Of a stretch of DNA of 64,000 bases, positions 1-64,000 are shown in pieces. Positions within the stretch are counted from its first letter, which is position 1. Each line of letters begins with the position of its first letter. The position numbers were made by a program, and so were the translations under genes. The notes beneath the pieces are model-generated. The model was not told where the DNA came from. It ran no database searches and saw only the letters and a program-made list of their open reading frames with translations. The stretch comes from a virus (taxonomy: Duplodnaviria; Caudoviricetes). Location of the stretch: the IMG/VR virus record IMGVR_UViG_3300037010_001838, one strand, 5' to 3'.

Positions 1-19
1 AGTCCCATCGGCGGTGCCA
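1..19 (+). tRNA. 3' end of a tRNA truncated by the window edge
   Basis: agtcccatcggcggtgCCA resembles T-arm 3' half + acceptor 3' strand + CCA. Confidence 0.5.
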
Positions 20-26
20 AAACAGA

Positions 27-103
27 TGCCCCGTTCATCTGGTGATGACGCAAGGTTTTGACCCTTGTTGATTTTTCGAGTCCGATTCTCGACGGGGTTG
101 CCA
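27..103 (+). tRNA. tRNA-Gln(TTG)
   Basis: Anticodon arm caagg-ttTTGac-ccttg; T arm tcgag-tccgatt-ctcga; acceptor (t)gccccg/cggggt(t); G73; CCA. Confidence 0.85.
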
Positions 104-303
104 AAAAGGACGAAGTAAAATGAGCAAAGAAGATAAAAAGTAGCAAAAAATGCGTGGGCAGTTGAATAGATTAGAAACAGAATTAAAAAAGGCCCTAATA
201 AAAAGTCTTCCAACGTTGCTGAAATTGACGTTTCTGAGTATAATAGGTATAATAGAAGGATTCAAGATTTAAGAAAGAAATTGGGGATGTAATGATTTGA
301 TAT

Positions 304-380
304 GCCCTTGTATATCAGTGGACTAGATTGTCTCGCTTCGAACGAGAAGGTCGGGAGTTCGAATCTCTCCAAGGGTACCA
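304..380 (+). tRNA. tRNA-Arg(TCG)
   Basis: tctcg-ctTCGaa-cgaga; GTTCGAATC T loop; acceptor gcccttg/caagggt; CCA. Confidence 0.92.
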
Positions 381-436
381 GTATTGTAATAACAGAACTC
401 TAATATGAGTTAAACGATTTTTTAACCACAAAGGAA

Positions 437-799
437 ATGATGATGAAACAATACTTTTTAGGAAATTTTGGTGATGTAGAAGACGTTGAACACAAATTTC
501 AGATAGCACTGAATGATGGTGAAAAGATCTTATTAGCTTGGTATTCGTACGAAGATTATAGTGGATCCGCGTTTGTGTTGTATGAGCAAAACGGTAAACT
601 GTATGAGGTTAATGGATCACACTGTTCGTGTTATGGTTTGGAGGAACAGTTCCAACCAGAAGAAACGTCAGTAGAAGCGTTGGAATATAGAATGAATAAA
701 GGTACTTTGGGTCGTCGTGTATATTACAGCGAAGAAGGTTCCTTCAAAAATGAATTGTGTGATGTGTTGCAATTATATAAACAAAGACACAGAAAGTAA
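437..799 (+). CDS. hypothetical phage protein
   Basis: 120-aa ORF with SD (aagga); YSYEDYSG and GSHCSCYGLE motifs. Confidence 0.7.
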   Translation: MMMKQYFLGNFGDVEDVEHKFQIALNDGEKILLAWYSYEDYSGSAFVLYEQNGKLYEVNGSHCSCYGLEEQFQPEETSVEALEYRMNKGTLGRRVYYSEEGSFKNELCDVLQLYKQRHRK

Positions 800-823
800 C
801 AAACGGACAAAAAATCGTTCAAT

Positions 824-899
824 GGGACCATAACTCAGTTGGTAGAGTATCTGCCCTACAAGCAGACTGTCATCGGTTCGAACCCGGTTGGTCCTACCA
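824..899 (+). tRNA. tRNA-Val(TAC)
   Basis: tctgc-ccTACaa-gcaga; canonical D and T arms; CCA. Confidence 0.93.
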
Positions 900-905
900 A
901 ACAAC

Positions 906-990
906 ACCACTGTGGCCGATAGGTTAGGCACAGGACCGATAATCCTGGAGGGAAACCTCGAAGTTGGTTCGATTCCAACCGGTGGTACCA
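906..990 (+). tRNA. tRNA-Ile(GAT) with long variable arm
   Basis: cagga-ccGATaa-tcctg; 15-nt variable region gagg-gaaa-cctc-gaa; acceptor accactg/cggtggt; A73; CCA. Confidence 0.85.
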
Positions 991-1084
991 AATCAACACC
1001 GTCAAATAGCATTCGGTCTGCTATACCGAAGATGACGAAAGGGTGTGTACAACCTGACAGTAGTAGCGTGTTGTTTTAACTTTT

Positions 1085-1164
1085 GGGTGTGGGGACTGCA
1101 TGGCGTGGTCACCGGACTGTCACTTCGGAAAATCAGGAGGGTTCAATTCCCTTCACACCCGCCA
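1085..1164 (+). tRNA. tRNA-Asp(GTC)
   Basis: ccgga-ctGTCac-ttcgg; acceptor gggtgtg/cacaccc; G73; CCA. Confidence 0.88.
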
Positions 1165-1172
1165 AAAATTAT

Positions 1173-1244
1173 CTCTCATCTAGGGGAACTAGCTTATTGA
1201 CTACGAATCAATTCTGGATCGTTCAACTCGGTCATGGGGGGCCA
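1173..1244 (+). tRNA. atypical tRNA-Arg(ACG)
   Basis: attga-ctACGaa-tcaat; T arm gatcg-ttcaact-cggtc; acceptor ctctcat/atggggg; short D region; CCA. Confidence 0.6.
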
Positions 1245-1324
1245 ACATCATAAACAAATGTTGATATTAGTCTTTGTATTCAATACAATACAATGAGAGA
1301 ACAAACTTTTAAAGATTATTAACT

Positions 1325-1594
1325 ATGTCTAACACATTAAGACACAAAGAGAAGAATAAATCCAAAAGAGCAATACGTCAATATCGGGAAGATACAGATT
1401 GCTCTACCGAACACCCGTTTTGGATAGGTAAAGAAGAATTGGAAAACCCTGAACTGTTAAACATATTATACGATTTTTTGAATAAACCAGGGACTCGGCA
1501 TGGAAACAAAAGACGCTTTGAAGCATACATGAAGTGGAAAAAACGAAAGAAACAAAGAATTAAGTTAAACAAATTAGTTGATGAAATAGAATAA
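1325..1594 (+). CDS. hypothetical basic protein
   Basis: 89-aa K/R-rich ORF between tRNAs. Confidence 0.55.
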   Translation: MSNTLRHKEKNKSKRAIRQYREDTDCSTEHPFWIGKEELENPELLNILYDFLNKPGTRHGNKRRFEAYMKWKKRKKQRIKLNKLVDEIE

Positions 1595-1599
1595 TTATT

Positions 1600-1683
1600 G
1601 GAAGATGAACTGTTCTGGTGTTCAGGTTCGTTTGCTAAACGAAACGCTCCGCAAGGGGTGGGGTCCGATTCCTCCGTCTTCCG
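1600..1683 (+). tRNA. tRNA-Ser(GCT), no encoded CCA
   Basis: ttcgt-ttGCTaa-acgaa; long variable arm ctcc-gcaa-gggg; acceptor ggaagat/gtcttcc; followed by CCT. Confidence 0.88.
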
Positions 1684-1840
1684 CCTGGCACGCAAGATAG
1701 ATATACCGGTTGTCTCTAGTTGGAAATGATGTGAAAAATATTTGTGCACAAATATTGTAGCACGTTTTCATTAACTTTTATGCCGCCAAATTATAAATAT
1801 TCGTTTAATTAAAACACTTTAAAGTAATGCACCTTTATTC

Positions 1841-1912
1841 CCCCTTGCCAATGGAGTGGTGGGACGCCTTCTAAGCGACCTTATGCCTGTTCGATTCAGG
1901 CCAAGGGGACCA
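1841..1912 (+). tRNA. tRNA-Arg(TCT)
   Basis: cgc-ctTCTaa-gcg; T arm gcctg-ttcgatt-caggc; acceptor ccccttg/caagggg; CCA. Confidence 0.8.
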
Positions 1913-2246
1913 ATACACAATTCTGTGTATTTCTGTAGTACAAATACAACAATGGGGTTTTAGTGTAAACGTGAAAGCACGAGTCAACAGACGAAGAAAA
2001 AAGTCCACAACTTTTTATATCCCACCCCAAAAAAGGAATTTTATCATGAACGTTAAAGAGTTAGTGAAAGACCAAACTGTACATTTTCAGTTTTGAATTA
2101 TGGTATAAAACAAATAATGGATTTGAATTTCCTGTTCCAGTATCAGACACAGGGGATGGAGTATTTAACGATTCCGACAAAGCAATATTGTTTATGCGTT
2201 ACATTAGAAAACATTTAGATAATATTGAACAAGGGAAAATTAACAA

Positions 2247-2678
2247 TTAACCTTTTGTAAAATAATATAGTTCTTTGGTTTTAAACGTTTCCTTATACAT
2301 TTTCCACCCTGGAACTTTAATAGATTGAGCCATTCGGTTGTATAATTTTACTCTGGATGGTTCATCTAATTTTGCAGAAAAGAAGAACGTAACAACTTTT
2401 GGATATAATTCAATCCATTTTTTAATACACTGGATAACAGCAGCCATAACTTGAGAAGCATTTCCGGAACCCGTTATTCCGTGTGACGTTTGATTTCCTT
2501 TTTGAGCACGGAATGCAACGTTCCAAACCTGATTTCCTTTGTCATCATTCGTTTGTGTCTCATAAGCATGGAAAACATATTCCATCTCCCCAACCACGAA
2601 AAACATTTTACATTCCTCATATGTTTTAACGTCAACATGTATTTCTACACTCGAATTAAAAATCTCATTCAATCTCAT
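2247..2678 (-). CDS. hypothetical protein with MRLNEIF N-terminus (possible head-internal protein)
   Basis: Start at second Met; late-type cATAAATA at 2709-2702 on - strand. Confidence 0.65.
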   Translation of the reverse strand: MRLNEIFNSSVEIHVDVKTYEECKMFFVVGEMEYVFHAYETQTNDDKGNQVWNVAFRAQKGNQTSHGITGSGNASQVMAAVIQCIKKWIELYPKVVTFFFSAKLDEPSRVKLYNRMAQSIKVPGWKMYKETFKTKELYYFTKG

Positions 2679-3035
2679 TTCATGTCCCAATCGTTATATA
2701 ATATTTATGTTGTCTTTTAACATTAGTGTAAGTATGATGTCGATATAGCAATTTTAGGATAAATCATGAACCAAGGAACTAAAACGTGGGTTAGTACAAA
2801 GACAAAGATGCTGTCGGTGACCATTACGTAATTATGGAATTTTCGTCGAGAACTATACCTGGACTGGTGTGATAAGTTTTTCTTTGGGATGGCTTGGACA
2901 TAACTTATATGTGTATAATACAACACTGAACACCATGGCGCGGTAGCTTCACAAGAATGTGATTCAGTGTGAAAAAGACCTTCCAAGGAACCAACACTGC
3001 ATTGCAACAATAATTATTACGCCAGGAAAAATCAA

Positions 3036-3395
3036 ATGAGAAAGAATGACTTGATTAAAATGTTAACAGAACTTGAAGGCAATCCTGAAGTCGTGTTGTG
3101 GAATGGTATGGTCGGCGATTATATGCACATCGATTCCAAATTCATTGAAGGAAGTTTAGTTAGAATGACATTCGAAAATTACATGAAACAGTGTCAATTT
3201 GAAGAAGGTAGACACCAAAATAACATGAACTTTCAATTTACACCTGAAGAGGTTAAAGAACTGAAAAATTCTTACAAAAGATATGTTGATTGGGAAGACG
3301 ATGCATACGTTACTGACAAGGATATTGCTGAAAAACGATATAGCAGCAAACGAGTTGTATATATCAATTCAAAGCCTCGAGGTATTACATCTTGA
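3036..3395 (+). CDS. hypothetical protein (TGA stop possibly premature)
   Basis: 119-aa ORF with SD; frame stays open for 8 more codons (DRLGSIEY) after TGA. Confidence 0.6.
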   Translation: MRKNDLIKMLTELEGNPEVVLWNGMVGDYMHIDSKFIEGSLVRMTFENYMKQCQFEEGRHQNNMNFQFTPEEVKELKNSYKRYVDWEDDAYVTDKDIAEKRYSSKRVVYINSKPRGITS

Positions 3396-3495
3396 GACCG
3401 CCTTGGAAGTATAGAGTATTAATATACACTTAAAGAAAATTTAAATGGTGCTCAAAAGTATACAACCGATATGTAACTATAACAGGTGACCCAGA

Positions 3496-3783
3496 ATGAA
3501 CATTTTTGATAAACGTTGGTTAAATGCACGCAAATTCACTGAAAAGGTTAATTCTATTATTTCTGAAAATGAAGACTGCTTTGTGTTTTTTGATGGAGAA
3601 TCGTTTGATGAAATTAAGATCGATGAAGAACATCGGGAAATTTTATTAGTCTCAACTAATTGTGTTGTGTGCATTTACAATGGCGATAAAGATTGCGATG
3701 AAGGTGCTCATACTACATCAAAAGAATGGTTAACGGACACAAAACAACGATTACAAATTTTCAAAGAAATTCAGATTGAGTAA
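3496..3783 (+). CDS. hypothetical protein
   Basis: 95-aa ORF in + strand run. Confidence 0.6.
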   Translation: MNIFDKRWLNARKFTEKVNSIISENEDCFVFFDGESFDEIKIDEEHREILLVSTNCVVCIYNGDKDCDEGAHTTSKEWLTDTKQRLQIFKEIQIE

Positions 3784-3794
3784 GGAATTTTAAC

Positions 3795-4204
3795 ATGACA
3801 CACAAAATAGCCATAATACACGTCGTTGGTGGGCATTGTAGAGACTACAATGATTATGACAATAAAATTGTTTCAAGTATTTCTGAATGGGAAGATGTAG
3901 ACGATGATACGTTTAATCTATTAGTTAACTCTACCAATCACTTAACAAATAATTATCAAATCATAGAACACGTTAAGACAGACGATATTTTTGTTATAAA
4001 AAATGTTAAACAGTATATTAAGATGGTTGAAGAACAAAAACGTCGAGAAGATGAGGCAGAAGTAGAACGGGCAAAAAAGCACAACTTCGAGCTCAAAAGG
4101 CAAAAGAACGAAAGTTACAAAAACTTAGAAAAGATAAAGAATCTAGGCGTTTATTGTTAGAACAACTTCAAAAAGAATTTAAAGTTGACACCAAAAAGGA
4201 ATAA
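3795..4204 (+). CDS. hypothetical protein; C-terminal coiled coil lies in the -1 frame after A_AAA_AAG
   Basis: 0 frame ends at 4160; -1 frame from 4079 reads AQLRAQKAKERKLQKLRKDKESRRLLLEQLQKEF and stops at 4204, just before the next ATG. Confidence 0.6.
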
Positions 4205-4206
4205 AA

Positions 4207-4413
4207 ATGGATAAGCGAAAAGTAAAACAAGCAGTAAAACCAGCACCAGTTCCAGGGATTTTTGAAAACCCGATAAATCAGGAGCGGTGGGAATGCAACG
4301 ACATCTATGACATTCGTTCAATCGACGGAGTTGAGTTTCTTCAAGTTCATAAGTATGGAAATGATAGAACAGTGTTAATGCGCAAAGATGCTTTAAAAAA
4401 GGTTAAGAAGTAA
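4207..4413 (+). CDS. hypothetical protein
   Basis: 68-aa ORF with SD. Confidence 0.65.
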   Translation: MDKRKVKQAVKPAPVPGIFENPINQERWECNDIYDIRSIDGVEFLQVHKYGNDRTVLMRKDALKKVKK

Positions 4414-4421
4414 GACTCTTT

Positions 4422-4497
4422 CTCGTCGAAGCCAAAGGGAAAGGCAATAGTTTCCTAAACTATTATTTTGTCAGTTCGAATCTGACCGACGGGACCA
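4422..4497 (+). tRNA. tRNA-Arg(CCT)
   Basis: atagt-ttCCTaa-actat; T arm gtcag-ttcgaat-ctgac; acceptor ctcgtcg/cgacggg; CCA. Confidence 0.9.
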
Positions 4498-4514
4498 ATT
4501 TATGGAGATGAAAA

Positions 4515-4802
4515 ATGAACAACGATATCAGATATACGACGTGTAAAAAATGTGGACAAGTTCATTTTAGTGTATCATTAGCATATGTTCAAAATATTGT
4601 TAACACTTTTAATGAATATTTCGATACACTATCGATTGAAGATCAACAAACATTATATAATGGACAAAGATCTTCAATAACTCCATATACAAAATGTGTT
4701 GTTTGTGGTAACCCATACACAAATTTTAAACTTTTTGAAAATAACGATTGCCCTTCTGGTGTAACTATTAATCCAATCTTGGAAAGGAATGAAAAACTAT
4801 GA
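4515..4802 (+). CDS. hypothetical protein with two CxxC motifs
   Basis: CKKC and CVVC; SD ggag. Confidence 0.6.
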   Translation: MNNDIRYTTCKKCGQVHFSVSLAYVQNIVNTFNEYFDTLSIEDQQTLYNGQRSSITPYTKCVVCGNPYTNFKLFENNDCPSGVTINPILERNEKL

Positions 4803-5017
4803 CTGAACAATTTATTATCAATGATAAAGAAGTAAATGTTAATTCGTTGGAGGTTGATGGAGTTGATTCTTTAGATTATCCTGATTTCTGTGATGCTTAT
4901 TTCTGTTCAGGTACGTTTGAAGATGGGTCAAATATGTCTGATGATGAATTGAATGAGTTTTCCGATAAATATGGGTATATTTTAAATGAAAAGGCCCATG
5001 AAAGCCTTCAAGGATAA
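4799..5017 (+). CDS. hypothetical acidic protein
   Basis: 72 aa; ATGA overlap; DYPDFCDAY motif. Confidence 0.65.
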   Translation: MTEQFIINDKEVNVNSLEVDGVDSLDYPDFCDAYFCSGTFEDGSNMSDDELNEFSDKYGYILNEKAHESLQG

Positions 5018-5166
5018 GTCAAATGGTAATTAAAACAACGTCTTTAAAAGCAATGGCAACCGTGATTCGGTTTTTACGTGGTAAAAATCATGTTTTATAT
5101 AATCACTTTATGATTATTGGAAACCAACACGCTTAATAATAAATACTCGAATAACCGAGAAAAATA

Positions 5167-5406
5167 ATGAAATTAAAACAATTGTTTGAAACTGAATTAT
5201 ATAAGTTTTATTGTTCAAAGTCCAATGGATTTATCACGAGTGCTGCTAGTCTTACACCAGAAGTGATTTCGACAATGAAGAAACATTCTGAAAAGACGGG
5301 ATACCCTGTCGAAGTAAAGAAAGATGGAAAGGTTGTTGGAAAGATTACGAAGAGTGGTATGGAAAAGTTGAATGAAAGTGAAATCACAAAAGGTAAGACA
5401 AAATAG
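5167..5406 (+). CDS. hypothetical protein with MKLKQLFE N-terminus
   Basis: Late-type ATAAATA at 5139-5145. Confidence 0.65.
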   Translation: MKLKQLFETELYKFYCSKSNGFITSAASLTPEVISTMKKHSEKTGYPVEVKKDGKVVGKITKSGMEKLNESEITKGKTK

Positions 5407-5638
5407 TTGTGTGAAGCTGCAACCCATTTAATGTCCGAAAGAGTGGAAGATACACAAGCGGATTTAGTAGACGAGTTTACTGAACTATCAAAAAAACATA
5501 GGAACCACGCCGACTTCGTACGCTTGAAAAACAATTTGACAGAGGTATGAGGGATTTCAAAAAGGATATGAAAAAGATGACGAAGATTTGAAAAAATCTA
5601 AAGATTATGAAGTTGCAACAGTTATCTGTAAACTTTTG

Positions 5639-5667
5639 TTGACTTTCATAAATAAGTCATATATACT
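5639..5667 (+). promoter_or_regulatory. sigma70-type promoter of the leader/tRNA operon
   Basis: TTGACT-17 nt-TATACT. Confidence 0.85.
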
Positions 5668-5703
5668 TATAACACTAACTTAACAAACTTAAAGAATTTA
5701 CAA

Positions 5704-5805
5704 ATGTTCGATTCAACAAAACCAATTTTTATCAATAATGTAAACGTTAATAATAAACGTTCACACGCTGAGGCATTGACTGTTGAAATCAAACTAATCA
5801 TCTGA
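5704..5805 (+). CDS. putative attenuator leader peptide (33 aa, MFDSTKPIFINNVNVNNKRSHAEALTVEIKLII)
   Basis: Short ORF between promoter and terminator; codon run atc aat aat gta aac gtt aat aat aaa; too short for the ORF track. Confidence 0.7.
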   Translation: MFDSTKPIFINNVNVNNKRSHAEALTVEIKLII

Positions 5806-5833
5806 AAGTAAACAAAAGTTAATAGGCCTCGGC
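5767..5833 (+). promoter_or_regulatory. antiterminator helix
   Basis: gctgaggc-attgact (5767-5781) pairs with agttaat (5817-5823) + gcctcggc (5826-5833); 15 bp, 2-nt bulge; competes with the terminator 5' strand. Confidence 0.75.
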
Positions 5834-5858
5834 AGAGAAATCTCCCGAGGCTTTTTTT
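5826..5858 (+). terminator. rho-independent terminator (attenuator)
   Basis: gcctcgg-c-aga-gaaa-tct-c-ccgaggc followed by T7. Confidence 0.9.
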
Positions 5859-5878
5859 ATGTTCTTTAAAAATTTAAT

Positions 5879-5952
5879 AGTCCCTTAACTCAATGGTAGA
5901 GTGCTGTCGTGACATGGCAGATACAGAAGTTCAATTCTTCTAGGGACTACCA
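5879..5952 (+). tRNA. tRNA-Val(GAC)
   Basis: ctgtc-gtGACat-ggcag; acceptor agtccct/agggact; CCA. Confidence 0.85.
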
Positions 5953-5965
5953 AAGTTTCACTTGC

Positions 5966-6050
5966 TCCGGTCGGACTGGCTTGGTGAAGGTCTCGCACTG
6001 TTAATGCGAAGGCTCCGAAAGGAGGCGAGGTTCGATTCCTCGGACCGGAG
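5966..6050 (+). tRNA. tRNA-Asn(GTT) with long variable arm, no encoded CCA
   Basis: tcgca-ctGTTaa-tgcga; 16-nt variable region with ctcc-gaaa-ggag; acceptor tccggtc/gaccgga; G73. Confidence 0.85.
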
Positions 6051-6065
6051 CAAGTGGAATTTAAT

Positions 6066-6140
6066 GGGGTGTTAGTGTCAGCGGAAGCACAGAAGACTTT
6101 TAATCTTTTAGGCTGGATTCGAATTCCAGGCGCCCTACCA
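6066..6140 (+). tRNA. tRNA-Lys(TTT)
   Basis: gaaga-ctTTTaa-tcttt; acceptor ggggtgt/gcgccct; CCA. Confidence 0.88.
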
Positions 6141-6149
6141 AAATATAAT

Positions 6150-6223
6150 GCACCGCAAGCATTAAGGTGATGCAATAGGCTCTTACCCTGTAGAACACGG
6201 CTCAATACCGTGGCGGTGTACCA
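6150..6223 (+). tRNA. tRNA-Lys(CTT)
   Basis: atagg-ctCTTac-cctgt; T arm cacgg-ctcaata-ccgtg; acceptor gcaccgc/gcggtgt; CCA. Confidence 0.8.
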
Positions 6224-6228
6224 TATTT

Positions 6229-6312
6229 CCATCCGACACCGAACTGGTACGGTACGAGACTTTTAATCTCGCGTCTTTGACTATGAGGGTTCGAATCCCT
6301 CCGGGTGGACCA
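6229..6312 (+). tRNA. tRNA-Lys(TTT) with long variable arm
   Basis: cgaga-ctTTTaa-tctcg; 13-nt variable region c-gtc-ttt-gac-tat; A73; CCA. Confidence 0.85.
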
Positions 6313-6338
6313 ACATATATAACAAGGAAACGAGGTAG

Positions 6339-6367
6339 TTGACTATCAAAACGATTCTAACTATAAT
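6339..6367 (+). promoter_or_regulatory. sigma70-type promoter
   Basis: TTGACT-17-TATAAT; late-type ATAAATA also at 6408-6414. Confidence 0.75.
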
Positions 6368-6433
6368 ATTTTAAGAAGCATTTGGGGTTTTCTTAGTTGA
6401 GAGATTGATAAATACTCAAAATTGGAGTATTGT

Positions 6434-7072
6434 ATGAAGTTATTTGAAATTATTGGAGGAGAAGCTCTTCGAAAATCTGATAGTGTTAAAGTTAGAAATG
6501 GTTACACAGACACAGATTCATTAAAACGCCTTGGGGTTGGCCTTCAGGCTGTTGTAGTCGATAGAATAAAGAAGCCTGGAGTGGTAACAAAAGTCTTTGG
6601 TTTTAACACAGAAGAAGATGGGTATCTTCAATTCCTGCGGTTTATTCAAAAACACCAAAATAACCCCTTTTTACCTCGAATTTATAAAATTCGTCTGTAT
6701 CGGAAAGAGTTTGATATATACATCAATAGAACAGATTCTGTTTATGATAATACAGGAGTTGTTGACATGGAAAAATTATTACCATTAAATTCTCCTAAAA
6801 TTAAAGATGCTATTTCTCATCAACTTCAGGCACTCGGAATGAATGAACAGTTTGCCGAAAGTCTTGCAACGAGCCAATTGATTAATTATTATCATGATGC
6901 TGTTGTTAACAAAAAAATTGAGCGCAACGCTCAATTTGAAGAAGTTGTTAATTTCTTACGCACGTATGGTGCTATAGCAGATTTAGACTTACATTCAGGA
7001 AACATTATGGCAAGGTTAACTTCTGTTGGTCCCCAGTTAGTTCTAATTGACCCTATTTGGAAACCTGATTAA
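6434..7072 (+). CDS. protein-kinase-like (Ser/Thr or APH fold) protein
   Basis: LGVGLQAVV, VVTKVF, NPFLPRIYKI, DLHSGNIM (catalytic loop), LVLIDP; start MKLFEII after SD ggag. Confidence 0.7.
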   Translation: MKLFEIIGGEALRKSDSVKVRNGYTDTDSLKRLGVGLQAVVVDRIKKPGVVTKVFGFNTEEDGYLQFLRFIQKHQNNPFLPRIYKIRLYRKEFDIYINRTDSVYDNTGVVDMEKLLPLNSPKIKDAISHQLQALGMNEQFAESLATSQLINYYHDAVVNKKIERNAQFEEVVNFLRTYGAIADLDLHSGNIMARLTSVGPQLVLIDPIWKPD

Positions 7073-7081
7073 AAATATCTG

Positions 7082-7110
7082 TTGACCCTTTAATCGTTTC
7101 TGTATATAAT
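7082..7110 (+). promoter_or_regulatory. sigma70-type promoter of second tRNA cluster
   Basis: TTGACC-17-TATAAT. Confidence 0.85.
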
Positions 7111-7121
7111 ATTCCTTAATA

Positions 7122-7198
7122 TGTCCCGTTAGCTCAGTTGGATAGAGCACTTGTGTGACATGCAATATACGGCAGTTCAATTCTGCCGGGGACTACCA
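7122..7198 (+). tRNA. tRNA-Val(GAC), imperfect acceptor
   Basis: ttgt-gtGACat-gcaa; canonical D/T arms; two acceptor mismatches; CCA. Confidence 0.65.
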
Positions 7199-7211
7199 AA
7201 GTTTCAAGTGT

Positions 7212-7324
7212 TCCAGTTGAGCCGCGGGGTGTGGCAGCGGACTGATGCAAAAGCCCCTTCTAACGAGGAGGCTTTGATTAATCCGTGACGAAAGTCTAGT
7301 TTGGTTCGACACCAAAAACTGGAG
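7212..7324 (+). tRNA. tRNA-Asn(GTT)-like gene with a 33-nt hairpin insertion (7245-7277) in the anticodon
   Basis: Acceptor tccagtt/aactgga+G73; D stem gcc/ggc; anticodon stem gcgga/tccgt; ctg[insert]ttaa = ctGTTaa; variable arm gac-gaaa-gtc; T arm tttgg-ttcgaca-ccaaa. Confidence 0.7.
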
Positions 7325-7341
7325 CAGTTGGAATTTTATAT

Positions 7342-7455
7342 GGAGGTCTAGCCTAGTGGATAGGCACCGGACTTATTCGAGCATCTGCGAAATCGGGTGT
7401 TCCTGTTAATCCGGACCGTAATGGTATAGCGTGAGTTCGAATCTCCGGGCCTCTA
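7342..7455 (+). tRNA. tRNA-Lys(TTT)-like gene with a 31-nt hairpin insertion (7375-7405) in the anticodon
   Basis: Acceptor ggaggtc/ggcctct+A73; D stem gcct/aggc; anticodon stem ccgga/tccgg; ctt[insert]ttaa = ctTTTaa; variable arm acc-gtaat-ggt; TTCGAAT T loop. Confidence 0.7.
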
Positions 7456-7466
7456 CCGAATTATTT

Positions 7467-7540
7467 GGATTGCAAGCATTAAGATGGTGCAGTGAGCTTT
7501 CACCTCACAGAACACGGATTGTTGTTGTGGAAGTATACCA
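7467..7540 (+). pseudogene. degenerate tRNA (TTC, Glu anticodon), paralogue of tRNA-Lys(CTT) at 6150
   Basis: Shares gcaagcattaag and agaacacgg with the 6150 tRNA; same 74-nt length; gtgag-ctTTCac-ctcac intact; T loop and acceptor decayed. Confidence 0.55.
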
Positions 7541-7568
7541 GTGTAACGGATAACACACTCGTCTTTCG

Positions 7569-7576
7569 TATAAATA
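7569..7576 (+). promoter_or_regulatory. T4-type late promoter for the endonuclease gene
   Basis: TATAAATA about 25 nt upstream of the ORF. Confidence 0.6.
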
Positions 7577-7601
7577 AATAAATACAAATCGGAAGATCGT
7601 A

Positions 7602-8426
7602 TTGGTGAGAAGAAACAAGCAGTGTGATAAGTGTGGAGATTTAATCTCACTATCGAATATATCAAAACACGAGAAATCGTGTAATGGGACGGGTAAAACA
7701 AATAAACCAAAATTGTTATGTTGTCCGTATTGTAACATAAACTTGGCCGAACACTACCTAACTACACCCAGTCGCCGAGCAAATCACGTTAGGTGGTGTA
7801 TTGATAACCCAAAGCATGATGAATATATAGATAACCTTAACATTCACCTTGATAACGCACGTCGCACAGTAATATCCACCCCAGAAGAAGTTAAACGCCG
7901 GGCTTTACTTGTATCACAAAGACACAAAGAAGGTCGATATGAGCAAGCACACAAAGATAGAATAGGTAAAACAGGTAAAAAACATACCCCTGAGACAAAA
8001 GCAAGATTATCAAACATCAGAAAAGAATGGCTTAAAAACAATCCAGACAAACATCCGTGGAAACGTCCTGGAAAAAATATATCAAAACCTTGTGAAGATT
8101 TTAAACAGTTGTTAACAAATAATGAATATGAATATACGTCAGAATTTCAACCGTTGCAAACAAGATATTTCTCTATTGATATTGTATTCCCTCAGTATAA
8201 AGTAGGAATAGAAATAAACGGAAACCAGCACTACAACAGAGATGGTACACTGAAGACATATTACCAAAACAGGCATGATCTAATAGTAACTGATGGTTGG
8301 GTGTTGTTTGAATTGCCATATTATGAAGTATACAGTCAGGATTCAGTTGACATTATGATGTGTTTACTGGATAATCTACTTATATTAAATGGAAATAACC
8401 AGGCTCTTCTAAAGCCTCATTCGTGA
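7602..8426 (+). CDS. free-standing homing-type endonuclease (Zn fingers + NUMOD3-like motif + DUF559/Vsr-like nuclease)
   Basis: CDKC...HEKSC, CPYC; KKHTPETKARLS; IDIVFPQYKVGIEINGNQHY; GWVLFEL. Confidence 0.75.
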   Translation: MVRRNKQCDKCGDLISLSNISKHEKSCNGTGKTNKPKLLCCPYCNINLAEHYLTTPSRRANHVRWCIDNPKHDEYIDNLNIHLDNARRTVISTPEEVKRRALLVSQRHKEGRYEQAHKDRIGKTGKKHTPETKARLSNIRKEWLKNNPDKHPWKRPGKNISKPCEDFKQLLTNNEYEYTSEFQPLQTRYFSIDIVFPQYKVGIEINGNQHYNRDGTLKTYYQNRHDLIVTDGWVLFELPYYEVYSQDSVDIMMCLLDNLLILNGNNQALLKPHS

Positions 8427-8447
8427 TTCGATTCCACGGCGGGGCCA
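8374..8447 (+). pseudogene. tRNA-Arg(TCT) remnant overlapping the endonuclease 3' end
   Basis: aggct-ctTCTaa-agcct, TTCGATT loop, ggcgggg-CCA; 5' acceptor strand does not pair. Confidence 0.45.
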
Positions 8448-8457
8448 CTTACAACAC

Positions 8458-8585
8458 ATGAAGGTCACACGAAACACACTACTATTCCAGCAGGTTATCG
8501 GTTGACAGTCAAATCTTGGGAAAACGATGGAGACCACAACAAAACTACAGTAACAGCAGGTCTCTCAAATGGACGAAATTGTTGA
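8458..8585 (+). pseudogene. frameshifted remnant of a hypothetical protein
   Basis: TIPAGYRLTVKSWENDGDHNKT is out of frame with the nearest ATG. Confidence 0.3.
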
Positions 8586-8766
8586 TCTAACACTAAGATA
8601 CTACGACCAGATCGCTATAAGGTCAGCAGTGAAACTGTTTTGAGATATAGGTAAAAATCAACAACTACTAACTAATTTTGTAGTTCTAGTAGTTGGTCTT
8701 CTTTTGATTCGGATTCCAGTAGTGCGTCATTTGACTGACGGTGGTGGTTCTTCAGAAGGATGGTAA

Positions 8767-9339
8767 TTAAGACGGTTTTGTAATTGATAAAAACACCTTC
8801 ATTATTTCAGGATCGAATTTAGTTCCAGTTTCTGTTTTTAAGGTTTCAATTGCTTCTTCGTGTGTCAATGAACAATGGTACGTTCTATGAGATACTAAAG
8901 CATCATATGCGTCAACAATACTAACAATTCGGGAATTTAGCGGGATATCCTTACCAACGAGTTGGTCGGGGTATCCTTCCCCGTTAAACCATTCGTGATG
9001 ATGCCGAACAATTGTTCCTGCTTCAATACACCCTTCAACACCCAAAGCATTGACAATCTGTTGACCAATAACTGTATGGGTTTTCATCTTCTCCCACTCT
9101 TTTTCAGTTAATGAAGATGTTTTTAATAAAATACTATCAGGTATCCCTATTTTTCCAATGTCATGAAAACATGCCCCCATTTTAAGAACATGAAAATCCT
9201 TTTCTGTAATCTTAAGTTCTTGTGCTAATAATCTCGCAAGTTCACACACTCGTTCAGAATGAAGTCCTGTAACGATGTCCCGTTCCTTTAATGCTAATGA
9301 TAAACTGTGGACAGTCGTGTCCAAAACTGTTTTCTTCAT
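8767..9339 (-). CDS. stand-alone HD-GYP phosphodiesterase
   Basis: HSERV, HDIGKIGIPDSILLK, HTVIG, HHEWFNGEGYP, SIVDAYDAL...R.Y. Confidence 0.92.
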   Translation of the reverse strand: MKKTVLDTTVHSLSLALKERDIVTGLHSERVCELARLLAQELKITEKDFHVLKMGACFHDIGKIGIPDSILLKTSSLTEKEWEKMKTHTVIGQQIVNALGVEGCIEAGTIVRHHHEWFNGEGYPDQLVGKDIPLNSRIVSIVDAYDALVSHRTYHCSLTHEEAIETLKTETGTKFDPEIMKVFLSITKPS

Positions 9340-9342
9340 AAG

Positions 9343-9371
9343 TTGACTTTAATGTTTAAATAGTGTATAAT
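9343..9371 (+). promoter_or_regulatory. sigma70-type promoter
   Basis: TTGACT-17-TATAAT. Confidence 0.75.
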
Positions 9372-9472
9372 ATTTATTGAATTGTAACAAAATAATTTAT
9401 ATGTAAGGAGTGTTAAGTGTTAGTAATATTCACGAGAGGATGTTAAATTGACAAATTATAAACTCAACAACT

Positions 9473-9682
9473 TTATAAAATCTTAAGGAAACAAAAAATG
9501 ATTATTTTTTCACTTGTAACATTTATTATTTTATATGTTTTTGTAAGTGTTGGTTGGTTCATTACAACCAACAGTAAGACACTTGCTAATGCCCCTTTGT
9601 GGTGGGAACGGATTTTAGCCGCACCTGTTTTCGCTATTCTGCGGGCAGCAAGTAAACTCATGGGTGATGAATAATATGACAA
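9473..9682 (-). CDS. possible small membrane protein
   Basis: 69-aa ORF with hydrophobic stretches; antisense to local gene flow. Confidence 0.3.
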   Translation of the reverse strand: MSYYSSPMSLLAARRIAKTGAAKIRSHHKGALASVLLLVVMNQPTLTKTYKIINVTSEKIIIFCFLKIL

Positions 9683-9942
9683 TATTTTGGGTTATATTAG
9701 GAATTTTAATATACACAGGATTAAACATTTGGTGGTTTTTAAGTATGATGGGATATAAATTTCGTAAAGGTGAATGTACAGATTGGATTTTTGGTTTTCC
9801 AACATATGTAATCGCATGCTGTTTTGGTCTTTATTATAAGATAAGAGAGAAAAATAATATGTTACTTAATTTGTTCCCTTTTGATCCAGCGAAACAAGCT
9901 GGAAGATATGCTGGAACACCAAAACCAACAGGATGTGTATAG
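9676..9942 (+). CDS. small membrane protein
   Basis: Two hydrophobic segments. Confidence 0.45.
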   Translation: MTIFWVILGILIYTGLNIWWFLSMMGYKFRKGECTDWIFGFPTYVIACCFGLYYKIREKNNMLLNLFPFDPAKQAGRYAGTPKPTGCV

Positions 9943-10131
9943 ATGAAACAACCAAAATACCTTTTCTATTTTTCAGGATATGTTACGACTTCCGACAAAA
10001 CTCGAGGAACAGAAATTGGTGAAGATGATATACAAGCTGTGATATCAACAGACACAGAAGACCCAAGAAATTCATGTTCTTTAAATTCTCCTGTGTTTAT
10101 CAGTAAACTGTTGCTTAACAGCGATTGGTGA
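9943..10131 (+). CDS. hypothetical protein
   Basis: 62-aa ORF. Confidence 0.4.
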   Translation: MKQPKYLFYFSGYVTTSDKTRGTEIGEDDIQAVISTDTEDPRNSCSLNSPVFISKLLLNSDW

Positions 10132-10146
10132 ACAAGGAGAATTAAT

Positions 10147-10368
10147 ATGGGGTGGTGTGGCGGAACAATCGTGTTTGATAAGGTTTGTGACATTTTAATA
10201 GGTGAAAATCCTGTTACAGACAAAAAACAGTTTTTACGACATTTAATTAGCGAACTTGAAGATATGGATTGGGACTGTGAAAGTGACAGCAATTATTGGG
10301 AAAATCCACTAGTTCGAGAAGTGTTCAAAGAATTACACCCAAATTGGTTCGAAGAGGATGAAGAATGA
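10147..10368 (+). CDS. hypothetical protein
   Basis: SD aagga; LEDMDWDCESDS motif. Confidence 0.7.
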   Translation: MGWCGGTIVFDKVCDILIGENPVTDKKQFLRHLISELEDMDWDCESDSNYWENPLVREVFKELHPNWFEEDEE

Positions 10369-10613
10369 TGTTTACGCTTGATGAAAAACAACTAGAAAGA
10401 CTTTACGTGTGGCAGGATGAAATATACGAAAAAGCTTTTAACTCTCAATCAGACCTACCTCCTGGACTTTCAATGAAAGGAGCTCCATATTATGGGGTGA
10501 TTGGAGGTGGGTTAACTTACAAGTTTACTCCAACCAGTCTTGGGATAATTGTGAAAGTTCAAGAGGCAGTAACTGGAGAAGAAATTGATCTCACAGATTA
10601 CGATTCGTGGTAA
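10365..10613 (+). CDS. hypothetical protein
   Basis: ATGA overlap; YYGVIGGGLTYKFTPTSLG...DLTDYDSW. Confidence 0.75.
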   Translation: MMFTLDEKQLERLYVWQDEIYEKAFNSQSDLPPGLSMKGAPYYGVIGGGLTYKFTPTSLGIIVKVQEAVTGEEIDLTDYDSW

Positions 10614-10646
10614 GATAAATATATTATCCATACAAAGGAAACTACC

Positions 10647-10934
10647 ATGAAACTAAAACAACTTTTTGAAAATAACAGAGCAGAAACTGTACCAGTTGAA
10701 ATTGATTACACCCACGAAACTGAAAATGAAAACGATAAGATTACTTTTGAACTTGAAGTAACAATTACCCCCGATGGTTATGGTACTGGTGATAGTCCCA
10801 CAGATTATCAAGTCCACATTACAGACGCTTTTTATAAAAACGACCACGCAAAAAAATTCAATTGGAAAAAAGAATTGAACAGCAAAGAAGTTACATGGAT
10901 TGAAGATAAAGCTATTAGGAAAGCTCAATCATAA
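10647..10934 (+). CDS. hypothetical protein with MKLKQLFE N-terminus
   Basis: Late-type ATAAATA at 10615-10621; SD aagga. Confidence 0.7.
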   Translation: MKLKQLFENNRAETVPVEIDYTHETENENDKITFELEVTITPDGYGTGDSPTDYQVHITDAFYKNDHAKKFNWKKELNSKEVTWIEDKAIRKAQS

Positions 10935-11504
10935 ATGTCACAAATCATATTTATAGACATCGACGGACCACTACTTCCACGTAGAGCTTGGTGTCTACCT
11001 GAAAATATTCAACTTTTAAATGAATCCCGAAAATCTGGAAATCATCCCTTTAGACACAAGGATTTACACAACATTGTTAAATTTGACCCAATTGCCGTCA
11101 GTTTCTTTAACACGTGGACAGAGAACAATGATGTTGTTGGAGTTATTTCATCAAACTGGTTTCATTATGCGTCTCGAGAACAAATTGAACTGACGTTCAA
11201 AAACAACAATTTGAAAATTCAGTTACACCAAAATTGGCACACACCAAGAGCCGGTGATGGTGGGAGAACTGAAGAAATAAAACGTTGGTTGGATGTTCAT
11301 TATGTTGACAATTTCATCATCGTTGATGATGACCCTGACTTAATAAGTCCGTCTGCTTCCATATTAATACCTGATATTGAATCACATCTACTTTATATAC
11401 AGTATGAGATTGGCTTGACATTGGAACACCACGCTCGGGCTTGTAACCTACTAAACGTGGATTTTTCCCATCAAGGATTACCGAAATTAACATATCAAAT
11501 ATAA
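10935..11504 (+). CDS. HAD-superfamily phosphatase (RNA-repair-associated type)
   Basis: IFIDIDGPL (DxD motif I), VISSNW (motif II), IIVDDD (motif IV). Confidence 0.75.
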   Translation: MSQIIFIDIDGPLLPRRAWCLPENIQLLNESRKSGNHPFRHKDLHNIVKFDPIAVSFFNTWTENNDVVGVISSNWFHYASREQIELTFKNNNLKIQLHQNWHTPRAGDGGRTEEIKRWLDVHYVDNFIIVDDDPDLISPSASILIPDIESHLLYIQYEIGLTLEHHARACNLLNVDFSHQGLPKLTYQI

Positions 11505-11511
11505 ATTAAAA

Positions 11512-12633
11512 GTGGAACATTTACACGATATTTATACCAAAAAAGGTGACACCTATTTGGATAATCTTTTGAATGATACTGTGGTTATCAACGTGAAGAT
11601 TGACCAGTGTGCATTTGTAATTAAGAAGAATGATGGAATATTTTCTTACCACGGAAGAGAAGGTCGTGGGGAAATTAATAACATAAAACGTTCAACGATG
11701 GACATTTATGAAGATTGCATTCATCATGTTGAGCCTCTTTTATCCAACAAAATTCCAGATAATTCTGAAATATATTTGGAATTGTTTAACGAAAAACTAA
11801 AAACTAAAGTCCAATATTCAACTAAACCCAAAAACAACTTAATATTGTCATATATTAATCAGAGTGGTTCTACACTATTACCAACTAACCCTGAAAATAA
11901 ACGTATTGCATCTCTATTAGACATTTCTGAACCTCCTGTGTTGTTCAGTGGAAAATTATCAGAAAACCAGAAAAAACAAATTAAATCATTTGTTATAACG
12001 TCAGCAGAAGAACGAAAACACAAATATGGTGGAAAAGAGTTTATAGAATATATTATGTCTATATTCAAAACACCAGAACATTTAAGTTGGTTACACGAAG
12101 GGGGATATGAGGGGCTTGTATTTTACTTTGAAAACAATAAATGTTCTGCAAAACTTGTGGACCCACTGTTTACTTCAGATAAACAAGAAGAACGATATAA
12201 TGAAATGAGTGACTTTAAGAAACTGTTAACGGATATTATATTTCAACATTTAGAAGAGGACGTGGATCTATGTATAAAACATACTACATTCTCACTAGAC
12301 GAAACCACAGATGACACTTTTATTTACTTTATATCAAGATTAACGTTGTTAATGTGTATGATACACAGTGAAGAACTTAAAAACCTTAACCAATTTATGT
12401 TAGTTCAAAAGGAGCAACGTTTTTCTAACATAACGTATTCACTTCTTCCGTTGTTTATGGGTCCATTAATTAATAATTATCATTGGTGGGCTGAAGAATT
12501 ATACATCACTCTTGCCAATCTTTTACAAAAAGAAAAGAAAAGAATAAATATAAAACAAGGGTTAACACAAGAGCGAAAAGAAACTATTAATAGAATAGTT
12601 TCAGTGCTTCGTGAACAAGGAATAGTGAAATGA
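11512..12633 (+). CDS. ATP-dependent ligase-fold protein (divergent, RNA-ligase-like)
   Basis: VKIDQ (KxDx, motif I), IYLELF (III), EGLVF (IV), AKLVD (V). Confidence 0.5.
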   Translation: MEHLHDIYTKKGDTYLDNLLNDTVVINVKIDQCAFVIKKNDGIFSYHGREGRGEINNIKRSTMDIYEDCIHHVEPLLSNKIPDNSEIYLELFNEKLKTKVQYSTKPKNNLILSYINQSGSTLLPTNPENKRIASLLDISEPPVLFSGKLSENQKKQIKSFVITSAEERKHKYGGKEFIEYIMSIFKTPEHLSWLHEGGYEGLVFYFENNKCSAKLVDPLFTSDKQEERYNEMSDFKKLLTDIIFQHLEEDVDLCIKHTTFSLDETTDDTFIYFISRLTLLMCMIHSEELKNLNQFMLVQKEQRFSNITYSLLPLFMGPLINNYHWWAEELYITLANLLQKEKKRINIKQGLTQERKETINRIVSVLREQGIVK

Positions 12634-13415
12634 TAAAGACGTTTAAACAGTATCTCATTGAAGAAGGACAAGAATATGATTTATTTGTGGGACGATTCCA
12701 ACCGTTCCACAAAGGGCACACTTCTATAATTGAATCTATGAAGAATCCTATAATCGCAGTTATTAGAGGCAAAAAATCTTCAGAAGATAAAGTTAACAAT
12801 CCATTATCGTTTAAACAACAAAAATCGTTAATACATGAAGTATTTCCTTCTGCAATTGTAATCGAAGTAATGAACGCTAACTTAAATGGAATGTTGTTTC
12901 ATTTAAAAAACGAAGGAAAACAAATTCGTGCAATTTATGCTGGTGAAGATAGAATTAAGCGATATAGAGAAATTGTTGAAGAAAGTAACAAAAAGACAGG
13001 ATTGAATATTCAAGTAAAACAAACACCCCGAATTACATCCGCAACAGATGTAAGAGAAGCAATTCGGTCGAATAATTTCGAAGAATATATACAGTTAATG
13101 CCTATGCAATTAGCTAATGAAGACACATTTATGAAATTACAATCATCTATGCTAATCGAACAACGAAATTCAGAATATCGTGCTTGGTCTGATATGAACG
13201 ATAGAGTAAAACTACGCCGGAAAGAATCAAGAGAAGAAGTAGAACAACGTGTAATTAAACAAATGCAAGACAGTAGAAGAGCGGCGGAACAAGAACGACT
13301 TAAAAGGGAATTAGAAGTTCACAAAACGGCTTTATCAAAAACAAAGCCTGGAACTCCTGCTCACGAAATAATCAAAAAGAAAATTGCACAACATGAACAA
13401 AAAATGAATAGTTAA
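12630..13415 (+). CDS. cytidyltransferase-like HIGH nucleotidyltransferase
   Basis: GRFQPFHKGH, NPLSF, YAGEDR, TSATDVR; N-terminal KTFKQYLIEE. Confidence 0.8.
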   Translation: MIKTFKQYLIEEGQEYDLFVGRFQPFHKGHTSIIESMKNPIIAVIRGKKSSEDKVNNPLSFKQQKSLIHEVFPSAIVIEVMNANLNGMLFHLKNEGKQIRAIYAGEDRIKRYREIVEESNKKTGLNIQVKQTPRITSATDVREAIRSNNFEEYIQLMPMQLANEDTFMKLQSSMLIEQRNSEYRAWSDMNDRVKLRRKESREEVEQRVIKQMQDSRRAAEQERLKRELEVHKTALSKTKPGTPAHEIIKKKIAQHEQKMNS

Positions 13416-13463
13416 CTGTTCATTTTTTGTTTGTAAATACAATCAACGACAAACAAAGCAAAC

Positions 13464-13712
13464 ATGAACACACGCCTATTAACAGACTTAATCACAGACT
13501 TAATTGAGTCTATCAAGAACAACGACGATTATATGTCAAAATCACGAAAGTTCAATGAACTGGCACGATATATTGGTCCAGTTGAGTTAAATGGTCTTCG
13601 TGAAGCATGGGGATACTTTGAAGCTCCAAGTTCTATGGTATATTCATATGCGTTTGACGACACTTTCGATTATCTCCTCCAAAAATATAAGGGTATACAA
13701 ATTAGCAGTTGA
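13464..13712 (+). CDS. hypothetical protein
   Basis: 82-aa ORF. Confidence 0.5.
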   Translation: MNTRLLTDLITDLIESIKNNDDYMSKSRKFNELARYIGPVELNGLREAWGYFEAPSSMVYSYAFDDTFDYLLQKYKGIQISS

Positions 13713-13755
13713 CATTTCTTCGTTTGAGGGGTAAGGTATTATCGCATTATTAACT

Positions 13756-14097
13756 ATGATAATACTCTCTATGAAAACCCACACATTACGAAAATCAAAA
13801 ACACCAGGGCGTAAAATTCTTACGTTCACGCCCGGTTTTGTAGAAACAATCGTTGAAGCCCATCCTTGGGCAGCGCGGGCCTTTATTGGTTGTGTTCTCG
13901 AAGAGATTGACGCGTCTCTTGATATGGATCAACAACTTTTATTAACAGAACGAATTAAACCAATACCCACAACATCTTACGAACAACACACGACACTACA
14001 CTGGTTACAACAAGGTATACGTGTTCTTGATACTACATTACCAGTTTTATTATCAACACTGGATTTTGCTGCAAAAAGGATCTTTGGTGAAAATTGA
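13756..14097 (+). CDS. hypothetical protein
   Basis: 113-aa ORF after TTGACA-type promoter at about 13709. Confidence 0.55.
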   Translation: MIILSMKTHTLRKSKTPGRKILTFTPGFVETIVEAHPWAARAFIGCVLEEIDASLDMDQQLLLTERIKPIPTTSYEQHTTLHWLQQGIRVLDTTLPVLLSTLDFAAKRIFGEN

Positions 14098-14731
14098 TTT
14101 TAAAAGAACGTGCCCAATTAAGTTATTCCCAATTATTACAGTACTAAACGCATTTTCTGACAACAATTACGTTGTGGGGGGAGCGACTCGTGATTTGTTG
14201 ATGGGAAAAACTCCAAATGATTACGACATCGTTACGGATATCCCAATGAAACGGTTAATCGAACTGTTTGAAGACGGTGGATTTGAAGTGTCTTTGACTG
14301 GTGTCGCACACTTTGTGCTTAACGTCCATTTCAGTAGTTATACCGTTGAAGTCAGCAATTTCCGAAAAGATGTGGTATGTGATGGTCGCCACGCGGAAGT
14401 TGAATTGGGAACAATCGATGATGATGCTCACCGTCGCGATTTTACCGTAAACGCGTTATACATTAACACCAAAACGATGGAGCTTATTGACCCAACTGGT
14501 ATGGGGATGGACGATATTAAAACGAGAACGTTACGTTTTGTTGGAAAACCCAAAGACCGTATCAAAGAAGACTACTTGAGGGTAATCCGTTTTTACAGAT
14601 TTGTTGGCCGTGGATTTACTCCAGACCCGAAATCTTTAAAGGCTTGTCGAGAAATGTTCAACGAAGCATACACCAGTGTCGCAGCCGAACGCGTTCGGGT
14701 TGAAATTGAAAAAATCGTTGGGATTGATTAG
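14087..14731 (+). CDS. cca: tRNA nucleotidyltransferase (CCA-adding/poly(A) polymerase family), compact
   Basis: VVGGATRDLL, DYDIVT, RRDFTVNAL, EDYLRVIRFYRF; GTG start after SD aagga. Confidence 0.85.
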   Translation: MKIDFKRTCPIKLFPIITVLNAFSDNNYVVGGATRDLLMGKTPNDYDIVTDIPMKRLIELFEDGGFEVSLTGVAHFVLNVHFSSYTVEVSNFRKDVVCDGRHAEVELGTIDDDAHRRDFTVNALYINTKTMELIDPTGMGMDDIKTRTLRFVGKPKDRIKEDYLRVIRFYRFVGRGFTPDPKSLKACREMFNEAYTSVAAERVRVEIEKIVGID

Positions 14732-14775
14732 GAAGAATAATGAAAAAAACACAAATTTAGTATTAACCGAATAAA

Positions 14776-14952
14776 ATGAAATGTCCTAATTGTGGAGCTG
14801 CGTTTGTTTTTAGGAACAAAAACTTAACAGTTAATACGTATACAACAGATGAACAATCTATTAATGTTATCATTAAATGTACAATCTGTTATCACAGATA
14901 TCAAATACCTATTTCAATTGACGACGGTATTGATTTAGATGAAGGGAAATAA
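14776..14952 (+). CDS. small zinc-ribbon protein
   Basis: MKCPNCG...KCTICYH, 58 aa (below ORF-track cutoff). Confidence 0.55.
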   Translation: MKCPNCGAAFVFRNKNLTVNTYTTDEQSINVIIKCTICYHRYQIPISIDDGIDLDEGK

Positions 14953-14953
14953 A

Positions 14954-15166
14954 ATGGAATGTGAAGAACACCGAGAACAAGTATCAAAGTTTTTTGAACA
15001 AGATGACCCCGAGTTAGTCGGTAATCTCTCCGAAGCGTTATATGCGATGGATGAATTTGGTCTGTGGCCTGATGATGTAACTGTAAGTGAAGAACAAGCT
15101 ATTACATGTTGGGCGGTCGTGGAAAAATTACGAAAAAAGAAGTTTCCAAAAAAACTAGTAATGTAG
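14954..15166 (+). CDS. hypothetical protein
   Basis: 70-aa ORF. Confidence 0.5.
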   Translation: MECEEHREQVSKFFEQDDPELVGNLSEALYAMDEFGLWPDDVTVSEEQAITCWAVVEKLRKKKFPKKLVM

Positions 15167-15169
15167 TCG

Positions 15170-15198
15170 TTGACCCTTATGTCTTCATGATGTATAAT
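15170..15198 (+). promoter_or_regulatory. sigma70-type promoter
   Basis: TTGACC-17-TATAAT. Confidence 0.8.
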
Positions 15199-15229
15199 TT
15201 TATTTGATATAAAATTTGGGGTTTACATC

Positions 15230-15643
15230 ATGACGACTAATTGGGTTAAAGCAACAGGGAAACTTGTATATGAACCAAAACGTCCAGAACTTCGGAAAAC
15301 TCGCCAAAACGATGATTGGTGGTTAATCGTCGAAACGGACCCCCGTATTGCAAATTATTACAATTGGTGGGTTGAAAGAATGTGGGGGCTTCGACTTCAA
15401 CTTCCAGCGTGGAAAGCTCATGTCACAGTTCTTGATGGACGGTATCCAGTTAAGCCTGAATTTCGAAACATGTGGAAAGCTCATGCTGGTGAAATCATCA
15501 CGTTCGAATACAATGTTGAATTTGAACAACATTGGAAGTTCTTCGCACTTCCTGTTCGTAGCAAAAAATTAAACGACTATAGAAAAGAACTTGGATTCAA
15601 ACCAATTAACAATATGCATATTACTTTTGGGAGAATGGTGTGA
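15230..15643 (+). CDS. 2H phosphoesterase-like protein
   Basis: Two HxT motifs: AHVTVL and MHITFG. Confidence 0.65.
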   Translation: MTTNWVKATGKLVYEPKRPELRKTRQNDDWWLIVETDPRIANYYNWWVERMWGLRLQLPAWKAHVTVLDGRYPVKPEFRNMWKAHAGEIITFEYNVEFEQHWKFFALPVRSKKLNDYRKELGFKPINNMHITFGRMV

Positions 15644-15793
15644 ACGACACAAAAGTTGACTTTATTACGGAAAAAGACGAAAATAGGTGGAGGGTCGTAT
15701 TATCTACAAAGAACGATATTACGCTTTACCTATAGATGTTGTGCTTGACTACAAAAGGTTGAAAGATAAAGAACTTAAAGAATTGGAGAATAA

Positions 15794-17938
15794 ATGAAAC
15801 AGGAAGTAATTCAGAAAACTGTTGAACGTGGTGGCAATTTTACTGAAAAAGCTTTTACTATTAAAGCTGACGCTAAAATGTTTAACCTTTTATCAGATAA
15901 AATATATGCCGATAAAACAGGAGCTGTAATACGAGAGCTTGCAAGTAACGCAAAAGATGCTCATACAGTAGCAGGAAAAGAAAATATTCCTTTTGACATT
16001 CATGTTCCGAATGAAATGTATCCTCACTTCTCTGTTCGTGATTATGGAAAAGGTTTAACTCACACGGAAATGTTTGACATCTATACTACATATTCGGAGA
16101 GTACTAAAAATTTATCCAACAGAGAAATTGGAGCTTTTGGGGTTGGTGCGAAGAGTCCGTTTGCGTATACAGATAATTTTACAATCGTGTCCCGAATCGA
16201 ACAATTTAAACGAACATACACTGCTTATATTGGCGAAGAAGGAATCCCAGTTCTTGCTCTAATAAACGAAGAACCGAGTGACGAACCTTCTGGTTTGGAA
16301 GTAATCGTTCCAATTAAACAATACGATTTTAAAGTATTTCAACTCAAGGTTTTTTCTGTATTACAATATTTTACTCCTTTACCAAACATAAAGGGACTTG
16401 CACCTGAACGAGTTGTGTTCGACAGTCATGAATATCTTATAAGAGGAACAAACTGGGGATTGAGAACAAAACGATTTGGAGGTCCACGAGTAATTCAAGG
16501 TGGGGTTTTTTACCCAGTTAATTTTAATTCAGTATACAAACAAGATATTCCAGACTGTGTTAGCTCACTGATAAATTCTCCAATAGATTTCTATTTTGAT
16601 ATGTTTGATGATAACAATGAACGTGGAAATCTAGACGTTGCATTGTCACGTGAAGCACTTTCTTATGATGCTTACACGTGTGAACAATTAAAAAAGACTC
16701 TCGTTTCAACTCGAAATGAAATTATCGACAAAATGGTTAAAGATTTAGACACTCTACCCACCTATTGGGAAGCCTGCAAACAGTTCACTACACTTTTCCG
16801 TTCGTTTGGAAGCATTCTCCCCCACGACTTAAAATGGAAAAATGGTAAAGCATTAGATGTTCAGTTTGATTTTAAACAATCTTTAACTATAAAGACACAT
16901 ATTACAATAAAAGTGTTTGCAAACCGACGAGGACACCGAACTGGAAAATATTTATCAAATGAAGTACGCGGAGAATATTCCAATTCTCACTTTTTTCTTA
17001 ATAATAGTTCAAAGGGTGCGGGAATTCGAATTAAAGAACACGCAAAGAAACAACCAGGAGAACTGTATCTAATTTCTCTGGATTCGAATTCAGACGAGGC
17101 AAAACGAGCATATGATGAATTAATTGATTTACTAGGAAACCCTCCAATAAAAAACGTTGAAGAGTTGCCGCTCCCCGTTGTCACACAAACGACGAAGGTT
17201 AGAGTTGTTAATCAGCCAGGAACGATAAATTGTTATGAACGGAATGACAGAACGTGGGTTAACAAACGGGACATGTGGAATTCTGTTTCTGTTGATATAA
17301 AGGATGGTGGGCATTATGTTGAACTAGATAGGTTTGGTGTTGTAATCAAAGATTCTGGTTCAACAGCTAACATTGATGACCTAGTGCAATTAATGTCACG
17401 CCTTAACCTCATTAAACCAAACATAACAGTCTATGGTGTAGGGCCAAGAGTTTTGAAACAACTCAAGAAAGAAAAAAATTGGGTCAATTTAGTCGAATTA
17501 GCCCAACGATCTTGTGAAGATCCAAGTGCTAAAAAAATGATATACACCAAGATGGTGTATGATCAACTCAGGGCACAGTCACTTCCCCTACTCAAACTCT
17601 TTTTAAGACTTGGTCTTGTCGAAAAACGAAAATCTTTCAAACAGTTTTCAGTGGATATAAAGGATAAAGATGTAAAAGAATTCTTTACATCTTTATCACA
17701 AGAACATCAATATAACGATGATACAATATCTTATTGGAGCCGGTTGGGAAATATAGTTCAAGCAAAAACTGATTCAAAGGAAAATATTTATAAAGTGGGA
17801 AAATCCAAAGTAGACTTTTACCAAAAATTATGGGATAATATTATCATTAAATACCCAATATTAAAATATTTAGATTTTGAACAAATGATAGATGAGAATT
17901 TTGATACTGATTTCATACAATTCATTAACGGAGATTAA
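15794..17938 (+). CDS. rIIA: rIIA-like lysis-inhibition protein
   Basis: N-terminal GHKL ATPase motifs (IRELASNAKDA, VRDYGKG, GAFGVGAKSPFAY); directly upstream of rIIB. Confidence 0.88.
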   Translation: MKQEVIQKTVERGGNFTEKAFTIKADAKMFNLLSDKIYADKTGAVIRELASNAKDAHTVAGKENIPFDIHVPNEMYPHFSVRDYGKGLTHTEMFDIYTTYSESTKNLSNREIGAFGVGAKSPFAYTDNFTIVSRIEQFKRTYTAYIGEEGIPVLALINEEPSDEPSGLEVIVPIKQYDFKVFQLKVFSVLQYFTPLPNIKGLAPERVVFDSHEYLIRGTNWGLRTKRFGGPRVIQGGVFYPVNFNSVYKQDIPDCVSSLINSPIDFYFDMFDDNNERGNLDVALSREALSYDAYTCEQLKKTLVSTRNEIIDKMVKDLDTLPTYWEACKQFTTLFRSFGSILPHDLKWKNGKALDVQFDFKQSLTIKTHITIKVFANRRGHRTGKYLSNEVRGEYSNSHFFLNNSSKGAGIRIKEHAKKQPGELYLISLDSNSDEAKRAYDELIDLLGNPPIKNVEELPLPVVTQTTKVRVVNQPGTINCYERNDRTWVNKRDMWNSVSVDIKDGGHYVELDRFGVVIKDSGSTANIDDLVQLMSRLNLIKPNITVYGVGPRVLKQLKKEKNWVNLVELAQRSCEDPSAKKMIYTKMVYDQLRAQSLPLLKLFLRLGLVEKRKSFKQFSVDIKDKDVKEFFTSLSQEHQYNDDTISYWSRLGNIVQAKTDSKENIYKVGKSKVDFYQKLWDNIIIKYPILKYLDFEQMIDENFDTDFIQFINGD

Positions 17939-17940
17939 AA

Positions 17941-18927
17941 ATGGCTTACCCTTATATTATGACAGACACGTTTATATCAATTACGATTGATTCAAAAGCG
18001 TACACAATTGACCAGACTCACCGGAATTTCACTGAAGTCTATAACGCTATTCGCAACCAAGATTGGGAAAACATTGAATCACTTCTTAATATCAAACCTT
18101 GGTTTGATAGACAAATGAACCAACAACAAAATAATTTATTTGACATAGATTTTGACTACGAAGTCGTTACGTATGGTGGTAAAACGATTCACAATACACT
18201 CACTTCCCGAATTTTTAAAATGTGGAAAGATGGTTTTGATGTTAAACCAATGGTGGAGTTTTTAGCAAATTTATTACAAAATCCGAGTTCAACGGCCGTT
18301 AATGAATTATATGATTTTTTGGAATCTGGAAATATGCCAATTACTGAAGATGGTTGTTTTCTTGCTTACAAAAAAGTTGGATTAGATTATAAAGATATAT
18401 ACTCTGGAACTTTTGACAATTCTGTAGGAAGTATATGTGAGATGCCAAGGAACCAAGTTGACGACAATCGAAATAATACCTGCTCAAAAGGATTACACTT
18501 CTGTTCTCAATCATACCTCGAAAATTACGGTGGTAATCCTAATTATACAAGAGTTGTTTTAGTTAAAATCAACCCAGCAGATGTCGTATCTATTCCGAGG
18601 GACTACAACAACACTAAAGGACGTTGTTGGAAATATGAAGTTTATGGAGAAGTTGATTCTGTAACAGCCCACAAACAAGATGTTTTTGAACAAAGTGTGT
18701 ATCCAACTAAACAATCTGGAGACCGTATAGATATTAAACAAATTGAAAACAAACTGAATAATTTAACCAATGGTGAACTTGTTAAATTGTTCAACAACTT
18801 AACCTATTCACATTTGGTGAAATTTAGAGATAAAGCAACTGGTATTAAAAGAATACTGCGCTGGGTGGAACTTGAAAACGAATCTTCCTCGCGAGTTGAG
18901 ACGTTAAAGCAATATCTGGACTTATAA
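17941..18927 (+). CDS. rIIB: rIIB-like protein
   Basis: ITEDGCFLAYKKV, MPRNQVDDNRNNTCSKGLHFCS, VKINPADVVSIPRDYN. Confidence 0.92.
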   Translation: MAYPYIMTDTFISITIDSKAYTIDQTHRNFTEVYNAIRNQDWENIESLLNIKPWFDRQMNQQQNNLFDIDFDYEVVTYGGKTIHNTLTSRIFKMWKDGFDVKPMVEFLANLLQNPSSTAVNELYDFLESGNMPITEDGCFLAYKKVGLDYKDIYSGTFDNSVGSICEMPRNQVDDNRNNTCSKGLHFCSQSYLENYGGNPNYTRVVLVKINPADVVSIPRDYNNTKGRCWKYEVYGEVDSVTAHKQDVFEQSVYPTKQSGDRIDIKQIENKLNNLTNGELVKLFNNLTYSHLVKFRDKATGIKRILRWVELENESSSRVETLKQYLDL

Positions 18928-18998
18928 TTCGGTTGACTTTTTAAGGTAAAGTGAGATAATGGGGTTATTAACCCCATTTTCTATTAGGAGATTGAAAA

Positions 18999-19493
18999 AT
19001 GAAAAGTATTCTATTAAGCGTGTTGTTACTGTCGAGTAGTTTGTGTTATGCGGAAACAGAATACGTTCACGTTCTCGCCTCAAAACCTCAATTTGGAACT
19101 ACAGGTATGAGACAAGTATGCGTCAACGATTATCAAACAGGAAAAGCACCACAACAATACATCCAACAAAATTCAAATATTGGAGCAGTTCTTGGAGCAA
19201 TTGCTGGTGGTGTTATTGGACACTCAATTGGTGGAGGTAGTGGAAAATTGATTGCAACGGGTGTTGGTGCTGCCGTTGGAACAGTCACTGGGCAAGAACT
19301 GGCAAGTCCACAAACTCCTTACTCACCCCAACCAGTTGTTCATTGTAACATGATTCCTGGAGATACAGTTATTATTGGTTATGTGCTAACAGTTCGTTCA
19401 CATGGGAAATTAAATACAGTTACATCTACAGAAAATATTCCAGTTGGTTCTCTTATTCCCGTCGAAACCAGTCTTTCCTTATCAACAAATTAA
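18999..19493 (+). CDS. glycine-zipper 2TM secreted/membrane protein (YcfJ-like)
   Basis: Signal peptide; GAVLGAIAGGVIGHSIGGGSGKLIATGVGAAVG. Confidence 0.8.
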   Translation: MKSILLSVLLLSSSLCYAETEYVHVLASKPQFGTTGMRQVCVNDYQTGKAPQQYIQQNSNIGAVLGAIAGGVIGHSIGGGSGKLIATGVGAAVGTVTGQELASPQTPYSPQPVVHCNMIPGDTVIIGYVLTVRSHGKLNTVTSTENIPVGSLIPVETSLSLSTN

Positions 19494-19496
19494 TAG

Positions 19497-19525
19497 TTGA
19501 ATTTTTATTCAAAATCCCATATAAT
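19497..19525 (+). promoter_or_regulatory. sigma70-type promoter
   Basis: TTGAAT-17-TATAAT. Confidence 0.65.
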
Positions 19526-19548
19526 ATCTAAAATGTAAAGGATATTAT

Positions 19549-19953
19549 ATGGGAATAAAATCATTCATCTATGTAAAAACTCAAAAAGAAGGAATACACT
19601 GTTATCCAGCAGCGTTAACAGATCCTTTACTCAATACAAAGGATGACCCCGAGAATGCTTGGAAAGATGTAAGTTTTTTAGGACACTTACATAGGCACAT
19701 TTTCCATATTGAAGTAACCATAGAAGTTTACCACGCAGACAGAGATATCGAATTTATCCAATTTAAACGTTGGATTGAAAGACTTTATGACCAGAAAACA
19801 CTTGATTTGGATTATAAAAGTTGTGAGATGCTCGCCCACGAATTACTAAAACATATTCAAAATGAGTACGGATTTGATCGAACCGTGCATGTTAATGTAA
19901 GTGAAGATAACGAAAATGGGGCAATTATTAAATACGTTCGAGACTCCATATAA
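19549..19953 (+). CDS. QueD/PTPS-like T-fold protein
   Basis: EGIHCYP, HRHIFH, SCEMLA, VSEDNENGA. Confidence 0.65.
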   Translation: MGIKSFIYVKTQKEGIHCYPAALTDPLLNTKDDPENAWKDVSFLGHLHRHIFHIEVTIEVYHADRDIEFIQFKRWIERLYDQKTLDLDYKSCEMLAHELLKHIQNEYGFDRTVHVNVSEDNENGAIIKYVRDSI

Positions 19954-19962
19954 GGATTATAC

Positions 19963-20817
19963 ATGAAAAAACAATTAAAAGATTACACCCCATCATTCTG
20001 TTTTATAGCTCCAACTAATTATATTGAAATGTCAGCTTTGTCATCTACACATTTGGTGTTAGCTCATCTCGTAGAAAAAGACAAAACGTATGCATCAATC
20101 TACAAAAATTTCAGTGAATCAGACGACTTAATTATCATGGACAACTCAGCCTATGAACTCAAAGAACCATATTCACCTGAAAAATTAATTGAATTGGGAC
20201 ACGAGTGTGGGGCTGATGTTATAGTTCTTCCAGATTATCCTTTTCAACATTCATCGAAAACGATTGATGCTGCAAGAGAATTTATTCCATTATTCAAAGA
20301 TGCTGGATTTGGAACTTTCTTCGTTCCACAATCTGTAACCGGAGATACGGTGGATTGGATTGCCTCATACGATTGGGCTGCTAACAATTCCGATGTTGAC
20401 ATTATTGGAATGTCTATTCTTGGTGTTCCAAACGCTATTCCTTGGTGTGACCCATCTTACTCAAGAGTCGTAATGACTCAAATGTTGATTGACAGAGGGT
20501 TGTTTAATTTCAACAAACACCACCATTATCTTGGATTAAATTCTGGACCAGCATTGGAAATTCCCACACTAATGAGAATGCAAGCATTAGATACGATTGA
20601 TTCGTCTGGACCTGTGTGGGCTGCAATTCTCGGTCATGAATATACAACAAATTCCGATAGTTATATGGCAACAAAGAAGTTAAAGATGCCTGTTAAATTT
20701 GATTATCCTTTAACAAAAGACAAAGAAACTTTAAAAAGAATTGAACATAATGTAAAAATGACTATTGATTTATTTGATACAGTGCAAGACAGTGCAGTTT
20801 GGTATGCACAAGAATGA
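19963..20817 (+). CDS. TGT-fold (DpdA-like) base-exchange transglycosylase candidate
   Basis: IMDNSAYE, VIVLPDY, HYLGL, TIDSS; adjacent to QueD-like gene. Confidence 0.5.
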   Translation: MKKQLKDYTPSFCFIAPTNYIEMSALSSTHLVLAHLVEKDKTYASIYKNFSESDDLIIMDNSAYELKEPYSPEKLIELGHECGADVIVLPDYPFQHSSKTIDAAREFIPLFKDAGFGTFFVPQSVTGDTVDWIASYDWAANNSDVDIIGMSILGVPNAIPWCDPSYSRVVMTQMLIDRGLFNFNKHHHYLGLNSGPALEIPTLMRMQALDTIDSSGPVWAAILGHEYTTNSDSYMATKKLKMPVKFDYPLTKDKETLKRIEHNVKMTIDLFDTVQDSAVWYAQE

Positions 20818-20818
20818 T

Positions 20819-20983
20819 ATGTGTGGTTTAACTGCATTTGGTATTTCTTTGGTATTCGGGAGTGTGGGGTTCTTTGGGTTGTATGGTGGGCCGTTAAATG
20901 CAGAAACGTCAGTTGTGTATGCTTTAGGGGTCTTTCTTGGATCTATAAGTATGTGGACACTTATGACCTGGATTCGAGAATAA
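20819..20983 (+). CDS. small membrane protein
   Basis: Two hydrophobic helices. Confidence 0.4.
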   Translation: MCGLTAFGISLVFGSVGFFGLYGGPLNAETSVVYALGVFLGSISMWTLMTWIRE

Positions 20984-21047
20984 TAAGTACTAGAATAATA
21001 AAAAGGTTCACAGAAGTATAATAACAATAATAAAAAGGAGTTAAGTT

Positions 21048-21563
21048 ATGAGTATGGTTCATGCTGCATCATCAAAAAGTAAAACGGAATTAACAAATTT
21101 AGACGCAGATTGTATTCAACAAAACGCTGTTGATCTTCGATTGAAAACAGTTCGCCGAATCAAGCCGACGTTATTCGTAATTGACGAAGAATCAAAAATA
21201 CATCGTGAGACAGAAGAAGTAGCGTTGGATGAAGAAGGTTATTGGTTTCTTGAACCTGGAACTTACGAAATTACAACCAATCATATTATCAAAATGGGTG
21301 AAACAGAAGCCGGTTTTGTTATTACACGATCAACACTAAACCGTAATGGTGTATTCATTACATCAGGAAATTATGATAGTGGGTACAATGGTTCAATGGC
21401 TGGATGTTTACATGTTCATGGTGGACCAATGAAGATTAAACCGGGAACAAGAGTAGGTCAAATGCTATTATGGGAAGCAGAAGCACTATCTCAATATAAT
21501 GGAGATTACGGTTTCAACGAAGACGGAACTCCAAAAACCATGGAACAGAAATACCACAAATAA
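21048..21563 (+). CDS. dCTP deaminase/dUTPase family protein
   Basis: QQNAVDLR, RSTLNRNG, GNYDSGYNG, IKPGTRVGQ. Confidence 0.85.
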   Translation: MSMVHAASSKSKTELTNLDADCIQQNAVDLRLKTVRRIKPTLFVIDEESKIHRETEEVALDEEGYWFLEPGTYEITTNHIIKMGETEAGFVITRSTLNRNGVFITSGNYDSGYNGSMAGCLHVHGGPMKIKPGTRVGQMLLWEAEALSQYNGDYGFNEDGTPKTMEQKYHK

Positions 21564-21565
21564 AT

Positions 21566-21841
21566 ATGAAATATTCAACAGCCTCCCAAACGGAAATTTT
21601 TCTCATTGCAACTCAACTTCATGATGAACTTCAACAGTTGTTATCAAAAGCTTCTGATTATTATATAGATGGGTTCAATTCGGCATTCCGAAAAGCGAAC
21701 AAAAAGCCGAATCCCCCAGAAGCTTGTCCTGATGAAGATCAAAACAGACAAGAAGAATTCATGAAAGGCTTCACGTTTGGAGTCGCTTTAAGAGCAATTA
21801 TTCGACGAAAACACATTGGAATTGTTGATGAAGATGAATGA
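21566..21841 (+). CDS. hypothetical protein
   Basis: 91-aa ORF. Confidence 0.55.
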   Translation: MKYSTASQTEIFLIATQLHDELQQLLSKASDYYIDGFNSAFRKANKKPNPPEACPDEDQNRQEEFMKGFTFGVALRAIIRRKHIGIVDEDE

Positions 21842-21904
21842 GCGTTGATTTCAACAAACATATAGTGTAATATTTAAAATATACTGACATCTGAATGATA
21901 TTAA

Positions 21905-23065
21905 ATGAGCATCTCAATTAAAATTCCCGACCAATTTTATGTAGGTTTAAAACAACAACATAAAGCCGAATCGTCTTTGCCTCTTGGATTTGCTACTCCA
22001 TACGAACCAGGAACGAAAGCATACGAAAAAAGAAAAGAGACTGTTGACAGGTGGGCAAACTTCAATACCCGGGGAACCACACCTGATTCTATAAACCCCG
22101 TTATTATTAACAACACACCTGTAGCAGGTTTTAAGATTGCAGAAAGTGTTCGCCGTGTTTATTGGGGTGGAGGGAATGTTGTTTGGAGAATCGTCGACCC
22201 TCGTGGATTCGAATTAGAAATTTCTTCGTCAAACTTTGCAAAAATCATTGACTGCACGACCATAGAAAACGGTGAAATCAAGATGGAGTGTGTTTGGGGT
22301 AGAGATAAAGCTCAAAATGTTTTACTTCCAATTAATTCAGAACCATACGAACAAGCTATAGTGAACACAAAACGTGTTAAGACGCGAGTCCCAATTAAAG
22401 ATGTTAACATCGGTGATATTATTTTACTTCACAGTGGATTAGAATGTGAATACGTCGGTGCATATAATTTGGTTTCCACAGACGAGAAATCAAGCCATAT
22501 GTCCACCACAGATTTGTGTAACGTAAAACGAAAGTTCTGTATAAAACGAATCGTTGACCCAACTAACATATGGAACTATATTAACATTAAAGAGGGTGAT
22601 CCGGTTTTTGAATTTTATTCTGATTTAAGCGTTTCAGAAATTATTACAAAAATCCAAACACCAAAGCAGCCTCCCTTAAAAGAATTAAACCTTTTTATTG
22701 AAAAAGATCGTTATACACTTGTGTATTTTATCACGGATAAACCAGTTAAGCGAAATAATATAGAAGTTATATTCCAACCCGTTGGAAAGGAACGCGTTCA
22801 AGAATTTTATGAAAAATTCCGTATTCCTATTTTTATCACAAGGCAATATTACGCTATCAAACCAGCATTTGGGTATACAGGAGCCAGATTTCAATTAGTA
22901 TCAATAAACACCACGAATGTTGAAAAAACTAAACTGGTTGTTATATCACGAGGTGTCCAAAATTATTGGGATCACAGTGAATCAAAGGACTTAAGTGTAG
23001 AAGAAATTCATCAAATTAATGTAAAAATTGGTGGAGAAATATATACTCCACACATAGGTGTATAA
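21905..23065 (+). CDS. hypothetical phage protein
   Basis: 386 aa; PLGFATPY...YWGGGNVVWRIVDPRGFELEISSSNF. Confidence 0.75.
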   Translation: MSISIKIPDQFYVGLKQQHKAESSLPLGFATPYEPGTKAYEKRKETVDRWANFNTRGTTPDSINPVIINNTPVAGFKIAESVRRVYWGGGNVVWRIVDPRGFELEISSSNFAKIIDCTTIENGEIKMECVWGRDKAQNVLLPINSEPYEQAIVNTKRVKTRVPIKDVNIGDIILLHSGLECEYVGAYNLVSTDEKSSHMSTTDLCNVKRKFCIKRIVDPTNIWNYINIKEGDPVFEFYSDLSVSEIITKIQTPKQPPLKELNLFIEKDRYTLVYFITDKPVKRNNIEVIFQPVGKERVQEFYEKFRIPIFITRQYYAIKPAFGYTGARFQLVSINTTNVEKTKLVVISRGVQNYWDHSESKDLSVEEIHQINVKIGGEIYTPHIGV

Positions 23066-23083
23066 TTATAAAGGACACAAGGA

Positions 23084-23698
23084 ATGAGTAACGCATCAAC
23101 AAAAGGATATTTTGGAAAAGTTCTTGCAATGGACTGTGAAACAAGTGGGTTAGCTGTTAATAGCGATGACCCGTCAATAGGCTATCAAGCTGTGTCTTGG
23201 GGATTGGTAGTAGCAGATGCTTCCACGCTGAAACAAATTGACGAACTCTATGTTGAAATCAAGTGGAATGGTGAATCAAAGTGGGACAAAAAGGCGGAAG
23301 CCGTTCACGGTTTAACGAAACAACATTTAGATACTTTCGGACTATCCGAAGAAGATGCACTTGTTCAAATTGCAAATTTCGTTTATAAACATTGGGACCC
23401 CAAATCCGAATTCAGTTCTCAGCGATCTGTTAGATGTTTGGGGCATAATGTAGCTACATTTGATATTTGGTTTATGCGTCAACTATTCCGAAAATTTGAT
23501 CTTGAATTTAAAAGTGGAAACAGGTTTATTGATACCAGTACAGTGGGATGGACAGTATTTGATTGCTTTAATTCTGATGACGTGTTTGAACTTGTAGGTG
23601 TTCAAAGAGCAGCACACAACGCTCTTGAAGATGCAAAAGCTTCACTGGCTGTAGTGAGAACAGCAAAAACACTATGTAGATCATTTTTGGAAGATTAA
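23084..23698 (+). CDS. DEDDh 3'-5' exonuclease (DnaQ-like)
   Basis: AMDCETSG, GHNVATFD, HNALEDA. Confidence 0.88.
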   Translation: MSNASTKGYFGKVLAMDCETSGLAVNSDDPSIGYQAVSWGLVVADASTLKQIDELYVEIKWNGESKWDKKAEAVHGLTKQHLDTFGLSEEDALVQIANFVYKHWDPKSEFSSQRSVRCLGHNVATFDIWFMRQLFRKFDLEFKSGNRFIDTSTVGWTVFDCFNSDDVFELVGVQRAAHNALEDAKASLAVVRTAKTLCRSFLED

Positions 23699-23701
23699 CA
23701 A

Positions 23702-24277
23702 ATGGAAAAAATGTATCAAGATAAAAAAACTGGGAACTGTACTTTGGTTAATGATGGTAAGTATGAAGGTGCATTGGCATATCACAAAAGAAAACAGAAT
23801 GAAAATGTACCTTTAATTCTATCTCATCCAACATATGATTACATTCACGCATTAAGTATTAAAATATGGGATGATATTCAAACACAAAAAACGAATTTTG
23901 ATTTGATTGTTGGGTTATCAAGAGGAGGACTACTTCCAGGTGTTATAATTTCTCATCAATTTGATATCCCATTTAAACCATTGGAATACTCATCAAAAAA
24001 AGGACAAGGTGGAAAACAGTCGTTAAATAATATACCAAAATGGATATTACACAATAAATATAATCTCAAACCAACAAAAGTTCTTCTGGTTGATGATATT
24101 GTTGATAGTGGACACACGTTTAAAGAAATCGTTGATATTTTAAAGTCACAAAAATTTGAAGTTACTACAGCTGCTTTGTATCATAAAGAATCAGCAATAT
24201 TCGCCCCAGATTATGTAGGACACATAATCCCCAAAGATTTTGGATGGGTGGTATTTCCATTCGAAAAAGAAGTTTAA
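23702..24277 (+). CDS. purine phosphoribosyltransferase (type I PRT)
   Basis: VGLSRGGLLPG, VLLVDDIVDSGHT, WVVFPFE. Confidence 0.85.
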   Translation: MEKMYQDKKTGNCTLVNDGKYEGALAYHKRKQNENVPLILSHPTYDYIHALSIKIWDDIQTQKTNFDLIVGLSRGGLLPGVIISHQFDIPFKPLEYSSKKGQGGKQSLNNIPKWILHNKYNLKPTKVLLVDDIVDSGHTFKEIVDILKSQKFEVTTAALYHKESAIFAPDYVGHIIPKDFGWVVFPFEKEV

Positions 24278-24299
24278 CAACTAATAAAAAGGAAACAGT

Positions 24300-24509
24300 A
24301 TGAAAGTTTATGTAAAAGAAAATGAAAACATCGATCGCGCCATTCAACGTTTTAAGAGAGTTGTAGATCAATCTGGTTTACTCAAAGAACTTCGAGCGAG
24401 AGAATCTTATGAAAAACCAACAGTTGAACGTAAACGAAAAAAAGCGGCGGCGGTAAGCAGACAACTTCGTGAACTCCAAAAACACCAGTTAATCAAAAAA
24501 TTGTATTGA
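24300..24509 (+). CDS. rpsU: 30S ribosomal protein bS21
   Basis: [16 protein letters not shown]...[26 protein letters not shown]. Confidence 0.95.
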
Positions 24510-24519
24510 TGTTTCACAA

Positions 24520-24553
24520 AATAATGAAATCCCTGAAGGGATTTCATTATTTT
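24520..24553. terminator. inverted repeat / bidirectional terminator
   Basis: aataatgaaatccc-tgaa-gggatttcattatt. Confidence 0.75.
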
Positions 24554-24583
24554 CATAAATAATTTTAATATTGGGGTTATTAT

Positions 24584-24979
24584 ATGAAACATTATGGTAT
24601 TGAAATTGCTGAAGGGGCAGACGTCGTCAATTTAACGATTGACCACAATTCATCTTTCCCTGGAACACCAAATGTTGGGGAATTATTTTTCAAGACGGGA
24701 AGCGGTGCTGGATTATATTTACACGACGGAACAAACTGGAATCAAGTCGTTTCAGGAAATACTACTGGATTTGTGGGGACCGTAACAACACTTTCTTCTT
24801 CATGGTCTATTAATCATAATTTAAACAACTCAAACTTACAATTTACGGTATATGTAGACGATGGGGCTTCTCAAGTAATAATTTCCCCCTTATCAATTAC
24901 TGTAATAGACGCTAACAACATTCAAATTGATTTCACTAAAACTTATACAGGAAAAGTTGTTATTATTGCAGTTCTATAG
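24584..24979 (+). CDS. putative virion/fibre-associated protein
   Basis: Late-type ATAAATA at 24555; FPGTPNVGELFF; W.INHNLNN motif. Confidence 0.55.
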   Translation: MKHYGIEIAEGADVVNLTIDHNSSFPGTPNVGELFFKTGSGAGLYLHDGTNWNQVVSGNTTGFVGTVTTLSSSWSINHNLNNSNLQFTVYVDDGASQVIISPLSITVIDANNIQIDFTKTYTGKVVIIAVL

Positions 24980-24987
24980 GAAATATT

Positions 24988-25323
24988 ATGATAACAGAAA
25001 GCATAAAAAAGATGAACTTATTGAAACTTGCTGGAAGCATGTTAGTTTCAGTGGTGGGTATTTTCGTAGCTGTTAATACAGTGGATGATAGATATGCTCA
25101 TGCAACTGACGTCAACAAACAATTCCAACAAGAAGATCAAAAGCAGATCGAAATCCAAAAACAAGTAAGGTCCGTAGGAATTGAGATGAGACGGAAACAA
25201 CTTGACGACTACATTTTCACATATGAATATAAAGTTCAAACTAAACAAGCTACTCCACTTGACAAAGCATTGTTGGATAGATATAAACGTGAAATGCAAA
25301 CTCTTCCAATTCCTCAAAATTAA
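24988..25323 (+). CDS. single-TM coiled-coil protein
   Basis: N-terminal hydrophobic helix followed by Q/K-rich helix. Confidence 0.6.
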   Translation: MITESIKKMNLLKLAGSMLVSVVGIFVAVNTVDDRYAHATDVNKQFQQEDQKQIEIQKQVRSVGIEMRRKQLDDYIFTYEYKVQTKQATPLDKALLDRYKREMQTLPIPQN

Positions 25324-25352
25324 CTGTTGATCTTTCCCCCAAAAAGGGCTAC

Positions 25353-25360
25353 TATAAATA
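25353..25360 (+). promoter_or_regulatory. T4-type late promoter
   Basis: TATAAATA 8 nt upstream of tRNA-Ser. Confidence 0.7.
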
Positions 25361-25368
25361 GATATTAT

Positions 25369-25457
25369 GGTGAATAATCCCTTGTGGTCTTGGGGGGCTG
25401 TTTCGAAAACAGATCGATCTTGAAAAACAGGTTGGGGTTCAATTCCTCTATTCACCG
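25369..25457 (+). tRNA. tRNA-Ser(CGA), no encoded CCA
   Basis: ctgt-ttCGAaa-acag; long variable arm; acceptor ggtgaat/attcacc; G73. Confidence 0.85.
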
Positions 25458-25495
25458 CCCTCCGGAACAACTTTATTTAATATTGGAGAAGTAAA

Positions 25496-26071
25496 TTGAG
25501 CGCACCGTTGATCTTAACTTTAGACACATCAGGAATGCCGCGACAGTGGGTTACGTGGCAAGATGCAATTGTTTATCATGCAAAAGGTCTTGTTGCTTGG
25601 CAACATGGCCAGAGTGACTATACCTTTATGGGTGGAACTTCACGTATGACAGGAGAACGTTCCAAAATTTCAACACAAAGCATCATTGCTGTTGATGGTA
25701 TGGACGTTGGGAAAACATGGAAAAGAGTTGCAAAGGAACCACCATTGTCAAGTAAATTAATTTTTCGTCGAGATCGCCACATCTGTGCGTACTGTGGACG
25801 TCCTTTCTCGGAAGATAGTTTAACTCGTGACCACATCATCCCCCAACGGATGCATGGAAAAGACACGTGGATGAATTTGGTATCCGCTTGCAAAAGTTGT
25901 AATCATAGGAAGGCTGACAGAACTCCTCAAGGTGCAAACATGGAATTGTTGTATGTTCCATATGTCCCCGTAAAGAGTGAATTTTTGATTCTTGCAAACA
26001 GAAAGATTCTGGCTGACCAAATGGAATATTTAATGCAGAATGTTCCAGAAACCAGTAGACTGCATAGTTAA
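25496..26071 (+). CDS. HNH endonuclease
   Basis: RDRHICAYCG, TRDHIIP, WMNLVSACKSCNHRK; TTG start after SD ggag. Confidence 0.92.
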   Translation: MSAPLILTLDTSGMPRQWVTWQDAIVYHAKGLVAWQHGQSDYTFMGGTSRMTGERSKISTQSIIAVDGMDVGKTWKRVAKEPPLSSKLIFRRDRHICAYCGRPFSEDSLTRDHIIPQRMHGKDTWMNLVSACKSCNHRKADRTPQGANMELLYVPYVPVKSEFLILANRKILADQMEYLMQNVPETSRLHS

Positions 26072-26095
26072 AAGGGGGGCCTAGGCCCCCCTTTT
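26070..26095. terminator. bidirectional terminator between convergent genes
   Basis: Perfect palindrome aaaaggggggcct|aggcccccctttt. Confidence 0.9.
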
Positions 26096-26096
26096 A

Positions 26097-27089
26097 TTAA
26101 CTCAACCCAACACCTGACTTCAGAGATTTATTAATAAATCCTACCGCGAAGTTAGCATTCAGTGCTTCAAAGTGACATAATCCTACTGAAAAATCCACGA
26201 TTCTTGGTTCATCGTTGAGACCTTTCCAGAACTTTCTCAACAAATCTTCAATAAACCCGATTGCGTCATTACTACCAACCATTTGAGCCATACTAAATTC
26301 ACCAACACGAGTTACAATACCCGATAATACTTCTGATGGCTGAATTTTACGACAAAGATCAACAATATCTTCAATCCACAATAAATCATTACAATATGGA
26401 TCAAATTCAATCTTAATAGTTGCTTCACTTCGTTGTGAATGAGAAATTGCTGGTGTATCCAGTTGTTCACGAGAATAACGTGCCAATTCATATGAACACG
26501 GACAGGCACTGTTATATGTGTAAACGATAGTTATGTATGTTTTCAGTACACCGTCAACGTCTTGAATTTCGAATTCAGTTGGATAGTATAACCAACCGGA
26601 ATGTTCTTCACGCCAGTGTTTCTGTTTATATGGATAATCAAAGCGAACTTTCAAATATCCTTCAACTGCTGGTAACTTTTCCTTATAATCTTCGACGACT
26701 TTAATCAAATCAAGTAATTCAATACTTCCTTTCCCGTCTACGTGGTCATAAAAACAACGTGCTAACCGTGACATATTAATACCCCGAGCATGAACATCGT
26801 CTAATGATACGTAAGCACTTATATCACCCTTAACAGTAATAACATCTCCAGCACGACGCTTAACGTTTAGTGGAAGCACCAAACTCTTAATTCCAACTTT
26901 TGGAATCCTAACTTGGGCGTGTTCATTAAAATGTAAATTTTGTGGATCTGGAATATCATCTTTTGTAACTTTTAAATCCCAATCAAACGATTTAAGTTGC
27001 GACTTTTGATGTTGAATATCTGAAAGATTGTTTTCAGTTGATGAATCCACACAATTACCACAGCATCCTGTTCCTTCGCTACATGACAT
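26097..27089 (-). CDS. folE2: GTP cyclohydrolase I type B (FolE2/MptA family)
   Basis: VGIKSL, RGINMSRL, SACPCS, HSQRS, FIEDLLR. Confidence 0.88.
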   Translation of the reverse strand: MSCSEGTGCCGNCVDSSTENNLSDIQHQKSQLKSFDWDLKVTKDDIPDPQNLHFNEHAQVRIPKVGIKSLVLPLNVKRRAGDVITVKGDISAYVSLDDVHARGINMSRLARCFYDHVDGKGSIELLDLIKVVEDYKEKLPAVEGYLKVRFDYPYKQKHWREEHSGWLYYPTEFEIQDVDGVLKTYITIVYTYNSACPCSYELARYSREQLDTPAISHSQRSEATIKIEFDPYCNDLLWIEDIVDLCRKIQPSEVLSGIVTRVGEFSMAQMVGSNDAIGFIEDLLRKFWKGLNDEPRIVDFSVGLCHFEALNANFAVGFINKSLKSGVGLS

Positions 27090-27102
27090 ATATTTCTCCT
27101 TA

Positions 27103-27714
27103 TTATTTTGTCTTATTTTTCCAATTATATTCACTTTGTGTTGCAATTATATTAATACGTTCTTCCAAATCTGGTGTTTGAATGGTGTTGATCTTACTAT
27201 TCATCGTCATCTGTTGAGTATAATCTAACATAACCAAATCAACCATTCGACTGTAATGTTTACCTGCCCCACGAACCCCATCGCTTACAACATTAAAATA
27301 TCCTGCACGTAAGTAATAAACATGCTCGTAATGTTGTTGAAATAACATACATCTTTTGTAATACTCATTTAACCAGTCTGAATATTTGTTGTCTTTTCCC
27401 AAAGAAATAAGCGCATATGTAAATAAATCCGCATACGTCCGTTCTCCATAATACAACTGGGAAGAATTAACTGCATCACATTCGTCGTTATATTTACGAA
27501 GAATAATCTCGTCTTGAAATTTAAGCGTAAGATCAGGGTTGTTATTAACTTCTTCTAGAGTGACATTCCATTCAGAGAGAATAGACCGCGAAGTTTTTCT
27601 ATCAATCGTTTTTGCGTGAACATATTCTTGTCCATCATGGAACTCTCGTTTCACTAACTCATTAATAATGGTAGATTTACCACTACCTTGACTCCCGGAA
27701 ATAGCAATTAGCAT
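27103..27714 (-). CDS. P-loop nucleoside-monophosphate-kinase-like protein
   Basis: GSQGSGKST Walker A; ERTYAD. Confidence 0.7.
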   Translation of the reverse strand: MLIAISGSQGSGKSTIINELVKREFHDGQEYVHAKTIDRKTSRSILSEWNVTLEEVNNNPDLTLKFQDEIILRKYNDECDAVNSSQLYYGERTYADLFTYALISLGKDNKYSDWLNEYYKRCMLFQQHYEHVYYLRAGYFNVVSDGVRGAGKHYSRMVDLVMLDYTQQMTMNSKINTIQTPDLEERINIIATQSEYNWKNKTK

Positions 27715-28052
27715 TATTCCACCTCTACTAATTCTTCTTTTATTTCAGCTAACTTTTTTTCAACAGCAGCTTGTTTTTGAACTCTGAATCGTTCATAGAA
27801 TGATAATGCTTGTTCGATTATTGGTGTAATGTGTTGAATTTTCTTTGAAAAATACTTTCGTTTAGCTGACGTCTTCGCTTCACTGAACTTTGATCTATAT
27901 TCGACAACTTGTTTAAGCATTGACATTATTTCAGTTTCAACTTGTTCTTCAACTGTTAACTTATCTGTTGTTTCCACAGATTCTTGAATGGAATCGCTTA
28001 TTAATTCATAGGAAAACTCATCATTTTCAATGATAGAAGGTTTATCATTCAT
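27714..28052 (-). CDS. hypothetical protein
   Basis: Helical ORF, start at MNDKP. Confidence 0.6.
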   Translation of the reverse strand: MNDKPSIIENDEFSYELISDSIQESVETTDKLTVEEQVETEIMSMLKQVVEYRSKFSEAKTSAKRKYFSKKIQHITPIIEQALSFYERFRVQKQAAVEKKLAEIKEELVEVE

Positions 28053-28111
28053 GTTTTGCCTCTTCAAAATATAACATATATTATACAATAAAGACAAAAA
28101 CAAATCTACGA

Positions 28112-28642
28112 TTAATTTGGTAATCCTTCAATTTTTATCATCTGAACGTTTCCAGAAGTCCACAAAGAATATGTTTGTGTTCCATCTTCTGATGCTGTAT
28201 TATCAATTGGAATATCTGTTCCGGCCAGTATATTTTTTCGAATTTTAAATTCATCTGTTCGTTGGTCACCAATCTTATATACCCACAATTCTGAAAAAGT
28301 TCCATCTTCTGACTCACGTTTATACACCAGGTGAGCACCTTTAACAACACGGATGGCTCCCTGTCTATTAGGATCTTGTTCATCTACTGTCGTTTGTTGT
28401 GGGTCCATCTGATCTTGATCTTCAGTATTTTCTACATCTAACTGTAATAAATCATCATCTTCTTCATTGTCTTCGTCTGGTAATGTTGAAGATATAGAAC
28501 CACCCACAACATCACCAATCTGTTGTTTATTGTGTGGATTATTATAACCAGCATAATAACCAGAACCAGCGTTTGCTTGATTTCGATTAATAGGATTAGT
28601 AATAGAATTTTTGCTCAAATAGTCTTTAAAGGTTAGAGGCAT
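28112..28642 (-). CDS. hypothetical protein with MPLTFKDYL N-terminus
   Basis: Late-type gATAAATA at 28675-28668; GAIRVVKGAHLVYKR. Confidence 0.7.
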   Translation of the reverse strand: MPLTFKDYLSKNSITNPINRNQANAGSGYYAGYNNPHNKQQIGDVVGGSISSTLPDEDNEEDDDLLQLDVENTEDQDQMDPQQTTVDEQDPNRQGAIRVVKGAHLVYKRESEDGTFSELWVYKIGDQRTDEFKIRKNILAGTDIPIDNTASEDGTQTYSLWTSGNVQMIKIEGLPN

Positions 28643-28730
28643 ATTTTTTCTTTTCAATTTATTATATTTATTTATCACTATTCGTTCCTACACTATAAAT
28701 AACCCGTGAAGAACAATTACAGAGAACAAC

Positions 28731-29132
28731 ATGATAGTAGAAACACATCCAGAAGAGTATAACGGTTATTCATTTATCACACTGATTCAGTTTAACGAAA
28801 AACATTTATTAACAATAATCGACAATTGTGACAAAAAAACAATAAAAGCATATGTATTGGACTTTTGTGAAGTAGCAAACGTAGATGAAATTGAAATTAT
28901 TAATGTTGCAAATGAGTGGTGGAATAGTAAAAATCCTCCATATCCAGTATCAATAGAGTTTGCAAAAAAAGGATTAACATCCGAAGCATCCAAAATATAT
29001 CGTTCGTATGCTGTGGATTCCGTGTCCCGGGTTATTGGCCCAATTCCTTCCTTTGATATGGATAATATTCAAAAGATTCGTAGGAAACGACGAGTTTCCC
29101 CAAGTAACATTATTACCTTTCGAGCAACATAA
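28731..29132 (+). CDS. hypothetical late protein
   Basis: TATAAATA at 28694-28701. Confidence 0.7.
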   Translation: MIVETHPEEYNGYSFITLIQFNEKHLLTIIDNCDKKTIKAYVLDFCEVANVDEIEIINVANEWWNSKNPPYPVSIEFAKKGLTSEASKIYRSYAVDSVSRVIGPIPSFDMDNIQKIRRKRRVSPSNIITFRAT

Positions 29133-29514
29133 GATAATTTTTAAACGAAATGTGAAAAGTTTCGTTTGACAGTTGTTGATTTTGAGGAGAAGCAGATTCT
29201 TTAGTGGTGGAAGGAGTTTCTCCTTTTGCATATTGTTTACCTATATCTGTAAGTTGTCCTGTTTCATCCAAAATGCCTTCCTCTTGCATTAGAACTATTG
29301 CTGTATCTGTAAGATTCATTAATTCGGTTTCTGTATCAAATGTAATTAAATTAAGTTTCAATAAAAATTCTTTTGCACTACTCAATTTATCACTATCAAT
29401 ATGAATTTTTTTTCCACCATTAGGGGATTCTGGTGCATTTGCTATTTTAGCAAGTAGCATTTTTTGGTGATTGGTTAAGTTAACCGTTGGCATGACACGC
29501 ATTATATTCTCCAA
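29113..29514 (-). CDS. hypothetical late protein
   Basis: TATAAATA at 29531-29524 (- strand). Confidence 0.65.
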   Translation of the reverse strand: MENIMRVMPTVNLTNHQKMLLAKIANAPESPNGGKKIHIDSDKLSSAKEFLLKLNLITFDTETELMNLTDTAIVLMQEEGILDETGQLTDIGKQYAKGETPSTTKESASPQNQQLSNETFHISFKNYLMLLER

Positions 29515-29536
29515 GATTTAATATATTTATACTGAA

Positions 29537-30736
29537 CTACCACTTGTCCAAAGAACAAGTGGGGTCACCCAATGGCAACGCAATTCCTGTTTCATTGATA
29601 TTAGAATCAATATCTCTGCAGGCGTAAATTCGGCTAGTTCCCAGCCTATATAATTCAGATAACCCAAATGAACGAATATTAACAGCTGCATTAATGTCTC
29701 TATCGTGTTTAACGCCACATTCACAATCCCACTCTCTATCGTTCAGAGTTAGATTGTTGTTAAGCGTTCCGCACGATGAACACATTTTAGAACTAGGGGA
29801 GTATCTATCAATTTCAACTAATATTCCACCGGTTTCAGCTAATTTATGTTGGAGTTTTGTTTTAAATAACCCCCAACTAGCGGAACTGATTGATTTAGCC
29901 AATTTCCTGTTCTGAACCATGCCTTTAATATTCAGGTCTTCCATGCAAACAACTTGATAGTTTTTGGTTATCGAACTAACAAGTTTCCATTGGAAGTCTT
30001 TTCTTTGATTTGCCACATGTCTATGTAGCTTATTTAATTTCTTCTTTGCTTTTGTTCTATTTGAGCTACCTTTCACCTTTTTTGAGAGCGATTTCTGTTT
30101 GTGTTTTAACAGCTTTTCGCTCTTTTGAAGGTGTTTTGGGTTTGAATATTTAACACCTGTGTTAAGAACAGCAAAATCTTTGATTCCGACATCAATGCCA
30201 ATAACTTCTTGTTCTGTAAAGATATTTCTAACTGGAACGTCGGGTAATTCGCAGGTAATATATCCAAACCACTTATCATCGACGCATTTAACTACTATTC
30301 GTTTTGCTTTTCCCTCAAATTCTCGCTGTTTGTTGTATTTAATTCGACCAATTTTAGGTAATTTAATGCTTCTATTGCAAATATTAAAGTGTTGTGGCAC
30401 CGCAAATGTAGCAACTGATGTGTGTTTGCTTTTAAATTTAGGAAATCCCACTGCTTTCTTATTTTTAATTTTTCTGGTGATTGCGTTGTTTAAATTAATC
30501 ACTTGTTCTTGTAGAGATTGGCTGTTTGTCTCACTTAGCCAAGGATATGTTGCCTTCAGCTCAGGCAATAACTTGCTCATTTCAAAACGAAACACAAACT
30601 GCTTGTCAGCCTCATATTTCTTAATATTTAAATCAAGCATTTGGTTCCATAACCAACGAACAGAACCACAGTGTTGTTTGAACAACACAATTTGATCTTC
30701 ATTTGGTAACAATTGAACCTCAAAGGTTTTGATCAT
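29537..30736 (-). CDS. tnpB: TnpB RNA-guided endonuclease
   Basis: HTH N-terminus; RuvC GIDVGIKDF, CMEDL, DRDINAAVNI; Zn finger CSSC...CEC. Confidence 0.95.
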   Translation of the reverse strand: MIKTFEVQLLPNEDQIVLFKQHCGSVRWLWNQMLDLNIKKYEADKQFVFRFEMSKLLPELKATYPWLSETNSQSLQEQVINLNNAITRKIKNKKAVGFPKFKSKHTSVATFAVPQHFNICNRSIKLPKIGRIKYNKQREFEGKAKRIVVKCVDDKWFGYITCELPDVPVRNIFTEQEVIGIDVGIKDFAVLNTGVKYSNPKHLQKSEKLLKHKQKSLSKKVKGSSNRTKAKKKLNKLHRHVANQRKDFQWKLVSSITKNYQVVCMEDLNIKGMVQNRKLAKSISSASWGLFKTKLQHKLAETGGILVEIDRYSPSSKMCSSCGTLNNNLTLNDREWDCECGVKHDRDINAAVNIRSFGLSELYRLGTSRIYACRDIDSNINETGIALPLGDPTCSLDKW

Positions 30737-30796
30737 AAATATTTAGCACAAGTGAATTAATTTCATATAGAGGTATTTACGCTAGATCATTCGAAG

Positions 30797-31207
30797 TTGT
30801 CCAGTAACTACAAAAGAGGTAGTCATTACAAGCATCATTTATCTATCCACTTGATTTTAACAGTAAAATATAGAAGGGATATCTTGAAGCACGTTGGTGC
30901 TGAGTTGATTGAAAAGATAAATGATATAGCAACAACGCAAAACTTTAAGGTAAAACAAGCACAACATGATAACAACCACATTCATCTACTGATTGATTTT
31001 GACCCAAAAGTATCTGTCTCCTCAATTTGTCGCAAAATCAAAGCAGAAACCACAATATGGGTTTGGGCTACACATGAGGGAACTTGTCGTAAATATTTTT
31101 GGAAACCAGGTAGAAAATTATTGTGGGCAGATGGGTATTTTGTCTGCACGACTGGAGATGCAAGTCGCGAAAAGCTGGTTGAATATGTTGCAAATCAGGG
31201 CAAATAG
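30797..31207 (+). CDS. tnpA: IS200-type Y1 (HUH) transposase
   Basis: HLILTVKYRR, NHIHLLI, LWADGYF, EYVANQ. Confidence 0.95.
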   Translation: MSSNYKRGSHYKHHLSIHLILTVKYRRDILKHVGAELIEKINDIATTQNFKVKQAQHDNNHIHLLIDFDPKVSVSSICRKIKAETTIWVWATHEGTCRKYFWKPGRKLLWADGYFVCTTGDASREKLVEYVANQGK

Positions 31208-31257
31208 CTCCTTTTCATCCATTTGTCTAAAGAACAAGTGGGATTCAGTAGATCTAA

Positions 31258-31842
31258 CTAAATTTCAATTCCTACGTTTATTAAATGGAGTTGGAGTACA
31301 ATATTGTGGGCGTAAGCAACAGAATGACTTCTTTTAAACCAAATGGCATTCTTTTTGGTTGGTGTTTTATACAACTCATCGCGAACAATATCTCTGTCTT
31401 TAATATAATCTTCTAACAAGTATTTTTTCCCAGGACGAATTAAAGCGAGAACGTCAGCCAACTCTTGGATGGACCTTGGGGCAATTCTAGAAACAACATC
31501 ATAGTGGTTCGATAAGTGAAACAGTTTACTAACAACAGATGGAATCTTCAATAAATCCCAATTTGGTTCTTTTTTCAATAACACTCTAATTTCATTCTTG
31601 TTTTCAAAATAATCAAGTAATGACAGGTGCAAGAAATCAACTTTAAAATATCCCAAGTCTTCAGCATCTTTATATGGTATAGCTGATAAACCTGTTACTT
31701 TATCTTTCGGAATTTCTTGGAAATACGTTCCAACTGGATGTCGTACAAGTTCTTCATTTTTTACCATAGAAGCAGCAACAGAAGTTTTAAAAACACTCTG
31801 TGCGTCGAATGAGGTTTGAGTATCAATATCAATATCAGGCAT
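31258..31842 (-). CDS. DnaE (Pol III alpha)-like fragment, second half of the palm
   Basis: Starts MPDIDID; RHPVG; YFKVDFLHL; ELADVLALIRPG; FKRSHSVAYA. Confidence 0.8.
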   Translation of the reverse strand: MPDIDIDTQTSFDAQSVFKTSVAASMVKNEELVRHPVGTYFQEIPKDKVTGLSAIPYKDAEDLGYFKVDFLHLSLLDYFENKNEIRVLLKKEPNWDLLKIPSVVSKLFHLSNHYDVVSRIAPRSIQELADVLALIRPGKKYLLEDYIKDRDIVRDELYKTPTKKNAIWFKRSHSVAYAHNIVLQLHLINVGIEI

Positions 31843-31873
31843 ATTTTAATTATACCTAATATTGAAAAAATTG

Positions 31874-32413
31874 TCAAGAAAGACTATCTAATTGTAAAAA
31901 TATGTTTTGTATAACATTATCGACACATTCTTTAGTTTCACAAACAAAAATTTTGCTATACGCTTGTTTTCTAATTTTTTCTGTTTGTGCAGCTATATTT
32001 AACCACTGTTTTCGTTTAGTTAAAATATTCTGTGTTACCTCTTTTCCTGTTTTACCTGTTAATTCGATATCAACGGCAATAAATGGATAATTTGAGATAT
32101 CTTCAGGGAACCCCAACGATGCATAATCTATTGCTTCCTGTGTTTTTTCCCAATAAACATCATTTTGACTCGAAATAACAGAGGCAAATAAAGAACGCAA
32201 CTCATCTATTCTGGTTTGTATAAGTTCAAATTGTTCATGTTGATACTGCTGTATTTTAAATTCTTTTATTTTAATTTGATTGTCTTCAACGAATAAACTT
32301 TCATCAAGTTCGCTTCCATTATAAACTAAACAAGTTGTGGTGGATGGAATAAACAACGGTTCTTTTTGAAGGATTTGTAGGATAGTATTATTTTTTGTTA
32401 TTATATATCGCAT
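31874..32413 (-). CDS. tail-fibre-associated protein
   Basis: In fibre operon; YWEKTQEA...AAQTEKIRK. Confidence 0.5.
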   Translation of the reverse strand: MRYIITKNNTILQILQKEPLFIPSTTTCLVYNGSELDESLFVEDNQIKIKEFKIQQYQHEQFELIQTRIDELRSLFASVISSQNDVYWEKTQEAIDYASLGFPEDISNYPFIAVDIELTGKTGKEVTQNILTKRKQWLNIAAQTEKIRKQAYSKIFVCETKECVDNVIQNIFLQLDSLS

Positions 32414-32775
32414 TATAATACTCCAGAAATAGTAAACCAAATTCCTGAATTTGTTGATTCGTATAATACAGGAGCAACAACAGATAAAATGTCACCAATT
32501 TCAAAACTCACGGGTATACCTTCAAACACCCCCGCTTGTGAATTGGAATTAAAGGTAATTGTTGCAAATTGATAACCATTCTTCTGAAGGCTAACGACAA
32601 AAGGGGACGTGGTTAATTCATCAATAATAGCCATTGAACCATCCACATTATTCAACAAAGAAAATTTTCGAACACACACAAATTTAAATATAATATCATT
32701 TGAGTTAATTCTAGTGGAACCACCAAACATATCATAGAATTTCAAATTTTGAATTTCGTTTTCAACAAACATCAA
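32413..32775 (-). CDS. tail-fibre-associated beta-rich protein
   Basis: GDILSV motif; operon context. Confidence 0.5.
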   Translation of the reverse strand: MMFVENEIQNLKFYDMFGGSTRINSNDIIFKFVCVRKFSLLNNVDGSMAIIDELTTSPFVVSLQKNGYQFATITFNSNSQAGVFEGIPVSFEIGDILSVVAPVLYESTNSGIWFTISGVL

Positions 32776-32790
32776 CTTTTCTCCAGGTTA

Positions 32791-33429
32791 TTAGATCCAA
32801 ATAGCTCCAACCAAATTTCTAGTATGAGTAGATCCAGTTCCACTTGCTGTTACAACATTACCTGTTGGCATGATTCCGTTTGTTGTAGCCGCTGCATGAG
32901 AACTGAATCCCGTCCCATCTGTTAAAAGATGTTCATATTGTTCTGTTACGTTTGGTGTCCAATTAATGGTTTCTGCTAGATCTGCCGAGGTGGAGAAAAA
33001 TACTCCAACACCAGACGCAGAAGTTGTTAAAGAAGCAGAAGTTCCTGGTGTTATATTAGAACCTGTAAACACTGGAACATCACTGTTGTTATTAGACAAT
33101 AAAAATATTCCTACGGAAGACCTAACACCTGTTACGGGAACAGTTCCTGTAACAGTAACTGAACCACCAGATATTATTCTTCTAGTAAATATTGCTGTTG
33201 GTTCTGTGCTTGAAAAATTCACCAAGGGGGTAACTGGAACACCACCGATAGTCGTTTGTGTAAACTCTTGTGAACCATCTCCTGTCAATATCCCAATTGC
33301 CATTGTGGCTATTACCAATCCACCATACGGAATCACAAATGTAAATGAATATGTAGATAAATCACTTAATGTTGAATCCGTTCCAATATAAATTAATCTT
33401 CTCGAGGAATGAAGTAATAATTTTCTCAT
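32791..33429 (-). CDS. putative fibre tip/receptor-binding subunit (Z2)
   Basis: T/G/S-rich; N-terminus MRKLLLH resembles that of 36407. Confidence 0.5.
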   Translation of the reverse strand: MRKLLLHSSRRLIYIGTDSTLSDLSTYSFTFVIPYGGLVIATMAIGILTGDGSQEFTQTTIGGVPVTPLVNFSSTEPTAIFTRRIISGGSVTVTGTVPVTGVRSSVGIFLLSNNNSDVPVFTGSNITPGTSASLTTSASGVGVFFSTSADLAETINWTPNVTEQYEHLLTDGTGFSSHAAATTNGIMPTGNVVTASGTGSTHTRNLVGAIWI

Positions 33430-33899
33430 ACTAAATTCAAGCTTTCAAGAATGCTAACTGATGTTGCGTTTGTAATATTAGTTTCATTGTTATTTAAGGT
33501 TATTCGAATATTGTTTCGTTGATTAGATATATCACTCGGAATAGATGTTCCCATTTCAACAAATCTAGTAACATACCAATCAGTAGAACGCAAATCAGTG
33601 TTTGCTTTATTTTTTACAATTTCAGTTAACTGTTGTTGTAACGTTACCAGATCTTTATCTGTTGTTTGCCACACACGCGTTGGAACTCCTCCAATTAATT
33701 GAACTGATCCTGATACATCATAGAAAAAGGTGTTAGGTTGAGTAACTTCATTGACAAGAACAATTCCCAGATCTGTTTTTTCAAGATCAGTTGAAAGTTC
33801 AAGCCAGTTGCTTGGGTACTGAATACCGTGAAGTGTAAACGGAACACCACTAATAAGTTCCATTACAATAACACCATTTTCAATTACGACATAATTCAT
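33426..33899 (-). CDS. tail-fibre assembly/chaperone-like protein (Y2)
   Basis: Paralogue of 36404-36892 (YP.NWL.LST, TDWYVTRF.E.GT.IP). Confidence 0.6.
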   Translation of the reverse strand: MNYVVIENGVIVMELISGVPFTLHGIQYPSNWLELSTDLEKTDLGIVLVNEVTQPNTFFYDVSGSVQLIGGVPTRVWQTTDKDLVTLQQQLTEIVKNKANTDLRSTDWYVTRFVEMGTSIPSDISNQRNNIRITLNNNETNITNATSVSILESLNLV

Positions 33900-33900
33900 A

Positions 33901-34296
33901 TTAACCTCCAACCCTTCTTAACAGCGTTGCTACTACTCTGGTAGTAGTGTAAACTTCATATACTAATACGTCGACTACACCAGGAAGTGTTGACAACGTG
34001 GGTGCAACCCCCTCCTCAAAACTCCAAAAACTACTAAATGCCACAGAATGACTTCCAACTCCATCTTGAACAATATAAATTACTCCCGACTGTCCAGGGG
34101 TAACATTTAATGGATTACCAAATGTTGTATTTCCTGTCAATGTTACGATAAAGTTGCGTGACAATGTGAAATCAGGAACCAATAAAGTTGAATACGGTAA
34201 TGTTAACATATTCCAAGGAACTCGAGAGTTAAACGTTGGAACATCAACTATTTCATTTGTGTCTACTTGAAATGCTTTTATTGTTGCAATAGTCAT
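33901..34296 (-). CDS. stand-alone fibre adaptor domain (X2)
   Basis: Matches the C-terminus of 36894-38420 (GQSGVIYI.QDG.GS, PTLST, DVLVYEVY). Confidence 0.6.
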   Translation of the reverse strand: MTIATIKAFQVDTNEIVDVPTFNSRVPWNMLTLPYSTLLVPDFTLSRNFIVTLTGNTTFGNPLNVTPGQSGVIYIVQDGVGSHSVAFSSFWSFEEGVAPTLSTLPGVVDVLVYEVYTTTRVVATLLRRVGG

Positions 34297-34312
34297 TTAT
34301 TAAAACTCCTTA

Positions 34313-35953
34313 TTATATTCCAAAAACCAGGAACTCAACTTTTACTCCCACAGGAACGGTATAAGTAAACGTTACTGAAGTCGTTGATGTTTCTATATAT
34401 GAATCTGTTATGTATGCTTTAATTCCATTAACAAAGACCCACAAATTGTTTGAACCAACAACATATGATATGTTAGGTGATGATGTAGTAAAATCAAATA
34501 CCGTTTGTCCAGTTGAAGTTATAAGAGTTCGTTGAATCGTCGTTTTGTTGTCGGTATATTGCTTTGTAGCAGGCTGTAGTGCACTTACGGGATTCCCAAC
34601 TAAATCAAAAAATCCTGTCATTTGGATTCCACCAGATAACGGCAAATATTGAGATAAAGCAGTTGTTAAAGAAGTATCAACATATTGTTTCGTAGCTGCT
34701 TCAAGAGGTAAAACTGGATCTTGACCAAGAGTAACTGTACCTGAGAATGTAGGTGATATTGTGCTTGCTGCATATCGATCAAAGCTCGACAAAGCATCCA
34801 AAACCGTTATGTTTGGATAATTCGGCGAAACACTGTAAGAATAGTTTAAAATTCCCGTATTTGATAAAATAACATATGAAACATCGGATGCAGTGTGTGT
34901 ATGAGTAAAGGCAGCAATATTATTTATTAAAACATTTCCACCAACACTACGTGATAGAGTAAGAACACCCGTTAGTGGATTCATTGAACCTCCTGTAACA
35001 ACACCATCTGCCCCTCCTCCCCCTCCTCCAGCAACAGCGTCTACATATTGCTTTGTAGCAGGCTGTAGTGCACTTACGGGATTCCCAACTAAATCAAAAA
35101 ATCCTGTCATTTGGATTCCACCAGATAACGGCAAATATTGAGATAAAGCAGTTGTTAAAGAAGTATCAACATATTGTTTAGGCGCCGCACCCAAATTGTC
35201 AACAGGATTACCCGACAAGACTAATAATCCCGTCATTGTGTCTCCTGTTTTTGCAACTTTTTGATTTAACTGAAATTGAATGTTGCTTGTTGACCCCGAT
35301 AAGTAATTTACTTCTGCTGATGTTGCAGTAATCGAATCGATCCACACGTTCTCGGTTGGTGTTAAATGTAACGCAAGATCGCTCTCGTGAGATATCAAAC
35401 TATTATCAACATATTGTTTCGTAGCTGCCTGTAAGTTTGTTGTTGGATCACCACTTAACGTTAAAAGACCTGTCATTGAATTTGTTCCATCCAACAAAAC
35501 ATATAAAGAGGCGAGATTGTCCACATATTTTTTATTAACTGCTTGGTCATCAGTAACAGGAGAACCTGATAAATGTAAGGGCCCTGTCATAATTCCACCC
35601 GACAAACTCAATATTCCATCCCAAACATTCGTATTTTTATAAAGAGAAAGTTCTTTTGTTTGATAATTATACCACAATTGTCCAATTGTGGGATACACAG
35701 GAGGTACTCCATTACTTGCAAAATTCTCAAGAAGATGAACTAAATTATTTTGAATGATTTCACCGTAGTTAGGAACACCTTTACCGACTAACAATAGTGT
35801 CGTAGATGCCTTTGCAGAATTAAACGGAGGTGTTCCTGAATTTGGCGTTGAGTTAAGTGGAGAGGTAGGACCTTCCGTTTTATATTCTGGTATGGCGAAG
35901 GCTGATTTTTCCGGAGCAATAGACGAATCCGTGAAATTAATTAAATGTGCCAT
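34313..35953 (-). CDS. tail fibre protein
   Basis: YGEIIQNNLVHLLENFAS...PTIGQLWY; repeated GGxMTG.L.L.GDP....AATKQYVD units. Confidence 0.75.
   Translation of the reverse strand: MAHLINFTDSSIAPEKSAFAIPEYKTEGPTSPLNSTPNSGTPPFNSAKASTTLLLVGKGVPNYGEIIQNNLVHLLENFASNGVPPVYPTIGQLWYNYQTKELSLYKNTNVWDGILSLSGGIMTGPLHLSGSPVTDDQAVNKKYVDNLASLYVLLDGTNSMTGLLTLSGDPTTNLQAATKQYVDNSLISHESDLALHLTPTENVWIDSITATSAEVNYLSGSTSNIQFQLNQKVAKTGDTMTGLLVLSGNPVDNLGAAPKQYVDTSLTTALSQYLPLSGGIQMTGFFDLVGNPVSALQPATKQYVDAVAGGGGGGADGVVTGGSMNPLTGVLTLSRSVGGNVLINNIAAFTHTHTASDVSYVILSNTGILNYSYSVSPNYPNITVLDALSSFDRYAASTISPTFSGTVTLGQDPVLPLEAATKQYVDTSLTTALSQYLPLSGGIQMTGFFDLVGNPVSALQPATKQYTDNKTTIQRTLITSTGQTVFDFTTSSPNISYVVGSNNLWVFVNGIKAYITDSYIETSTTSVTFTYTVPVGVKVEFLVFGI
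34556..35179. repeat. exact 135-bp direct repeat (34556-34690 and 35045-35179)
   Basis: Identical copies, in-frame offset of 489 bp. Confidence 0.92.
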
Positions 35954-36005
35954 AAAATCGTTCCTTTTTTGTATTAATTTAAAGTATTTATGGGAACTAT
36001 TTTAA

Positions 36006-36407
36006 TTAGTGAGCGTTTATGTTAAATATTCCAGAACCGATATGATCTGAATTATAAGCTCCCCATAAGTATACCTGAAGAACAACAACACTCGTGTCCA
36101 ATACAGGAACATCTTGGTTGAATGGCCAAGTACCGGCACTACAGCCCCCGCTGTTATATACTAAAGAAGCACCTTGAGATACACCATCAACTAATATCTG
36201 CCAATAAACAACCTTTTCGCATGTAGCTGAAGTAAAAGTTCCATTTACATTCACGCGCCCCGATAAACCAGTCGAATTCGTCCAAGAAGCAACGGTTCTA
36301 TAAAACCCCTCACCTGTTCCCCCAGCGTTATTGGGGATTGTATATGTATAAATCAATGGTCCTCCAGCAATTAACGTGGAATGACGACGAAGTAATAATT
36401 TTTTCAT
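36006..36407 (-). CDS. putative fibre tip/receptor-binding subunit (Z1)
   Basis: ATGA-coupled to Y1; MKKLLLRR N-terminus; beta-rich. Confidence 0.5.
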   Translation of the reverse strand: MKKLLLRRHSTLIAGGPLIYTYTIPNNAGGTGEGFYRTVASWTNSTGLSGRVNVNGTFTSATCEKVVYWQILVDGVSQGASLVYNSGGCSAGTWPFNQDVPVLDTSVVVLQVYLWGAYNSDHIGSGIFNINAH

Positions 36408-36892
36408 AATATTGTAGGTAAATTTACACAAACGGTTTCAAGGTCAGATATAGTTACTGAAGAAGCGATTTGCTGTTTAAGTGAAGCATACTCAGAACGA
36501 ATAGCACCTCGATTTGCAGTTATCTCTGGTGGGATCGCGGTTCCAACTTCAGTAAATCTAGTTACATACCAATCTGTTGGTGATAGTAAATTAAACATCA
36601 TTTTATCTACACTATTCGTTAATTCTGTTTTTAATGTGGTAACATCCAAATCAGTACACACCCACACCGAAGAAGGAACTCCATTTACTATGTCAAAACT
36701 CTCTGAACAAGAATGGTATGTTGGATTAGGACGAACTGATTCTGTAAGTTCAACTAAACCAATTTCTGTTTTTTCCGAATGTGTAGATAAATCTAACCAA
36801 TTAGGTGGATAGCTAAAACCATTTAACGTGAATGCCTGACCAGTCTCAAATACCTGGGTAATTTTGTTGTTTTCAATAAAAGCATATCTCAT
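36404..36892 (-). CDS. tail-fibre assembly/chaperone-like protein (Y1)
   Basis: Paralogue of 33426-33899. Confidence 0.6.
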   Translation of the reverse strand: MRYAFIENNKITQVFETGQAFTLNGFSYPPNWLDLSTHSEKTEIGLVELTESVRPNPTYHSCSESFDIVNGVPSSVWVCTDLDVTTLKTELTNSVDKMMFNLLSPTDWYVTRFTEVGTAIPPEITANRGAIRSEYASLKQQIASSVTISDLETVCVNLPTIL

Positions 36893-36893
36893 A

Positions 36894-38420
36894 TTAACTA
36901 ACCTTTTTAAGTAATGAAGCTACAATTGTGTTAGTGTTGTAGACTTCATACACTAACACATCAATTGATCCAGCCGCTGTTGAAAGTGTTGGAACTGTTC
37001 CGTTTTCAAACTTCCATGTGCTTGTTGAAAAAGAAGCCATTCTACTTCCAGTTCCATCTTGAATAATATAAATGACCCCAGATTGTCCTGTTATTAGGTT
37101 TGTTGGACTGAGAATAGATACTTGTCCTGTTAAAGTTATAGAAAAGTTTCTTGAAGTTGCAAAGTCGAAAGAAATCGAAGAAGAATAAGGAACTACTAAC
37201 AAATCGTAAGGCACCCGAGATGTAATCTCTGTTGTTATTAAATTTGTAACTGATTGTAAAGCTACAGGGGTTATAGCTTTTTGTGTGTTTGTTCCGGCTA
37301 TGGCTTCACTTCCTGTCGCTAATACAACTCCACCTATCGTAGAAGTCGTTGCTTGGGGTAAAGAATAAAGTCGACTATCGACATATTGTTTTGTTGCAGC
37401 TTCCAATGGTGAAGAAGGATCTTGGCCGAGTGTCAATATAGAACCAACTGAAAAGGAAACGCTGCCATTATTACTAACAGCCAAACTACCACCAATCAAA
37501 TTAATATTCGTTGCATTGTTTAAACTAATTCCACCAGAAGAAAACACCAAAGTCCCCGTCATAGTATCACCTGTTTTGGTAACCTTTTGATCTATTTGAG
37601 ATTGAAGTCCCAGATTGCTAGATGAAAGTGAAGATGATAATGTTGATATTTGTGTATCAACATAATTCTTGTTAGCAGCATCATCGGTATTTGTTGGATC
37701 TGGAAGGTTGATAACTTTGTGTGTGTTTAACATATCAATATCACCAGTTGCATTTCCTGAAAAAATCTTAGACCAGGCAGCTCCTGTATATACATACAAC
37801 GAACCTTCAATCACGTTGAACCAAAGTTGGCCTGGAACTGGAGATGTTGGAGAGGGTGCAGAAACGATCGTTCCACCACCAGCAGAAGAAGGAACTGTTG
37901 AGGTTACAACAATCGCTGTTTGATCTGTCACCGAGCTATATGTTACCGACCCCATAGCAGATGAAATAGTGTACGTTCCAGCATTTGCTCCGCCTTGAAC
38001 TATAAACTGGCCTCCAGCTGTTAAATACGGTGTTGCGTCACCGCTTACGTAGAATGTAGACGTTCCAGTGTTTGCACCAACAATAAGGAATGTTTTAGGA
38101 GGAGGAACACCACCGGCGACAACACTCCAACTATGACTCATGTCAAAAACTTTTAATAAATTTACACTTGTGTCAAACCAAAGTTGTCCGATAGTGGGAT
38201 TTGGTGGCCAATCTGGACTTGCAAAATTTTCCAAAAGCCACAAAAAATTCTCATTTGCTCGTTGCCCATATTGAAGGAAGCCTTCGCCAAACAAATTAAG
38301 AGATGTATGAGTATTTGTGCCTGCTGGTCCATCAAAGCCACCAGGGTTTATTTGAAACGGTGCTTTTGTTGGGTCTACAGATGAATTAGTAAAATCGATT
38401 GTGTAAATAGTTCCAGCCAT
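36894..38420 (-). CDS. tail fibre protein with C-terminal adaptor domain X
   Basis: NENFLWLLENFAS...PTIGQLWF; AATKQYVD; ATTSTIGGVVLAT. Confidence 0.75.
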   Translation of the reverse strand: MAGTIYTIDFTNSSVDPTKAPFQINPGGFDGPAGTNTHTSLNLFGEGFLQYGQRANENFLWLLENFASPDWPPNPTIGQLWFDTSVNLLKVFDMSHSWSVVAGGVPPPKTFLIVGANTGTSTFYVSGDATPYLTAGGQFIVQGGANAGTYTISSAMGSVTYSSVTDQTAIVVTSTVPSSAGGGTIVSAPSPTSPVPGQLWFNVIEGSLYVYTGAAWSKIFSGNATGDIDMLNTHKVINLPDPTNTDDAANKNYVDTQISTLSSSLSSSNLGLQSQIDQKVTKTGDTMTGTLVFSSGGISLNNATNINLIGGSLAVSNNGSVSFSVGSILTLGQDPSSPLEAATKQYVDSRLYSLPQATTSTIGGVVLATGSEAIAGTNTQKAITPVALQSVTNLITTEITSRVPYDLLVVPYSSSISFDFATSRNFSITLTGQVSILSPTNLITGQSGVIYIIQDGTGSRMASFSTSTWKFENGTVPTLSTAAGSIDVLVYEVYNTNTIVASLLKKVS

Positions 38421-38461
38421 TTGAATTCCTCACATTAATTGCTGCATAACATATTTACTAT

Positions 38462-39139
38462 TTATAAGTCTAACTCCTTAACTAATTTATCCATATAAGC
38501 TTTTTCGGGTTGTCTGTTTTGAAACTTTTGTTTCCAATAATCCACACGAATTAGGCTTTCGATAATTTGTTGTTCTTCTTTAGACATCAATTCAACCTTA
38601 ACCATAAACTTCCTACTTCTCAATAAAACCCAAGGAGATAATTTCCGTTCTCTGATTAATTGGATAATATCCGAACCAGTTAATACGTCAAATATTTGAT
38701 ATATTTCACATTCTGCAGCATCCGCAACTTTTTCCATAGTTCGGATAGTAATACCAGCTTGTTTTTTGGGAGATAATTTCCGGTCAAGAAATTCAAGAAA
38801 CTGTCCATACATCTCGTTCATAGTCCACATGGAAGGTGATACACCGTTTTCATTCATTAATTTAATGTATAATTCGGGTTCAGGTAAACGAACACGTTTT
38901 ACGAACTCTGCAAATCTCACGAATGGTTTGTAATACCTTGAATTTATAAAAGACTCAATAGATGGGGCAGTTTTCTTTTTTGTTGTAAACCATATTTGAT
39001 AAAGCATGTATGCACTTTGCCCGATTGTACTTTTAATATCTTCATGACGTTGCATCTTCTCACACTTGTGTTTCAGATACCTTGTCTCATGAACGAATGA
39101 AGCTCCACAAAACGAACATTCAAAGGGTTTTTCTTTCAT
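38462..39139 (-). CDS. hypothetical protein with N-terminal Zn finger
   Basis: FECSFCG...YLKHKC. Confidence 0.7.
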   Translation of the reverse strand: MKEKPFECSFCGASFVHETRYLKHKCEKMQRHEDIKSTIGQSAYMLYQIWFTTKKKTAPSIESFINSRYYKPFVRFAEFVKRVRLPEPELYIKLMNENGVSPSMWTMNEMYGQFLEFLDRKLSPKKQAGITIRTMEKVADAAECEIYQIFDVLTGSDIIQLIRERKLSPWVLLRSRKFMVKVELMSKEEQQIIESLIRVDYWKQKFQNRQPEKAYMDKLVKELDL

Positions 39140-39603
39140 CGCGTCTTTAGTTCTGCTTTTAGTTTAACTAATTCTTCTTTTTGTAATCCTTGAGTTTCGG
39201 CCATATCGAGGATATCTTCCGTTGAAAACAATGGAAATGCCTCTTTAGCCTGTGTAGAACTGTAGCCATATTGTTTACTTATAAGACTCAAGCTCTGTTT
39301 ATATTTGTGTTGTTTATCTTGCATCTTTAACCAACTGTAATGTTGTGGTTTGGTTGCACAGATGGTCATTAATTTATACAACAACTCTTTATGATTAGAT
39401 AATGAAAACACGAAAGGATTAACCAATTCATTCAACAGAATAATCTGGAACGAAGACTTCGTTCCAGACATCCACCTCATTGTTACTAATGGTTGAAATC
39501 CTTTTCGTTCTTCATCAGTTAAATCATTATAAAAGAATACTCGTTTAAGATTTATCTGTTGTAACGTAGTAAAGATATCAAGTTTATACTTTTTTGGTTC
39601 CAT
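39136..39603 (-). CDS. clamp loader small subunit (gp62-like)
   Basis: RWMSG, LNELVN, HKELLYKL, YGYSSTQAKE; near gp44-like gene. Confidence 0.7.
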   Translation of the reverse strand: MEPKKYKLDIFTTLQQINLKRVFFYNDLTDEERKGFQPLVTMRWMSGTKSSFQIILLNELVNPFVFSLSNHKELLYKLMTICATKPQHYSWLKMQDKQHKYKQSLSLISKQYGYSSTQAKEAFPLFSTEDILDMAETQGLQKEELVKLKAELKTR

Positions 39604-39973
39604 TTGGAATATCCAATGCTGTTTCGGTTATTCGTTCGGTTGTTTCTGTCGGTTTTAACAATTTCTCACAAAATTTACAACGAATAGTTTGGTCATCATT
39701 ATACAGCAACATATCAAACGGATGAATACACTCTTCAACCATTAACGTTCGAAGTTCAGCAATTTCATCATATATGGGTTCCATTTTTGCCCGTATCTCC
39801 ATAATCTTGTCTTCCAGTGGACTCAATTGTTTAATTAACTTATCCATGTTGGTCCGTTTGCGCTCCCAAGCGGTTTTCTCGCTACGAGTCGCGTGATTGG
39901 AAACAGATTCAAAAATATGTCGAATCTTAACTTGTTCTTCTGTCTCATTTTCGGGTTTTTTCATTCTTGACAT
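39584..39973 (-). CDS. hypothetical protein
   Basis: Coiled coil + CIH...CKFC. Confidence 0.65.
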   Translation of the reverse strand: MSRMKKPENETEEQVKIRHIFESVSNHATRSEKTAWERKRTNMDKLIKQLSPLEDKIMEIRAKMEPIYDEIAELRTLMVEECIHPFDMLLYNDDQTIRCKFCEKLLKPTETTERITETALDIPNGTKKV

Positions 39974-39984
39974 TATATTTCCTA

Positions 39985-40620
39985 TTAAAAAGTTTTCATT
40001 ATTGAAGAAATAATTTCAGGATCAGAACGTAGTTTTTCGTAATCTGGACAAAATTTTTCTTTTATAAAAGAAACTACAGACTCACCATGTGGGATGTTTA
40101 GCATAGTTCGCAATTCATCCAATTCTTGTGCTGCTTCACTTTTAATATGAATAGTGTTATCATCTTTAGTTTGACCCTTTGGAAGAGTTTCTACTTGTGA
40201 ACCCCAACTATTAGAATGAGAAGTAATGAAAAAGTCTTTTGATGTTGGTGGTGGAACATACGATATTTCAAAAGGATTAAAGTTATCAATATACTTAACA
40301 TCTTGTTTAACATCTTGTTGAAAATCTTCATACGAAAAACTACCTGTTGCACTTGTTCCACTGGTCACCATCGGATGAGATGATGTAGTATTTTGTTTTG
40401 TTATCGGTCTAGCAGCAGTTTTAGGTCTTGATGCGGTACAATCTCTAAAAGATTGTTTGCTTATTTGTTCACACATTTCTCGTTTTTTGTCAACTGTAAT
40501 ATCAGACCACTCATTATAAAAACCGTTAAATTCACGATTTTCAATATTGGCAGTTATCTCGTCAAGACTAGACGTAGACATTAGACTTTTAAGATCTTTT
40601 ATTGTTAATGTTTTATTCAT
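39985..40620 (-). CDS. hypothetical protein
   Basis: 211-aa ORF with SD. Confidence 0.6.
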   Translation of the reverse strand: MNKTLTIKDLKSLMSTSSLDEITANIENREFNGFYNEWSDITVDKKREMCEQISKQSFRDCTASRPKTAARPITKQNTTSSHPMVTSGTSATGSFSYEDFQQDVKQDVKYIDNFNPFEISYVPPPTSKDFFITSHSNSWGSQVETLPKGQTKDDNTIHIKSEAAQELDELRTMLNIPHGESVVSFIKEKFCPDYEKLRSDPEIISSIMKTF

Positions 40621-40631
40621 TTTTACTCTCC

Positions 40632-41564
40632 TTATAATTGTCCAAGTTTTATAAACATTGCAGCTGCATTTATTTCCGGGTCTGCAGACAATGTGTGTTT
40701 GTATAAATGGTCAGCTACAATAATAATCCCTTCTTCCCACCTTTGTGTGTTTTCAAATTTTGGCGCTCTATAAAGATTCTCGTATAAAAATCTATATAAG
40801 TCTTCCCATTCTTCTCCTGAAACATTTCCACATATAATTTCTCTCATTTTGACCCATTTATCTAATTGTATCAAATCCAACAACTCATATTTGTAATCAC
40901 CATCTTCTCCCTGGGGACTGGGGATTGTTAAAACACCACCATGAGTGTGTTGCTGCATTGTGTTAACAATTTTTCGAATGTCTGGATATCCAATTGAAAT
41001 GAATTTGTCAAGGGTTTGTAGGTCGAATTTTACTTTTTCGCGTATTAAAATTGTTGCTACATATTCAGAAATGTCATCCCTATCTCCGGCTTTAAATCTA
41101 AAATGTTGACACCTGGAACGAATAGCTGGAATAATTTTGTTTTCATAATTGCATGTTAAAATAAATCTAGCTTCATTTGAATATTCTTCCATTAAAACAC
41201 GAAGAACAGCTTGTCCGTTTGGAGTAATATAGTCCGCTTCTTCAAGAAGAATAACTTTAAAATCCCCCAAAGCGTAAGTTGTAATAAATCCTTTAATCTT
41301 GTCTCGAATAACATCTACACTGTTTTCATCAGATGCATTAATAATAAGAATATCTGTTTCTTCTACATCACATTCGTTTATTAAAATTCGGGCAATAGTA
41401 GTTTTACCTGTTCCTTGAACTCCAGACAAAAGCAGATGTGGGATTGATTTTTGTTCCACCATCTTTGAAAAGGCTTGTTGTTGTTTTTCGTCATGAAAAA
41501 CATATTCTTTAAGAACTTGAGGTCTGTATTTTTCAACCCACAATTTTTCCAGTGCCATAAACAT
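40632..41564 (-). CDS. clamp loader large subunit (gp44/RFC-like AAA+)
   Basis: WVEKYRP, GVQGTGKTT, INASDE, LEEAD, FILTCNY, AIRSRC. Confidence 0.93.
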   Translation of the reverse strand: MFMALEKLWVEKYRPQVLKEYVFHDEKQQQAFSKMVEQKSIPHLLLSGVQGTGKTTIARILINECDVEETDILIINASDENSVDVIRDKIKGFITTYALGDFKVILLEEADYITPNGQAVLRVLMEEYSNEARFILTCNYENKIIPAIRSRCQHFRFKAGDRDDISEYVATILIREKVKFDLQTLDKFISIGYPDIRKIVNTMQQHTHGGVLTIPSPQGEDGDYKYELLDLIQLDKWVKMREIICGNVSGEEWEDLYRFLYENLYRAPKFENTQRWEEGIIIVADHLYKHTLSADPEINAAAMFIKLGQL

Positions 41565-41585
41565 TATTCCTGTAATTATTCTATA

Positions 41586-41614
41586 ATTATACTCATAGAA
41601 TTAAATAATGACAA
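41586..41614 (-). promoter_or_regulatory. sigma70-type promoter
   Basis: TTGTCA-17-TATAAT on - strand. Confidence 0.7.
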
Positions 41615-41618
41615 GAAA

Positions 41619-42506
41619 TTAAGAAAATGACCTTAAATCAGAAACTATTTGTTGTTTTTTGGCAAGAGAGTCAAGGTGATGATTGGTGGGTTGTTCTTGA
41701 TGGGATTTTTTAATTTCATCTTCAACCAACAACCTAATTTCATCAGAAGTTAACCCATTATAAGTTGGTGATGATTTAGTTGCAGTTTCAATAATCTGGT
41801 CTTCGATTTTTTCTTCAAGTTTTTCTTCTTTTCGAATTCTAATTGCCACGTTAACACCGATTGTTAATGCAACTGCAAGTGGATCAAACACAATAATAAT
41901 TAATAAAATTACATACTTAGTAGCATCATCAACGTCTTGACCAAACGCCTCAGCAATGTATATGATGGGACCAACGTGTGCTTGTGTTGTTAACAATTGT
42001 GTGTTTAATTTTTGTGTTTCGGTTGTAATTTCTGGTAACCGATTGTTAATTCTAGTTAATTCAGGGGCAAACGTTTTCATCAATTTCTGGCGACCTTTTA
42101 CATAATCTGCCGGAAGTGCTTCGATTTGTTTATCAATCTCTTGTTTACGAGTTGCTAGTTGAATTTGCTCTTCATTCAATAATTTAATTTGTGAATTGAC
42201 TTGTTTTAACGGAAGAGTATCAGCTTGATATCCCAACGATAACATCCCAAATATACCCATCGAAGTAACAGCCATTAACACTATAACAGCTGTTACAAGA
42301 TATACCCGAAATCCAATCTTTAGTTTATTCCAATACCTATATAAAAAAGAAGCAGTTACAAGTTTACCTGCTTCTAGTGATGCCCCCATAATCATAACTG
42401 GGATCATCATACCCTGGAATAACTGTGCTAATCCATATACACTGAAAAACGCTGCGGTCCCAGCTATAGATAACGTAGTAATAAACAAAATTGCGATAAA
42501 AAACAT
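41619..42506 (-). CDS. membrane protein with coiled coil
   Basis: N-terminal TM helices (AAFFSVYGL, LEAGKLV), coiled coil, IVFDPLAV. Confidence 0.75.
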   Translation of the reverse strand: MFFIAILFITTLSIAGTAAFFSVYGLAQLFQGMMIPVMIMGASLEAGKLVTASFLYRYWNKLKIGFRVYLVTAVIVLMAVTSMGIFGMLSLGYQADTLPLKQVNSQIKLLNEEQIQLATRKQEIDKQIEALPADYVKGRQKLMKTFAPELTRINNRLPEITTETQKLNTQLLTTQAHVGPIIYIAEAFGQDVDDATKYVILLIIIVFDPLAVALTIGVNVAIRIRKEEKLEEKIEDQIIETATKSSPTYNGLTSDEIRLLVEDEIKKSHQEQPTNHHLDSLAKKQQIVSDLRSFS

Positions 42507-42507
42507 A

Positions 42508-42771
42508 TTATTCCATATATTCAGTATTTAAAGTATCTATATTGTCTTTGATGTACTGAGTCAATCCAATAAAACCTTCTGTTTCACTCTTTTCAGTAAA
42601 CCCACGGGAGTCGACTCGAGCAGGAAACACTGATAAAAGTTGACCGTCCGAATCAAAATCATATACAATAGCCCAACCGAAAGTATGTAACAAACGATTT
42701 ATCCACCACAGTAGTTTGGTTTCTCTGAATTCTTCCCAAGTTCGTTGGTTAACCATATTTAAATTTTCCAT
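42508..42771 (-). CDS. hypothetical protein
   Basis: WEEFRETKLLWWINRLLHTFGWAI. Confidence 0.7.
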   Translation of the reverse strand: MENLNMVNQRTWEEFRETKLLWWINRLLHTFGWAIVYDFDSDGQLLSVFPARVDSRGFTEKSETEGFIGLTQYIKDNIDTLNTEYME

Positions 42772-42772
42772 G

Positions 42773-43060
42773 TTAATCTTCTCTTATAGCCATAATCTCT
42801 TTTTCTACTGTCTTCCAATATTTAACATCTTCATGTTTAAACCCGTCAGTCCAACGTAGTGGTTCAATCAAAACAGTCATCCCTGGTTGAATTTCTTCAA
42901 CTTTATCTCCAACTGAAATTACTTTCCCCCAACGAGGTGATTTAACATCCACATCAAACGACTTATAAATGAGTCCACCAGCTGTCTTATTGGTAAAACC
43001 TTTTTCATCTACATCATCTTCAAATATAAAAATAATTGAATCTCCAATTGGTCGTAACAT
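42773..43060 (-). CDS. groES: GroES-like co-chaperonin
   Basis: MLRPIGDSII, TAGGL, GKVISVG, EKEIMA. Confidence 0.85.
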   Translation of the reverse strand: MLRPIGDSIIFIFEDDVDEKGFTNKTAGGLIYKSFDVDVKSPRWGKVISVGDKVEEIQPGMTVLIEPLRWTDGFKHEDVKYWKTVEKEIMAIRED

Positions 43061-43070
43061 ATTTTCTCTC

Positions 43071-43292
43071 CTATTCAGTTGTTGGTTCGGTTTCTGTAAC
43101 ATCATCAGGTTGTTTATTAACAACCTTCGCAATGCGACGTTTGTTTCTCTTATCAATAAAATTCTCTTGTCTCTTTACTTCAACAACTGGTTCAACGACA
43201 GCTTTACTTTTCCCAGCAGCAATCTGCTGTTTAATTGTTAAAATATCAAAATCAACCATTTCTCCTTTTGCACTTCTAATACGCTTTGCCAT
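43071..43292 (-). CDS. hypothetical protein
   Basis: RSAKGEMVDFD; SD ggag. Confidence 0.7.
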   Translation of the reverse strand: MAKRIRSAKGEMVDFDILTIKQQIAAGKSKAVVEPVVEVKRQENFIDKRNKRRIAKVVNKQPDDVTETEPTTE

Positions 43293-43325
43293 AACTTATC
43301 TCCTCTGTTAACAGTTTATTTATAA

Positions 43326-43895
43326 TTAGTGATAATGGAAAAAATCTTCAATTGGAAGATTATATTCTACACTATCTATATCGTGAACACCAATTAAATA
43401 TAAAACATATGATGATACACTACTTCCTCGTCCAACTCCCCACACAATATTTTGTTGTTCAAATACATCGATTATAAAAACCATCAATTTCAAAACAGTC
43501 ATAAACGAGTGTTGTTTAAACAGTTCTAACTCTTCTATCGTTCGTTTAATACGAACACTTTGTTCACTTTTTGAAAAATGTTGAATCTCTTGTTCTAAAC
43601 ACTCTAAAACAAAGTCTTCTATATCGATTTGTTGATATGATTTACCGAAATTCCACTCAAAGTTTAACGAATTAATTCCTTCCTTAACTGATATTTGTCT
43701 AGTTGCAAGATTGTTATATTGACGAATATCTGGTGTAATCTCTGTTGTAAACAGAGAATTTATATCGATTCCTTTCATTAACATAGATACAAGCAATTCG
43801 GGAGACACGGAAATGTCTCCATCAAACCACAAATCTCTATCTTTTAATCTTGTTTTACAGGTAGCCTGTTTGATAACTGCCATCTGAAGTATCAA
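43326..43895 (-). CDS. DnaE (Pol III alpha)-like fragment, first half of the palm
   Basis: RTIEEL, WGVGRGSSVSSYVLYLIGVHDID..YNLPIEDF. Confidence 0.8.
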   Translation of the reverse strand: MILQMAVIKQATCKTRLKDRDLWFDGDISVSPELLVSMLMKGIDINSLFTTEITPDIRQYNNLATRQISVKEGINSLNFEWNFGKSYQQIDIEDFVLECLEQEIQHFSKSEQSVRIKRTIEELELFKQHSFMTVLKLMVFIIDVFEQQNIVWGVGRGSSVSSYVLYLIGVHDIDSVEYNLPIEDFFHYH

Positions 43896-44214
43896 TATCT
43901 GGAGTTTTGGGTGATGCTAAAATCGAAGGACCTGCAGGTGGTGGAATATACGTATCAAAAGCACTACTGAATCCCTGTGAGGGGGATGGCATAGGTATAG
44001 GCATGGGACTCATATATTGGGGGGTATTCACAACAGGTGAGTTGTTTTGTCTATATGGTGCTTGTTGCGCATCATCAAGTAAATTAATTTTCGATCTTAT
44101 TTTTTTCCACTGTACTGCATTAGGAATCCAATCATCCTCTTGCATATCCTCAACTCCCTGGAGCCAAGACTTAAAATCCTTTAATGAAATGGTATCTTCT
44201 TTTTGTTCCGACAT
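43855..44214 (-). CDS. hypothetical protein
   Basis: LKDFKSWLQGVEDMQ...W.P..QWKKIR. Confidence 0.65.
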   Translation of the reverse strand: MSEQKEDTISLKDFKSWLQGVEDMQEDDWIPNAVQWKKIRSKINLLDDAQQAPYRQNNSPVVNTPQYMSPMPIPMPSPSQGFSSAFDTYIPPPAGPSILASPKTPDIDTSDGSYQTGYL

Positions 44215-44224
44215 AATGTGTTCC

Positions 44225-44734
44225 TTAAACTATTGTGAAAAGTTCGTGTCTGTTGTGGGTTGAGGAGAAACTAACATGAACCCAACCAGAATGAGGATCA
44301 TTCGGTTTTGGAAATTCACGAATTAATTGGTCATATTCAATATTATCTGCAATCCATTTTAACAAATCATCATTTTTTATTCCTGGAATTTTTATGTCTA
44401 CAGCTTCACCCCTTGGATGACTTTTTAAAACAAAATATTGTTGCCACGAGTCTTTGTTGACACTTAATCCTTTTCTATTACACCACTGTTTGTATGGAAT
44501 CTCATTAATAAACTTTTCCAACAATTCACCTCTATACCAAGAATTTGGTGAAAATGGGATTCCGAAGTAATTCCGAATTGGTTCAAGTACATTTTTTGCA
44601 GTTAAAGTAGCAGCTTCCAAAATTGGTGAAGTTGGAATGTTGTCGATATTATTCCTAGAAGCAACGCTCGATTGCGTTACCTCATACATTTTAAAATGTT
44701 CAGAAATATTAGAATTTGGATCATAAATTAGCAT
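44225..44734 (-). CDS. peptidase M15 family endolysin
   Basis: SHPRGEAVDI, YDQLIRE, GWVHVS. Confidence 0.85.
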   Translation of the reverse strand: MLIYDPNSNISEHFKMYEVTQSSVASRNNIDNIPTSPILEAATLTAKNVLEPIRNYFGIPFSPNSWYRGELLEKFINEIPYKQWCNRKGLSVNKDSWQQYFVLKSHPRGEAVDIKIPGIKNDDLLKWIADNIEYDQLIREFPKPNDPHSGWVHVSFSSTHNRHELFTIV

Positions 44735-44746
44735 TTGTTTGTCTCC

Positions 44747-45232
44747 TTAATACAAATCACCCACAATAGATTCTTTTAGATATTTACTATATGTATCAAT
44801 GGGGGATACATTAATCCAACACCCAGGAGCAACTGGGTGACACAACAGTTGGTGTTTATTGAGAGATGGACCAACGTGTTTATATAATGGTTTATAATCA
44901 ACAGGAGTGGCATAAACCGGGACAGCTCTTGTTATGTTTGGTCCACCACCTAAAATTGTGTGAACTTGACCTGTTAACTCTGAAATCTGTACAACGTCTA
45001 ATTGTGTTGTTTCTAAATCGTAAACTACTACAAACCAATTTGATGGGAGAGTAAATTGAAAACCCAACACATCAAGAGTTATTGCTGGTGAATAAATTTC
45101 CTCAAGCATTAAAATTGGTGCTAATGTATAATCATATAACTCCACATCTAAAACCCACATGTGTGTTGAATCGAGAGGAGTGTGAATACTTTCAATAAAC
45201 ATTGGTTCTGTTTGGTCATTATATATTAACAT
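44747..45232 (-). CDS. hypothetical protein
   Basis: 161-aa ORF. Confidence 0.65.
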   Translation of the reverse strand: MLIYNDQTEPMFIESIHTPLDSTHMWVLDVELYDYTLAPILMLEEIYSPAITLDVLGFQFTLPSNWFVVVYDLETTQLDVVQISELTGQVHTILGGGPNITRAVPVYATPVDYKPLYKHVGPSLNKHQLLCHPVAPGCWINVSPIDTYSKYLKESIVGDLY

Positions 45233-45279
45233 AATTTTCCTTATTATAATTGTTAATACAAATTATAACTCAATAATGG

Positions 45280-46791
45280 TCAAACATCAACAAGTTCATT
45301 GTAATTTACAACAATTTTTTTGTGTTTATATTTAGCTTCTTTGTAATATTTTATTCGAGCTGACAAATGCCGTCGAGAATATTCGAGGTTTCCACATATA
45401 TCAATTATGTCCACACTGTCCTTATCTTTTCCTATACGAAGCCCCCTTCCTATTGCTTGGATAACACGAACGAAAGATTTTCCACCATCAATGAATATTA
45501 AATTAAAGATTCTATCAATACTTAACCCTACCCCTGCAATTTGCACTGTAGCAATTACTATAAGGTCATTAAACGTCTCAAATAAATCATAAACTGCTTG
45601 TCTAACTTTTTGTTTATCTTTACCATACAAAAACTTCGACTTTGGAATAATCTTCGATAATTTTTTTCCTATCTTAATGGAATTAACCAAACACAAGACA
45701 TTTCCTTTATAAGCAGAACCTTTTTCGATAACAAAATCTGCAATCCACTGCAATCGAACTTTATCTTGTTGGAGAAACGTAGTTTCGTTATCGTAAGTAA
45801 ATTTTTCCGTATCATTGTTAGGTTTGCTTGTTTCTCGTAATAATTGATTGAAACGATCTTGGTCATCAAGCTGAATTATAGTAATATTGGGTGTCGCCAA
45901 CCATCCATCTTTTATTAACACTTCTGCTGGAATAGTATACTTTATAGATCCAAGACTTGTGTTAATGGTCATTGCATCAGCTTTATTTTTTGGAAATGTT
46001 CCTGTTAAACCGAACCGATGAGCAATATTTTTGCCATATTCTTTAATTAAAGTTCCAATAACATTTGCTTTAGCACCTTGACATTCATCTATTACAAGGA
46101 CATCAAACTCACTTACCATTTTTGGATTATATTGTAACGCTTGCCACGTTGACACAACGTGGAGGTGATTGGTGTCTTTTAAATCACCACTATATTCTCC
46201 CACGTCTAACTCAAAAGCTCGGAACGCTTTGGTTGTTTGAGATACAAGAGAAATATTGGGAACTACCGTAATTGAACGTAAACCCTTTTTACCGTACAAG
46301 TCAACAAGGGCTGCATTTATTGTAGTTTTTCCTGCCGAAGTTGCTGCAACAACGATCCCTCCACCATCAGCTGTTAATTTATTAACAGCTTCTATCTGAT
46401 ACGGTCTAATCTGATATGGTTCATTGGTCTTTGGATTTGTAATGTGTTGAAAATAGTCTTTGTCTATAGGATCAACTTCCTCAAATACACCAATACGTTT
46501 ATCATTTAATTTGATTTTATATCCAAATGATTTTATTGTTGGAATTATTTGATCTAATAAATGATTATAGGTGTTACCAGCTGATGTAAAGAAACGAACT
46601 TTGCCATCCCACACACCTAGCTTGTATTTTGGTTTAAAAAAATACCCTTCAGACAAATAGGCGAATTGATCCTCAAAATATTTTGAATCGTCAGGATGAA
46701 GACCAGACACAATACACTGAACTTCGTTTTTTAGTGTTATCGTGACTGACTTGGCGTATGTTTGCTCAACAAAGTTTTTTATATCCATCAA
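45280..46791 (-). CDS. uvsW: UvsW-like SF2 DNA helicase
   Basis: RPYQIEAV, ATSAGKT, IDECQ, GLTGT, QAIGRGLR. Confidence 0.9.
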   Translation of the reverse strand: MMDIKNFVEQTYAKSVTITLKNEVQCIVSGLHPDDSKYFEDQFAYLSEGYFFKPKYKLGVWDGKVRFFTSAGNTYNHLLDQIIPTIKSFGYKIKLNDKRIGVFEEVDPIDKDYFQHITNPKTNEPYQIRPYQIEAVNKLTADGGGIVVAATSAGKTTINAALVDLYGKKGLRSITVVPNISLVSQTTKAFRAFELDVGEYSGDLKDTNHLHVVSTWQALQYNPKMVSEFDVLVIDECQGAKANVIGTLIKEYGKNIAHRFGLTGTFPKNKADAMTINTSLGSIKYTIPAEVLIKDGWLATPNITIIQLDDQDRFNQLLRETSKPNNDTEKFTYDNETTFLQQDKVRLQWIADFVIEKGSAYKGNVLCLVNSIKIGKKLSKIIPKSKFLYGKDKQKVRQAVYDLFETFNDLIVIATVQIAGVGLSIDRIFNLIFIDGGKSFVRVIQAIGRGLRIGKDKDSVDIIDICGNLEYSRRHLSARIKYYKEAKYKHKKIVVNYNELVDV

Positions 46792-47252
46792 TCTATCATA
46801 TAATCAGCCATGTCTGAACTGACTATTCTTGTAATGTTATTTAATGCATATCCCCGAGCCTTAAATGCATCGACTACAGAAACGTATTGTTCGTATAAGT
46901 CTTTTAGTTCGAGATATAATTCATACGTATCAAGGTATGTTGGTTCATGGTTTATGTATTGTTCTTTGTCTTTTGCTTGAAGTTCTCTGGAGTAATTTTC
47001 TGTGTAATCTTTCCATAATTTCCCTCGAACTTTCTGAACTTGAACTTCCATATATTCTAAAGCAGATTTTAATTCTGAACGTCTGGAATCATAATAAACT
47101 AACCACCCAGGTTGTTCATTATTTGCTACAACTAAATTTTTACCTTGAAGTCGAAGGTGATCTTTGTAATTATCTAGGTATTGTTCATACACATCAAGTA
47201 TGCGGACAATGTTTGTAACGTTTTCGTGTAATAATTCTAATGGTCGTTGCAT
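46788..47252 (-). CDS. uvsY: UvsY-like recombination mediator
   Basis: Helical; ENYSREL, VDAFKARGYAL; between UvsW and UvsX. Confidence 0.65.
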   Translation of the reverse strand: MQRPLELLHENVTNIVRILDVYEQYLDNYKDHLRLQGKNLVVANNEQPGWLVYYDSRRSELKSALEYMEVQVQKVRGKLWKDYTENYSRELQAKDKEQYINHEPTYLDTYELYLELKDLYEQYVSVVDAFKARGYALNNITRIVSSDMADYMID

Positions 47253-47253
47253 T

Positions 47254-47739
47254 TCAGTGTAATGTTCGTTTGGGAACAGATTTTTTCTCTATTTCCATAT
47301 CATTATCACTGCCTTCTTCTAAATTGTCAACATCACCAAAAGAATCATAAACCATTGAAATGTCTTCTGTAGAATTCTTAATAAGTTCCATTAATTCTTT
47401 TTCTCTTACCACTCTTAAAGCTTCAGCTTGTACAAAAAACTCTAAAACTTTTTCCTTTGATTGTGTTTTTATAACTTCAAGAGGAACTCCAACAGACAAC
47501 ACGTTTTGTTGTTTGGCTGTTTCACCTGGAATTTTTGCGACGATGACAAGTAAATCATCAGACACTTCAATGCTTTCCCATTCCATCTCATGGGCGTTCT
47601 GATTTAAATGTTCAATGATTGCTTCAAAAACAAAATCTATTTTTTTAGCGATACCGTTTGTAACACGTTGATATACAAAATTACGTTTGTTTAACGTATC
47701 TATGATTTCAATTAAAAAATCTTTAGATGTTTCGACCAT
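47254..47739 (-). CDS. hypothetical protein
   Basis: Acidic ORF, start MVETSK. Confidence 0.55.
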   Translation of the reverse strand: MVETSKDFLIEIIDTLNKRNFVYQRVTNGIAKKIDFVFEAIIEHLNQNAHEMEWESIEVSDDLLVIVAKIPGETAKQQNVLSVGVPLEVIKTQSKEKVLEFFVQAEALRVVREKELMELIKNSTEDISMVYDSFGDVDNLEEGSDNDMEIEKKSVPKRTLH

Positions 47740-47797
47740 AAAAGTAATTCCTTGTTCTTCAAAGTTATTTATAAAAAGAACAAGGAAGCTACACATT

Positions 47798-48862
47798 TTA
47801 CCAGACCGAATTTTGCACATCCATAATCAGCTTTGTAACTTGAATTAAATCTACATCATTTCGAAGTTGCGATGTTTTCAGCGCTTTATCCACTTCTGCG
47901 TTCATATGTTCTGCATATTCCACGACTTGCTCATATGTCCAAGCGCCAGCTCGAATTGATAGTAATTCTTGAGCATCAGGGCGGCGAACTCTAATCACAC
48001 CTTCTGTTAATGCTTCATGACCCATCCGCAACAAACGCACAAGATGCATTGCATGTTTAGTATCGTATCCAAATTGTTCCTCTAATGCTGATCGAGTTAC
48101 GTTTCGTTTTTTCTTCCACTCCCAATAATTTTCCCAATTTGTGTGTGCTTCGTCAAATTGGGAAAAATTAACTTTTACAACAATATCAGGTGTTCGTCCC
48201 TTTCCAGTAATTTTTTTCAGGATTGTGGAACTCCGCATATCATCAAAATACTGTTTTTCTCTTGTGGTAGGATTTCCTCTACTATCTCTCCATGAGTTTC
48301 CGGTATCTTTATAAAGAGCAAAGTGTCGATCTCCCAATTCGAGAGCAGAAAAATTAGCAAAAGGAACAACTTTATTCCAAGTTCTATCCCCTGTAAAGTT
48401 ATAAACCACACTTACAAAATCCAGTTGTTCTGGTTCTTGTTCCGGTTGTGGAGAATTAATCCATTTATTATGACCTTTGATCCTCTTTAATTGAGCTAAT
48501 ACATGTCCAGTAATTGAAAAAGCAATCTTTTTAGTCAGTAAACTTCCACGGGCTTGACGAAGCATCTCATACGCTGGTGAAGACACAATTAAATCTGGAC
48601 CTGCTGTCCACAACAATTCAACAACATTTGGATTTTGGTCTACAACTAACTTTATAAATTTATTTAACTCAAAAAATTTAATATCATTTTCTGGAAGTTC
48701 CACTTCATCTACATGAAAGAAAGGTGTTCGAATACTCACAGGATCCCCAACAAAAATTCCTCGAATGTCAATATCAGACGTAGGAAGACATGTTCCGTAT
48801 GCTCGTGAGCCTGCATACATTTCAACAATTTTATTTCGTTCTAAAACTTTTCTTTGATCCAT
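47798..48862 (-). CDS. predicted nucleotidyltransferase (Pol-beta superfamily, RlaP/YcgL-like)
   Basis: YAGSRAYGT...SDIDIRG, NPNVVELL, GYDTKHAMHLVRLL. Confidence 0.85.
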   Translation of the reverse strand: MDQRKVLERNKIVEMYAGSRAYGTCLPTSDIDIRGIFVGDPVSIRTPFFHVDEVELPENDIKFFELNKFIKLVVDQNPNVVELLWTAGPDLIVSSPAYEMLRQARGSLLTKKIAFSITGHVLAQLKRIKGHNKWINSPQPEQEPEQLDFVSVVYNFTGDRTWNKVVPFANFSALELGDRHFALYKDTGNSWRDSRGNPTTREKQYFDDMRSSTILKKITGKGRTPDIVVKVNFSQFDEAHTNWENYWEWKKKRNVTRSALEEQFGYDTKHAMHLVRLLRMGHEALTEGVIRVRRPDAQELLSIRAGAWTYEQVVEYAEHMNAEVDKALKTSQLRNDVDLIQVTKLIMDVQNSVW

Positions 48863-49175
48863 TATTTTACCTTTAAAAGATTTAGTGTTATTCTTTGATA
48901 GGCCCAGTGGTGTGCTGTTGTTTGCACGTGTCCCTTCCGGACAAATTTCCCAACATTGTTGCGAAAGTTTCCATAAGAGAAACCATCTGCTATTCTAATA
49001 ACATAACCTTCATGGCTAGACCAGTCATTATCAGCTACAACAGAACGAACACTTTTTCGTTGTATATTCCATCGTATATCGCTGGAACGTGTTGAATTTC
49101 AAGTAGGTTGAACCATTCAATTGTATCGTTCCAACTTAAACAATTATTTTTATCATCCCAAACTGAGAATCCCAT
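48862..49175 (-). pseudogene. C-terminal fragment of an RNA ligase, frameshifted near 49050
   Basis: GFSVWDDKNNCLSW...VPAIYDG // HEGYVIRIADGF...VGKFVRKGHVQT (motifs IV/V); no motif I; stop TAATG-coupled to next gene. Confidence 0.65.
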
Positions 49176-49207
49176 AAAATATATCACCTCTACTTGATTT
49201 ATTCGAT

Positions 49208-50293
49208 TTATTCATTTTGTTCTCCTAGTGCTTTTGCGACTCTTTTACTCTTTGATGATTTACCACTCAGATCTTCCTTTTCACCTTCCTTGAGTTCTAC
49301 CTGAAGGAACGCATCAGACTTTGCTTCACAAGCCATTAATACATCAACGGCTACACTACCAAAATCTTTTGATTGAAAATTTTTCTCTCCAAAGTAATAC
49401 CAAGCACCTTTTTTCGTGAGAACCCCCAATGCTTCTGCGGCATCCATTAAACCATTGAATGGGTCCATTCCAGTTTCATAAGGAACTTCAATTGTTACTG
49501 TCTGAAATGGTTGTGTAAAACGAGTTTTATAACCTTCACACTTCATCCTAATTCCACGGACCTCACCAGCAACATCGCCCTTAAGTTTCAATTTGGTCAA
49601 CAGCGTAATTTGTGATAATGAATACTTAACAGCTTCATTCACAATCCACACCCCTTCACCGTTCGTTATATCCTGATTTCTGTACACTTGGTGAGTCACT
49701 ACAATGCTTACATTTTGGTGTTTAATGGCGTGAACAAATTGCCTTAACACAGATTTTATCTGTTTGCTACGTTGACCTTGGTCACCTTTTAATACACCTC
49801 TATCAAAGTTTTCTTCTTCTGTTTCTGTCATTAACATATCCAAACTGTCAACAACTATGAGAACTTTGGGTGCATCTGGATTACCAATACCATATTCTTT
49901 TTCGTACGATTTAAGGAAAGATGAGATATATTTCTGCATTTGTGGGATTGTATCTAATTCACCATACAAATATGAGTCTTCGCCTACATCAACTCCAATT
50001 TTTGAAACAAAACTGTTATCCAATGCGTGTTCACTGTCCCCAACAACTACAAAAATATCTTCTTTCTGTGCTTCTCTCATACAATTACACAAAGTAAATG
50101 TTTTTCCAGAACCAGAAGGACCAGCAAAACACACAACTCTTCCTTGTGGAATTCCTCTAAAAAAACTTCCTGATATTGTTTTGTTTAAAGCATAATTTCC
50201 TGTTGAAAACCAATAGCGGGGAGGATCGGAATCTCCTAAATCTATTCCAGCCTTCTCCATATCTTTTTCAAATTCTTTTCTAAATTTTAACAT
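49208..50293 (-). CDS. uvsX: UvsX/RecA-like recombinase
   Basis: FSTGNYALN, GPSGSGKT, VVDSL, THQVY. Confidence 0.92.
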   Translation of the reverse strand: MLKFRKEFEKDMEKAGIDLGDSDPPRYWFSTGNYALNKTISGSFFRGIPQGRVVCFAGPSGSGKTFTLCNCMREAQKEDIFVVVGDSEHALDNSFVSKIGVDVGEDSYLYGELDTIPQMQKYISSFLKSYEKEYGIGNPDAPKVLIVVDSLDMLMTETEEENFDRGVLKGDQGQRSKQIKSVLRQFVHAIKHQNVSIVVTHQVYRNQDITNGEGVWIVNEAVKYSLSQITLLTKLKLKGDVAGEVRGIRMKCEGYKTRFTQPFQTVTIEVPYETGMDPFNGLMDAAEALGVLTKKGAWYYFGEKNFQSKDFGSVAVDVLMACEAKSDAFLQVELKEGEKEDLSGKSSKSKRVAKALGEQNE

Positions 50294-50314
50294 AAAAATC
50301 TCCAGTAGTGAATT

Positions 50315-50335
50315 GGGGTGCCTAAAAAGCACCCC
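50315..50335. other. GC-rich intergenic hairpin between gp32 and uvsX
   Basis: ggggtgc-ctaaaaa-gcacccc; no U-tract on the coding strand. Confidence 0.55.
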
Positions 50336-50347
50336 GTAACTCAAAAA

Positions 50348-51292
50348 TTATTCTGCTTTTGTTTTACGACGAGCGCGCAAACGTGCTAGAATAGCTTCTG
50401 GATCTTCTTCAGAATCACCATCAGAACTGCTTACTGGTTCTTCTTTTGTTTGAACTGGTTCTGGAGTCTTTGCTTTCGTTGACTTTGACGCAGCTTCTTT
50501 TACAGAGCCAACTTTTTCAGTAGGAACGTCATCTTCGTCACTAGAGTCGTATCTATCACTATCCGAACTATCACCAATGTTATATTCCTCGCCTGTCATT
50601 GCAGCCTTTAACATAGCCTCAACTTTATCAACACCTGGGTGTTTTGGAAGAAGAGTTGAAAGATCGATGATAGACGACGACACATGTTCAACTGTGTCTT
50701 CATCCAAATCGCTTGGATTTTTTGCAAACGAACTGCGCGAATAATCAGCATAATCACCAGACTGGCGTTTCTTAATTATAAAGTTTGTTCCATTTTCGTA
50801 TAGATAAGGAGGATATTCAAGATCACCACTTTCAAACGCATCCTTAATAGATTCATAAAGTTTGTTACCAAGAGCCAGATAACGAACCTTCCCTTCGTGT
50901 GTTTCTCCGGTATCTTTATCGACCGGAAGTGGATCACTAATTATGAGAGCCTGAGCGAGATACTGTTTCTTGCGATAGTATTTCTTTCCATTATCTTTAT
51001 CGTCCTTCTTATAAAATGCTGCAGAAACCTTACAAATCGGACAATCTTCTCCATACATTTTTAAACATGGGACGGATTTCTTTTCTCCATTAATTTCTAA
51101 TGAATGCATCATTTTTTCAACTAAAAATCCTCTTGGATTGTCTTCATTCTTATCTGGGAGAATACGAACTGTTGATTGTTCACCAATTTCCATATTCCAG
51201 AATGGGTAATAATTATTTTGACCACTACCACCTTCGTTTGTATCTGCTTTTTTGAATTGTGCCCGTAGGGCCTCCATTGAGAGTTGAGCCAT
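50348..51292 (-). CDS. single-stranded DNA-binding protein (gp32-like)
   Basis: YYPFW, VRILP, CLKMYGEDCPIC, YYRKKQY, acidic C-terminus. Confidence 0.85.
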   Translation of the reverse strand: MAQLSMEALRAQFKKADTNEGGSGQNNYYPFWNMEIGEQSTVRILPDKNEDNPRGFLVEKMMHSLEINGEKKSVPCLKMYGEDCPICKVSAAFYKKDDKDNGKKYYRKKQYLAQALIISDPLPVDKDTGETHEGKVRYLALGNKLYESIKDAFESGDLEYPPYLYENGTNFIIKKRQSGDYADYSRSSFAKNPSDLDEDTVEHVSSSIIDLSTLLPKHPGVDKVEAMLKAAMTGEEYNIGDSSDSDRYDSSDEDDVPTEKVGSVKEAASKSTKAKTPEPVQTKEEPVSSSDGDSEEDPEAILARLRARRKTKAE

Positions 51293-51472
51293 TGTTGTTC
51301 TCCTTTTCGCTTTTCTCGTTATATCTACATTTAAGTAGTTTTTCTTCTTTTTAGTTTTCACTTCTAATATAATACAAATTATTTTAATTCACATCAAGGG
51401 TTGTGATAAAATATATTTCAATATCTTATCACATGAGTATTTATGATGTGACCCTCAACAGACACCAATAAA

Positions 51473-52123
51473 TTAATGTCTTTTTTCCCAAACCACTTCA
51501 AAGTCTGGACATTCTAAAAACATTTGTGGGTCCAAATTTCCGTCTGCTGAAATCATTGCTTCAAAGTTTGCAAAGTTTGTTAAATAATCTGGGTCACCTT
51601 TCAAAGCATCACGAACCAACTCCACACAAGAAAGAGCGTTGTCATCTGCAAGATTGAATAAAGTATCATAAGGACGTCCTAGATATGTTTTCGATGCGTC
51701 TAAAACTGCTGTCCAGTCTGATAAAGGCATATATTTAGGTTTTAATAATGCAACTGAACTAGTCTGATTATCAAATACAGCACTAAATCCTGAATAATGA
51801 ACACCAGTTCCCGTAGCTTCGATAAACCTATAACTATCATCCGATTCTACTGTATCTTCAAGGTTCATGAATACATGACCGTAATACCCTCTTTTTCCAG
51901 TTAACACACAATGAGCAATTTCTATGGCGTAAGTGGACAAATGTCCATTGTGTCTTGAAGCGATTATGTAATAGTTATCTACTAACAATTTTCGAATTTC
52001 GTCAAATTCTTCTGGAGTTAACGTTTTTTTAGTAACCCAATTAATTTTTCCAATTGTAGCCGAAATGAAATTTTTTATATTATTACACGTCGTTGTTAAC
52101 ACACCTTTTGCTTTTGTCCACAT
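51473..52123 (-). CDS. permuted papain-like amidase (YiiX/YaeF-like)
   Basis: YGHV, IEATG.GV, YLGRPYD, LSCVELV. Confidence 0.6.
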   Translation of the reverse strand: MWTKAKGVLTTTCNNIKNFISATIGKINWVTKKTLTPEEFDEIRKLLVDNYYIIASRHNGHLSTYAIEIAHCVLTGKRGYYGHVFMNLEDTVESDDSYRFIEATGTGVHYSGFSAVFDNQTSSVALLKPKYMPLSDWTAVLDASKTYLGRPYDTLFNLADDNALSCVELVRDALKGDPDYLTNFANFEAMISADGNLDPQMFLECPDFEVVWEKRH

Positions 52124-52138
52124 TACGTTCTCCTTATA

Positions 52139-52600
52139 TTATGCCATCGGAACTTCTTCTGGTTGAATTGGAGCAGTTAAAATAGTATTTGCTCTACCCG
52201 GTCCAATTAATCCATACGTTTCAAGAGCCTGAACTCCAGCAATCGTGTCTGGACGTGCAAGATTTATATTTGACGCAGTTGATATATCTGTAGCCATTAC
52301 CCGAAGGGCTGCAGATAATTGTCTTGTTGCTGCTGGCGCTGTGGGGTTGTCTATTGACGCTAAATCAATTGTAACTTTTTCTGTTTGTGTGAAACGATTT
52401 CTAAATGCTAGCTTTGTGATTATTGTGTTATTTACTGTAACATCTGGGTTAGCACCAATCCATGCATCTAGTGTTGCTTGATCGGGAATTGGAGAACCTG
52501 CATCCCAAACGAGATCAGAATACACAGAACCATCACCAAGTGCGTGACACTGAACTGCTGGGAAACCGATTCCAATTGCTTGTATGTACGTCATTGCCAT
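52139..52600 (-). CDS. fibre-associated protein
   Basis: ITKLAFRNRFT.TEK motif; fibre operon. Confidence 0.55.
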   Translation of the reverse strand: MAMTYIQAIGIGFPAVQCHALGDGSVYSDLVWDAGSPIPDQATLDAWIGANPDVTVNNTIITKLAFRNRFTQTEKVTIDLASIDNPTAPAATRQLSAALRVMATDISTASNINLARPDTIAGVQALETYGLIGPGRANTILTAPIQPEEVPMA

Positions 52601-52656
52601 TTTTTATCTCCTAATTTTGTGTATTTATGGGTAAATGTTAATTTATTGTTTAAATT

Positions 52657-53460
52657 TTACTTAAATTCAATAATTATATAATTGCTGTCTCCACTTCCTC
52701 CTAGACTTGCAGTTGAACCTCTATTAACGTAAGATGTCCCTGAACCATTGGCTCCAAGTCTTGCGGAATAAGTAACTGTTGAAACTGAACCAGGGTTGTC
52801 TGTTCTTGATATTGTTGTATTAATTGGTCTTCCTGCAGTTCCAACGTTAGCAGAGGTAGCTCCAATTAACGTGGTATTACGAAATACAGTAGTTGTTATT
52901 GTTCTATTGGACGTTGAATTATCCAACATTAAACTAAACAATATCATCACGGTAGAATCAGGGAGAAGTGGCGTAAATGGTTGACTCCAAATTTGAAAAC
53001 CTCCAGAAGAACTTGGAGTTGTATTATCATAAGGAATTTGTGCTGTTCCTGTTTGATTAGGAATATTTCCTGTAATTAACTGGACAACCTGACCGAAAGG
53101 AATCCATTGTGTTGTATATCGTTCATAATTTCCTAAATCTGTATTTCCTCTAATCATTCCGAATGTAGGAGATGCTGGACGTTGTGCAGTTGTTCCCACA
53201 GGAACAGTAATTGAACCTGTTCCTGAAAACACTTGATTTGGACCAACACCGCCAATTAATATCCAACTTGTGCCTGTATCTTGATACATTGCTGCTGCAT
53301 CTGTTGCAATGTAAATATTCCCTGTATTGCCAAATGAAGGACGAGCTGATAAAAGTCCAGAAGACATTTGAGGATTCCCACCACCATTTAATAATACAAG
53401 TTTTCCGTTAACGTCTGGTGTATTTGAAAAACTATATGAACCTAAAACTGGAGTTGACAT
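52657..53460 (-). CDS. tail fibre-like protein
   Basis: VPVGTTAQRPASPTFGMIR.NTD...ERY. Confidence 0.65.
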   Translation of the reverse strand: MSTPVLGSYSFSNTPDVNGKLVLLNGGGNPQMSSGLLSARPSFGNTGNIYIATDAAAMYQDTGTSWILIGGVGPNQVFSGTGSITVPVGTTAQRPASPTFGMIRGNTDLGNYERYTTQWIPFGQVVQLITGNIPNQTGTAQIPYDNTTPSSSGGFQIWSQPFTPLLPDSTVMILFSLMLDNSTSNRTITTTVFRNTTLIGATSANVGTAGRPINTTISRTDNPGSVSTVTYSARLGANGSGTSYVNRGSTASLGGSGDSNYIIIEFK

Positions 53461-53492
53461 TTAAAATTCCTTTTAACAAATGTATTTATATT

Positions 53493-54560
53493 TTATCCAA
53501 GTAAAAATCTTGTATCACACTGAGCATAATCTTGAACATACGTTGAAGACACATATCCTGTTCCTGTAGTTGTAAGTGACATAACGTTCCCATTTCCACT
53601 ATAATCAACACATGAAGTTACAATTGCGTCAACTGGATTTTCATTAAAATCGTATCTTCCAACTAATCCGTATGTTATTCCATCACTCATTCCTTCAGTA
53701 GTATAAATTGTTTGAATTTCTTCAGAAGACAACAAACGATTAAAATAATAAACATCATCAACTTTAGTATTATTTGATTCAGCACCTGTAGAACCAGGTA
53801 TTACAGGGTATCCATTTACATAAATCATCGTAGGCGATCCTGCTATCTGAATCGCATTTGAAGCAGTGTTGTTGAGAAGTCCATTGATATAAATACTATG
53901 AATTTGAGTCCCGGCTGTTCCTACTCCATTTGATGAAACTGTGCAACTGTATGCATAATGAACCCATGTATCGATGGGAGAAATATATCTTCCATTTATT
54001 GTACCAGAAGCTGCAGTTTGGGCAGGTTGAACTACATATGTTCCTGTTCCTCCTGAACCAGTCAATTGTGCAACAATCTGAGTTCCATTTTGAATATTAG
54101 TTCCGGATATCCCCTTCCCCACAACAACTGTTCCAGATGTTACACCAGTCACTGTTAAAGTATTACCAGAAATGGAACCAGTAACAACAAAAGTAGGAGA
54201 AATTGTCCCTGTCAATCCAACACCATTTGAAGTTACTAAGTTTGCTCCTCCCCATGTCCAACATGTTAACGTTCCTGGAGCAGTTGAACCTGTGCCACCT
54301 TGATTCATGCCCATCTGCATACCAGTTGTAGTTGTTCCATTTTGTTGTTGATTGGAACCATTGTATACTCCAACCATACTTGATGCTGTACCACCACCTC
54401 CACTTGTTGCGGCAATAGAAGCCGTATTCATCCAAAACATCATGGTATATGCTCCCGTTGTATCAACAGGAATATTAGGAACTCCGGTGGTTTTTAAAGG
54501 ATATGCAGATAAAAATGAAGCGTTTCCTGAGGATGTTGCTCTATAATTTTGAAGTGCCAT
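53493..54560 (-). CDS. LamG/concanavalin-A-like lectin domain virion protein
   Basis: YTMMFWM, WVHYA, IYING, VDDVYYFNRLLS.EEI. Confidence 0.75.
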   Translation of the reverse strand: MALQNYRATSSGNASFLSAYPLKTTGVPNIPVDTTGAYTMMFWMNTASIAATSGGGGTASSMVGVYNGSNQQQNGTTTTGMQMGMNQGGTGSTAPGTLTCWTWGGANLVTSNGVGLTGTISPTFVVTGSISGNTLTVTGVTSGTVVVGKGISGTNIQNGTQIVAQLTGSGGTGTYVVQPAQTAASGTINGRYISPIDTWVHYAYSCTVSSNGVGTAGTQIHSIYINGLLNNTASNAIQIAGSPTMIYVNGYPVIPGSTGAESNNTKVDDVYYFNRLLSSEEIQTIYTTEGMSDGITYGLVGRYDFNENPVDAIVTSCVDYSGNGNVMSLTTTGTGYVSSTYVQDYAQCDTRFLLG

Positions 54561-54571
54561 ATTTTATCCTA

Positions 54572-55660
54572 TTAAGTAAACGCTAAACTAATTTCAGATA
54601 ATAACCAATTACTTGCAAGATTTCCTGAAACACTATTGTTTCTTGTAAACTCAAATTGATAAAGAGTTCCAGGTGTAAGCGATAAAGACGCTAGTGTTAC
54701 CGTTTGCGAATAATACTGAAAATAGTTGTTTGTTGGAACAGATAACACTCCAAGCGTAGAGATTAAATTCCAGGAACTAATAGGTCCATTATTTGGAAGA
54801 CTTCTAACATAAAGTTTGGGTTGTATGGATGCCGTTGTTCCTGGAGCGGTTTGTGCCCTCCCCTTATAATAAAACGTTAAATTTGTTGCGCCTAATGGAA
54901 TTGATACATAACACCCAACTCCCTGTTCAACAGTATTTGAAAATTGGCGAACATTTAAACCAATATTATTCGGATCGGTTACAGTAGGAGCAAGAGCATT
55001 AACAGCCCAATCTGCATTATTTGGTGAATCTAAACTAGCTGGGAAATACGTAAATGTTCTGAGAGGTGGAATAATTGAAGTTAATCCAGTAATATCTGAA
55101 GGAACAAGAGTAACTGCACCCGTTTTCCCCGCAACAGATGTTACGGCTCCAGAACCAACGACAGTTAAACCATTTGCAACGATAACGATTCTGATCTGTC
55201 TTGTATTTCCTGCAACCTTAACAGTTACTGTATTTGTAGAAGTCAACACAACACTATCCGCCTGAATTAAAGTGTTTGTGGAATTATCGAACAAAGAAAC
55301 AACAACGTTTTGTGTTCCAAGATTATGAGTTACATCTGCAGAATATATGTTTCCCGAAACGAGTGTCCATGATGAAATTACAGTAGAATAAGAGCTTGGA
55401 GTAGTGGCATTATTAACCCACACGCTTCCATTGTAATACAAGACCTGTCCAGTTGTGGGTGATGTTAGATTAACATCTGTTAATCCAGATAATGCTTCTG
55501 GTGGTCCAACTTGAACAACAGAATCGGTTCCATTGTTCTTTTTAATATACATCTTACCATCATACGTATTAATGGCAATTTCACCCAACTGCAAATCAGT
55601 AGTAGATGGAACCTTCGCTGCAACTGCTGATCTTTTAATTAAAATTGTATTTGTAGCCAT
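54572..55660 (-). CDS. tail fibre-like protein
   Basis: ILIKRS...P...LQLGEIAINTYDGKMY; LSGLTDV repeat; THNLGT. Confidence 0.7.
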   Translation of the reverse strand: MATNTILIKRSAVAAKVPSTTDLQLGEIAINTYDGKMYIKKNNGTDSVVQVGPPEALSGLTDVNLTSPTTGQVLYYNGSVWVNNATTPSSYSTVISSWTLVSGNIYSADVTHNLGTQNVVVSLFDNSTNTLIQADSVVLTSTNTVTVKVAGNTRQIRIVIVANGLTVVGSGAVTSVAGKTGAVTLVPSDITGLTSIIPPLRTFTYFPASLDSPNNADWAVNALAPTVTDPNNIGLNVRQFSNTVEQGVGCYVSIPLGATNLTFYYKGRAQTAPGTTASIQPKLYVRSLPNNGPISSWNLISTLGVLSVPTNNYFQYYSQTVTLASLSLTPGTLYQFEFTRNNSVSGNLASNWLLSEISLAFT

Positions 55661-55745
55661 ATGGCCCTCCTATATAGGGAAATACCTTGTATATACAAGG
55701 TTTTATTACTTAATATACCTTTTATGATCATACGGTTTATGTCTT

Positions 55746-55780
55746 CTATGAATACTTCTCCATAAAAGAAGTATTCATAG
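55746..55780. terminator. inverted repeat / terminator
   Basis: ctatgaatacttc-9 nt-gaagtattcatag. Confidence 0.65.
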
Positions 55781-55791
55781 TATTAAAATGT

Positions 55792-58700
55792 CTAAAAAGT
55801 TCCTCCGTCAATAACCTGTCCAACGATCATTGCATCTGTAATTCCATAACCAACAGTAGTTGTTGGAGTTGTGGTAACTTGTGAGAATGGAACTGTAAGA
55901 TTCACTGCAGTTCCAATTGAAGTTATTAAACCTTTAGCATTAACTGTAATTGGATAGTGTTTTGAACCATCTGTGTTATACGTTCCAGCAACAACACCAC
56001 TATTTGCAAGTGTTAACGGAATGCTTGTTGTTCCAGAACCAGTCGCATCACCTGTACAAGTAATTGTTTGATTTCCAGTTAAATATGCAGTTGTGGACGC
56101 AGCAGTTACCTGACCTTGGGCGTTCACACTAAATGTATTATACCCAGAACCTGCAGTAACTGCAGTGTTTGTAATACTAAATGTGTTTCCAGTTAACGTT
56201 AAACCTGTTCCAGCAGTATATGTATTAGCTCCAGTAAACTGTGAGAACGTAAGGTTTGTTGTTCCTACTATAATTGGGCCAGAAACTGACTCTGTCCAAC
56301 CAGTACTATTTAAAGTTGTTCCTTGATCGACATAAACTGCCATACCAGCAACTTGAGCAGAAGTTGTTGCATCTGTAGCACGACCCCAAGCACCAGCAGC
56401 AACAACGTAGATACCATTTTGGGAGGCTGTTGTTTGATTCTTAACGAGAACGCGGTCTCCAGCTATAACTGCAACACCATCAATTGTTTGTGTTCCAGAA
56501 AGGGTAATATTTGCTGTAGTTGCAACCTTAACAGATTCTTTCCAAGATAAGCCGGCAACTGCATTATCAACGTATTGTTTTGTGGCAGCTCCAAGAGCAA
56601 CTGTTGGATCTCCAGAAAGAACCAATAAACCAGTCATTGTGTCTCCAGCCTTGTTGACTGGAGAGAAACCCAAAGCTGTTGTTACGTCTGTTGAAGTCAA
56701 TGTTACTACACCAGTTCTTGTATTAAATGAAAGCACACCAGTGTTACCAAATGTTATGTTTCCTGTTGCACTTGAAACACTAATTCCCGAACCTGCAACA
56801 GCTGACAACACACCAGTGTTTGAAATTGTTACTGTTCCAGTTGCACTAGACACTCCAATACCGGAACCTGCAACGTTTGATGTTACACCAGTATTTGTTA
56901 TTGTTAATGTCCCTGTTCCGTTTGTTACACTAACACCGGAACCTGCTGAAACTGTTTTATATTCAAGTCCAGTAGCTCCAGAGTTAACTCCAAGAATTTG
57001 GTAAGCAGAACCAATTGAGGATAAACCAGTTCCACCATAACCAGTAGCAACTGTTGAACCATTCCAGGTACCAGAAGTGATTGTTCCAACTGTTACGATT
57101 GAACTACTACCTGCAACAGGAGCACGAGAAGTGTCTGTTGGGTGAATGTGGTCTTGACGTGAATATAAATAAGAAGTTCCAACTGCAACTGTCCCATCCA
57201 TAATTGGATTTGATGTGCCTGCTTGACCAAGGACAAATGCTGTTGTGGCAATTTGTGTTGTATTAGTATTTGAAGGCGCAGTGGGGGCAGTAGGAGTTCC
57301 CGTAAAAGACGGAGAAGCAAGTAACGCATAAGACGCTGCTGGTGTTCCACCTAAACTTGTTGCATTTGCAGCAGTCCCAGTAATGCTAATTCCCCAAGTG
57401 CCAGAAGCTCCTGTACCAGTTAATGTAGGAGCATATACAGAGTTTATGTCTGTAATACCATATCCCGCAACCGTTGTTGGTTTGCTTGTAATTGAACTAA
57501 AGGATGGAGTAATTGTGACTGCAGCACCAGTTGCTGTTACACGTCCTTTTGCATCAACCGTAAATGGTGTAACTGCTGTTGCACTATTATTATACGTGCC
57601 TGCTGTAACTCCAGAGTTTGCAAGAGTTAACGTAATAGCAGTTGTACCTGAACCTGTGGCATCCCCTGAACACGTAATCGTTTGATTTCCAGTTAAATAT
57701 GCTGTCGTAGAAGCTAGTGTGACCTGACCCTGGGCATTAACACTGAAAGTATTGTAACCGGAACCGGCTGTTACTGTAGTGTTTGTAATACTAAAAGCGT
57801 TTCCAGTTAATGTTAAACCTGTTCCGGCAGTATATGTTCCAGCACCTGTAAATTGTGAAAACACAATATTTGTAGTTCCAACTACAATTGCACCTGACGT
57901 TGTTTGTGTCCAACCCGTATTTGCTTGAGTTGTTCCTTGGTCAACGTATACTGTCAACCCTTGGAATTCAGCATTTGCATCTGCATCTATTGAACGTGTC
58001 CAAGTACCTGTCCCAGCAACATAAATACCATTTTGAGTTGCATTTGTTTGATTTTTAACAAGAACGCGTTCACCATCAACTGTTGTGTGGCCATCAATAG
58101 ATTGGAGACCCGAAAGGGTAATATTTGCTGTAGTTGCACACGTAACGGCTTCTTTCCAAGACAAACCAGCAATAGCATTATCAACATATTGTTTTGTTGC
58201 AGCACCAAGAGCCACAGAAGGATCTCCAGAAAGAATCAACAAACCAGTCATTGTGTCTCCAGCCTTGTTGACTGGTGTATATCCTAACGCTGTTGTAATA
58301 TCACTAGAACCAACTGCTGTGGTTCCAGTAACTAAACCTTTGGAACTTCTTGTAAATTTTAAGAATGTTCCCGAACCACCATCAACAATAGTTGCAAGTG
58401 TTGTTGTAATTGCTGTTGTACCCGAACCAGAGACGTCTCCAGATAATGTAATTGTTTCGTTTCCAGAAAGAGGAGTATACCCAAGAGCTGTACTAATATC
58501 AGACGATAATAATGTTATGGCACCTGTTCTCCCAAATACTGAAGTGACTGGGAATGTAATTGCAACTGAAGAGGCTGCTGTAACTAAACCTTTTCCGTTT
58601 ACTGTAAATGCTCCAACATGAGTACTATCTCCAAAAGAACCTGTATTTGAATTAACTGTTGCTAACGTAAGAGTAACAGCGTCACCACTTACTGAACCGG

Positions 58701-58878
58701 ATACGTCACCAGAGTAAGTATATGCTCCAACCTGAATAATACTATCAACACCGTTGTTGATGTGCATATACATTTTGCCGTCATACGTATTTAATCCAAC
58801 TTCACCAATCGCGATATCGGATGTTGTTGGAACTTTACCTTGTGTTGCTGTTCTTTTTAAGAGAATTTGATTTGACAT
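55792..58878 (-). CDS. long repetitive tail fibre protein
   Basis: 1028 aa, G/T/A-rich; two WKE.V..ATTANITLSG.Q.IDG domains; repeated VNAQGQVT and ANSGVTAGTY units. Confidence 0.8.
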   Translation of the reverse strand: MSNQILLKRTATQGKVPTTSDIAIGEVGLNTYDGKMYMHINNGVDSIIQVGAYTYSGDVSGSVSGDAVTLTLATVNSNTGSFGDSTHVGAFTVNGKGLVTAASSVAITFPVTSVFGRTGAITLLSSDISTALGYTPLSGNETITLSGDVSGSGTTAITTTLATIVDGGSGTFLKFTRSSKGLVTGTTAVGSSDITTALGYTPVNKAGDTMTGLLILSGDPSVALGAATKQYVDNAIAGLSWKEAVTCATTANITLSGLQSIDGHTTVDGERVLVKNQTNATQNGIYVAGTGTWTRSIDADANAEFQGLTVYVDQGTTQANTGWTQTTSGAIVVGTTNIVFSQFTGAGTYTAGTGLTLTGNAFSITNTTVTAGSGYNTFSVNAQGQVTLASTTAYLTGNQTITCSGDATGSGTTAITLTLANSGVTAGTYNNSATAVTPFTVDAKGRVTATGAAVTITPSFSSITSKPTTVAGYGITDINSVYAPTLTGTGASGTWGISITGTAANATSLGGTPAASYALLASPSFTGTPTAPTAPSNTNTTQIATTAFVLGQAGTSNPIMDGTVAVGTSYLYSRQDHIHPTDTSRAPVAGSSSIVTVGTITSGTWNGSTVATGYGGTGLSSIGSAYQILGVNSGATGLEYKTVSAGSGVSVTNGTGTLTITNTGVTSNVAGSGIGVSSATGTVTISNTGVLSAVAGSGISVSSATGNITFGNTGVLSFNTRTGVVTLTSTDVTTALGFSPVNKAGDTMTGLLVLSGDPTVALGAATKQYVDNAVAGLSWKESVKVATTANITLSGTQTIDGVAVIAGDRVLVKNQTTASQNGIYVVAAGAWGRATDATTSAQVAGMAVYVDQGTTLNSTGWTESVSGPIIVGTTNLTFSQFTGANTYTAGTGLTLTGNTFSITNTAVTAGSGYNTFSVNAQGQVTAASTTAYLTGNQTITCTGDATGSGTTSIPLTLANSGVVAGTYNTDGSKHYPITVNAKGLITSIGTAVNLTVPFSQVTTTPTTTVGYGITDAMIVGQVIDGGTF

Positions 58879-58899
58879 ATATTTTTCCTGTTGTTATGA

Positions 58900-59451
58900 T
58901 CAAAATGTTCCTGCATCTAATGATATTTCTAAATCTTGTGCTGATGTTACTCTTCCAGTACTGTCTACGGTAAACTGTCCAACTGAACTTACAGTTCCAT
59001 AAATTCCTGGAGTTACTCCGTTGTCCTTTAACGTTGTATTTATACTAACATTAGTAGAACCATCAAATGATGTGTTACCTATTACATCATTAGTAAGTGA
59101 AATATTGACAGGAGTTGCAAGCTTTACAGCTTCTGCAACTGATCCAGTTGAAATTGCATTATTAATCTGTGTAGATGACCACAGAATATTGGTTCCAGTA
59201 GATGAATCGTCTACAACTGTCTCGTTTGACGATATGTCTGTAACAACAGGGCAAACAAACGTAGATAGTAAATTTTCGAATGCTGTTTGTTGTTCTGTAT
59301 CTAATGTGGTTTCAAAATAAAATTGAAGTTGTGGAGAACCATCATCCACAATCTGTTCGAGTAATATACCAATTGTTGGTGTATTATTGATTGCATCAAG
59401 TAATGCCCCAACGCACGTTGTATAATATGTTGGACTATATATTGTTGACAT
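58900..59451 (-). CDS. fibre-associated protein
   Basis: KLATP.NISL; NGVTPG.YG...VDSTGRVT. Confidence 0.6.
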   Translation of the reverse strand: MSTIYSPTYYTTCVGALLDAINNTPTIGILLEQIVDDGSPQLQFYFETTLDTEQQTAFENLLSTFVCPVVTDISSNETVVDDSSTGTNILWSSTQINNAISTGSVAEAVKLATPVNISLTNDVIGNTSFDGSTNVSINTTLKDNGVTPGIYGTVSSVGQFTVDSTGRVTSAQDLEISLDAGTF

Positions 59452-59456
59452 TTAAT

Positions 59457-60080
59457 TTACCTTTCCATCACAATATTTAGCCTACACCCATTTACTTGTG
59501 TTACAAGAGAGCCACTCCCGCTAAACCGAGAACTCGCAACCTTTATCGTGTCTCCAGAAGAAGCAGGAACCATAATAGAAGAAGAAACAGTAAAAACTCC
59601 ATTAGATGAAGCTGAATGATTACTATATGATAAAGAACCAGGAACAATAACATTATTTTTGTAAATCCCTGTTTGACTTGCTGTTACGTTGTTGGTTGTT
59701 GATGCAAATGAAACATCAAAATTGATTAAATAATTTCCTGTATTGTTAATAGTTATAACACCAGAATTATATGTATAATTGCTGTCAGTACGAACATTTG
59801 TCCCAAACAACAATGTTGTTAGTGTTGTTGAAAATGTTTGTGAAACGTTTCCATTATGTCTTGATAAAATAACAGATGTTGTTGTTAATAACATCCAATT
59901 AGTATCCAACGGGCCAGTTTTTACATATACCCCACTGTTCGTTCCTGAAGAACGAAGAAAAAGAGAACCTTCTGGGGCTTCAAACCCTACCCCAGAAGGA
60001 TCAATCGTGCCTTGTGTAATTAAAGTAGCATCAGAAAGTGATAATGTACTAATTCTAAATGCTTTGTCTATATGAGCCAA
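59457..60080 (-). CDS. virion protein with C1q/BclA-like C-terminus
   Basis: APEGSLFLR; YNSGVITINNTGNYLINF, GDTIKV. Confidence 0.55.
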   Translation of the reverse strand: MAHIDKAFRISTLSLSDATLITQGTIDPSGVGFEAPEGSLFLRSSGTNSGVYVKTGPLDTNWMLLTTTSVILSRHNGNVSQTFSTTLTTLLFGTNVRTDSNYTYNSGVITINNTGNYLINFDVSFASTTNNVTASQTGIYKNNVIVPGSLSYSNHSASSNGVFTVSSSIMVPASSGDTIKVASSRFSGSGSLVTQVNGCRLNIVMER

Positions 60081-60102
60081 GACTAACTTCTCCTTTTATA
60101 TA

Positions 60103-61203
60103 TTAAATTGCTGTTAAACGTTTAATTTTAATCGTTGTTGCGTTTGTCGTACTAACAGAAAGAACTAAATCTGCAGTTGATAACGAAACATCAACTGTAA
60201 GTCCATCAATTGCAGCACCAAGACTTAAAATGCCGTATTGGTTAAAATCAATGTCTGTTCCATTTGTTGCTGCAAACACTTCAAAAGCAGACACATCAGC
60301 AGCTGTTGTATTATCTTGTACATAAACTAACCACTTTACCATAACAGCGGCGACGGTGTCAGTTACAGCAGATGTTCCACCTGTACCAGAAGTTGTTTGT
60401 GTTAATGATTCAACATAAGTAGAAATTGCTTGAATGTTTGCATCAGCCGAATTTGTAGAAGTAATAATAGAATTAGTTGTAACACCAGAACCAATAGCAC
60501 TATCCAACTGAGTTAATACGTTTGTTATGCTAGTTGGGCTTGTGACGTTGTGAAATGTTGCCCCTGCTACATCAAATGTACCATCAGACTTAACTAATGG
60601 ACCCGCTGATGCTTCAATATTATTAACTTCTGTTTGCAAATTTCCAGTAGAAGTTTCAAGATCAGAAACACGAGTTACAAAAGCAGAGTCAATCCCAATT
60701 GTATAACCTGTATCTGTAGAACCTAAAACAGAAATTTCATTTGCAGTACCGGTAACTGTTGAATTTGTGTTGTCTATAATATCAACACCGCTTGCTGTGT
60801 TAAATACTAAACCATCATTGACGTTTGCATAGAATGGTGTTCCTGTTCCTACTTGAAACCATCCAGCAGTTGAGACTTTATAATAGTCACCGGCGTGTGT
60901 ATTTGAAAGAGTTGTTACATCTAAAGCGTGTGTATTATCTACTCCACCTACAACTGTCCCATAATAAACAAAAGCATTACCCAAACTAGTAATATCTGAC
61001 GATTTTGCTAATTTGGACCATTTATTTGTACCAACACCAGATAAAATCTTTGTATATGAATCCCCGTTTGTATTATCTAAATAAAACGAACCTACAGGTG
61101 CGAGACTTGGATCACCTGAAGCTCCTGGAGCTCCCGCTCCTTCTAAGATTTGAATATCGTCTAATTGAAGACCTTTTGTAATTTTAAACATTGATAATGC
61201 CAT
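60103..61203 (-). CDS. virion structural protein
   Basis: APVGSFYLD; AGDYY; late promoter upstream. Confidence 0.6.
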   Translation of the reverse strand: MALSMFKITKGLQLDDIQILEGAGAPGASGDPSLAPVGSFYLDNTNGDSYTKILSGVGTNKWSKLAKSSDITSLGNAFVYYGTVVGGVDNTHALDVTTLSNTHAGDYYKVSTAGWFQVGTGTPFYANVNDGLVFNTASGVDIIDNTNSTVTGTANEISVLGSTDTGYTIGIDSAFVTRVSDLETSTGNLQTEVNNIEASAGPLVKSDGTFDVAGATFHNVTSPTSITNVLTQLDSAIGSGVTTNSIITSTNSADANIQAISTYVESLTQTTSGTGGTSAVTDTVAAVMVKWLVYVQDNTTAADVSAFEVFAATNGTDIDFNQYGILSLGAAIDGLTVDVSLSTADLVLSVSTTNATTIKIKRLTAI

Positions 61204-61272
61204 GATATGTTCCTAAAATGTAGTTAAAAGTTGAAATTCTATTCATAATATTATTTATTATAATTTTATAAT

Positions 61273-61635
61273 TTATAACCCTATGTGAACAATCGTGACA
61301 AAAAAATCAAAAGTATCAAGGTTAATTACGTTCAATACAATTTCATCATTTATGATGCTTATGTCTAAATCAAATTGAATGTTATCACCAACTTGACCAT
61401 AAATTGAGTAAATTGCTTCAGTTCCTTTTTTAATTGCCATTATTTCTGTAGCCGAGACAATAGAAGAATCTGCATTACTTATCGTTATAATCCATTTAAT
61501 TGATACACCTTTTGCAGTGTCAACAAACAAATTTTGGGTAACAGGAATTGTAATGTTATTAGCAATTGTTTGTACAGTACTGCTGGTTATACTCGGATTG
61601 GTTAAAACAAGGGCCATGACATCCTTTCCAGTCAA
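61273..61635 (-). CDS. virion protein paralogous to the C-terminus of 60103-61203
   Basis: KWIITI...EI.A...YG..G pattern shared with VKWLVYV...EVFA...YGIL. Confidence 0.5.
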   Translation of the reverse strand: MTGKDVMALVLTNPSITSSTVQTIANNITIPVTQNLFVDTAKGVSIKWIITISNADSSIVSATEIMAIKKGTEAIYSIYGQVGDNIQFDLDISIINDEIVLNVINLDTFDFFVTIVHIGL

Positions 61636-61738
61636 CTCAAAGTTAGATTTATAAATATTTAGAGGTATTTATGAAATTAAAATCTTTGAATCAAACAAAA
61701 CAATAAATAAACATATAATAACAAAGGTAATTACAACA

Positions 61739-62473
61739 ATGAACGTAATCATAACTTCATTCTTTACACAAAGTGGGAACCCAGCAACAGGATTAACCCC
61801 CACAATTCGCATTTGGAACGTTGAAGATACATCAAACACTTTAATAGTTCCATCATCTGGACCAGATCCAATAATGAGTGAAGTGGGTGATGGTTTTTAT
61901 AACTTTGTATTTACTACAACTCTGGGTTTTGATCCATTAAAAACATATGTAACAAGAACAGATGGTGGTTCCTCCTTATCTATAACCGATGGTAGATATC
62001 AAACCTCTTCGATTGATTTAACTGAAAACACAAGTAATACTACAACAATAACTACAGCTGATATTACTGCTATTGTTGATGGAGTTTGGAATGAACCAAC
62101 TGCTTCTCACACATCTAGTGGAACTATGGGATTAGCTCAAGTTGTTAACATTGGTGCATATCCCACACTATCACAAATTGCATCAGCTGTATGGGATGAA
62201 CCGGCTTCTACACACTTAATACCAGGGAGTGTGGGTGTTTTTCAAAATGAAACCCACGCCGACGCACAACAATTACGAATAGATGTTACAACAGCATTGA
62301 GTTTACTTGCTACATTATTGAAATATGAAACGAATAGAACTAAAATTGATAAAATAGCAATGACACTCACAGTGTATGACGATGATGGAGTAACACCCTT
62401 GAAAGTTTTTAGTTTAAAAGATAGCACTGGTGCTTCTAGTGTTACAGAAGTTTGTGAACGACGCCCAATATAA
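61739..62473 (+). CDS. putative virion protein
   Basis: Late-type ATAAATA upstream; repeated VW.EP...H; LTVYDDDGVTPL. Confidence 0.65.
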   Translation: MNVIITSFFTQSGNPATGLTPTIRIWNVEDTSNTLIVPSSGPDPIMSEVGDGFYNFVFTTTLGFDPLKTYVTRTDGGSSLSITDGRYQTSSIDLTENTSNTTTITTADITAIVDGVWNEPTASHTSSGTMGLAQVVNIGAYPTLSQIASAVWDEPASTHLIPGSVGVFQNETHADAQQLRIDVTTALSLLATLLKYETNRTKIDKIAMTLTVYDDDGVTPLKVFSLKDSTGASSVTEVCERRPI

Positions 62474-62484
62474 AGGATTATTAA

Positions 62485-62952
62485 ATGGATTATATGGGTG
62501 GTATTTTAACAAAAGGTTTGGGTGGACCGGCTTGTTGTGGATTGATTATTGCTCAATTCAATTTAGCTAAATGTTGTCAATATACAGTAACTGTAACACC
62601 AGCACAATATGATGGTGGTTCTCTACCATTAGCTCCTGGACAAATTCAGAATTTTTATTCACCTGTTAATCCTGATGGAACATCATCAAACAAATTAACA
62701 CCATTACCTTATCTTACTCCAGTTGCAGCCCCAAGAGAAATTGAAAAAATATCAATAACGCTCAAGGTAAAAGATAGAGATGAACCATTATTAAAAGAAT
62801 ATTTTGTTCCAAAATATAAATCAAAGGTGCTAATAAATATTACAAGATTCGTAGCAAGTTCATTTGGAATAGTAAGTGTTACCACATCCAACCTGAAAAC
62901 TAAAACCGAAAACAGAATTCGTGTGTTCGCCGAGAAGTTACGAAAGAGATAA
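62485..62952 (+). CDS. hypothetical protein
   Basis: 155-aa ORF, SD aagga. Confidence 0.6.
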   Translation: MDYMGGILTKGLGGPACCGLIIAQFNLAKCCQYTVTVTPAQYDGGSLPLAPGQIQNFYSPVNPDGTSSNKLTPLPYLTPVAAPREIEKISITLKVKDRDEPLLKEYFVPKYKSKVLINITRFVASSFGIVSVTTSNLKTKTENRIRVFAEKLRKR

Positions 62953-62974
62953 ATACACAAAAAGGCTTATTATA

Positions 62975-63547
62975 ATGGATACAATTACAGTTAATCGCTC
63001 TAAACCAACAGAAGTGGAATTCGATATGAGAATTGATGGTGCATCAATAGATGAAGCTGATGCAAAATTTGTTATTCATTGTGACGAATTTGATATTCGT
63101 TTTGATTGTAAACACACATCTCAATATACGTTTGCAGCGCAGATTCCAGCAATTACTTTTTTACAAAAAGGTGTTCATGATTGTTCAGTAGAAGTTGTCG
63201 TTAATGGACAATTATTTAAACCATTAAAGGGAAACGCAACGATTGTGGATAATATTAAAGTGGAAGTTTCGACAGAAAAACCCAAAGATAAATCTGAAGA
63301 AGCAGAAGAAATAAAACAAGTTCCTCCTTTTGATAGAGAACCCAAATCGTCATTAAGTCCTTTTGCACTTGCAAATTATTTGCAAAATAGAGATGTTGCT
63401 GATGAACACGAAGAAGTATCAGAAAATGTAAAAGATAAAAAGGTTCGTGAAATCCTCAAGGAAATGCAAATTGTTCCAATTAAAAAGCCTAGAACAAAAC
63501 CACGCTCTCTTAAAAATATAACAGAAAGTAAAAGATTAGCGAAGTAA
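62975..63547 (+). CDS. hypothetical late protein
   Basis: gATAAATA at about 62948; start MDTITV. Confidence 0.65.
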   Translation: MDTITVNRSKPTEVEFDMRIDGASIDEADAKFVIHCDEFDIRFDCKHTSQYTFAAQIPAITFLQKGVHDCSVEVVVNGQLFKPLKGNATIVDNIKVEVSTEKPKDKSEEAEEIKQVPPFDREPKSSLSPFALANYLQNRDVADEHEEVSENVKDKKVREILKEMQIVPIKKPRTKPRSLKNITESKRLAK

Positions 63548-64000
63548 TCCGACCGTCTCTAGTTGTTCTTCAAGTTTATGTAAGTGTTTACACATTCCAG
63601 GGGCATTCGTTGGATTGACAGAAGGTCTATCCGTTTTCTTTACATATGGTGGAGGTGGTTCACCATCTAATCCATCATTTTGATAATTCGCTTGTGCAAA
63701 CCTATAATAAAAATCCATACACGAACACTTAACTTTAACATCATTCACTTTTGTATTTAACGGGTGAATGTTATGTTCAACTCCATCAACTCCCTCAAAC
63801 GTCACTAATTGATTAGAAGGTGCTTGCTCGTAATATACATCTTCAAATAACATAGAACATTCGTATCTCTTTGGACCACTGACTGCTGTTGCATTAACTT
63901 TTAACAAATTTGAATCTTGATACGGAACATATTTGATATTCGATATCCCGATTGTAGTTACCGCATGTTGACGTTTTTCAGTATCAGGAAATGAACTTTG
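63536..64000 (-). CDS. SWIM-type Zn-finger protein (5' end outside window)
   Basis: VKCSCMDF...GMCKHL; frame open to position 64000. Confidence 0.7.
   Translation of the reverse strand, partial: QSSFPDTEKRQHAVTTIGISNIKYVPYQDSNLLKVNATAVSGPKRYECSMLFEDVYYEQAPSNQLVTFEGVDGVEHNIHPLNTKVNDVKVKCSCMDFYYRFAQANYQNDGLDGEPPPPYVKKTDRPSVNPTNAPGMCKHLHKLEEQLETVGLLR

What the first reader, a model, noticed from the sequence alone, without database searches (positions are those of the whole stretch)
906..6312. Class-I anticodons (Ile GAT, Asn GTT, Lys TTT) on long-variable-arm tRNA bodies
Seen in sequence: Ile (906-990, 15-nt arm), Asn (5966-6050, 16-nt arm) and Lys (6229-6312, 13-nt arm) carry stem-loop variable arms, as do both insert-bearing tRNAs. 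Three of these five arms end in a GAAA tetraloop. Established knowledge: in bacteria long arms mark Ser, Leu, Tyr and Sec tRNAs; SerRS reads the long arm, and LeuRS uses A73 without reading the anticodon. Inference: these tRNAs may be charged with Ser or Leu (missense decoding), or the arm may shield them from host anticodon nucleases.
Basis: partly seen in the sequence, partly recalled or inferred. Interest (0 to 1): 0.7.

Follow-up and report, generated by a model that had tools for sequence, protein, structure and literature searches.

The report
Long-armed phage Ile, Asn, Lys tRNAs
Three tRNA genes of an uncultured T4-like phage carry the extra hairpin arm that bacterial textbooks reserve for serine, leucine and tyrosine tRNAs, yet keep the marks of normal isoleucine, asparagine and lysine tRNAs, and such genes turn out to be widespread in phages, so they most likely decode normally.

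Summary
ARAGORN and Rfam call Ile(GAU) 906-990, Asn(GUU) 5966-6051 and Lys(UUU) 6229-6312 as 84-86-nt tRNAs with 15-, 16- and 13-nt hairpin variable arms.

They are not isolated oddities. A 98%-identical relative also has long-armed Cys, Glu and Lys(CUU) tRNAs. IMG/VR holds over 100 long-armed Asn(GUU) and 100 Lys(UUU) genes, and bacterial tRNA arrays hold some too. In a 15-member Asn subfamily all five arm pairs covary.

Missense charging is unlikely:
- Discriminator bases follow the anticodon's amino acid.
- Long-armed Asn keeps the Asn-type U1-A72, not the G1-G2 of Ser.
- Ile lacks the A15-U48 pair found in 96-99% of phage tRNA-Leu.
- Lys has C1-G72.
- With the arm left out, the Lys tRNA scores best as tRNA-Lys; Ile and Asn are ambiguous.
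- The codons concerned make up about 17% of phage codons.

My reading is cognate, working tRNAs. A nuclease-shielding role for the arm is untested; the support is only circumstantial (class-I twins of the same anticodon, RNA-repair genes nearby).

Separately, the CCA-less Asn gene sits on a covarying leader-trailer helix of more than 20 bp.

This scan has reported long-armed phage tRNA-Asn before on other DNA. I found no paper describing the class.

The parts
906..990 (+). tRNA-Ile(GAU), 85 nt, with a 7/5 acceptor/T branch, A73, encoded CCA and anticodon loop CCGAUAA (C33)
   Evidence: ARAGORN score 114.4 and Rfam tRNA 49.5 bits. Homologues with the same arm layout but different stems are in L506, L358, L045, L046 and L118.
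948..962 (+). Variable arm of tRNA-Ile: a 4-bp stem GAGG/CCTC, a GAAA tetraloop and 3 unpaired bases (GAA) on the 3' side
   Evidence: The arm alone folds at -6.4 kcal/mol. Relatives have GATC/GATC, GTGA/TCAC, GTGT/ACAC and AAGGG/TCCTT stems at the same place.
5966..6051 (+). tRNA-Asn(GUU), 86 nt, with U1-A72, C2-G71, G73, no encoded CCA and the D loop GGCTTGGTGAA
   Evidence: ARAGORN score 115.9. It belongs to a 15-member subfamily from different viral contigs in which U1-A72, G73 and the loop CUGUUAA never vary.
6010..6025 (+). Variable arm of tRNA-Asn: 3 unpaired bases (AGG), a 4-bp stem CTCC/GGAG, a GAAA tetraloop and 1 unpaired G
   Evidence: It folds at -5.9 kcal/mol. All 5 arm pairs show changes on both sides across the subfamily, with 97% of cells paired and 0 of 500 shuffles reaching the observed values for the whole structure.
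5953..5965 (+). 5' leader strand of a helix that prolongs the Asn acceptor stem
   Evidence: It pairs with 6050-6062. The fold of 5950-6068 gives -59.9 kcal/mol and z = -6.6. The same stalk, built from different sequences, is in L378/L395 and L399 (10 bp or more), and a shorter one (about 5-6 bp, read by eye) in L377.
6050..6062 (+). 3' trailer strand of the same helix; it begins with G73-C-A
   Evidence: All stalked members lack CCA, and none of the 11 CCA-encoding members has a stalk.
6229..6312 (+). tRNA-Lys(UUU), 84 nt, with C1-G72, A73, encoded CCA and loop CUUUUAA
   Evidence: ARAGORN score 103.9 and Rfam tRNA 50.5 bits. With the arm and anticodon masked it scores best against the class-I Lys profile: 37.0 bits, against 29.2 for Tyr.
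6272..6284 (+). Variable arm of tRNA-Lys: C, a 3-bp stem GTC/GAC, a TTT loop and 3 unpaired bases (TAT)
   Evidence: The motif GTC-NNN-GAC-NNN joined to a GGGTTCGAATCCC T arm occurs in 23 phage tRNA-Tyr, 5 tRNA-Leu and the 82-nt tRNA-Asn of Erwinia phage Cronus. On its own the arm is weak (-0.6 kcal/mol).
6066..6140 (+). Class-I twin: an ordinary 75-nt tRNA-Lys(UUU) in the same operon
   Evidence: ARAGORN. The same order, Lys(UUU) short, Lys(CUU), Lys(UUU) long, is in the distant jumbo-phage contig L358.
7211..7324 (+). Second Asn-type gene, with a long arm (GAC-GAAA-GTC), a 33-nt insert in the anticodon loop and a similar leader-trailer stalk
   Evidence: Sequence, ARAGORN with introns allowed and fold. 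It is the subject of another finding.
7342..7457 (+). Second Lys-type gene, with a long arm (GTAA loop) and a 31-nt insert in the anticodon loop
   Evidence: Rfam tRNA 31.1 bits and ARAGORN with introns allowed. It is the subject of another finding.
14021..14731 (+). Phage gene for a CCA-adding / poly(A) polymerase head-domain protein (context: the Asn gene has no CCA)
   Evidence: Pfam PolyA_pol E = 3e-29. NCBIfam CCA tRNA nucleotidyltransferase models reach E = 4e-32, but below their cut-offs.
10935..11504 (+). HAD domain protein of the 'Swiss Army Knife' RNA-repair type (context)
   Evidence: Pfam HAD_SAK_2 E = 1.9e-16, above the cut-off.

Best explanation
These are working elongator tRNAs of a large uncultured T4-like phage. 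I infer that the host's IleRS, AsnRS and LysRS charge them with the cognate amino acid. [quoted passage not shown] The tRNAs then read AUY, AAY and AAR codons, which are among the most used codons of this AT-rich phage.

The extra hairpin is a class-II-style variable arm on a standard 7/5 tRNA. It belongs to a widespread but apparently undescribed habit of phage and tRNA-array tRNAs, in which the link between arm type and amino acid is loose in both directions. Long-armed Asn, Lys, Thr, Cys, Met, Trp and Ile occur, and so do short-armed Leu.

In some lineages the arm was probably inherited from a Tyr- or Ser-type ancestor gene whose anticodon, discriminator and first pair were switched. The tRNA-Asn of phage Cronus shows this. 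In other lineages a hairpin may have been gained in a class-I body; the window's Lys scores best as Lys.

What is shown: gene anatomy, conservation, covariation and isotype-consistent identity marks. What is inferred: cognate charging, use on the ribosome, and any benefit of the arm.
For: - Anatomy: cloverleaves with high scores.
- Covariation: 21 of 26 pairs of the Asn subfamily change on both sides, including all 5 arm pairs, while the anticodon loop, G73 and U1-A72 never vary.
Their arms fold far better than shuffles (-2.9 against -0.7 kcal/mol, and -2.4 against -0.6).
- Discriminator bases follow the isotype where my pattern did not fix them: Cys U73 15/15, Trp G73 10/10, Ile(UAU) A73 23/23, Lys(CUU) A73 12/12.
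- U1 is present in 75% of long and 76% of short Asn, against 5% of Ser and 4% of Tyr.
- Masked-body profile test, with 40-95% cross-validated accuracy: the window's Lys scores best as Lys. The window's Ile and Asn have no Ser or Leu profile among their three best scores, though Tyr ties for second in Asn.
- Published identity rules: Asn and Lys identity is the anticodon plus G73 or A73, and Asn identity can be transplanted into a tRNA-Lys (PMC9976931).
- The codons read by the three tRNAs make up about 171 per 1000 in the window's ORFs. AAA ranks 1st, AUU 4th and AAU 7th.
- Origin: the 82-nt tRNA-Asn of phage Cronus matches phage tRNA-Tyr genes in the D, variable and T arms. It differs at position 36, position 73 and the 1-72 pair.
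Against: - No charging, expression or modification data exist. No RNA run holds the region.
- The host is unknown, so the identity rules are borrowed from E. coli and other model systems.
- The window's Asn is the riskiest case for SerRS. It has G73, and a 4-bp GAAA arm with a single unpaired 3' base, which is the Ser-type offset. The phage's own tRNA-Ser(UGA) also has only a 4-bp GAAA arm.
- Asn also lacks U8/A14 and an encoded CCA, and it is locked in a leader-trailer helix. Its maturation is therefore not standard.
- Ile has C33 instead of the near-universal U33.
- The bodies of Ile and Asn are not clearly Ile-like or Asn-like in the profile test.
- About half of the long-armed Asn and Lys genes elsewhere have class-II-like bodies.
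Confidence: 0.62

Rival explanations
1. The arm is adaptive. It makes these phage tRNAs poor substrates for host tRNA-cutting defences such as PARIS AriB, PrrC or RloC, or for a tRNase the phage itself brings, while charging stays cognate. The phage therefore carries a resistant long-armed copy beside an ordinary one. This is compatible with the best explanation and adds a function for the arm.
For: - A class-I twin with the same anticodon is present with 23% of long-armed Asn and 32% of long-armed Lys(UUU). Background duplication is about 8.5% (odds ratios 3.2 and 4.9, P = 1e-5 and 8e-9).
- The window itself has Lys(UUU) in both a short and a long version.
- AriB cuts E. coli tRNA-Lys(UUU), Thr(UGU) and Asn(GUU) between positions 40 and 41, on the strand that leads into the variable region. 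Phage T5 variants of these tRNAs neutralise PARIS (PMC12409363).
- Phage tRNA-Lys rescues phage from PrrC (PMC11555353).
- RNA-repair and CCA-adding genes lie next to the tRNA cluster.
- Phages with one long-armed class-I tRNA tend to have several. For example Thr(UGU) is long in 26% of cases in the Asn-selected set, against 6% in background.
Against: - There is no nuclease data of any kind.
- In the near-random sample long arms are not concentrated on the known nuclease targets. Gln, Pro, Lys, Thr and Asn all lie at 4-7% on small numbers.
- Positions 39-41 show no consistent difference between long and short versions.
- T5's protective tRNA-Asn is an ordinary 78-nt tRNA, so resistance does not need an arm.
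- One subfamily member (L388) has lost the arm and otherwise looks intact.
Confidence: 0.2
2. The arm is a neutral relic. These genes descend from class-II tRNA genes (Tyr, Ser, Leu) by anticodon shift plus identity switch, or they picked up a hairpin by accident. The arm is kept as a tidy hairpin only because an unstructured insert would harm folding. Charging is cognate and the arm does nothing.
For: - The Cronus Asn matches phage Tyr genes closely.
- The relative's Cys(GCA) is 73% identical to its Ser(UGA) and shares its anticodon stem, arm and T arm, but has U73.
- About half of the long-armed Asn and Lys bodies score best as Tyr, Ser or Leu.
- Most of the long-armed types seen (Asn, Thr, Ile, Met, Cys, Trp) are one anticodon base away from a class-II anticodon (my inference from the code table).
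- L388 lost the arm without other visible change.
- E. coli LeuRS does not need the arm (PMC9976931), and short-armed Leu is common in phages, so arm state can drift.
Against: - The arm persists, with compensatory changes and length changes of 4-6 bp, across a diverged subfamily.
- Twins are over-represented.
- The window's Lys has a Lys-like body, which argues for gain rather than inheritance.
- Other one-step neighbours of class-II anticodons (Ala, Gly, Arg, Phe, His, Asp) are rarely long-armed.
Confidence: 0.3
3. Mischarging. SerRS charges the G73 long-armed Asn(GUU), or LeuRS or TyrRS charges the A73 long-armed Ile and Lys. The result is deliberate or tolerated missense decoding.
For: - SerRS identity rests mainly on the long arm and G73 and ignores the anticodon, and LeuRS ignores the anticodon (PMC9976931).
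- The window's Asn has G73 and the Ser-type single 3' spacer base.
- The window's Lys has A14, A15-U48 and A73, as tRNA-Leu does, and a Tyr-type arm.
- Nematode nev-tRNAs (PMC3333845) and allo-tRNAs (PMC5389517) show that such missense tRNAs exist in nature.
Against: - The Asn subfamily has invariant U1-A72 and mostly C2-G71. G1-C72 and G2-C71 are conserved in bacterial tRNA-Ser, and 79% of phage Ser start GGA.
- The anticodon loop is invariant, which is hard to explain if the charging enzyme ignores it.
- Ile has U15-A48, not the A15-U48 of 96-99% of phage Leu.
- A15-U48 with A73 is also found in 52% of ordinary phage tRNA-Lys, so it does not mark Leu identity.
- Lys has C1-G72, the reverse of the bacterial Tyr pair G1-C72 (PMC9976931).
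- About 17% of all codons would be affected.
Confidence: 0.07
4. The RNAs do not decode. They, or at least the stalked CCA-less Asn, act as tRNA look-alikes: decoys for nucleases, sponges for host factors, or regulators.
For: - Asn has no CCA, has an unusual core without U8/A14 and is clamped in a helix of more than 20 bp.
- Two neighbouring paralogues carry hairpin inserts in the anticodon loop.
- Some allo-tRNAs are charged but not used in translation (PMC5389517).
Against: - Eleven of the 17 listed subfamily genes (18 with the window's own copy) encode G73-CCA with no stalk and look like plain tRNAs.
- The anticodon GUU and the 7-nt loop never vary.
- Ile and Lys encode CCA and have standard cores.
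- All three sit in operons with ordinary tRNAs.
Confidence: 0.08

Closest known systems
Bacterial and phage class II tRNA-Tyr(GUA)
   Same: The acceptor/T branch is 7/5. The variable arm is short: 3-4 bp, a 3-4-nt loop and about 3 unpaired bases on the 3' side. The window's Lys arm (C, GTC-TTT-GAC, TAT) has the motif found in 23 phage tRNA-Tyr genes. Cronus tRNA-Asn is visibly a Tyr-type gene.
   Different: The anticodons are GAU, GUU and UUU. Asn has G73 and U1-A72 instead of A73 and G1-C72. Lys has C1-G72. With the arm masked, the window's Lys scores best as Lys rather than Tyr.
Allo-tRNAs (Mukai et al. 2017, PMC5389517)
   Same: They have long variable arms combined with anticodons for amino acids other than Ser, Leu or Tyr. 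They occur on mobile elements and in metagenomes.
   Different: Allo-tRNAs are defined by an 8/4 or 9/3 acceptor/T branch, and mostly carry Ser identity (G73 or U73). The three tRNAs here are 7/5 and carry isotype-matched identity marks.
Nematode nev-tRNAs (Hamashima et al. 2012, PMC3333845)
   Same: They are class-II-shaped tRNAs whose anticodons belong to class-I amino acids (Gly, Ile).
   Different: They are eukaryotic, Leu-type molecules decoding an alternative code for leucine. Here the acceptor and discriminator marks follow the anticodon, so cognate charging is expected.
Nuclease-resistant phage T5 tRNA-Lys(UUU), Thr(UGU) and Asn(GUU) variants that defeat PARIS (PMC12409363, PMC11464382)
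   Same: They are phage copies of the same isoacceptors, kept in tRNA clusters, in a phage that also invests in tRNA repair.
   Different: T5 resistance comes from point changes in the anticodon stem (positions 39 and 41). T5 tRNA-Asn and tRNA-Lys are class-I sized at 78 nt. No role of a variable arm has been shown.
Annotated 82-nt tRNA-Asn-GTT of Erwinia phage Cronus (MH059636.2, Straboviridae)
   Same: It is a cultured T4-like phage with a long-armed tRNA-Asn(GUU), G73 and CCA. Its arm, GTC-TAT-GAC-AAT, is nearly that of the window's Lys.
   Different: It is a different isotype from the Lys it resembles, and a different arm layout from the window's Asn (no unpaired base before the 3-bp stem and 3 after it, against 3, a 4-bp stem and 1). 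The record annotates it without comment.

Membership tests
Canonical elongator tRNA (Rfam RF00005, 7/5 cloverleaf) | A 7-bp acceptor stem, a 5-bp T stem, a TTCRANY T loop and GG in the D loop | tested here: met
   ARAGORN structures for all three. Rfam gives 49.5 bits for Ile and 50.5 for Lys. Asn appears only as a sub-threshold tRNA-Sec-like hit at 33 bits.
Canonical elongator tRNA (Rfam RF00005, 7/5 cloverleaf) | A 7-nt anticodon loop with U33 and a purine at position 37 | tested here: inconclusive
   Asn (CUGUUAA) and Lys (CUUUUAA) meet it. Ile has C33 (CCGAUAA). C33 occurs in 60 of 3138 phage tRNAs, several of them Ile(GAU).
Canonical elongator tRNA (Rfam RF00005, 7/5 cloverleaf) | The U8-A14 core pair and the 15-48 Levitt pair | tested here: inconclusive
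   Lys has A8, A14 and A15-U48. Ile has U8, A14 and U15-A48. The Asn subfamily has invariant G8, G14 and C15 with G48.
Class II (long variable arm) tRNA architecture | A variable region of 10 nt or more that forms a stem-loop | tested here: met
   The regions are 15, 16 and 13 nt, with stems of 4, 4 and 3 bp. Covariation supports the Asn arm.
Class II (long variable arm) tRNA architecture | In bacteria, restricted to Ser, Leu, Tyr and Sec anticodons | tested here: not met
   The anticodons are GAU, GUU and UUU.
tRNA-Ser identity set (bacterial SerRS) | G1-C72 and G2-C71 in the acceptor stem | tested here: not met
   Asn has U1-A72 and C2-G71, Ile has A1-U72 and C2-G71, and Lys has C1-G72 and C2-G71. 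Of phage Ser tRNAs, 79% start GGA. The rule is from PMC9976931.
tRNA-Ser identity set (bacterial SerRS) | G73, and a long arm of Ser geometry (typically 5-7 bp with 1 unpaired 3' base) | tested here: inconclusive
   Asn has G73, 4 bp and 1 unpaired 3' base, so it is close to the Ser type. Ile and Lys have A73 and 3 unpaired 3' bases, so they are not.
tRNA-Leu identity set (E. coli-type LeuRS) | A73 with A14 and the A15-U48 Levitt pair | tested here: inconclusive
   Ile has A73 but U15-A48, so it does not meet it. Asn has G73, so it does not meet it. Lys meets it, but so do 52% of ordinary phage tRNA-Lys. Phage Leu has A15-U48 in 96-99% of cases.
Bacterial tRNA-Tyr identity | A73, G1-C72 and G34-U35 in the anticodon | tested here: not met
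   Lys has A73 and U35, but C1-G72 and U34. Ile has A35. Asn has G73 and U1-A72. The rule is from PMC9976931.
tRNA-Asn, tRNA-Lys and tRNA-Ile identity (class IIb AsnRS and LysRS; IleRS) | The cognate anticodon plus the discriminator: G73 for Asn, A73 for Lys and Ile | tested here: met
   All three carry the right pair. Actual charging cannot be tested with these tools.
Allo-tRNA | An 8/4 or 9/3 acceptor/T branch | tested here: not met
   All three are 7/5. The extra pairs at Asn are leader-trailer pairs that include G73.
tRNA-Sec | An 8/5 branch, a UCA anticodon and an Rfam RF01852 score above 47 bits | tested here: not met
   Asn scores 33 bits, below the gathering score, and its anticodon is GUU.

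The most novel reading that the evidence does not exclude
The long arm is a self-mark. In this phage lineage a whole second set of tRNAs (Ile, Asn, Lys, Cys, Glu and others) is built with a Tyr-type extra arm. The aim would be that host tRNA-cutting defences, or a tRNase the phage itself deploys against host tRNAs, cannot grip the anticodon stem near positions 40-41. The cognate synthetases would still charge them. The stalked, CCA-less Asn gene would be released and completed only by phage-controlled processing, that is a double-strand cut followed by the phage's own CCA-adding enzyme.
Probability: 0.15. Interest if true: 0.85.

Novelty: new variant of a known kind. Interest (0 to 1): 0.5.

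Why it matters
Textbooks and tRNA-identity reviews tie the long variable arm in bacteria to Ser, Leu, Tyr and Sec. Here, and in hundreds of phage contigs and bacterial tRNA arrays, the arm sits on Asn, Lys, Ile, Thr, Cys, Met and Trp tRNAs that keep their own identity marks. Many phage Leu tRNAs, conversely, have lost it.

- If charging is cognate, AsnRS, LysRS and IleRS tolerate a large extra domain. That bears on tRNA engineering and on annotation, because isotype models and Rfam score these genes poorly.
- If the arm protects against tRNA-targeting immunity such as PARIS or PrrC, it would be a structural mode of counter-defence, distinct from the point changes known in phage T5.
- The covarying leader-trailer stalk around the CCA-less Asn genes points to a maturation route that is unusual for bacterial-type tRNAs.

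Tried and rejected
- BLAST of the region and of each tRNA against GenBank phages found no close relative. The only useful hit was the match of the Lys arm to Cronus tRNA-Asn.
- My first Ile census pattern (GATAA...) was unspecific and mostly hit ordinary tRNAs. I reused those loci as a near-random background sample.
- All-against-all comparison inside the phage found no recent paralogue for Ile, Asn or Lys (at most 69% identity). Only Cys resembles Ser, at 73%.
- A comparison of anticodon-stem positions 39-41 between long and short Lys, Asn and Thr gave no consistent difference.
- Sequencing runs: no RNA holder is listed. The DNA holders are microbial-mat and sediment metagenomes.
- Laying contigs of four runs gave strain variants in the flanks. 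Among the 40 best-supported sites shown, none lay inside the three genes, but 109 sites were not shown, so I draw no conclusion.
- The 373-aa ORF at 11512-12633 looked to me like an RNA ligase. It matched nothing convincing in Pfam, PHROGs or PDB sequences, and only a far sub-threshold, irrelevant NCBIfam family.
- Literature searches found no description of 7/5 long-armed Asn, Lys or Ile tRNAs. This covers only the open-access library searched.
- Allo-tRNA and tRNA-Sec membership were considered and rejected (see the membership test).
- The genome-contig scan is expected to yield about 200 chance matches by my own estimate. Only 37 of its 120 loci held a real long-armed tRNA-Asn.

Full report
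**What the window is.** The window comes from an uncultured T4-like phage. It encodes rIIA (PHROG E = 2e-105), a helicase and tail-fibre-like proteins and has 36% G+C. No cultured phage is close: the best rIIA match is under 32% identity. An IMG/VR record of 178.8 kb, G001, is 98% identical over the tRNA region; I fetched it in pieces. DNA runs holding the region come from microbial-mat and sediment metagenomes, and no RNA run is listed. The host is unknown.

**The observation.** ARAGORN tRNAs in the window. Three of them are long:
- Ile(GAU) 906-990, 85 nt.
- Asn(GUU) 5966-6051, 86 nt.
- Lys(UUU) 6229-6312, 84 nt.

Their drawn structures have a normal 7-bp acceptor stem, a 5-bp T stem, a TTCGA T loop, GG in the D loop and a 7-nt anticodon loop. 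Each also has a variable region of 15, 16 or 13 nt:
- Ile: GAGG-GAAA-CCTC followed by GAA.
- Asn: AGG, then CTCC-GAAA-GGAG, then G.
- Lys: C, then GTC-TTT-GAC, then TAT.

Rfam's tRNA model scores Ile at 49.5 and Lys at 50.5 bits. Asn surfaces only as a sub-threshold tRNA-Sec-like match of 33 bits.

**The whole phage does this.** In G001 plus the window, 6 of 37 tRNAs with class-I anticodons have a variable region of 10 nt or more. Besides the three, these are Cys(GCA) at 86 nt, Glu(UUC) at 87 nt and Lys(CUU) at 84 nt. Two further insert-bearing Asn- and Lys-type genes at 7211-7324 and 7342-7457 also have long arms. In the other direction, the phage has a 77-nt, short-armed Leu(UAG). GAAA also caps the arms of the phage's own Leu and Ser tRNAs, so the tetraloop is not special to the odd genes.

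**Census in public viral contigs.** It yielded 117 ARAGORN tRNA-Asn(GUU) genes with arms of 10 nt or more. The matching Lys(UUU) pattern yielded 100. A GATAA pattern for Ile was unspecific, so I used its loci, with two other unrelated sets, as a near-random background. In that background:
- Long arms occur in 3/68 Asn, 3/52 Lys(UUU), 3/54 Thr(UGU) and 0/46 Ile(GAU).
- The overall rate is about 2.6% of class-I-anticodon tRNAs.
- Ile(UAU) is an outlier at 10/26.
- 30-60% of Leu genes are short-armed.

The window phage's 6 of 37 is therefore enriched (P = 4e-4). Long-armed Ile(GAU) is rare but real: 5 of 62 in the Asn-selected loci, and five more from a T-arm-specific scan. Long-armed Asn(GUU) also occurs in bacterial genomes, mostly inside dense tRNA arrays in Mycobacterium, Micromonospora, Verrucosispora and Planctomycetaceae. 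A cultured T4-like phage, Erwinia phage Cronus, carries an annotated 82-nt tRNA-Asn-GTT. T5's tRNA-Asn and tRNA-Lys are ordinary 78-nt genes.

**Are the arms real structure?** Variable regions of long-armed Asn and Lys fold much better than their shuffles: -2.9 against -0.7 kcal/mol, and -2.4 against -0.6. Most form a 3-4-bp stem with a tetraloop, and GAAA is the commonest loop.

For the window's Asn I found its own subfamily through the D-loop motif GGCTWGGTGAA: 27 contigs, 15 distinct sequences aligned. On that alignment 96.9% of cells pair, and 21 of 26 pairs change on both sides. All five arm pairs change on both sides, with 97% of cells paired. None of 500 shuffles, and no slid register, comes close. 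Arm stems include CTCC/GGAG, CCCC/GGGG, ATGCA/TGCAT, CGCAA/TTGCG and CTCGCA/TGCGGG. U1-A72, G73 and the loop CUGUUAA never vary. One member, L388, has a plain 5-nt loop instead of the arm.

For Ile, homologues in L506, L045, L046 and L118 share the window's layout: no 5' spacer, 4 bp and 3 unpaired 3' bases. Their stems are GATC/GATC, GTGA/TCAC and GTGT/ACAC. L358 has 5 bp.

The Lys arm is weak on its own (-0.6 kcal/mol). Its motif, GTC-NNN-GAC-NNN before a GGGTTCGAATCCC T arm, is that of 23 phage tRNA-Tyr genes and of Cronus tRNA-Asn.

**Who charges them?** I could test only sequence marks, using the published identity rules (PMC9976931).
- Discriminator bases of long-armed tRNAs follow the anticodon's isotype wherever my patterns left them free: Cys U73 15/15, Trp G73 10/10, Ile(UAU) A73 23/23, Lys(CUU) A73 12/12.
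- Long-armed Asn has U1 in 75% of genes and UCC as the commonest start, exactly like short Asn (76%). Ser has U1 in 5% and Tyr in 4%. The window's Asn starts UCC, while the phage's Ser tRNAs start GGA.
- Arm geometry separates the classes. Ser has 5-7 bp and 1 unpaired 3' base. Leu has 2. Tyr has 3 bp and 3. Long-armed Asn, Lys, Thr, Met, Cys and Trp have 3-4 bp and 3-4. The window's Ile and Lys fit the Tyr-like class.
- The window's Asn, with 4 bp and 1 unpaired 3' base, is closer to Ser. This is the main caveat.
- Phage tRNA-Leu, long or short, has A15-U48 in 96-99% of genes. The window's Ile has U15-A48. The window's Lys has A15-U48, but so do 52% of ordinary phage tRNA-Lys.
- The window's Lys has C1-G72, the reverse of the bacterial Tyr determinant.
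- I built profile HMMs of tRNA bodies with the anticodon and arm masked. Cross-validated accuracy was 40-95% against a chance level of 5%. The window's Lys scores best as Lys (37.0 bits, against 30.2 for short-armed Leu and 29.2 for Tyr). Ile and Asn are ambiguous. No Ser or Leu profile is among their three best, though Tyr ties for second in Asn.
- Across IMG/VR about half of the long-armed Asn and Lys bodies score best as Tyr, Ser or Leu, which fits descent from class-II genes.
- The codons these three tRNAs read make up about 171 per 1000 codons of the window's ORFs. Systematic missense there would touch every protein.

**Origin.** Cronus tRNA-Asn aligns with phage tRNA-Tyr genes through the D, variable and T arms. 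It differs at exactly the identity positions: A36 to U, A73 to G, and G1-C72 to U1-A72. The relative's Cys(GCA) shares its anticodon stem, arm and T arm with its Ser(UGA) but has U73. Recruitment of class-II genes by anticodon shift plus identity switch is thus documented in relatives. For the window's three genes no recent donor is visible.

**Does the arm do something?** This remains open. The circumstantial points are:
- Long-armed Asn and Lys(UUU) genes are accompanied by a class-I copy with the same anticodon 3-5 times more often than other anticodons are duplicated.
- The window and the distant jumbo contig L358 share the order Lys(UUU) short, Lys(CUU), Lys(UUU) long.
- Phages with one long-armed class-I tRNA tend to have several.
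- HAD_SAK_2 and CCA-adding-type genes lie downstream.
- PARIS AriB cuts Lys(UUU), Thr(UGU) and Asn(GUU) at 40/41 (PMC12409363).

Against this, the background sample shows no clear isotype bias. Positions 39-41 do not differ between long and short versions. T5 achieves resistance without an arm.

**A separate feature of the Asn gene.** Its 5' leader (5953-5965) pairs perfectly with its 3' trailer (6050-6062), G73 included. This prolongs the acceptor stem to more than 20 bp (z = -6.6). Stalked relatives have stalks built from quite different sequences: L378/L395 and L399 with 10 bp or more, and L377 with a shorter one read by eye. All end ...GC before the tRNA and begin GCA after it, and all lack CCA. 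None of the 11 members that encode CCA has a stalk. The insert-bearing paralogue at 7211-7324 has a similar stalk. This looks like a double-strand processing stalk followed by CCA addition, but no cleavage evidence exists.

**Comparison with what is known, and novelty.** These are not allo-tRNAs, which are 8/4 or 9/3 (PMC5389517), and not tRNA-Sec. They are not the eukaryotic Leu-type nev-tRNAs (PMC3333845). They work like ordinary Ile, Asn and Lys tRNAs on a class-II-shaped frame. I found no paper describing such 7/5 long-armed class-I-identity tRNAs in phages in the library searched. Earlier reports of this scan had already noted long-armed phage tRNA-Asn on other DNA, and my census confirms independently that the design is common.

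**Verdict.** Missense charging is unlikely, at about 7%. Cognate, working tRNAs is the best reading, at about 0.6. An adaptive shielding role for the arm is possible, at about 0.2, and is directly testable.

Noticed in passing
window 5950-6068, and 7196-7342; relatives L378:6878-7000, L399:3392-3507, L377: The CCA-less tRNA-Asn is enclosed by a perfect leader-trailer helix that prolongs the acceptor stem to more than 20 bp. Relatives have the same stalk built from different sequences, always ...GC|tRNA|GCA.... Members that encode CCA have none. It may be a double-strand processing stalk.
   Followed up: partly
window 10935-15643: A cluster of RNA-repair and maturation-type genes lies just after the tRNA operons. 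It holds HAD_SAK_2 (10935-11504), a cytidylyltransferase-like gene (12630-13415), a CCA-adding / poly(A) polymerase head domain (14021-14731) and a weak 2H-SAK match (15230-15643). The 373-aa ORF at 11512-12633 has no match.
   Followed up: partly
window 906-990 (position 938): tRNA-Ile(GAU) has C33 in place of the near-universal U33. Across 3138 phage tRNAs C33 occurs 60 times, repeatedly in Ile(GAU). The homologues L358 and L506 have U33.
   Followed up: partly
window 5966-6051 and alignment A1: The Asn subfamily has an unusual core. G8, G13, G14, C15 and G48 never vary (C15:G48 instead of G15:C48), there is no U8/A14, and the D loop is the 11-nt GGCTWGGTGAA. The 80-nt Asp(GUC) at 1085-1164 and the relative's Ala(UGC) have a similar D arm.
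   Followed up: no
L011:17912-17988 (relative G001), and IMG/VR loci: Short-armed, class-I-shaped tRNA-Leu genes are common in phages: 30-60% of Leu genes in the sample. They keep A73 and A15-U48. This is the mirror image of the finding.
   Followed up: partly
L358 (IMGVR_UViG_3300032254_000001, 344 kb): A distant jumbo-phage contig carries paired short and long versions of Lys(UUU), Ile(GAU), Met(CAU) and Gln(UUG). It also has long-armed Glu, Thr(UGU) and Ile(UAU). The Ile(UAU) arm loop reads CAGAUUA, which contains GAU.
   Followed up: partly
window 7122-7457: A second module of Val(GAC), an Asn-type gene and a Lys-type gene repeats the order at 5879-6140. Here the Asn- and Lys-type genes each carry a 31-33-nt hairpin inside the anticodon loop as well as a long variable arm.
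   Followed up: partly
window 7602-8450: A 274-aa ORF with weak HNH/NUMOD3 matches ends inside what looks like the 3' two-thirds of a tRNA-Arg(UCU): anticodon arm, T arm and acceptor 3' strand, at about 8400-8450. I found no matching 5' acceptor strand in the first 12 kb.
   Followed up: partly
window 25368-25460: ARAGORN draws an isolated 93-nt tRNA-Ser(CGA) with an 8-bp acceptor stem and a 4-bp T stem. It might be an (8/4) Ser tRNA of the kind reported in phages, or a 7/5 tRNA with one mismatch.
   Followed up: no
L545, L563, L576, L543, L567 and other genome-contig loci: Long-armed tRNA-Asn(GUU) genes sit in dense arrays of 18-36 tRNA genes within 8 kb in Mycobacterium, Verrucosispora, Micromonospora, Thermoguttaceae and Planctomycetaceae genomes. 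A few MAG contigs carry a solitary one with the arm GTCC-GAAA-GGAC.
   Followed up: no

Follow-up and report, generated by a model that had tools for sequence, protein, structure and literature searches.

A likely leader-peptide attenuator for feedback control of a phage tRNA array

The unit at 5639–6312 of the analysed window (the whole 64,000-nt stretch from a phage of the Caudoviricetes, IMG/VR record IMGVR_UViG_3300037010_001838) is likely to represent a ribosome-mediated transcription attenuator that exerts feedback control on phage tRNA supply, its expression and the translation of its leader being inferred. This core of the preliminary description, i.e., a leader-peptide attenuator of a phage tRNA operon with matched control codons, is sustained by (i) paralogous modules possessing helix pairs of their own, (ii) a match between leader and array, and (iii) the position of the free/blocked boundary in a ribosome-footprint model. 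As far as sequence comparison can tell, the comparative evidence is the decisive support for the attenuator reading: the leader studied here (module C) is one of four paralogous modules in G002, a near-identical 179-kb phage record, and homologous modules are carried by three other contigs of uncultured phages (G003, G004 and the metagenome contig Ga0209958_1000078). All elements listed in the preliminary description were recovered in silico at the same positions, and the unit is composed as follows:

5639–5667, + strand: sigma70-type promoter TTGACT-17-TATACT (10 of 12 consensus positions)
5691–5706, + strand: translation start region with the weak Shine-Dalgarno sequence AAAGAA, then the conserved TTTACAAATG (start contexts compared in 11 modules)
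5704–5805, + strand: leader ORF of 33 codons plus TGA stop, MFDSTKPIFINNVNVNNKRSHAEALTVEIKLII
5734–5757, + strand: control codons 11–18, AAT AAT GTA AAC GTT AAT AAT AAA (N N V N V N N K)
5767–5781, + strand: 5' strand of the antiterminator, inside the ORF at codons 22–26
5817–5833, + strand: 3' strand of the antiterminator, of which 5826–5833 doubles as 5' arm of the terminator
5826–5858, + strand: intrinsic terminator with 7+3 bp stem and GAAA loop, then U7 (-15.8 kcal/mol)
5860–5875, + strand: boxA-like element TGTTCTTTAAAAATTT between terminator and first tRNA (once in the window)
5879–6312, + strand: tRNA array Val-GAC, Asn-GTT, Lys-TTT, Lys-CTT, Lys-TTT (ARAGORN)

The promoter had been described as a consensus sigma70 promoter; its elements and position were borne out, but with 10 of 12 matching positions it is near-consensus only. 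The palindrome TGACTT-N8-AAGTCA (5640–5659) overlaps the -35 box and the spacer and occurs once in the window, and the same palindromic promoter is found in front of every module of G002, G003, G004 and Ga0209958_1000078. Given this operator within the promoter, the modules are probably subject to one or more protein regulators. From a predicted transcription start at about 5674, the leader ORF begins 30 nt further 3', and the leader transcript comprises 185 nt. The U-tract is followed by the first tRNA after only 20 nt, too short a distance to accommodate a promoter, and the tRNA array hence depends on read-through.

The 33-codon leader with its Asn-rich run at 5734–5754 is present as first described, the full set of control codons extending to 5757. 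Seven of the eight control codons are readable by anticodons of the following array, the exception being GTA, which is not read by the array's Val-GAC; across the entire ORF, enrichment of N, V and K is modest (11/32, p = 0.03). Both a promoter-proximal short ORF and regulatory codons, as typical of leader-peptide attenuators, are thus present in module C. Its Shine-Dalgarno sequence AAAGAA is the weakest of the family, the paralogues carrying AAAGGA, AAGGAG or TGGAGA at the matching place, and a natural C variant (5695 A>G) restores AAAGGA. The leader differs from that of a close relative at only two positions, both synonymous, one of which (5769 T>C) converts a U.G pair of the antiterminator to C-G and thereby strengthens the helix. 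A diverged C variant carries a 3-nt insertion and eight substitutions at 5788–5804 with reading frame and stop position kept. The comparison of C-type leaders is shallow, comprising only near-identical copies and one partial variant; the contig of a C-type variant seen in reads was not found in IMG/VR.

The downstream operon of tRNA-Val, -Asn, -Lys, -Lys and -Lys was confirmed by ARAGORN, and four of the five tRNAs score above the Rfam tRNA threshold. The Asn-GTT gene (86 nt, long variable arm) matches only the tRNA-Sec model with 33 bits, i.e., below threshold. Since long variable arms occur in two of the five tRNAs (Asn-GTT and the final Lys-TTT), their charging identity is uncertain.

The strong terminator claimed at 5826–5851 plus T7 was verified (-15.8 kcal/mol) between the leader ORF and the tRNA genes; its hairpin reads GCCUCGG-C-AGA-GAAA-UCU-C-CCGAGGC, with U7 at 5852–5858. 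A simple terminator scan overlooked this hairpin due to the loop-size limit of the scan. The postulated 15-bp helix between 5767–5781 and 5817–5833 could likewise be traced base by base, 5767–5774 pairing with 5826–5833 (8 bp) and 5775–5781 with 5817–5823 (7 bp), interrupted by a 2-nt bulge and including two G.U pairs (-18.5 kcal/mol including the 35-nt loop). In module C, antiterminator and terminator thus exclude each other, as both require the terminator 5' arm. This helix is far beyond chance: the duplex reaches -19.8 kcal/mol compared to -7.1 ± 1.85 kcal/mol for dinucleotide shuffles of the upstream leader (0/2000 reach the native value), and the terminator 5' arm is sequestered at P ≥ 0.9 in only 1 % of 500 shuffles.

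In the absence of a ribosome, the antiterminator helix forms with P = 0.996 in a transcript that ends ahead of the terminator 3' arm. In the full-length leader the terminator dominates at equilibrium, its form being 9.3 kcal/mol more stable, so that antitermination must be kinetic. Folding with and without a blocking ribosome, as proposed in the preliminary description, consequently failed to reveal a switch when applied to the full leader at equilibrium, where the terminator always wins (P ≥ 0.93); such folding is informative only with the transcript cut before the terminator 3' arm. Two further structures were discarded. An inverted repeat (5626–5648/5803–5825, 20/23 bp), considered as insulator of read-through or RNase III site, attains only P = 0.003–0.17 in folds of longer transcripts, and a hairpin at 5739–5765 (two AACGTT copies), considered as 1:2 protector of module C, covers the control codons but misses the antiterminator.

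The switch was accordingly assessed with a ribosome-footprint model applied to a transcript ending short of the terminator 3' arm. For module C, the model predicts the antiterminator to be free with the ribosomal A site at codons 2–17, half-free at codon 18 and abolished at codons 19–28, so that the change from free to blocked falls exactly where the Asn/Val/Lys run ends. All module types behave alike in this model, i.e., the terminator arm is sequestered with the ribosome on the control codons and released beyond them (same pattern in A, B, X and Y). The stop codon of module C (5803–5805) is located 3' of the antiterminator 5' strand, as had been claimed, and lies 22 nt beyond it; a ribosome positioned there leaves P(anti) at about 0.9–1.0 (codons 30–34). 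Since the footprint at the stop codon does not mask the antiterminator strand, termination would depend on timing or steric exclusion, neither of which is covered by the model. The geometry of the his/trp/thr/ilv attenuators, to which the unit had been likened, is therefore met in part only: short ORF, control codons and mutually exclusive helices are in place, while the 1:2 protector is missing and the stop codon is 22 nt past the antiterminator strand. The protector/pause (1:2) hairpin is a trait of the trp/his archetype and not needed for the mechanism; without it, untranslated RNA of module C is predicted to read through. Module A of G002 does possess a protector, P being 0.05 without a ribosome and 0.8–0.9 with a stalled one. 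Module B was examined as a full 1:2/2:3/3:4 switch, a possibility rejected since the fold accommodates 1:2 and 2:3 at the same time. In 11 of 11 modules the first nucleotide of the stop codon lies 23–42 nt ahead of the terminator stem. Terminators placed near a stop codon have been reported to be repressed by the ribosome (PMC4824070). A gap of 23–42 nt should thus allow the terminator to act, as it is close stop codons that let the ribosome repress it.

Each module consists of the palindromic sigma70 promoter, TTTACAAATG, an ORF of 18–34 codons, a terminator with the antiterminator strand inside the ORF, boxA and a tRNA array. Judged from these predicted elements, the attenuator design is shared by all other tRNA blocks of the phage lineage. 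A terminator is present in 11/11 modules, and in 10/11 its 5' arm, prior to synthesis of the 3' arm, is paired with a segment in the 3' portion of the ORF (mostly P > 0.9). The terminator stems differ among module types, each leader fitting its own stem: duplexes of own pairs average -14.6 kcal/mol versus -8.4 ± 2.4 kcal/mol for cross-type combinations, the own arm surpassing every cross-type arm in eight of ten modules. Covariation among related leaders, suggested in the preliminary description as a check, thus supports the helix, with antiterminator pairing kept among paralogues. The phage is present at microbial-mat and sediment sites. Among cultured phages, no homologue of leaders A, B or C was detected in 50,697 GenBank phage records, and none of the RNA runs searched for the stretch contains it.

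Composition of the control regions follows the isotypes of the respective array, i.e., 8/16 residues in module C (p = 0.006), 11/15 in D, 17/18 in A (p = 7e-8), 17/22 in B (p = 2e-6), 10/13 in X and 12/18 in Y. Across the four-module genome, 53 of 71 control codons match their own array versus a permutation mean of 18.75, the true pairing being the best of 24; when two metagenome modules are added, only 2 of 720 permutations reach the true pairing. The leaders use several synonymous codons matching several anticodons of their own array, and this diversity points to sensing of tRNA species. Among A-type leaders, substitutions in the control region exchange one array isotype for another. The peptide segments AWHAP and VCAL are conserved in the same leaders, and these conserved segments coincide with RNA helices.

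The following course of events may be envisaged. Host RNA polymerase would start at the sigma70 promoter and synthesize the 185-nt leader, with a ribosome meanwhile translating the 33-codon ORF, leader translation and the kinetics of both processes being inferred. Slow decoding of Asn/Val/Lys codons 11–18 would hold the ribosome 5' of position 5767, allowing 5767–5781 to pair with 5817–5833 upon emergence of the latter; the terminator would thereby lose its 5' arm and polymerase continue. Beyond the terminator, boxA probably recruits host Nus factors, a step likewise inferred, and the Val-Asn-Lys-Lys-Lys tRNA genes would then be transcribed. With fast decoding, the ribosome would be located on or past 5767–5781 (codons 19–28) during terminator synthesis, such that 5826–5851 and U7 form and transcription stops. 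Since the control codons are decoded by the very tRNAs that the array yields, the circuit would amount to negative feedback on tRNA supply. The physiological trigger is a matter of inference, candidates being the demand of AT-rich phage mRNA, decay of host tRNAs and tRNA-cleaving defences. The preliminary description had named cleavage by anticodon nucleases; what the data support is a response to slowly decoded Asn/Val/Lys codons in general, with such nucleases (PrrC, PARIS) as one possible trigger only. Extended to the whole lineage, the evidence leans, with less assurance than for the single unit, towards the entire tRNA complement of these giant phages being supplied in a closed-loop, codon-resolved manner. 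Each leader would poll the codons read by its own tRNAs, with one synonymous codon for each anticodon, and a block would be activated only upon shortage of its own tRNA species, be it due to phage mRNA demand, decay of host tRNAs or tRNA-cleaving defences; the shared operator and the host-type boxA would add regulon control and processivity.

Alternatively, the switch could be real but set by an RNA-binding protein of phage or host, an sRNA or T-box-like binding of uncharged tRNA, with the ORF being incidental. One may invoke for this that the antiterminator is the default fold in the absence of a ribosome, that the Shine-Dalgarno sequence of module C is weak and that the palindromic promoter operator makes a protein regulator probable. 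However, each of the six module types has an open frame and a conserved start context, even though a 31-codon frame is expected at this composition in only about 10 % of cases per type; moreover, leader composition follows the array (p values as low as 7e-8), the switch point falls where the matching codons end, the natural indel keeps the frame and no Rfam T-box or riboswitch model matches, rendering an incidental ORF very unlikely. Promoter, small ORF and terminator could also constitute an independent gene for a micropeptide or a 185-nt sRNA, the tRNAs being supplied via constitutive leakage through the terminator or transcription from upstream. Such a unit would indeed have its own promoter and strong terminator, attenuator RNAs and leader peptides can reportedly act in trans elsewhere (rnTrpL/peTrpL of Sinorhizobium), and the segments AWHAP and VCAL are conserved in A-type leaders. 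Against it, the 20 nt between U-tract and tRNA offer no space for a promoter, so that the array needs read-through, the conserved peptide segments overlap RNA helices, and the isotype-for-isotype exchanges in A-type control regions fit selection on codon class rather than on the peptide. An independent gene would, in addition, leave the match between leader and array unexplained and is regarded as quite unlikely.

A third alternative retains the mechanism but takes the signal to be amino-acid starvation or the overall capacity for translation instead of tRNA level; the attenuator would then indicate a lack of charged tRNA whatever its cause, with defence nucleases having no special role. A stalled ribosome cannot distinguish a missing from an uncharged tRNA, and given that untranslated module C is predicted to read through, any global block of initiation would also activate it. 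Additional tRNA would, however, give no relief from amino-acid starvation, and synonymous codons matched to distinct anticodons make sense only for sensing of tRNA species. A starvation signal therefore appears unlikely, and the attenuator responding to tRNA supply is retained as the preferred reading.

The enterobacterial leaders of ilvGMEDA (Ile/Leu/Val), thr (Thr/Ile), trp, his, leu and pheA share with the phage modules a promoter-proximal short ORF enriched in regulatory codons, a terminator 5' arm shared with an antiterminator strand in or near the ORF, and release of the antiterminator by a stalled ribosome; as in the multivalent ilvGMEDA and thr leaders, a single leader polls more than one amino acid. 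In contrast, the phage modules control tRNAs instead of biosynthetic enzymes, the product itself decodes the control codons, and the choice of synonymous codons varies in keeping with the different anticodons. Unlike the trp and his leaders, module C is without a 1:2 protector/pause hairpin, a feature found in module A of G002. Sequence homology to the enterobacterial leaders is absent. The modules are phage-borne and occur as sets of four, which jointly account for almost all amino acids. A hit of the Rfam His_leader model (RF00514) at 5729–5860 was dismissed as evidence of homology, as its 30.1 bits (threshold 49) stem mostly from the terminator, and the Phe_leader model (RF01859) scored only 16.3 bits against a threshold of 55. 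The pheM leader of E. coli pheST is an attenuator of a decoding-machinery gene that responds to the supply of charged tRNA. Both systems place a leader-peptide attenuator over a component of the decoding machinery, but the target of pheM is the mRNA of an aminoacyl-tRNA synthetase for one amino acid, whereas that of the phage leader is an untranslated array of several tRNA isotypes. T-box riboswitches of Gram-positive bacteria similarly choose between terminator and antiterminator to report the state of a specific tRNA. They differ in binding uncharged tRNA directly (specifier codon, T-box sequence) without translation and in controlling synthetase and amino-acid genes, while the phage leader has a conserved ORF and no match to a T-box model. 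An attenuator-like leader of E. coli tRNA-Phe genes was considered but not borne out for pheV, whose promoter in strain MG1655 is located directly before the tRNA with no leader in between.

The role of phage tRNA genes has been debated for about 50 years, in terms of codon-usage compensation and recently of counter-defence. What governs the timing of their expression is, to our knowledge, largely unknown. A literature search found no description of tRNA gene attenuation, in agreement with the earlier statement that none was known for a phage tRNA operon. If the proposed control holds true, tRNA supply would be actively regulated, isotype block by isotype block, and the textbook attenuation of amino-acid operons would have been recruited to non-coding genes whose product is the signal molecule, making this the first attenuation system with the sensed molecule itself as output. 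The modules would then also represent compact, transferable devices that sense how fast chosen codons are decoded, and they could be used to report the loss of tRNAs to anticodon nucleases; in view of their sigma70-type promoters and proteobacterial boxA, they should be directly testable in laboratory strains. The tRNA-Lys of phage T5 reportedly rescues infection from PARIS (PMC11464382), and mycobacteriophage tRNAs do so from tRNA-cleaving defences (PMC10264068). The phage-encoded tRNAs of these cases, including Lys, resemble the present array in providing supply when host tRNAs fail. Both studies differ in concerning tRNA function, their titles and abstracts containing no demand-sensing control of tRNA genes (PMC11464382, PMC10264068).

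The boxA-like element downstream of the terminator corresponds to the rrn-type boxA in sequence as well as in its placement before untranslated RNA genes. An identical motif is found in the four rrn loci checked (from Pseudomonas, Stutzerimonas and Polynucleobacter), where it follows the spacer tRNAs and precedes 23S within the 16S-23S spacer; the phage motif also resembles E. coli boxA, TGCTCTTTAACAA. As in the processive boxA/Nus antitermination of rrn operons, where the same motif occupies the place of the spacer boxA, it precedes long untranslated RNA genes; the phage copy differs in being located behind an attenuator, and its binding of Nus factors is inferred. G002 contains the motif exactly four times, once after each attenuator terminator and nowhere else in the record, with modules A and B carrying the version CTGTTCATTAAAAATTTG.

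The elements listed for module C (the leader, terminator and Val-Asn-Lys tRNA array at 5639-6312) in the preliminary description are all present in the sequence, except that its promoter, claimed as consensus, is near-consensus only:

5639-5667: near-consensus sigma70 promoter (TTGACT-17-TATACT, 10/12 consensus positions)
5704-5805: leader ORF of 33 codons, encoding MFDSTKPIFINNVNVNNKRSHAEALTVEIKLII; codons 11-18 form the Asn-rich control run (N N V N V N N K)
5767-5781 with 5817-5833: alternative helix (8 + 7 bp; 2-nt bulge, two G.U pairs; -18.5 kcal/mol)
5826-5851: strong intrinsic terminator (-15.8 kcal/mol), U7 behind
5860-5875 (not in that description): boxA-like element TGTTCTTTAAAAATTT, unique in the window
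Only 20 nt behind the U-tract: first of five tRNA genes (Val-GAC, Asn-GTT, Lys-TTT, Lys-CTT, Lys-TTT)

Dinucleotide shuffling of the upstream leader (2000 shuffles; -7.1 +/- 1.85 kcal/mol) never reached the duplex energy of the alternative helix (-19.8 kcal/mol), which is therefore no chance match. A 23-nt inverted repeat (5626-5648/5803-5825; 20/23 bp) flanks the entire leader including the -35 box; as an RNA structure it was rejected, being not competitive in RNA folds.

Equilibrium folding of the complete leader invariably favours the terminator form, by 9.3 kcal/mol over the best form with the antiterminator, so that any antitermination has to be kinetic, as it is in the classical attenuators. 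When the transcript ends before the terminator 3' arm, the antiterminator forms with a probability of 0.996. A ribosome was modelled as a 30-nt footprint blocked at each codon in turn: A-site positions at codons 2-17 leave the antiterminator intact, codon 18 halves it and codons 19-28 abolish it. The final Asn of the run is thus predicted to be the last stall codon permitting antitermination. Module C departs from the trp/his archetype in two respects, the protector hairpin and the masking at the stop codon. It has no protector hairpin, and read-through is accordingly predicted for a leader that is not translated. The stop codon does lie downstream of the antiterminator 5' strand as described, yet 22 nt past it, and a ribosome waiting there would by its footprint alone leave this strand unmasked.

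Sister units were sought in the nearest record, the 179-kb IMGVR_UViG_3300035181_001013 (G002). Its module C leader differs from that of the window at two positions, both synonymous, one of which converts an antiterminator U.G pair to C-G. The module C promoter, with its palindrome TGACTT-N8-AAGTCA, occurs there in four copies, each followed in the same order by a conserved start region (SD plus TTTACAAATG), a leader ORF of 31-33 codons, a terminator, TGTTCNTTAAMAATTT and a tRNA array:

Module A: leader MIFTTFFTAFTTPEAWHAPEMAVCALEEGWKN; array Pro, Pro, Ala, Glu, Phe, Thr, His, Thr, Trp, Met, Thr, Ala
Module B: leader MFVTRQQQSISIIRRRQVRRDSDIIMSGGWV; array Gln, Gln, Asp, Arg, Val, Ile, Asp, Arg, Arg, Arg
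Module C: leader as in the window; array Val, Asn, Lys, Lys, Lys
Module D: leader MNTNGLGYCLSLGSLSILDKSQVAVWGITKM; array Cys, Leu, Gly, Ser and more

An amber-reading tRNA (anticodon CTA; labelled Pyl by ARAGORN) is located in the D array region (L065, G002:C1:46568-46641). Homologous modules are present in IMGVR_UViG_3300020048_000168 (A, B and D types), IMGVR_UViG_3300035180_001563 (one A type) and the 342-kb metagenome contig Ga0209958_1000078. The latter carries two modules (X and Y) with reshuffled arrays tracked by their leaders, i.e., MFTLKSKSYCSKLLGGLS with Gly, Gly, Tyr, Lys, Lys, Leu, Ser and more, and MFTITTQIINRQMNIVVDRQDCEGTGFCVNF with Val, Ile, Ile, Gln, Asp, Asp, Met, Asn. In the related phage G003 (L052, G003:C1:1-2551), the module C slot is occupied by a D-like leader (Gly, Leu, Ser, Cys, Tyr codons), with an ORF inserted between its terminator and boxA, indicating that modules are exchanged and interrupted between phages. 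The leaders of modules A, B and C had no match in cultured phages (50,697 GenBank phage records). The palindromic promoter TTGACTTTCCTTAGAAAGTCATATATACT also occurs in the tRNA region of another phage group (L027, L029-L033, L036), driving an ORF of about 80 codons and a terminator ahead of the next tRNAs rather than a short codon-matched leader.

Leader and array correspond to each other. Counting only the leader part 5' of the antiterminator, residues belonging to isotypes of the own array amount to 8/16 (C), 11/15 (D), 17/18 (A), 17/22 (B), 10/13 (X) and 12/18 (Y), with binomial p values from 0.006 to 7e-8 against phage amino-acid usage; the remainder of each ORF showed no such enrichment. 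Upon permutation in G002, the true pairing was the best of 24 (53 of 71 matches vs a mean of 18.75), and with the two metagenome modules added the observed value was reached by 2 of 720. Synonymous leader codons are varied in correspondence to distinct array anticodons, e.g., for Thr (ACG/ACT/ACA/ACC; CGT, GGT, TGT), Arg (AGA/CGC/CGA/CGT; TCT, ACG, TCG) and Gln (CAA/CAG; TTG and CTG).

All 11 modules possess a terminator, and in ten of them the ORF contains, towards its 3' end, a strand that pairs with the terminator 5' arm (mostly P > 0.9) as long as the 3' arm has not been made. The paralogues show covariation: stems differ by type and each leader fits its own terminator, own-pair duplexes of the paralogous modules averaging -14.6 kcal/mol vs -8.4 +/- 2.4 for cross-type pairs. 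In the ribosome scan, all module types step from sequestered to free where the matching codons end; module A of G002 also has a protector and behaves canonically. The first nucleotide of the stop codon lies 23-42 nt ahead of the terminator stem throughout, a spacing that fits the reported repression by the ribosome of terminators too near a stop codon (PMC4824070). A GAAA tetraloop caps five terminator hairpins (C, D of G002, A and B of G003, X).

Contigs from four metagenome runs (microbial mat, sediment) aligned to the stretch yielded three kinds of module C variant: (i) the G002 alleles, (ii) 5695 A>G, converting the weak SD AAAGAA to the paralogue-type AAAGGA, together with the synonymous 5764 C>T, and (iii) a diverged contig matching only from 5749 on, in which 5788-5804 has gained 3 nt and eight substitutions without loss of the reading frame, TAA taking the place of TGA. 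The stretch is absent from all RNA runs.

The boxA-like motif occurs in G002 solely behind the four module terminators. Many bacterial genomes contain the 18-mer of modules A and B. In all four rrn loci checked (Pseudomonas, Stutzerimonas, two Polynucleobacter), it lies between the spacer tRNAs and 23S rRNA, the location of the spacer boxA; on this evidence the element is accepted as an rrn-type boxA. It probably protects the polymerase from Rho and from pausing along the untranslated array, and hints at a beta- or gammaproteobacterial host. Many unrelated viral contigs also have the motif directly behind promoters that precede tRNA arrays, and boxA use for phage tRNA arrays looks widespread. 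The 18-mer CTGTTCATTAAAAATTTG stands about 30 nt before the first array tRNA in 11 of 14 viral contigs matched outside G002 (L037-L043, L045-L047, L049), usually directly behind a TTGACA/TATAAT promoter. In some (L038, L047; L040, L042; L037, L046, L049), the promoter-boxA-tRNA-Gln unit is immediately preceded by an ORF of about 33 codons and a terminator for which a complementary strand exists upstream; these may represent non-homologous attenuators followed by a second promoter.

The mechanism proposed for module C is that of the leader-peptide attenuators, the multivalent ilvGMEDA and thr leaders being nearest in logic, without sequence membership in any Rfam leader family; full-text literature searches turned up no phage or bacterial tRNA genes described as being under attenuation control. 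The best explanation, held with good though not full confidence in the absence of expression data, is a ribosome-mediated attenuator within a four-module regulon, in which the speed of decoding Asn, Val and Lys codons in the leader would set transcription of the Val-Asn-Lys array. Since the tRNAs produced would read the codons that control them, tRNA supply would be held in check by negative feedback. Three rivals jointly retain a minor share of the likelihood: a switch operated by a protein or an RNA, in which the ORF is incidental; a separate small gene whose terminator leaks; and a signal from amino-acid supply or from translation in general. With respect to the last, the codon-per-anticodon design of the leaders speaks for sensing of tRNA species rather than of amino acids. 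For this attenuator, the trigger originally suggested, cleavage of host tRNAs by anticodon nucleases, remains possible but receives no specific support here; demand from AT-rich phage messages and host tRNA decay during infection fit equally well.

Three tRNA genes of the window have long type-II-like variable arms, i.e., Asn-GTT (5966-6051, 86 nt), Lys-TTT (6229-6312, 84 nt) and Ile-GAT (906-990, 85 nt); their charging identity is uncertain, and Asn-GTT matches only the Rfam tRNA-Sec model, below threshold. A second near-consensus promoter (7082-7110, TTGACC-17-TATAAT) lies directly upstream of another Val-GAC tRNA (7122-7198), followed by two tRNA-like genes whose anticodon loops carry insertions of about 31-33 nt; this region (7082-7455) forms a second V/N/K set, one without the attenuator in front of it. 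In the G002 flank downstream of the homologous ORF, ARAGORN detected no tRNA. Elsewhere, the phage genome contains a TnpB-type transposon nuclease (29537-30736, minus strand; OrfB_IS605, Cas12f1-like TNB and HTH_OrfB_IS605 domains) and a stand-alone HD-GYP-like ORF (8767-9339, minus strand) antisense to its neighbours.

What the first reader, a model, noticed from the sequence alone, without database searches (positions are those of the whole stretch)
7212..7455. Two adjacent tRNA genes with short hairpin inserts in the anticodon loop (candidate new class of phage tRNA intron)
Seen in sequence: both genes are otherwise complete cloverleaves. Gene 1 reads gcgga-ctg[33 nt, 7245-7277]ttaa-tccgt with G73; removing the insert gives tRNA-Asn(GTT). 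Gene 2 reads ccgga-ctt[31 nt, 7375-7405]ttaa-tccgg with A73; removing it gives tRNA-Lys(TTT). Both inserts begin with AT, fold as hairpins, can be placed between positions 34 and 35, and share no sequence. Insert-free long-variable-arm Asn and Lys counterparts exist at 5966 and 6229. Junctions are ambiguous: other excisions give Ile(GAT) for gene 1 or Asn(GTT) for gene 2, but the discriminator bases favour Asn and Lys. Established knowledge: bacterial tRNA introns are self-splicing group I/II introns of hundreds of nt, short protein-spliced introns are archaeal/eukaryal and mostly at 37/38, and colicin E5 cuts tRNA-Asn at 34/35. I see no clear bulge-helix-bulge. Inference: either protein-spliced introns needing a phage nuclease plus ligase, nuclease-resistant stored pre-tRNAs, or unspliced tRNA mimics/decoys with an extended anticodon stem.
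Basis: partly seen in the sequence, partly recalled or inferred. Interest (0 to 1): 0.9.

Follow-up and report, generated by a model that had tools for sequence, protein, structure and literature searches.

The report
Hairpin-interrupted phage tRNA-Asn and tRNA-Lys genes
Two neighbouring tRNA genes of an uncultured T4-like phage each carry a conserved 31-33-base hairpin in the middle of the anticodon; it is far too small to splice itself, so either proteins cut and re-join these tRNAs, which is not known for bacteria or their viruses, or the RNAs work unspliced as tRNA look-alikes.

Summary
It makes no calls in 1.92 Mb of shuffled sequence. Insert-free homologues of gene 1 (L035 and a contig of run X4) place its insert exactly at 7245-7277, between nt 34 and 35 of a long-variable-arm tRNA-Asn(GUU).

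A roughly 90%-identical relative in wastewater runs keeps both inserts. Six of its seven listed substitutions in gene 2 lie in the insert, and all six keep or improve the hairpin. Gene 1 shows compensatory changes in the T stem and variable arm. These are therefore not decaying pseudogenes.

Both genes lie in a 1,516-bp cassette (7100-8615). It also holds tRNA-Val, a decayed tRNA and a Vsr/RAP-type homing endonuclease. A 98-99%-identical phage lacks the cassette.

There is no group I core and no bulge-helix-bulge motif. An Rnl-family RNA ligase and HAD, 2H and CCA-adding enzyme genes lie 3.5-8 kb downstream.

My best reading, at about 45%, is a protein-dependent intron. The rival is an unspliced decoy. 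No RNA data were available.

Not wholly new: Lak megaphage "enigmatic" tRNA introns were published in 2019, and this scan has noted similar inserts in other phages.

The parts
7100..7121 (+). Left end of the 1,516-bp accessory cassette (whole cassette 7100-8615: tRNA-Val, the two interrupted tRNAs, a decayed tRNA, a homing endonuclease gene)
   Evidence: A 98-99%-identical IMG/VR contig (L001 = G001) joins window 7099 directly to 8616. A 25-kb contig of run X2 (depth 52.7) has the same empty joint, 7098->8616, while contigs at depth 4-5 in the same run carry the cassette.
7082..7099 (+). Upstream part of a sigma-70-like promoter (whole site 7082-7110, TTGACC-17-TATAAT). The -35 box lies in the shared flank and the -10 box inside the cassette.
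   Evidence: 11 of 12 matches; boundary. This is a consensus match only.
7122..7198 (+). tRNA-Val(GAC), uninterrupted, with encoded CCA
   Evidence: 38.4 bits. It is about 80% identical to the tRNA-Val at 5879, and the spacer to the next gene is conserved.
7212..7244 (+). Gene 1, 5' exon: acceptor, D arm, anticodon-stem 5' strand and loop nt C32 U33 G34
7245..7277 (+). Gene 1 insert, 33 nt. It continues the anticodon stem as a bulged rod of about 15 bp with a 5-nt loop.
   Evidence: Fold. The boundaries are fixed by the insert-free homologue L035 and by the X4 contig joint 7244->7278. At most 2 changes and no indel in the wastewater relative.
7278..7325 (+). Gene 1, 3' exon: U35 U36 A37 A38, anticodon-stem 3' strand, GNRA-capped variable arm, T arm, acceptor, G73
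   Evidence: In the relative there is a compensatory T-stem change (7301 T>C with 7315 A>G), and the variable arm gains one base pair through two 1-nt insertions while keeping a GNRA loop.
7342..7374 (+). Gene 2, 5' exon, ending C32 U33 U34 under the Lys reading
   Evidence: Rfam tRNA model 31.1 bits across the whole gene.
7375..7405 (+). Gene 2 insert, 31 nt: a 9-bp hairpin with a 6-nt loop, in register with the anticodon stem
   Evidence: Fold. The hairpin is strand-specific: sense -10.2 against antisense -1.8 kcal/mol. The relative has six substitutions here, all keeping or improving the pairing, including C-G to A-U at 7385/7396.
7406..7457 (+). Gene 2, 3' exon: UUAA, stem, variable arm, T arm with one bulged U, acceptor, A73, then CC
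7465..7540 (+). Decayed tRNA-like paralogue of the tRNA-Lys(CTT) gene at 6150-6223. The anticodon arm is intact (loop CUUUCAC) but the acceptor stem is broken.
   Evidence: 74% match to the main-array region in G001. Not called by ARAGORN and no cloverleaf in the fold.
7602..8426 (+). Free-standing homing endonuclease: N-terminal zinc-finger/NUMOD3 part and a C-terminal Vsr/RAP/DUF559-like nuclease domain
   Evidence: phrog_559 and homing-endonuclease families; homologues in the tRNA clusters of T4-like Escherichia, Klebsiella and Acinetobacter phages; homologues named very-short-patch-repair endonuclease; PF08373, PF04480.
5966..6312 (+). Insert-free counterparts in the main tRNA array: Asn(GTT) with long arm, Lys(TTT), Lys(CTT), Lys(TTT) with long arm
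10935..11504 (+). HAD phosphatase of the 'Swiss Army Knife' RNA-repair type
   Evidence: PF18143, E = 1.9e-16; DIDG motif.
11512..12633 (+). Rnl-family ATP-dependent RNA ligase
   Evidence: AlphaFold2 model with pLDDT 89.7. Foldseek top hits are T4 Rnl2, fungal Trl1 ligase domain and T4 Rnl1, probability 1.0. Lysine K29 is invariant in a KxD motif I.
14021..14731 (+). CCA-adding enzyme / poly(A) polymerase head domain
   Evidence: PF01743, E = 3.3e-29; NCBIfam CCA tRNA nucleotidyltransferase.
15230..15643 (+). Small 2H phosphoesterase candidate
   Evidence: Two HxT motifs, HVTV at residue 64 and HITF at residue 130. The 2H-SAK hit is weak, E = 8e-4 and below the curated cut-off.

Best explanation
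**What they are.** The two genes are working copies of a long-variable-arm tRNA-Asn(GUU) and, probably, a tRNA-Lys(UUU). Each carries a short intron that cannot splice itself.

**Structure of the transcript.** In the RNA each insert zips the anticodon loop into one continuous rod of about 20 bp. The first insert base, A1, pairs with U35. In gene 1's minimum-free-energy fold U33 pairs with A37.

**Proposed maturation.**
1. An endonuclease that I could not identify, from host or phage, cuts on the 5' side of both partners of the A1:U35 pair.
2. This releases a 33- or 31-nt hairpin, while the tRNA body holds the two halves together.
3. The phage's Rnl-family ligase (11512-12633) re-seals the 7-nt loop.
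4. If the cuts leave cyclic-phosphate ends, the HAD and 2H enzymes repair them first.

**Setting.** The pair travels as cargo of a homing-endonuclease cassette that supplies a second Val/Asn/Lys tRNA set.

**Shown:** the anatomy, the exact junction of gene 1, conservation of the hairpins and cloverleaves, the cassette polymorphism, and the ligase fold.

**Inferred:** that splicing happens at all, the cut sites in RNA, the nuclease, and the use of this ligase.
For: - **Precise interruption.** The insert is a clean 33-nt interruption of an otherwise conserved tRNA-Asn family. The full ancestral loop CUG|UUAA is kept on both sides.
- **Canonical product.** Removing the inserts gives standard tRNAs whose discriminators (G73, A73) fit Asn and Lys.
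- **Conserved in a relative.** The wastewater relative keeps both inserts at the same lengths. It has compensatory changes in the gene 2 hairpin, the gene 1 T stem and the gene 1 variable arm. Four random substitutions in the stem keep all 9 pairs in only 0.9% of trials.
- **RNA-level structure.** The G-U-rich hairpin of gene 2 folds only in the sense strand.
- **Repair genes nearby.** An RNA ligase and HAD, 2H and CCA-adding enzyme genes lie 3.5-8 kb downstream.
- **Seen elsewhere.** Comparable short inserts that restore canonical loops occur in another phage contig (L007/L044) and in Lak phages (PMC6784885).
Against: - **No RNA evidence.** No RNA run holds the stretch. The two doubtful 'RNA-Seq' runs show only the uninterrupted-insert form.
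- **No known excision signal.** There is no bulge-helix-bulge motif and no ribozyme match.
- **The cut geometry fits no known enzyme.** The two cuts lie inside a helix with a 1-nt 5' stagger. That fits neither RNase III nor the RNase P / RNase Z minihelix model.
- **Missing enzymes.** No splicing endonuclease and no polynucleotide kinase turned up among the ORFs scanned.
- **Redundancy.** The phage already has insert-free Asn and Lys tRNAs, and a near-identical phage lacks the cassette altogether, so decoding by these copies is dispensable.
- **Thin comparative data.** They come from one relative, seen in low-depth contigs of a single study.
Confidence: 0.45

Rival explanations
1. The RNAs are never spliced. 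They act as tRNA look-alikes. The normal tRNA body binds a host nuclease that attacks the anticodon arm, or another tRNA-binding factor. The anticodon loop is locked into a double-stranded rod that cannot be cut or decoded. The RNA therefore works as a decoy or inhibitor that protects the pool of Asn and Lys tRNAs.
For: - Asn(GUU) and Lys(UUU) are among the published targets of PARIS AriB, and both interrupted genes keep the U36-A-A-U-C motif next to its cut site (PMC12409363). That paper itself suggests some viral tRNAs may act as AriB inhibitors.
- The rod, the cloverleaf and the insert lengths are conserved.
- The phage has other, uninterrupted Asn and Lys tRNAs for decoding.
- No excision signal was found.
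- T4 itself encodes stable tRNA-like RNAs of unknown role in its tRNA cluster, beside a homing endonuclease.
Against: - No tRNA decoy of this kind has been demonstrated.
- A decoy has no need to keep the exact ancestral 7-nt loop residues and a matching discriminator, yet both genes do.
- The same design appears in tRNAs of other specificities (Gly, Tyr, Met/Ile in L007), which are not all known nuclease targets.
Confidence: 0.28
2. The inserts are DNA-level scars or mini-insertions with no RNA role, for example an occupied homing site or the ORF-less remnant of a mobile element. The two genes are then inactive passengers of the endonuclease cassette.
For: - The cassette is dispensable and polymorphic.
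- It also carries a clearly decayed tRNA at 7465-7540.
- The region and its analogue L044 are crowded with homing endonucleases.
- Gene 2 has a bulged T stem.
Against: - Compensatory changes in the hairpin, the T stem and the variable arm, with unchanged insert lengths, in a relative from another habitat.
- The gene 2 hairpin is sense-strand specific, with G-U pairs.
- Both cloverleaves are intact, whereas the neighbouring decayed copy is not.
Confidence: 0.12
3. The interrupted genes are a stored, nuclease-proof reserve. They mature only when a host anticodon nuclease is active: the host enzyme makes the cuts and the phage repair enzymes re-seal the tRNA.
For: - The gene 1 insert sits at 34/35, the site that colicin E5 cuts in tRNA-Asn. 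This point rests on my own knowledge and was not checked here.
- A repair module is present.
Against: - The sequences at the junctions (G|A and A|U in gene 1; U|A and G|U in gene 2) are not the G-U step that colicin E5 recognises (own knowledge).
- The junctions are base-paired, not in a loop.
- AriB cuts at 40/41, not at 34/35 (PMC12409363).
- No kinase was found to heal 5'-OH ends.
Confidence: 0.08

Closest known systems
'Enigmatic' tRNA introns of Lak megaphages (Devoto et al. 2019, PMC6784885)
   Same: - They are non-group-I inserts in the anticodon loops of phage tRNA genes.
- Presence/absence alignments define the junctions.
- The mechanism is unknown.
   Different: - The one Lak intron whose sequence I read, in A1 tRNA-Tyr, is 93 nt and contains a T-arm-like element. 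Here the inserts are plain 31-33-nt hairpins in register with the anticodon stem.
- The hosts and phage lineages differ: Prevotella megaphages against a T4-like phage of about 211 kb from mats and sediments.
Archaeal and eukaryal protein-spliced tRNA introns (bulge-helix-bulge; EndA/TSEN plus RtcB or Trl1)
   Same: - The introns are short and pair with the anticodon.
- The tRNA body holds the two halves together.
- Ligation is by a protein; the Trl1 ligase domain is a structural neighbour of the phage ligase.
   Different: - No bulge-helix-bulge motif.
- The position is 34/35, not 37/38.
- No EndA-like gene was seen.
- The setting is bacterial and viral.
Group I introns in bacterial and phage tRNA anticodon loops
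   Same: The insertion site is the anticodon loop, and homing endonucleases are associated with them.
   Different: They need a catalytic core of about 200 nt or more. The control L019 scores 59.8 bits on RF00028, whereas the window's inserts are 31-33 nt and give no match.
Phage T4 tRNA cluster with SegB and the Pnkp/Rnl1 anticodon-loop repair pathway
   Same: - A free-standing homing endonuclease sits inside a T4-like tRNA cluster and carries neighbouring tRNA genes with it.
- The phage encodes a ligase able to seal anticodon-loop breaks.
   Different: - SegB is a GIY-YIG enzyme, whereas this one is Vsr/RAP-like.
- T4 tRNAs are uninterrupted.
- No Pnk-type kinase was found here.
Nuclease-resistant phage tRNA variants (T5 tRNA-Lys, tRNA-Thr and tRNA-Asn against PARIS AriB; PMC12409363, PMC10264068)
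   Same: Phage copies of just those tRNAs that host nucleases attack, altered in the anticodon arm.
   Different: Those variants differ by point substitutions and decode normally. Here a whole hairpin splits the anticodon.

Membership tests
tRNA (Rfam RF00005 / cloverleaf) | 7-bp acceptor stem, D arm, 5-bp anticodon stem, T arm with a TTCGA-type loop, discriminator | tested here: met
   ARAGORN drawings; gene 2 scores 31.1 bits with its insert; both are called by default ARAGORN once the insert is removed. Gene 1 with its insert gave no RF00005 match at E <= 10.
tRNA (Rfam RF00005 / cloverleaf) | 7-nt anticodon loop in the primary sequence | tested here: not met
   The loops hold 40 and 38 nt.
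Group I intron | Catalytic core (P3-P9) detectable with RF00028 | tested here: not met
   No match at E <= 10 in 7100-7600. The positive control L019 scores 59.8 bits. The inserts are only 31-33 nt.
Archaeal/eukaryal BHB intron | Two 3-nt bulges separated by a 4-bp helix at the splice sites | tested here: not met
   None among 175-6205 suboptimal folds per sequence, within 5 kcal/mol.
Archaeal/eukaryal BHB intron | A splicing endonuclease (EndA/TSEN) is encoded or available | tested here: inconclusive
   None among about 40 window ORFs scanned. Only 64 kb of a genome of about 211 kb was seen, and the host is unknown.
Lak-type non-ribozyme phage tRNA intron | An insert in the anticodon loop of a phage tRNA, absent from otherwise homologous genes with a clean junction | tested here: met
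   (gene 1). No insert-free homologue of gene 2 was found.
Lak-type non-ribozyme phage tRNA intron | The insert itself is tRNA-like (T arm, acceptor-like stem, sometimes a CCA end) | tested here: not met
   Both inserts are plain hairpins with no T-arm motif and no CCA end. By contrast, the 35-nt insert in L007's tRNA-Gly ends in ACCA.
Any intron | Removal at the RNA level | not testable with these tools
   No RNA run holds the stretch, and no joint was seen in the doubtful cDNA runs.
Free-standing homing-endonuclease cassette (SegB-like) | An endonuclease ORF with flanking cargo, present or absent between near-identical genomes at one site | tested here: met
   endonuclease family. DNA cleavage itself cannot be tested here.
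Rnl-family RNA ligase (ORF 11512-12633) | Nucleotidyltransferase fold with the motif I lysine | tested here: met
   No sequence-level match to Pfam or the PDB.

The most novel reading that the evidence does not exclude
Bacterial viruses have a protein-dependent tRNA splicing pathway. Minimal hairpin introns of 31-33 nt, with no ribozyme and no bulge-helix-bulge motif, would be cut out around the A1:U35 pair, and the anticodon loop re-sealed by a phage Rnl-type ligase. These plain hairpins would be the smallest members, perhaps the ORF-less end state, of a wider family of mobile inserts in phage tRNAs.
Probability: 0.4. Interest if true: 0.9.

Novelty: new variant of a known kind. Interest (0 to 1): 0.7.

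Why it matters
Textbooks hold that bacterial tRNA introns are self-splicing ribozymes and that protein-spliced tRNA introns belong to archaea and eukaryotes. A 31-33-nt hairpin cannot splice itself. If these tRNAs mature, a cut-and-ligate pathway must exist in phage-infected bacteria. That would give phage RNA ligases and "repair" enzymes a routine job beyond undoing host nuclease damage.

If the RNAs stay unspliced, they would be the first tRNA-shaped decoys in the contest over tRNAs between phages and host defences.

Either way, these are the smallest and simplest examples so far of the "enigmatic" phage tRNA introns. The junction is fixed by insert-free homologues, and candidate enzymes lie nearby. 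The question can therefore be tested directly with synthetic constructs.

Tried and rejected
- **GenBank phages.** No DNA match to 7100-7560. The ligase finds only uncultured huge phages, so no cultured system is at hand.
- **IMG/VR pattern scans.** Scans for interrupted gene 1 and for either half of gene 2 found nothing. No insert-free homologue of gene 2 was found.
- **RNA evidence.** No run on record as RNA holds the stretch. The two runs labelled 'RNA-Seq cDNA' are probably DNA and show no spliced joint.
- **RNase III model.** Rejected, because precise excision would need a 1-nt 5' stagger rather than a 2-nt 3' overhang. This follows from the fold and is my inference.
- **RNase P / RNase Z minihelix model** (a lead from earlier scan notes). 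The helix from A1:U35 to the loop is 12-13 bp, and RNase P could cut at G34|A1. However, a 3' cut after a discriminator would remove U35/U36. The alternative register would give Ile(GAU) on an Asn body with G73. I judge this model unlikely.
- **Bulge-helix-bulge motif.** Absent.
- **Ribozyme or other known RNA family.** None found.
- **Endonuclease inside a split tRNA.** Not so. In Escherichia phage F2 the homologue lies between tRNA-Met and tRNA-Arg. An ARAGORN 'tRNA-Arg with 824-nt intron' in L006 has a poor anticodon stem. Most long-intron calls were chimeras of neighbouring tRNAs.
- **ARAGORN call of tRNA-Pro with a 27-nt intron in L035.** Judged doubtful, because a T-arm motif sits inside the 'intron'.
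- **Cassette elsewhere in the near-identical phage record.** Absent.
- **T4 rnaC and rnaD.** rnaC is tRNA-like with long arms, but neither is a hairpin-interrupted tRNA.
Full report
**1. The observation**

- ARAGORN in its default mode skips both genes. The Rfam tRNA model missed them in the whole-window search at gathering threshold.
- With introns allowed, ARAGORN calls 7212-7325 as a tRNA with a 33-nt intron and 7342-7457 as tRNA-Lys(ttt) with a 31-nt intron.
- The same settings gave no tRNA call at all in 30 shuffled copies of the window, 1.92 Mb in total.
- RNAfold gives both genes an acceptor stem, a D arm, a T arm, a stem-loop variable arm and an anticodon arm prolonged by a hairpin.
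- In a small search, Rfam's tRNA model scores gene 2 at 31.1 bits, treating the 34 loop-region bases as one insertion.
- Deleting 7245-7277 and 7375-7405 gives sequences that default ARAGORN calls tRNA-Asn(GTT), 81 nt, and tRNA-Lys(TTT), 85 nt.
- The discriminators are G7324 and A7455.
- The two inserts share no sequence; the best local match is 7 nt.

**2. Where the insert sits**

A metagenome contig that carries a 14-gene tRNA array (L035) holds an insert-free homologue of gene 1.

- It has nearly the same D arm and anticodon stem and the same GAAA-capped variable arm. It has G73-CCA and the loop CUGUUAA.
- Its acceptor and T stems differ from gene 1 by compensatory changes.
- The alignment shows one clean 33-nt gap between G34 and U35.
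- Independently, a 121-nt contig of sediment run X4 joins 7244 directly to 7278, in a different 5' context.

For gene 2 I found no insert-free homologue. Lys(UUU) rests only on A73; Asn(GUU) by a 1-nt shifted excision is still possible.

**3. Real and under selection**

The stretch occurs in contigs of runs X2, X3 and X4, besides X1, which may be the window's own source. It also occurs in an identical JGI contig.

Two wastewater runs from a single study hold a relative that is about 90% identical, and a lake-water run holds a near-identical copy. The relative keeps both genes, both inserts and both insert lengths.

*Gene 2.* Six of the seven listed substitutions fall inside the 31-nt insert.
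- 7385 C>A with 7396 G>T turns a C-G pair into A-U.
- 7384 T>C turns U-G into C-G.
- 7383 A>G turns A-U into G-U.
- 7376 T>C with 7404 T>G adds pairing at the base of the hairpin.
- The arm becomes more stable, -20.6 against -17.2 kcal/mol.

In simulations, four random substitutions at stem positions keep all nine pairs in 0.9% of trials. Six random substitutions in the insert reach the observed stability in 2.4% of trials.

*Gene 1.*
- The T stem shows a double change, 7301 T>C with 7315 A>G.
- The variable arm gains one base pair through two single-base insertions, going from GAC-GAAA-GTC to GACC-GAGA-GGTC and keeping a GNRA loop.
- The insert itself has at most two changes.

The gene 2 hairpin folds only in the sense strand, -10.2 against -1.8 kcal/mol, because of its G-U pairs. 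The selected structure is therefore in the RNA. I take "decaying pseudogenes" to be refuted.

The caveat is that all this comparative evidence comes from low-depth contigs (2-8x) of one study.

**4.

An IMG/VR contig that is 98-99% identical to the window (L001 = G001, 178.8 kb) lacks window 7100-8615 precisely. It does not carry the segment anywhere else. In run X2 the empty allele sits on a 25-kb contig at depth 52.7, while cassette-bearing contigs in the same run have depth 4-5.

The 1,516-bp segment holds, in order:
- the -10 box of a promoter-like site whose -35 box lies in the shared flank (TTGACC-17-TATAAT);
- tRNA-Val(GAC);
- the two interrupted genes;
- a decayed paralogue of the main array's tRNA-Lys(CTT);
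- a 274-aa ORF.

The ORF has a zinc-finger/NUMOD3 front part and a Vsr/RAP/DUF559-like nuclease domain. Its homologues sit in the tRNA clusters of T4-like Escherichia, Klebsiella and Acinetobacter phages. In phage F2 the homologue lies between tRNA-Met and tRNA-Arg, which is the position SegB holds in T4.

The gene order Val-Asn-Lys-Lys(CTT)-like and the Val-Asn spacer mirror the main array at 5879-6312. The cassette is therefore a mobile second Val/Asn/Lys set, probably imported from another phage.

The phage is T4-like: rIIA and rIIB lie at 15794-18927. Its genome is about 211 kb, judged from the longest contig that carries the endonuclease.

**5. What the inserts are not**

- They give no group I match. 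The control is L019, a roughly 194-nt intron in a phage tRNA-Asn, which scores 59.8 bits on RF00028. The inserts of about 200-436 nt in L003, L012 and L020 carry the same sequence motifs as L019.
- There is no bulge-helix-bulge motif in any suboptimal fold within 5 kcal/mol.
- No other Rfam family matches credibly at E <= 10; the only other hits are chance-level, far below their gathering scores.

In the folds, each insert continues the anticodon stem in register.
- In gene 1's minimum-free-energy fold and in the relative's gene 2 arm, A1 pairs with U35. In gene 1, U33 pairs with A37. The window's own gene 2 fold pairs these bases in a shifted register.
- The whole arm is about 20 base pairs long.
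- In that register, precise excision means cutting on the 5' side of both partners of the A1:U35 pair.
- That is a 1-nt 5' stagger, which does not fit RNase III.
- The RNase P / RNase Z minihelix model, proposed in earlier scan notes for tRNA-shaped inserts, fits the 5' cut but not the 3' cut. This is my inference from the folds.

**6. Candidate enzymes**

Downstream of the cassette lie the following genes.
- An HAD phosphatase of the "Swiss Army Knife" RNA-repair type (10935-11504).
- A 373-aa protein with no Pfam or PDB sequence match. Its AlphaFold2 model (pLDDT 89.7) matches T4 Rnl2, the Trl1 ligase domain and T4 Rnl1 at probability 1.0. It has an invariant motif I lysine.
- A nucleotidyltransferase that is fused to this ligase in other phages.
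- A CCA-adding enzyme.
- A 137-aa protein with two HxT motifs and a weak 2H-SAK hit.

I saw no P-loop kinase and no splicing endonuclease. Only 64 kb of the genome was available.

**7. How general is this?**

Around homologous endonucleases, one other phage contig (L007 = L044) has three clean cases, all with encoded CCA.
- A tRNA-Tyr with a 45-nt insert at 36/37 or 37/38.
- A tRNA that ARAGORN labels SeC(tca). By homology with phage tRNA-Gly genes it is tRNA-Gly(UCC) with a 35-nt insert that ends in ACCA.
- A gene called "tRNA-Pro with a long arm", which folds better as tRNA-Met/Ile(CAU) with a 22-nt hairpin in the loop.

Devoto et al. 2019 reported "enigmatic" introns in Lak megaphage tRNAs and knew of no earlier report. 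Their example is 93 nt long and contains a T arm. My literature searches found nothing on the mechanism.

This scan's earlier notes describe related inserts in other phages: 35-68-nt, often tRNA-shaped inserts, several at 34/35 and several in tRNA-Asn, and roughly 467-nt inserts that carry a Vsr/DUF559 nuclease. I used these notes as leads only.

**8. Interpretation**

*Intron reading, about 0.45.* The complete ancestral loop and matching discriminators are kept. The hairpins and cloverleaves are conserved. A ligase is nearby, and the design recurs in tRNAs of several specificities. Together these make a protein-dependent intron the best single reading.

*Decoy reading, about 0.28.* The main rival is an unspliced tRNA-shaped decoy or inhibitor. 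Asn(GUU) and Lys(UUU) are published PARIS AriB targets. Both interrupted genes keep the U36-A-A-U-C motif beside the AriB cut site. The phage has uninterrupted copies for decoding.

*Other readings.* Inactive passengers (about 0.12) and nuclease-triggered maturation (about 0.08) are less likely.

Nothing computed here shows RNA processing; that needs an experiment.

**9. Verdict**

This is a real and conserved feature. It is the smallest and simplest variant yet of a barely described kind of phage tRNA interruption, with a well-defined junction, a mobile-cassette setting and candidate enzymes. Interest is 0.7. Novelty: new variant of a known kind.

Noticed in passing
window 9664-9942 (+): A 92-aa ORF whose C-terminus matches DsrC/TusE (PF04358, E = 2.6e-7). 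TusE belongs to the sulfur relay that makes 2-thiouridine at the wobble position of tRNA-Lys, tRNA-Glu and tRNA-Gln, so a phage copy beside a Lys-rich tRNA array is suggestive.
   Followed up: no
window 11512-13415; proteins P0137-P0145: In several other phage contigs the Rnl-like ligase is fused to the cytidylyltransferase/NMNAT-like domain that here forms the next ORF (proteins of about 600 aa carrying PF01467). The two evidently work as one unit, whose chemistry is unknown.
   Followed up: partly
window 7465-7540: A decayed paralogue of the odd tRNA-Lys(CTT) gene at 6150-6223. The anticodon arm is perfect but its loop now reads CUUUCAC (a UUC anticodon), and the acceptor stem no longer pairs.
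   Followed up: partly
L044 (= L007 contig) 22-522, minus strand: Three consecutive tRNA genes with 22-, 45- and 35-nt anticodon-loop inserts and encoded CCA. ARAGORN's default labels for two of them (Pro with a long arm; SeC) are probably wrong. The 13-kb contig also holds four homing-endonuclease-like ORFs and an intein-bearing ribonucleotide reductase.
   Followed up: partly
L043 9267-9522 and L045 10609-11795: Arrays of tRNA-like units that share one acceptor stem, D arm and T arm (AGUCAGG...CCUGACUAC) but have very different central parts of 84-165 nt. They are not ordinary tRNAs and I could not explain them.
   Followed up: no
L019 2358-2556; also L003 2482-2765, L012 2448-2734, L020 5540-6048: Group I introns in phage tRNA-Asn, Thr, Ser and Met genes. 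RF00028 scores 59.8 bits in L019, and the others share its motifs. All lie next to homologues of the same endonuclease family.
   Followed up: partly
window 906-990, 5966-6051, 6229-6312; many loci (L010, L016, L022, L028, L031): Long stem-loop variable arms, often capped by a GNRA loop, on tRNAs with Ile, Asn, Lys, Gly, Val, Thr and Met anticodons. These are frequent in the phage tRNA arrays examined here. With G73, some could be charged by SerRS.
   Followed up: no
window 25368-26071: tRNA-Ser(CGA) is immediately followed by an HNH endonuclease ORF (PF01844, E = 1.7e-14). This is a second pairing of a tRNA gene with a homing endonuclease in the same window.
   Followed up: no
L037 (phage T4) 1909-2047, minus strand: T4 species 1 RNA (rnaC) folds with a canonical T arm, a variable-arm-like hairpin and a 57-nt rod where the D and anticodon arms would be. 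It is a stable tRNA-like RNA of unknown role, next to tRNA-Arg and segB.
   Followed up: partly
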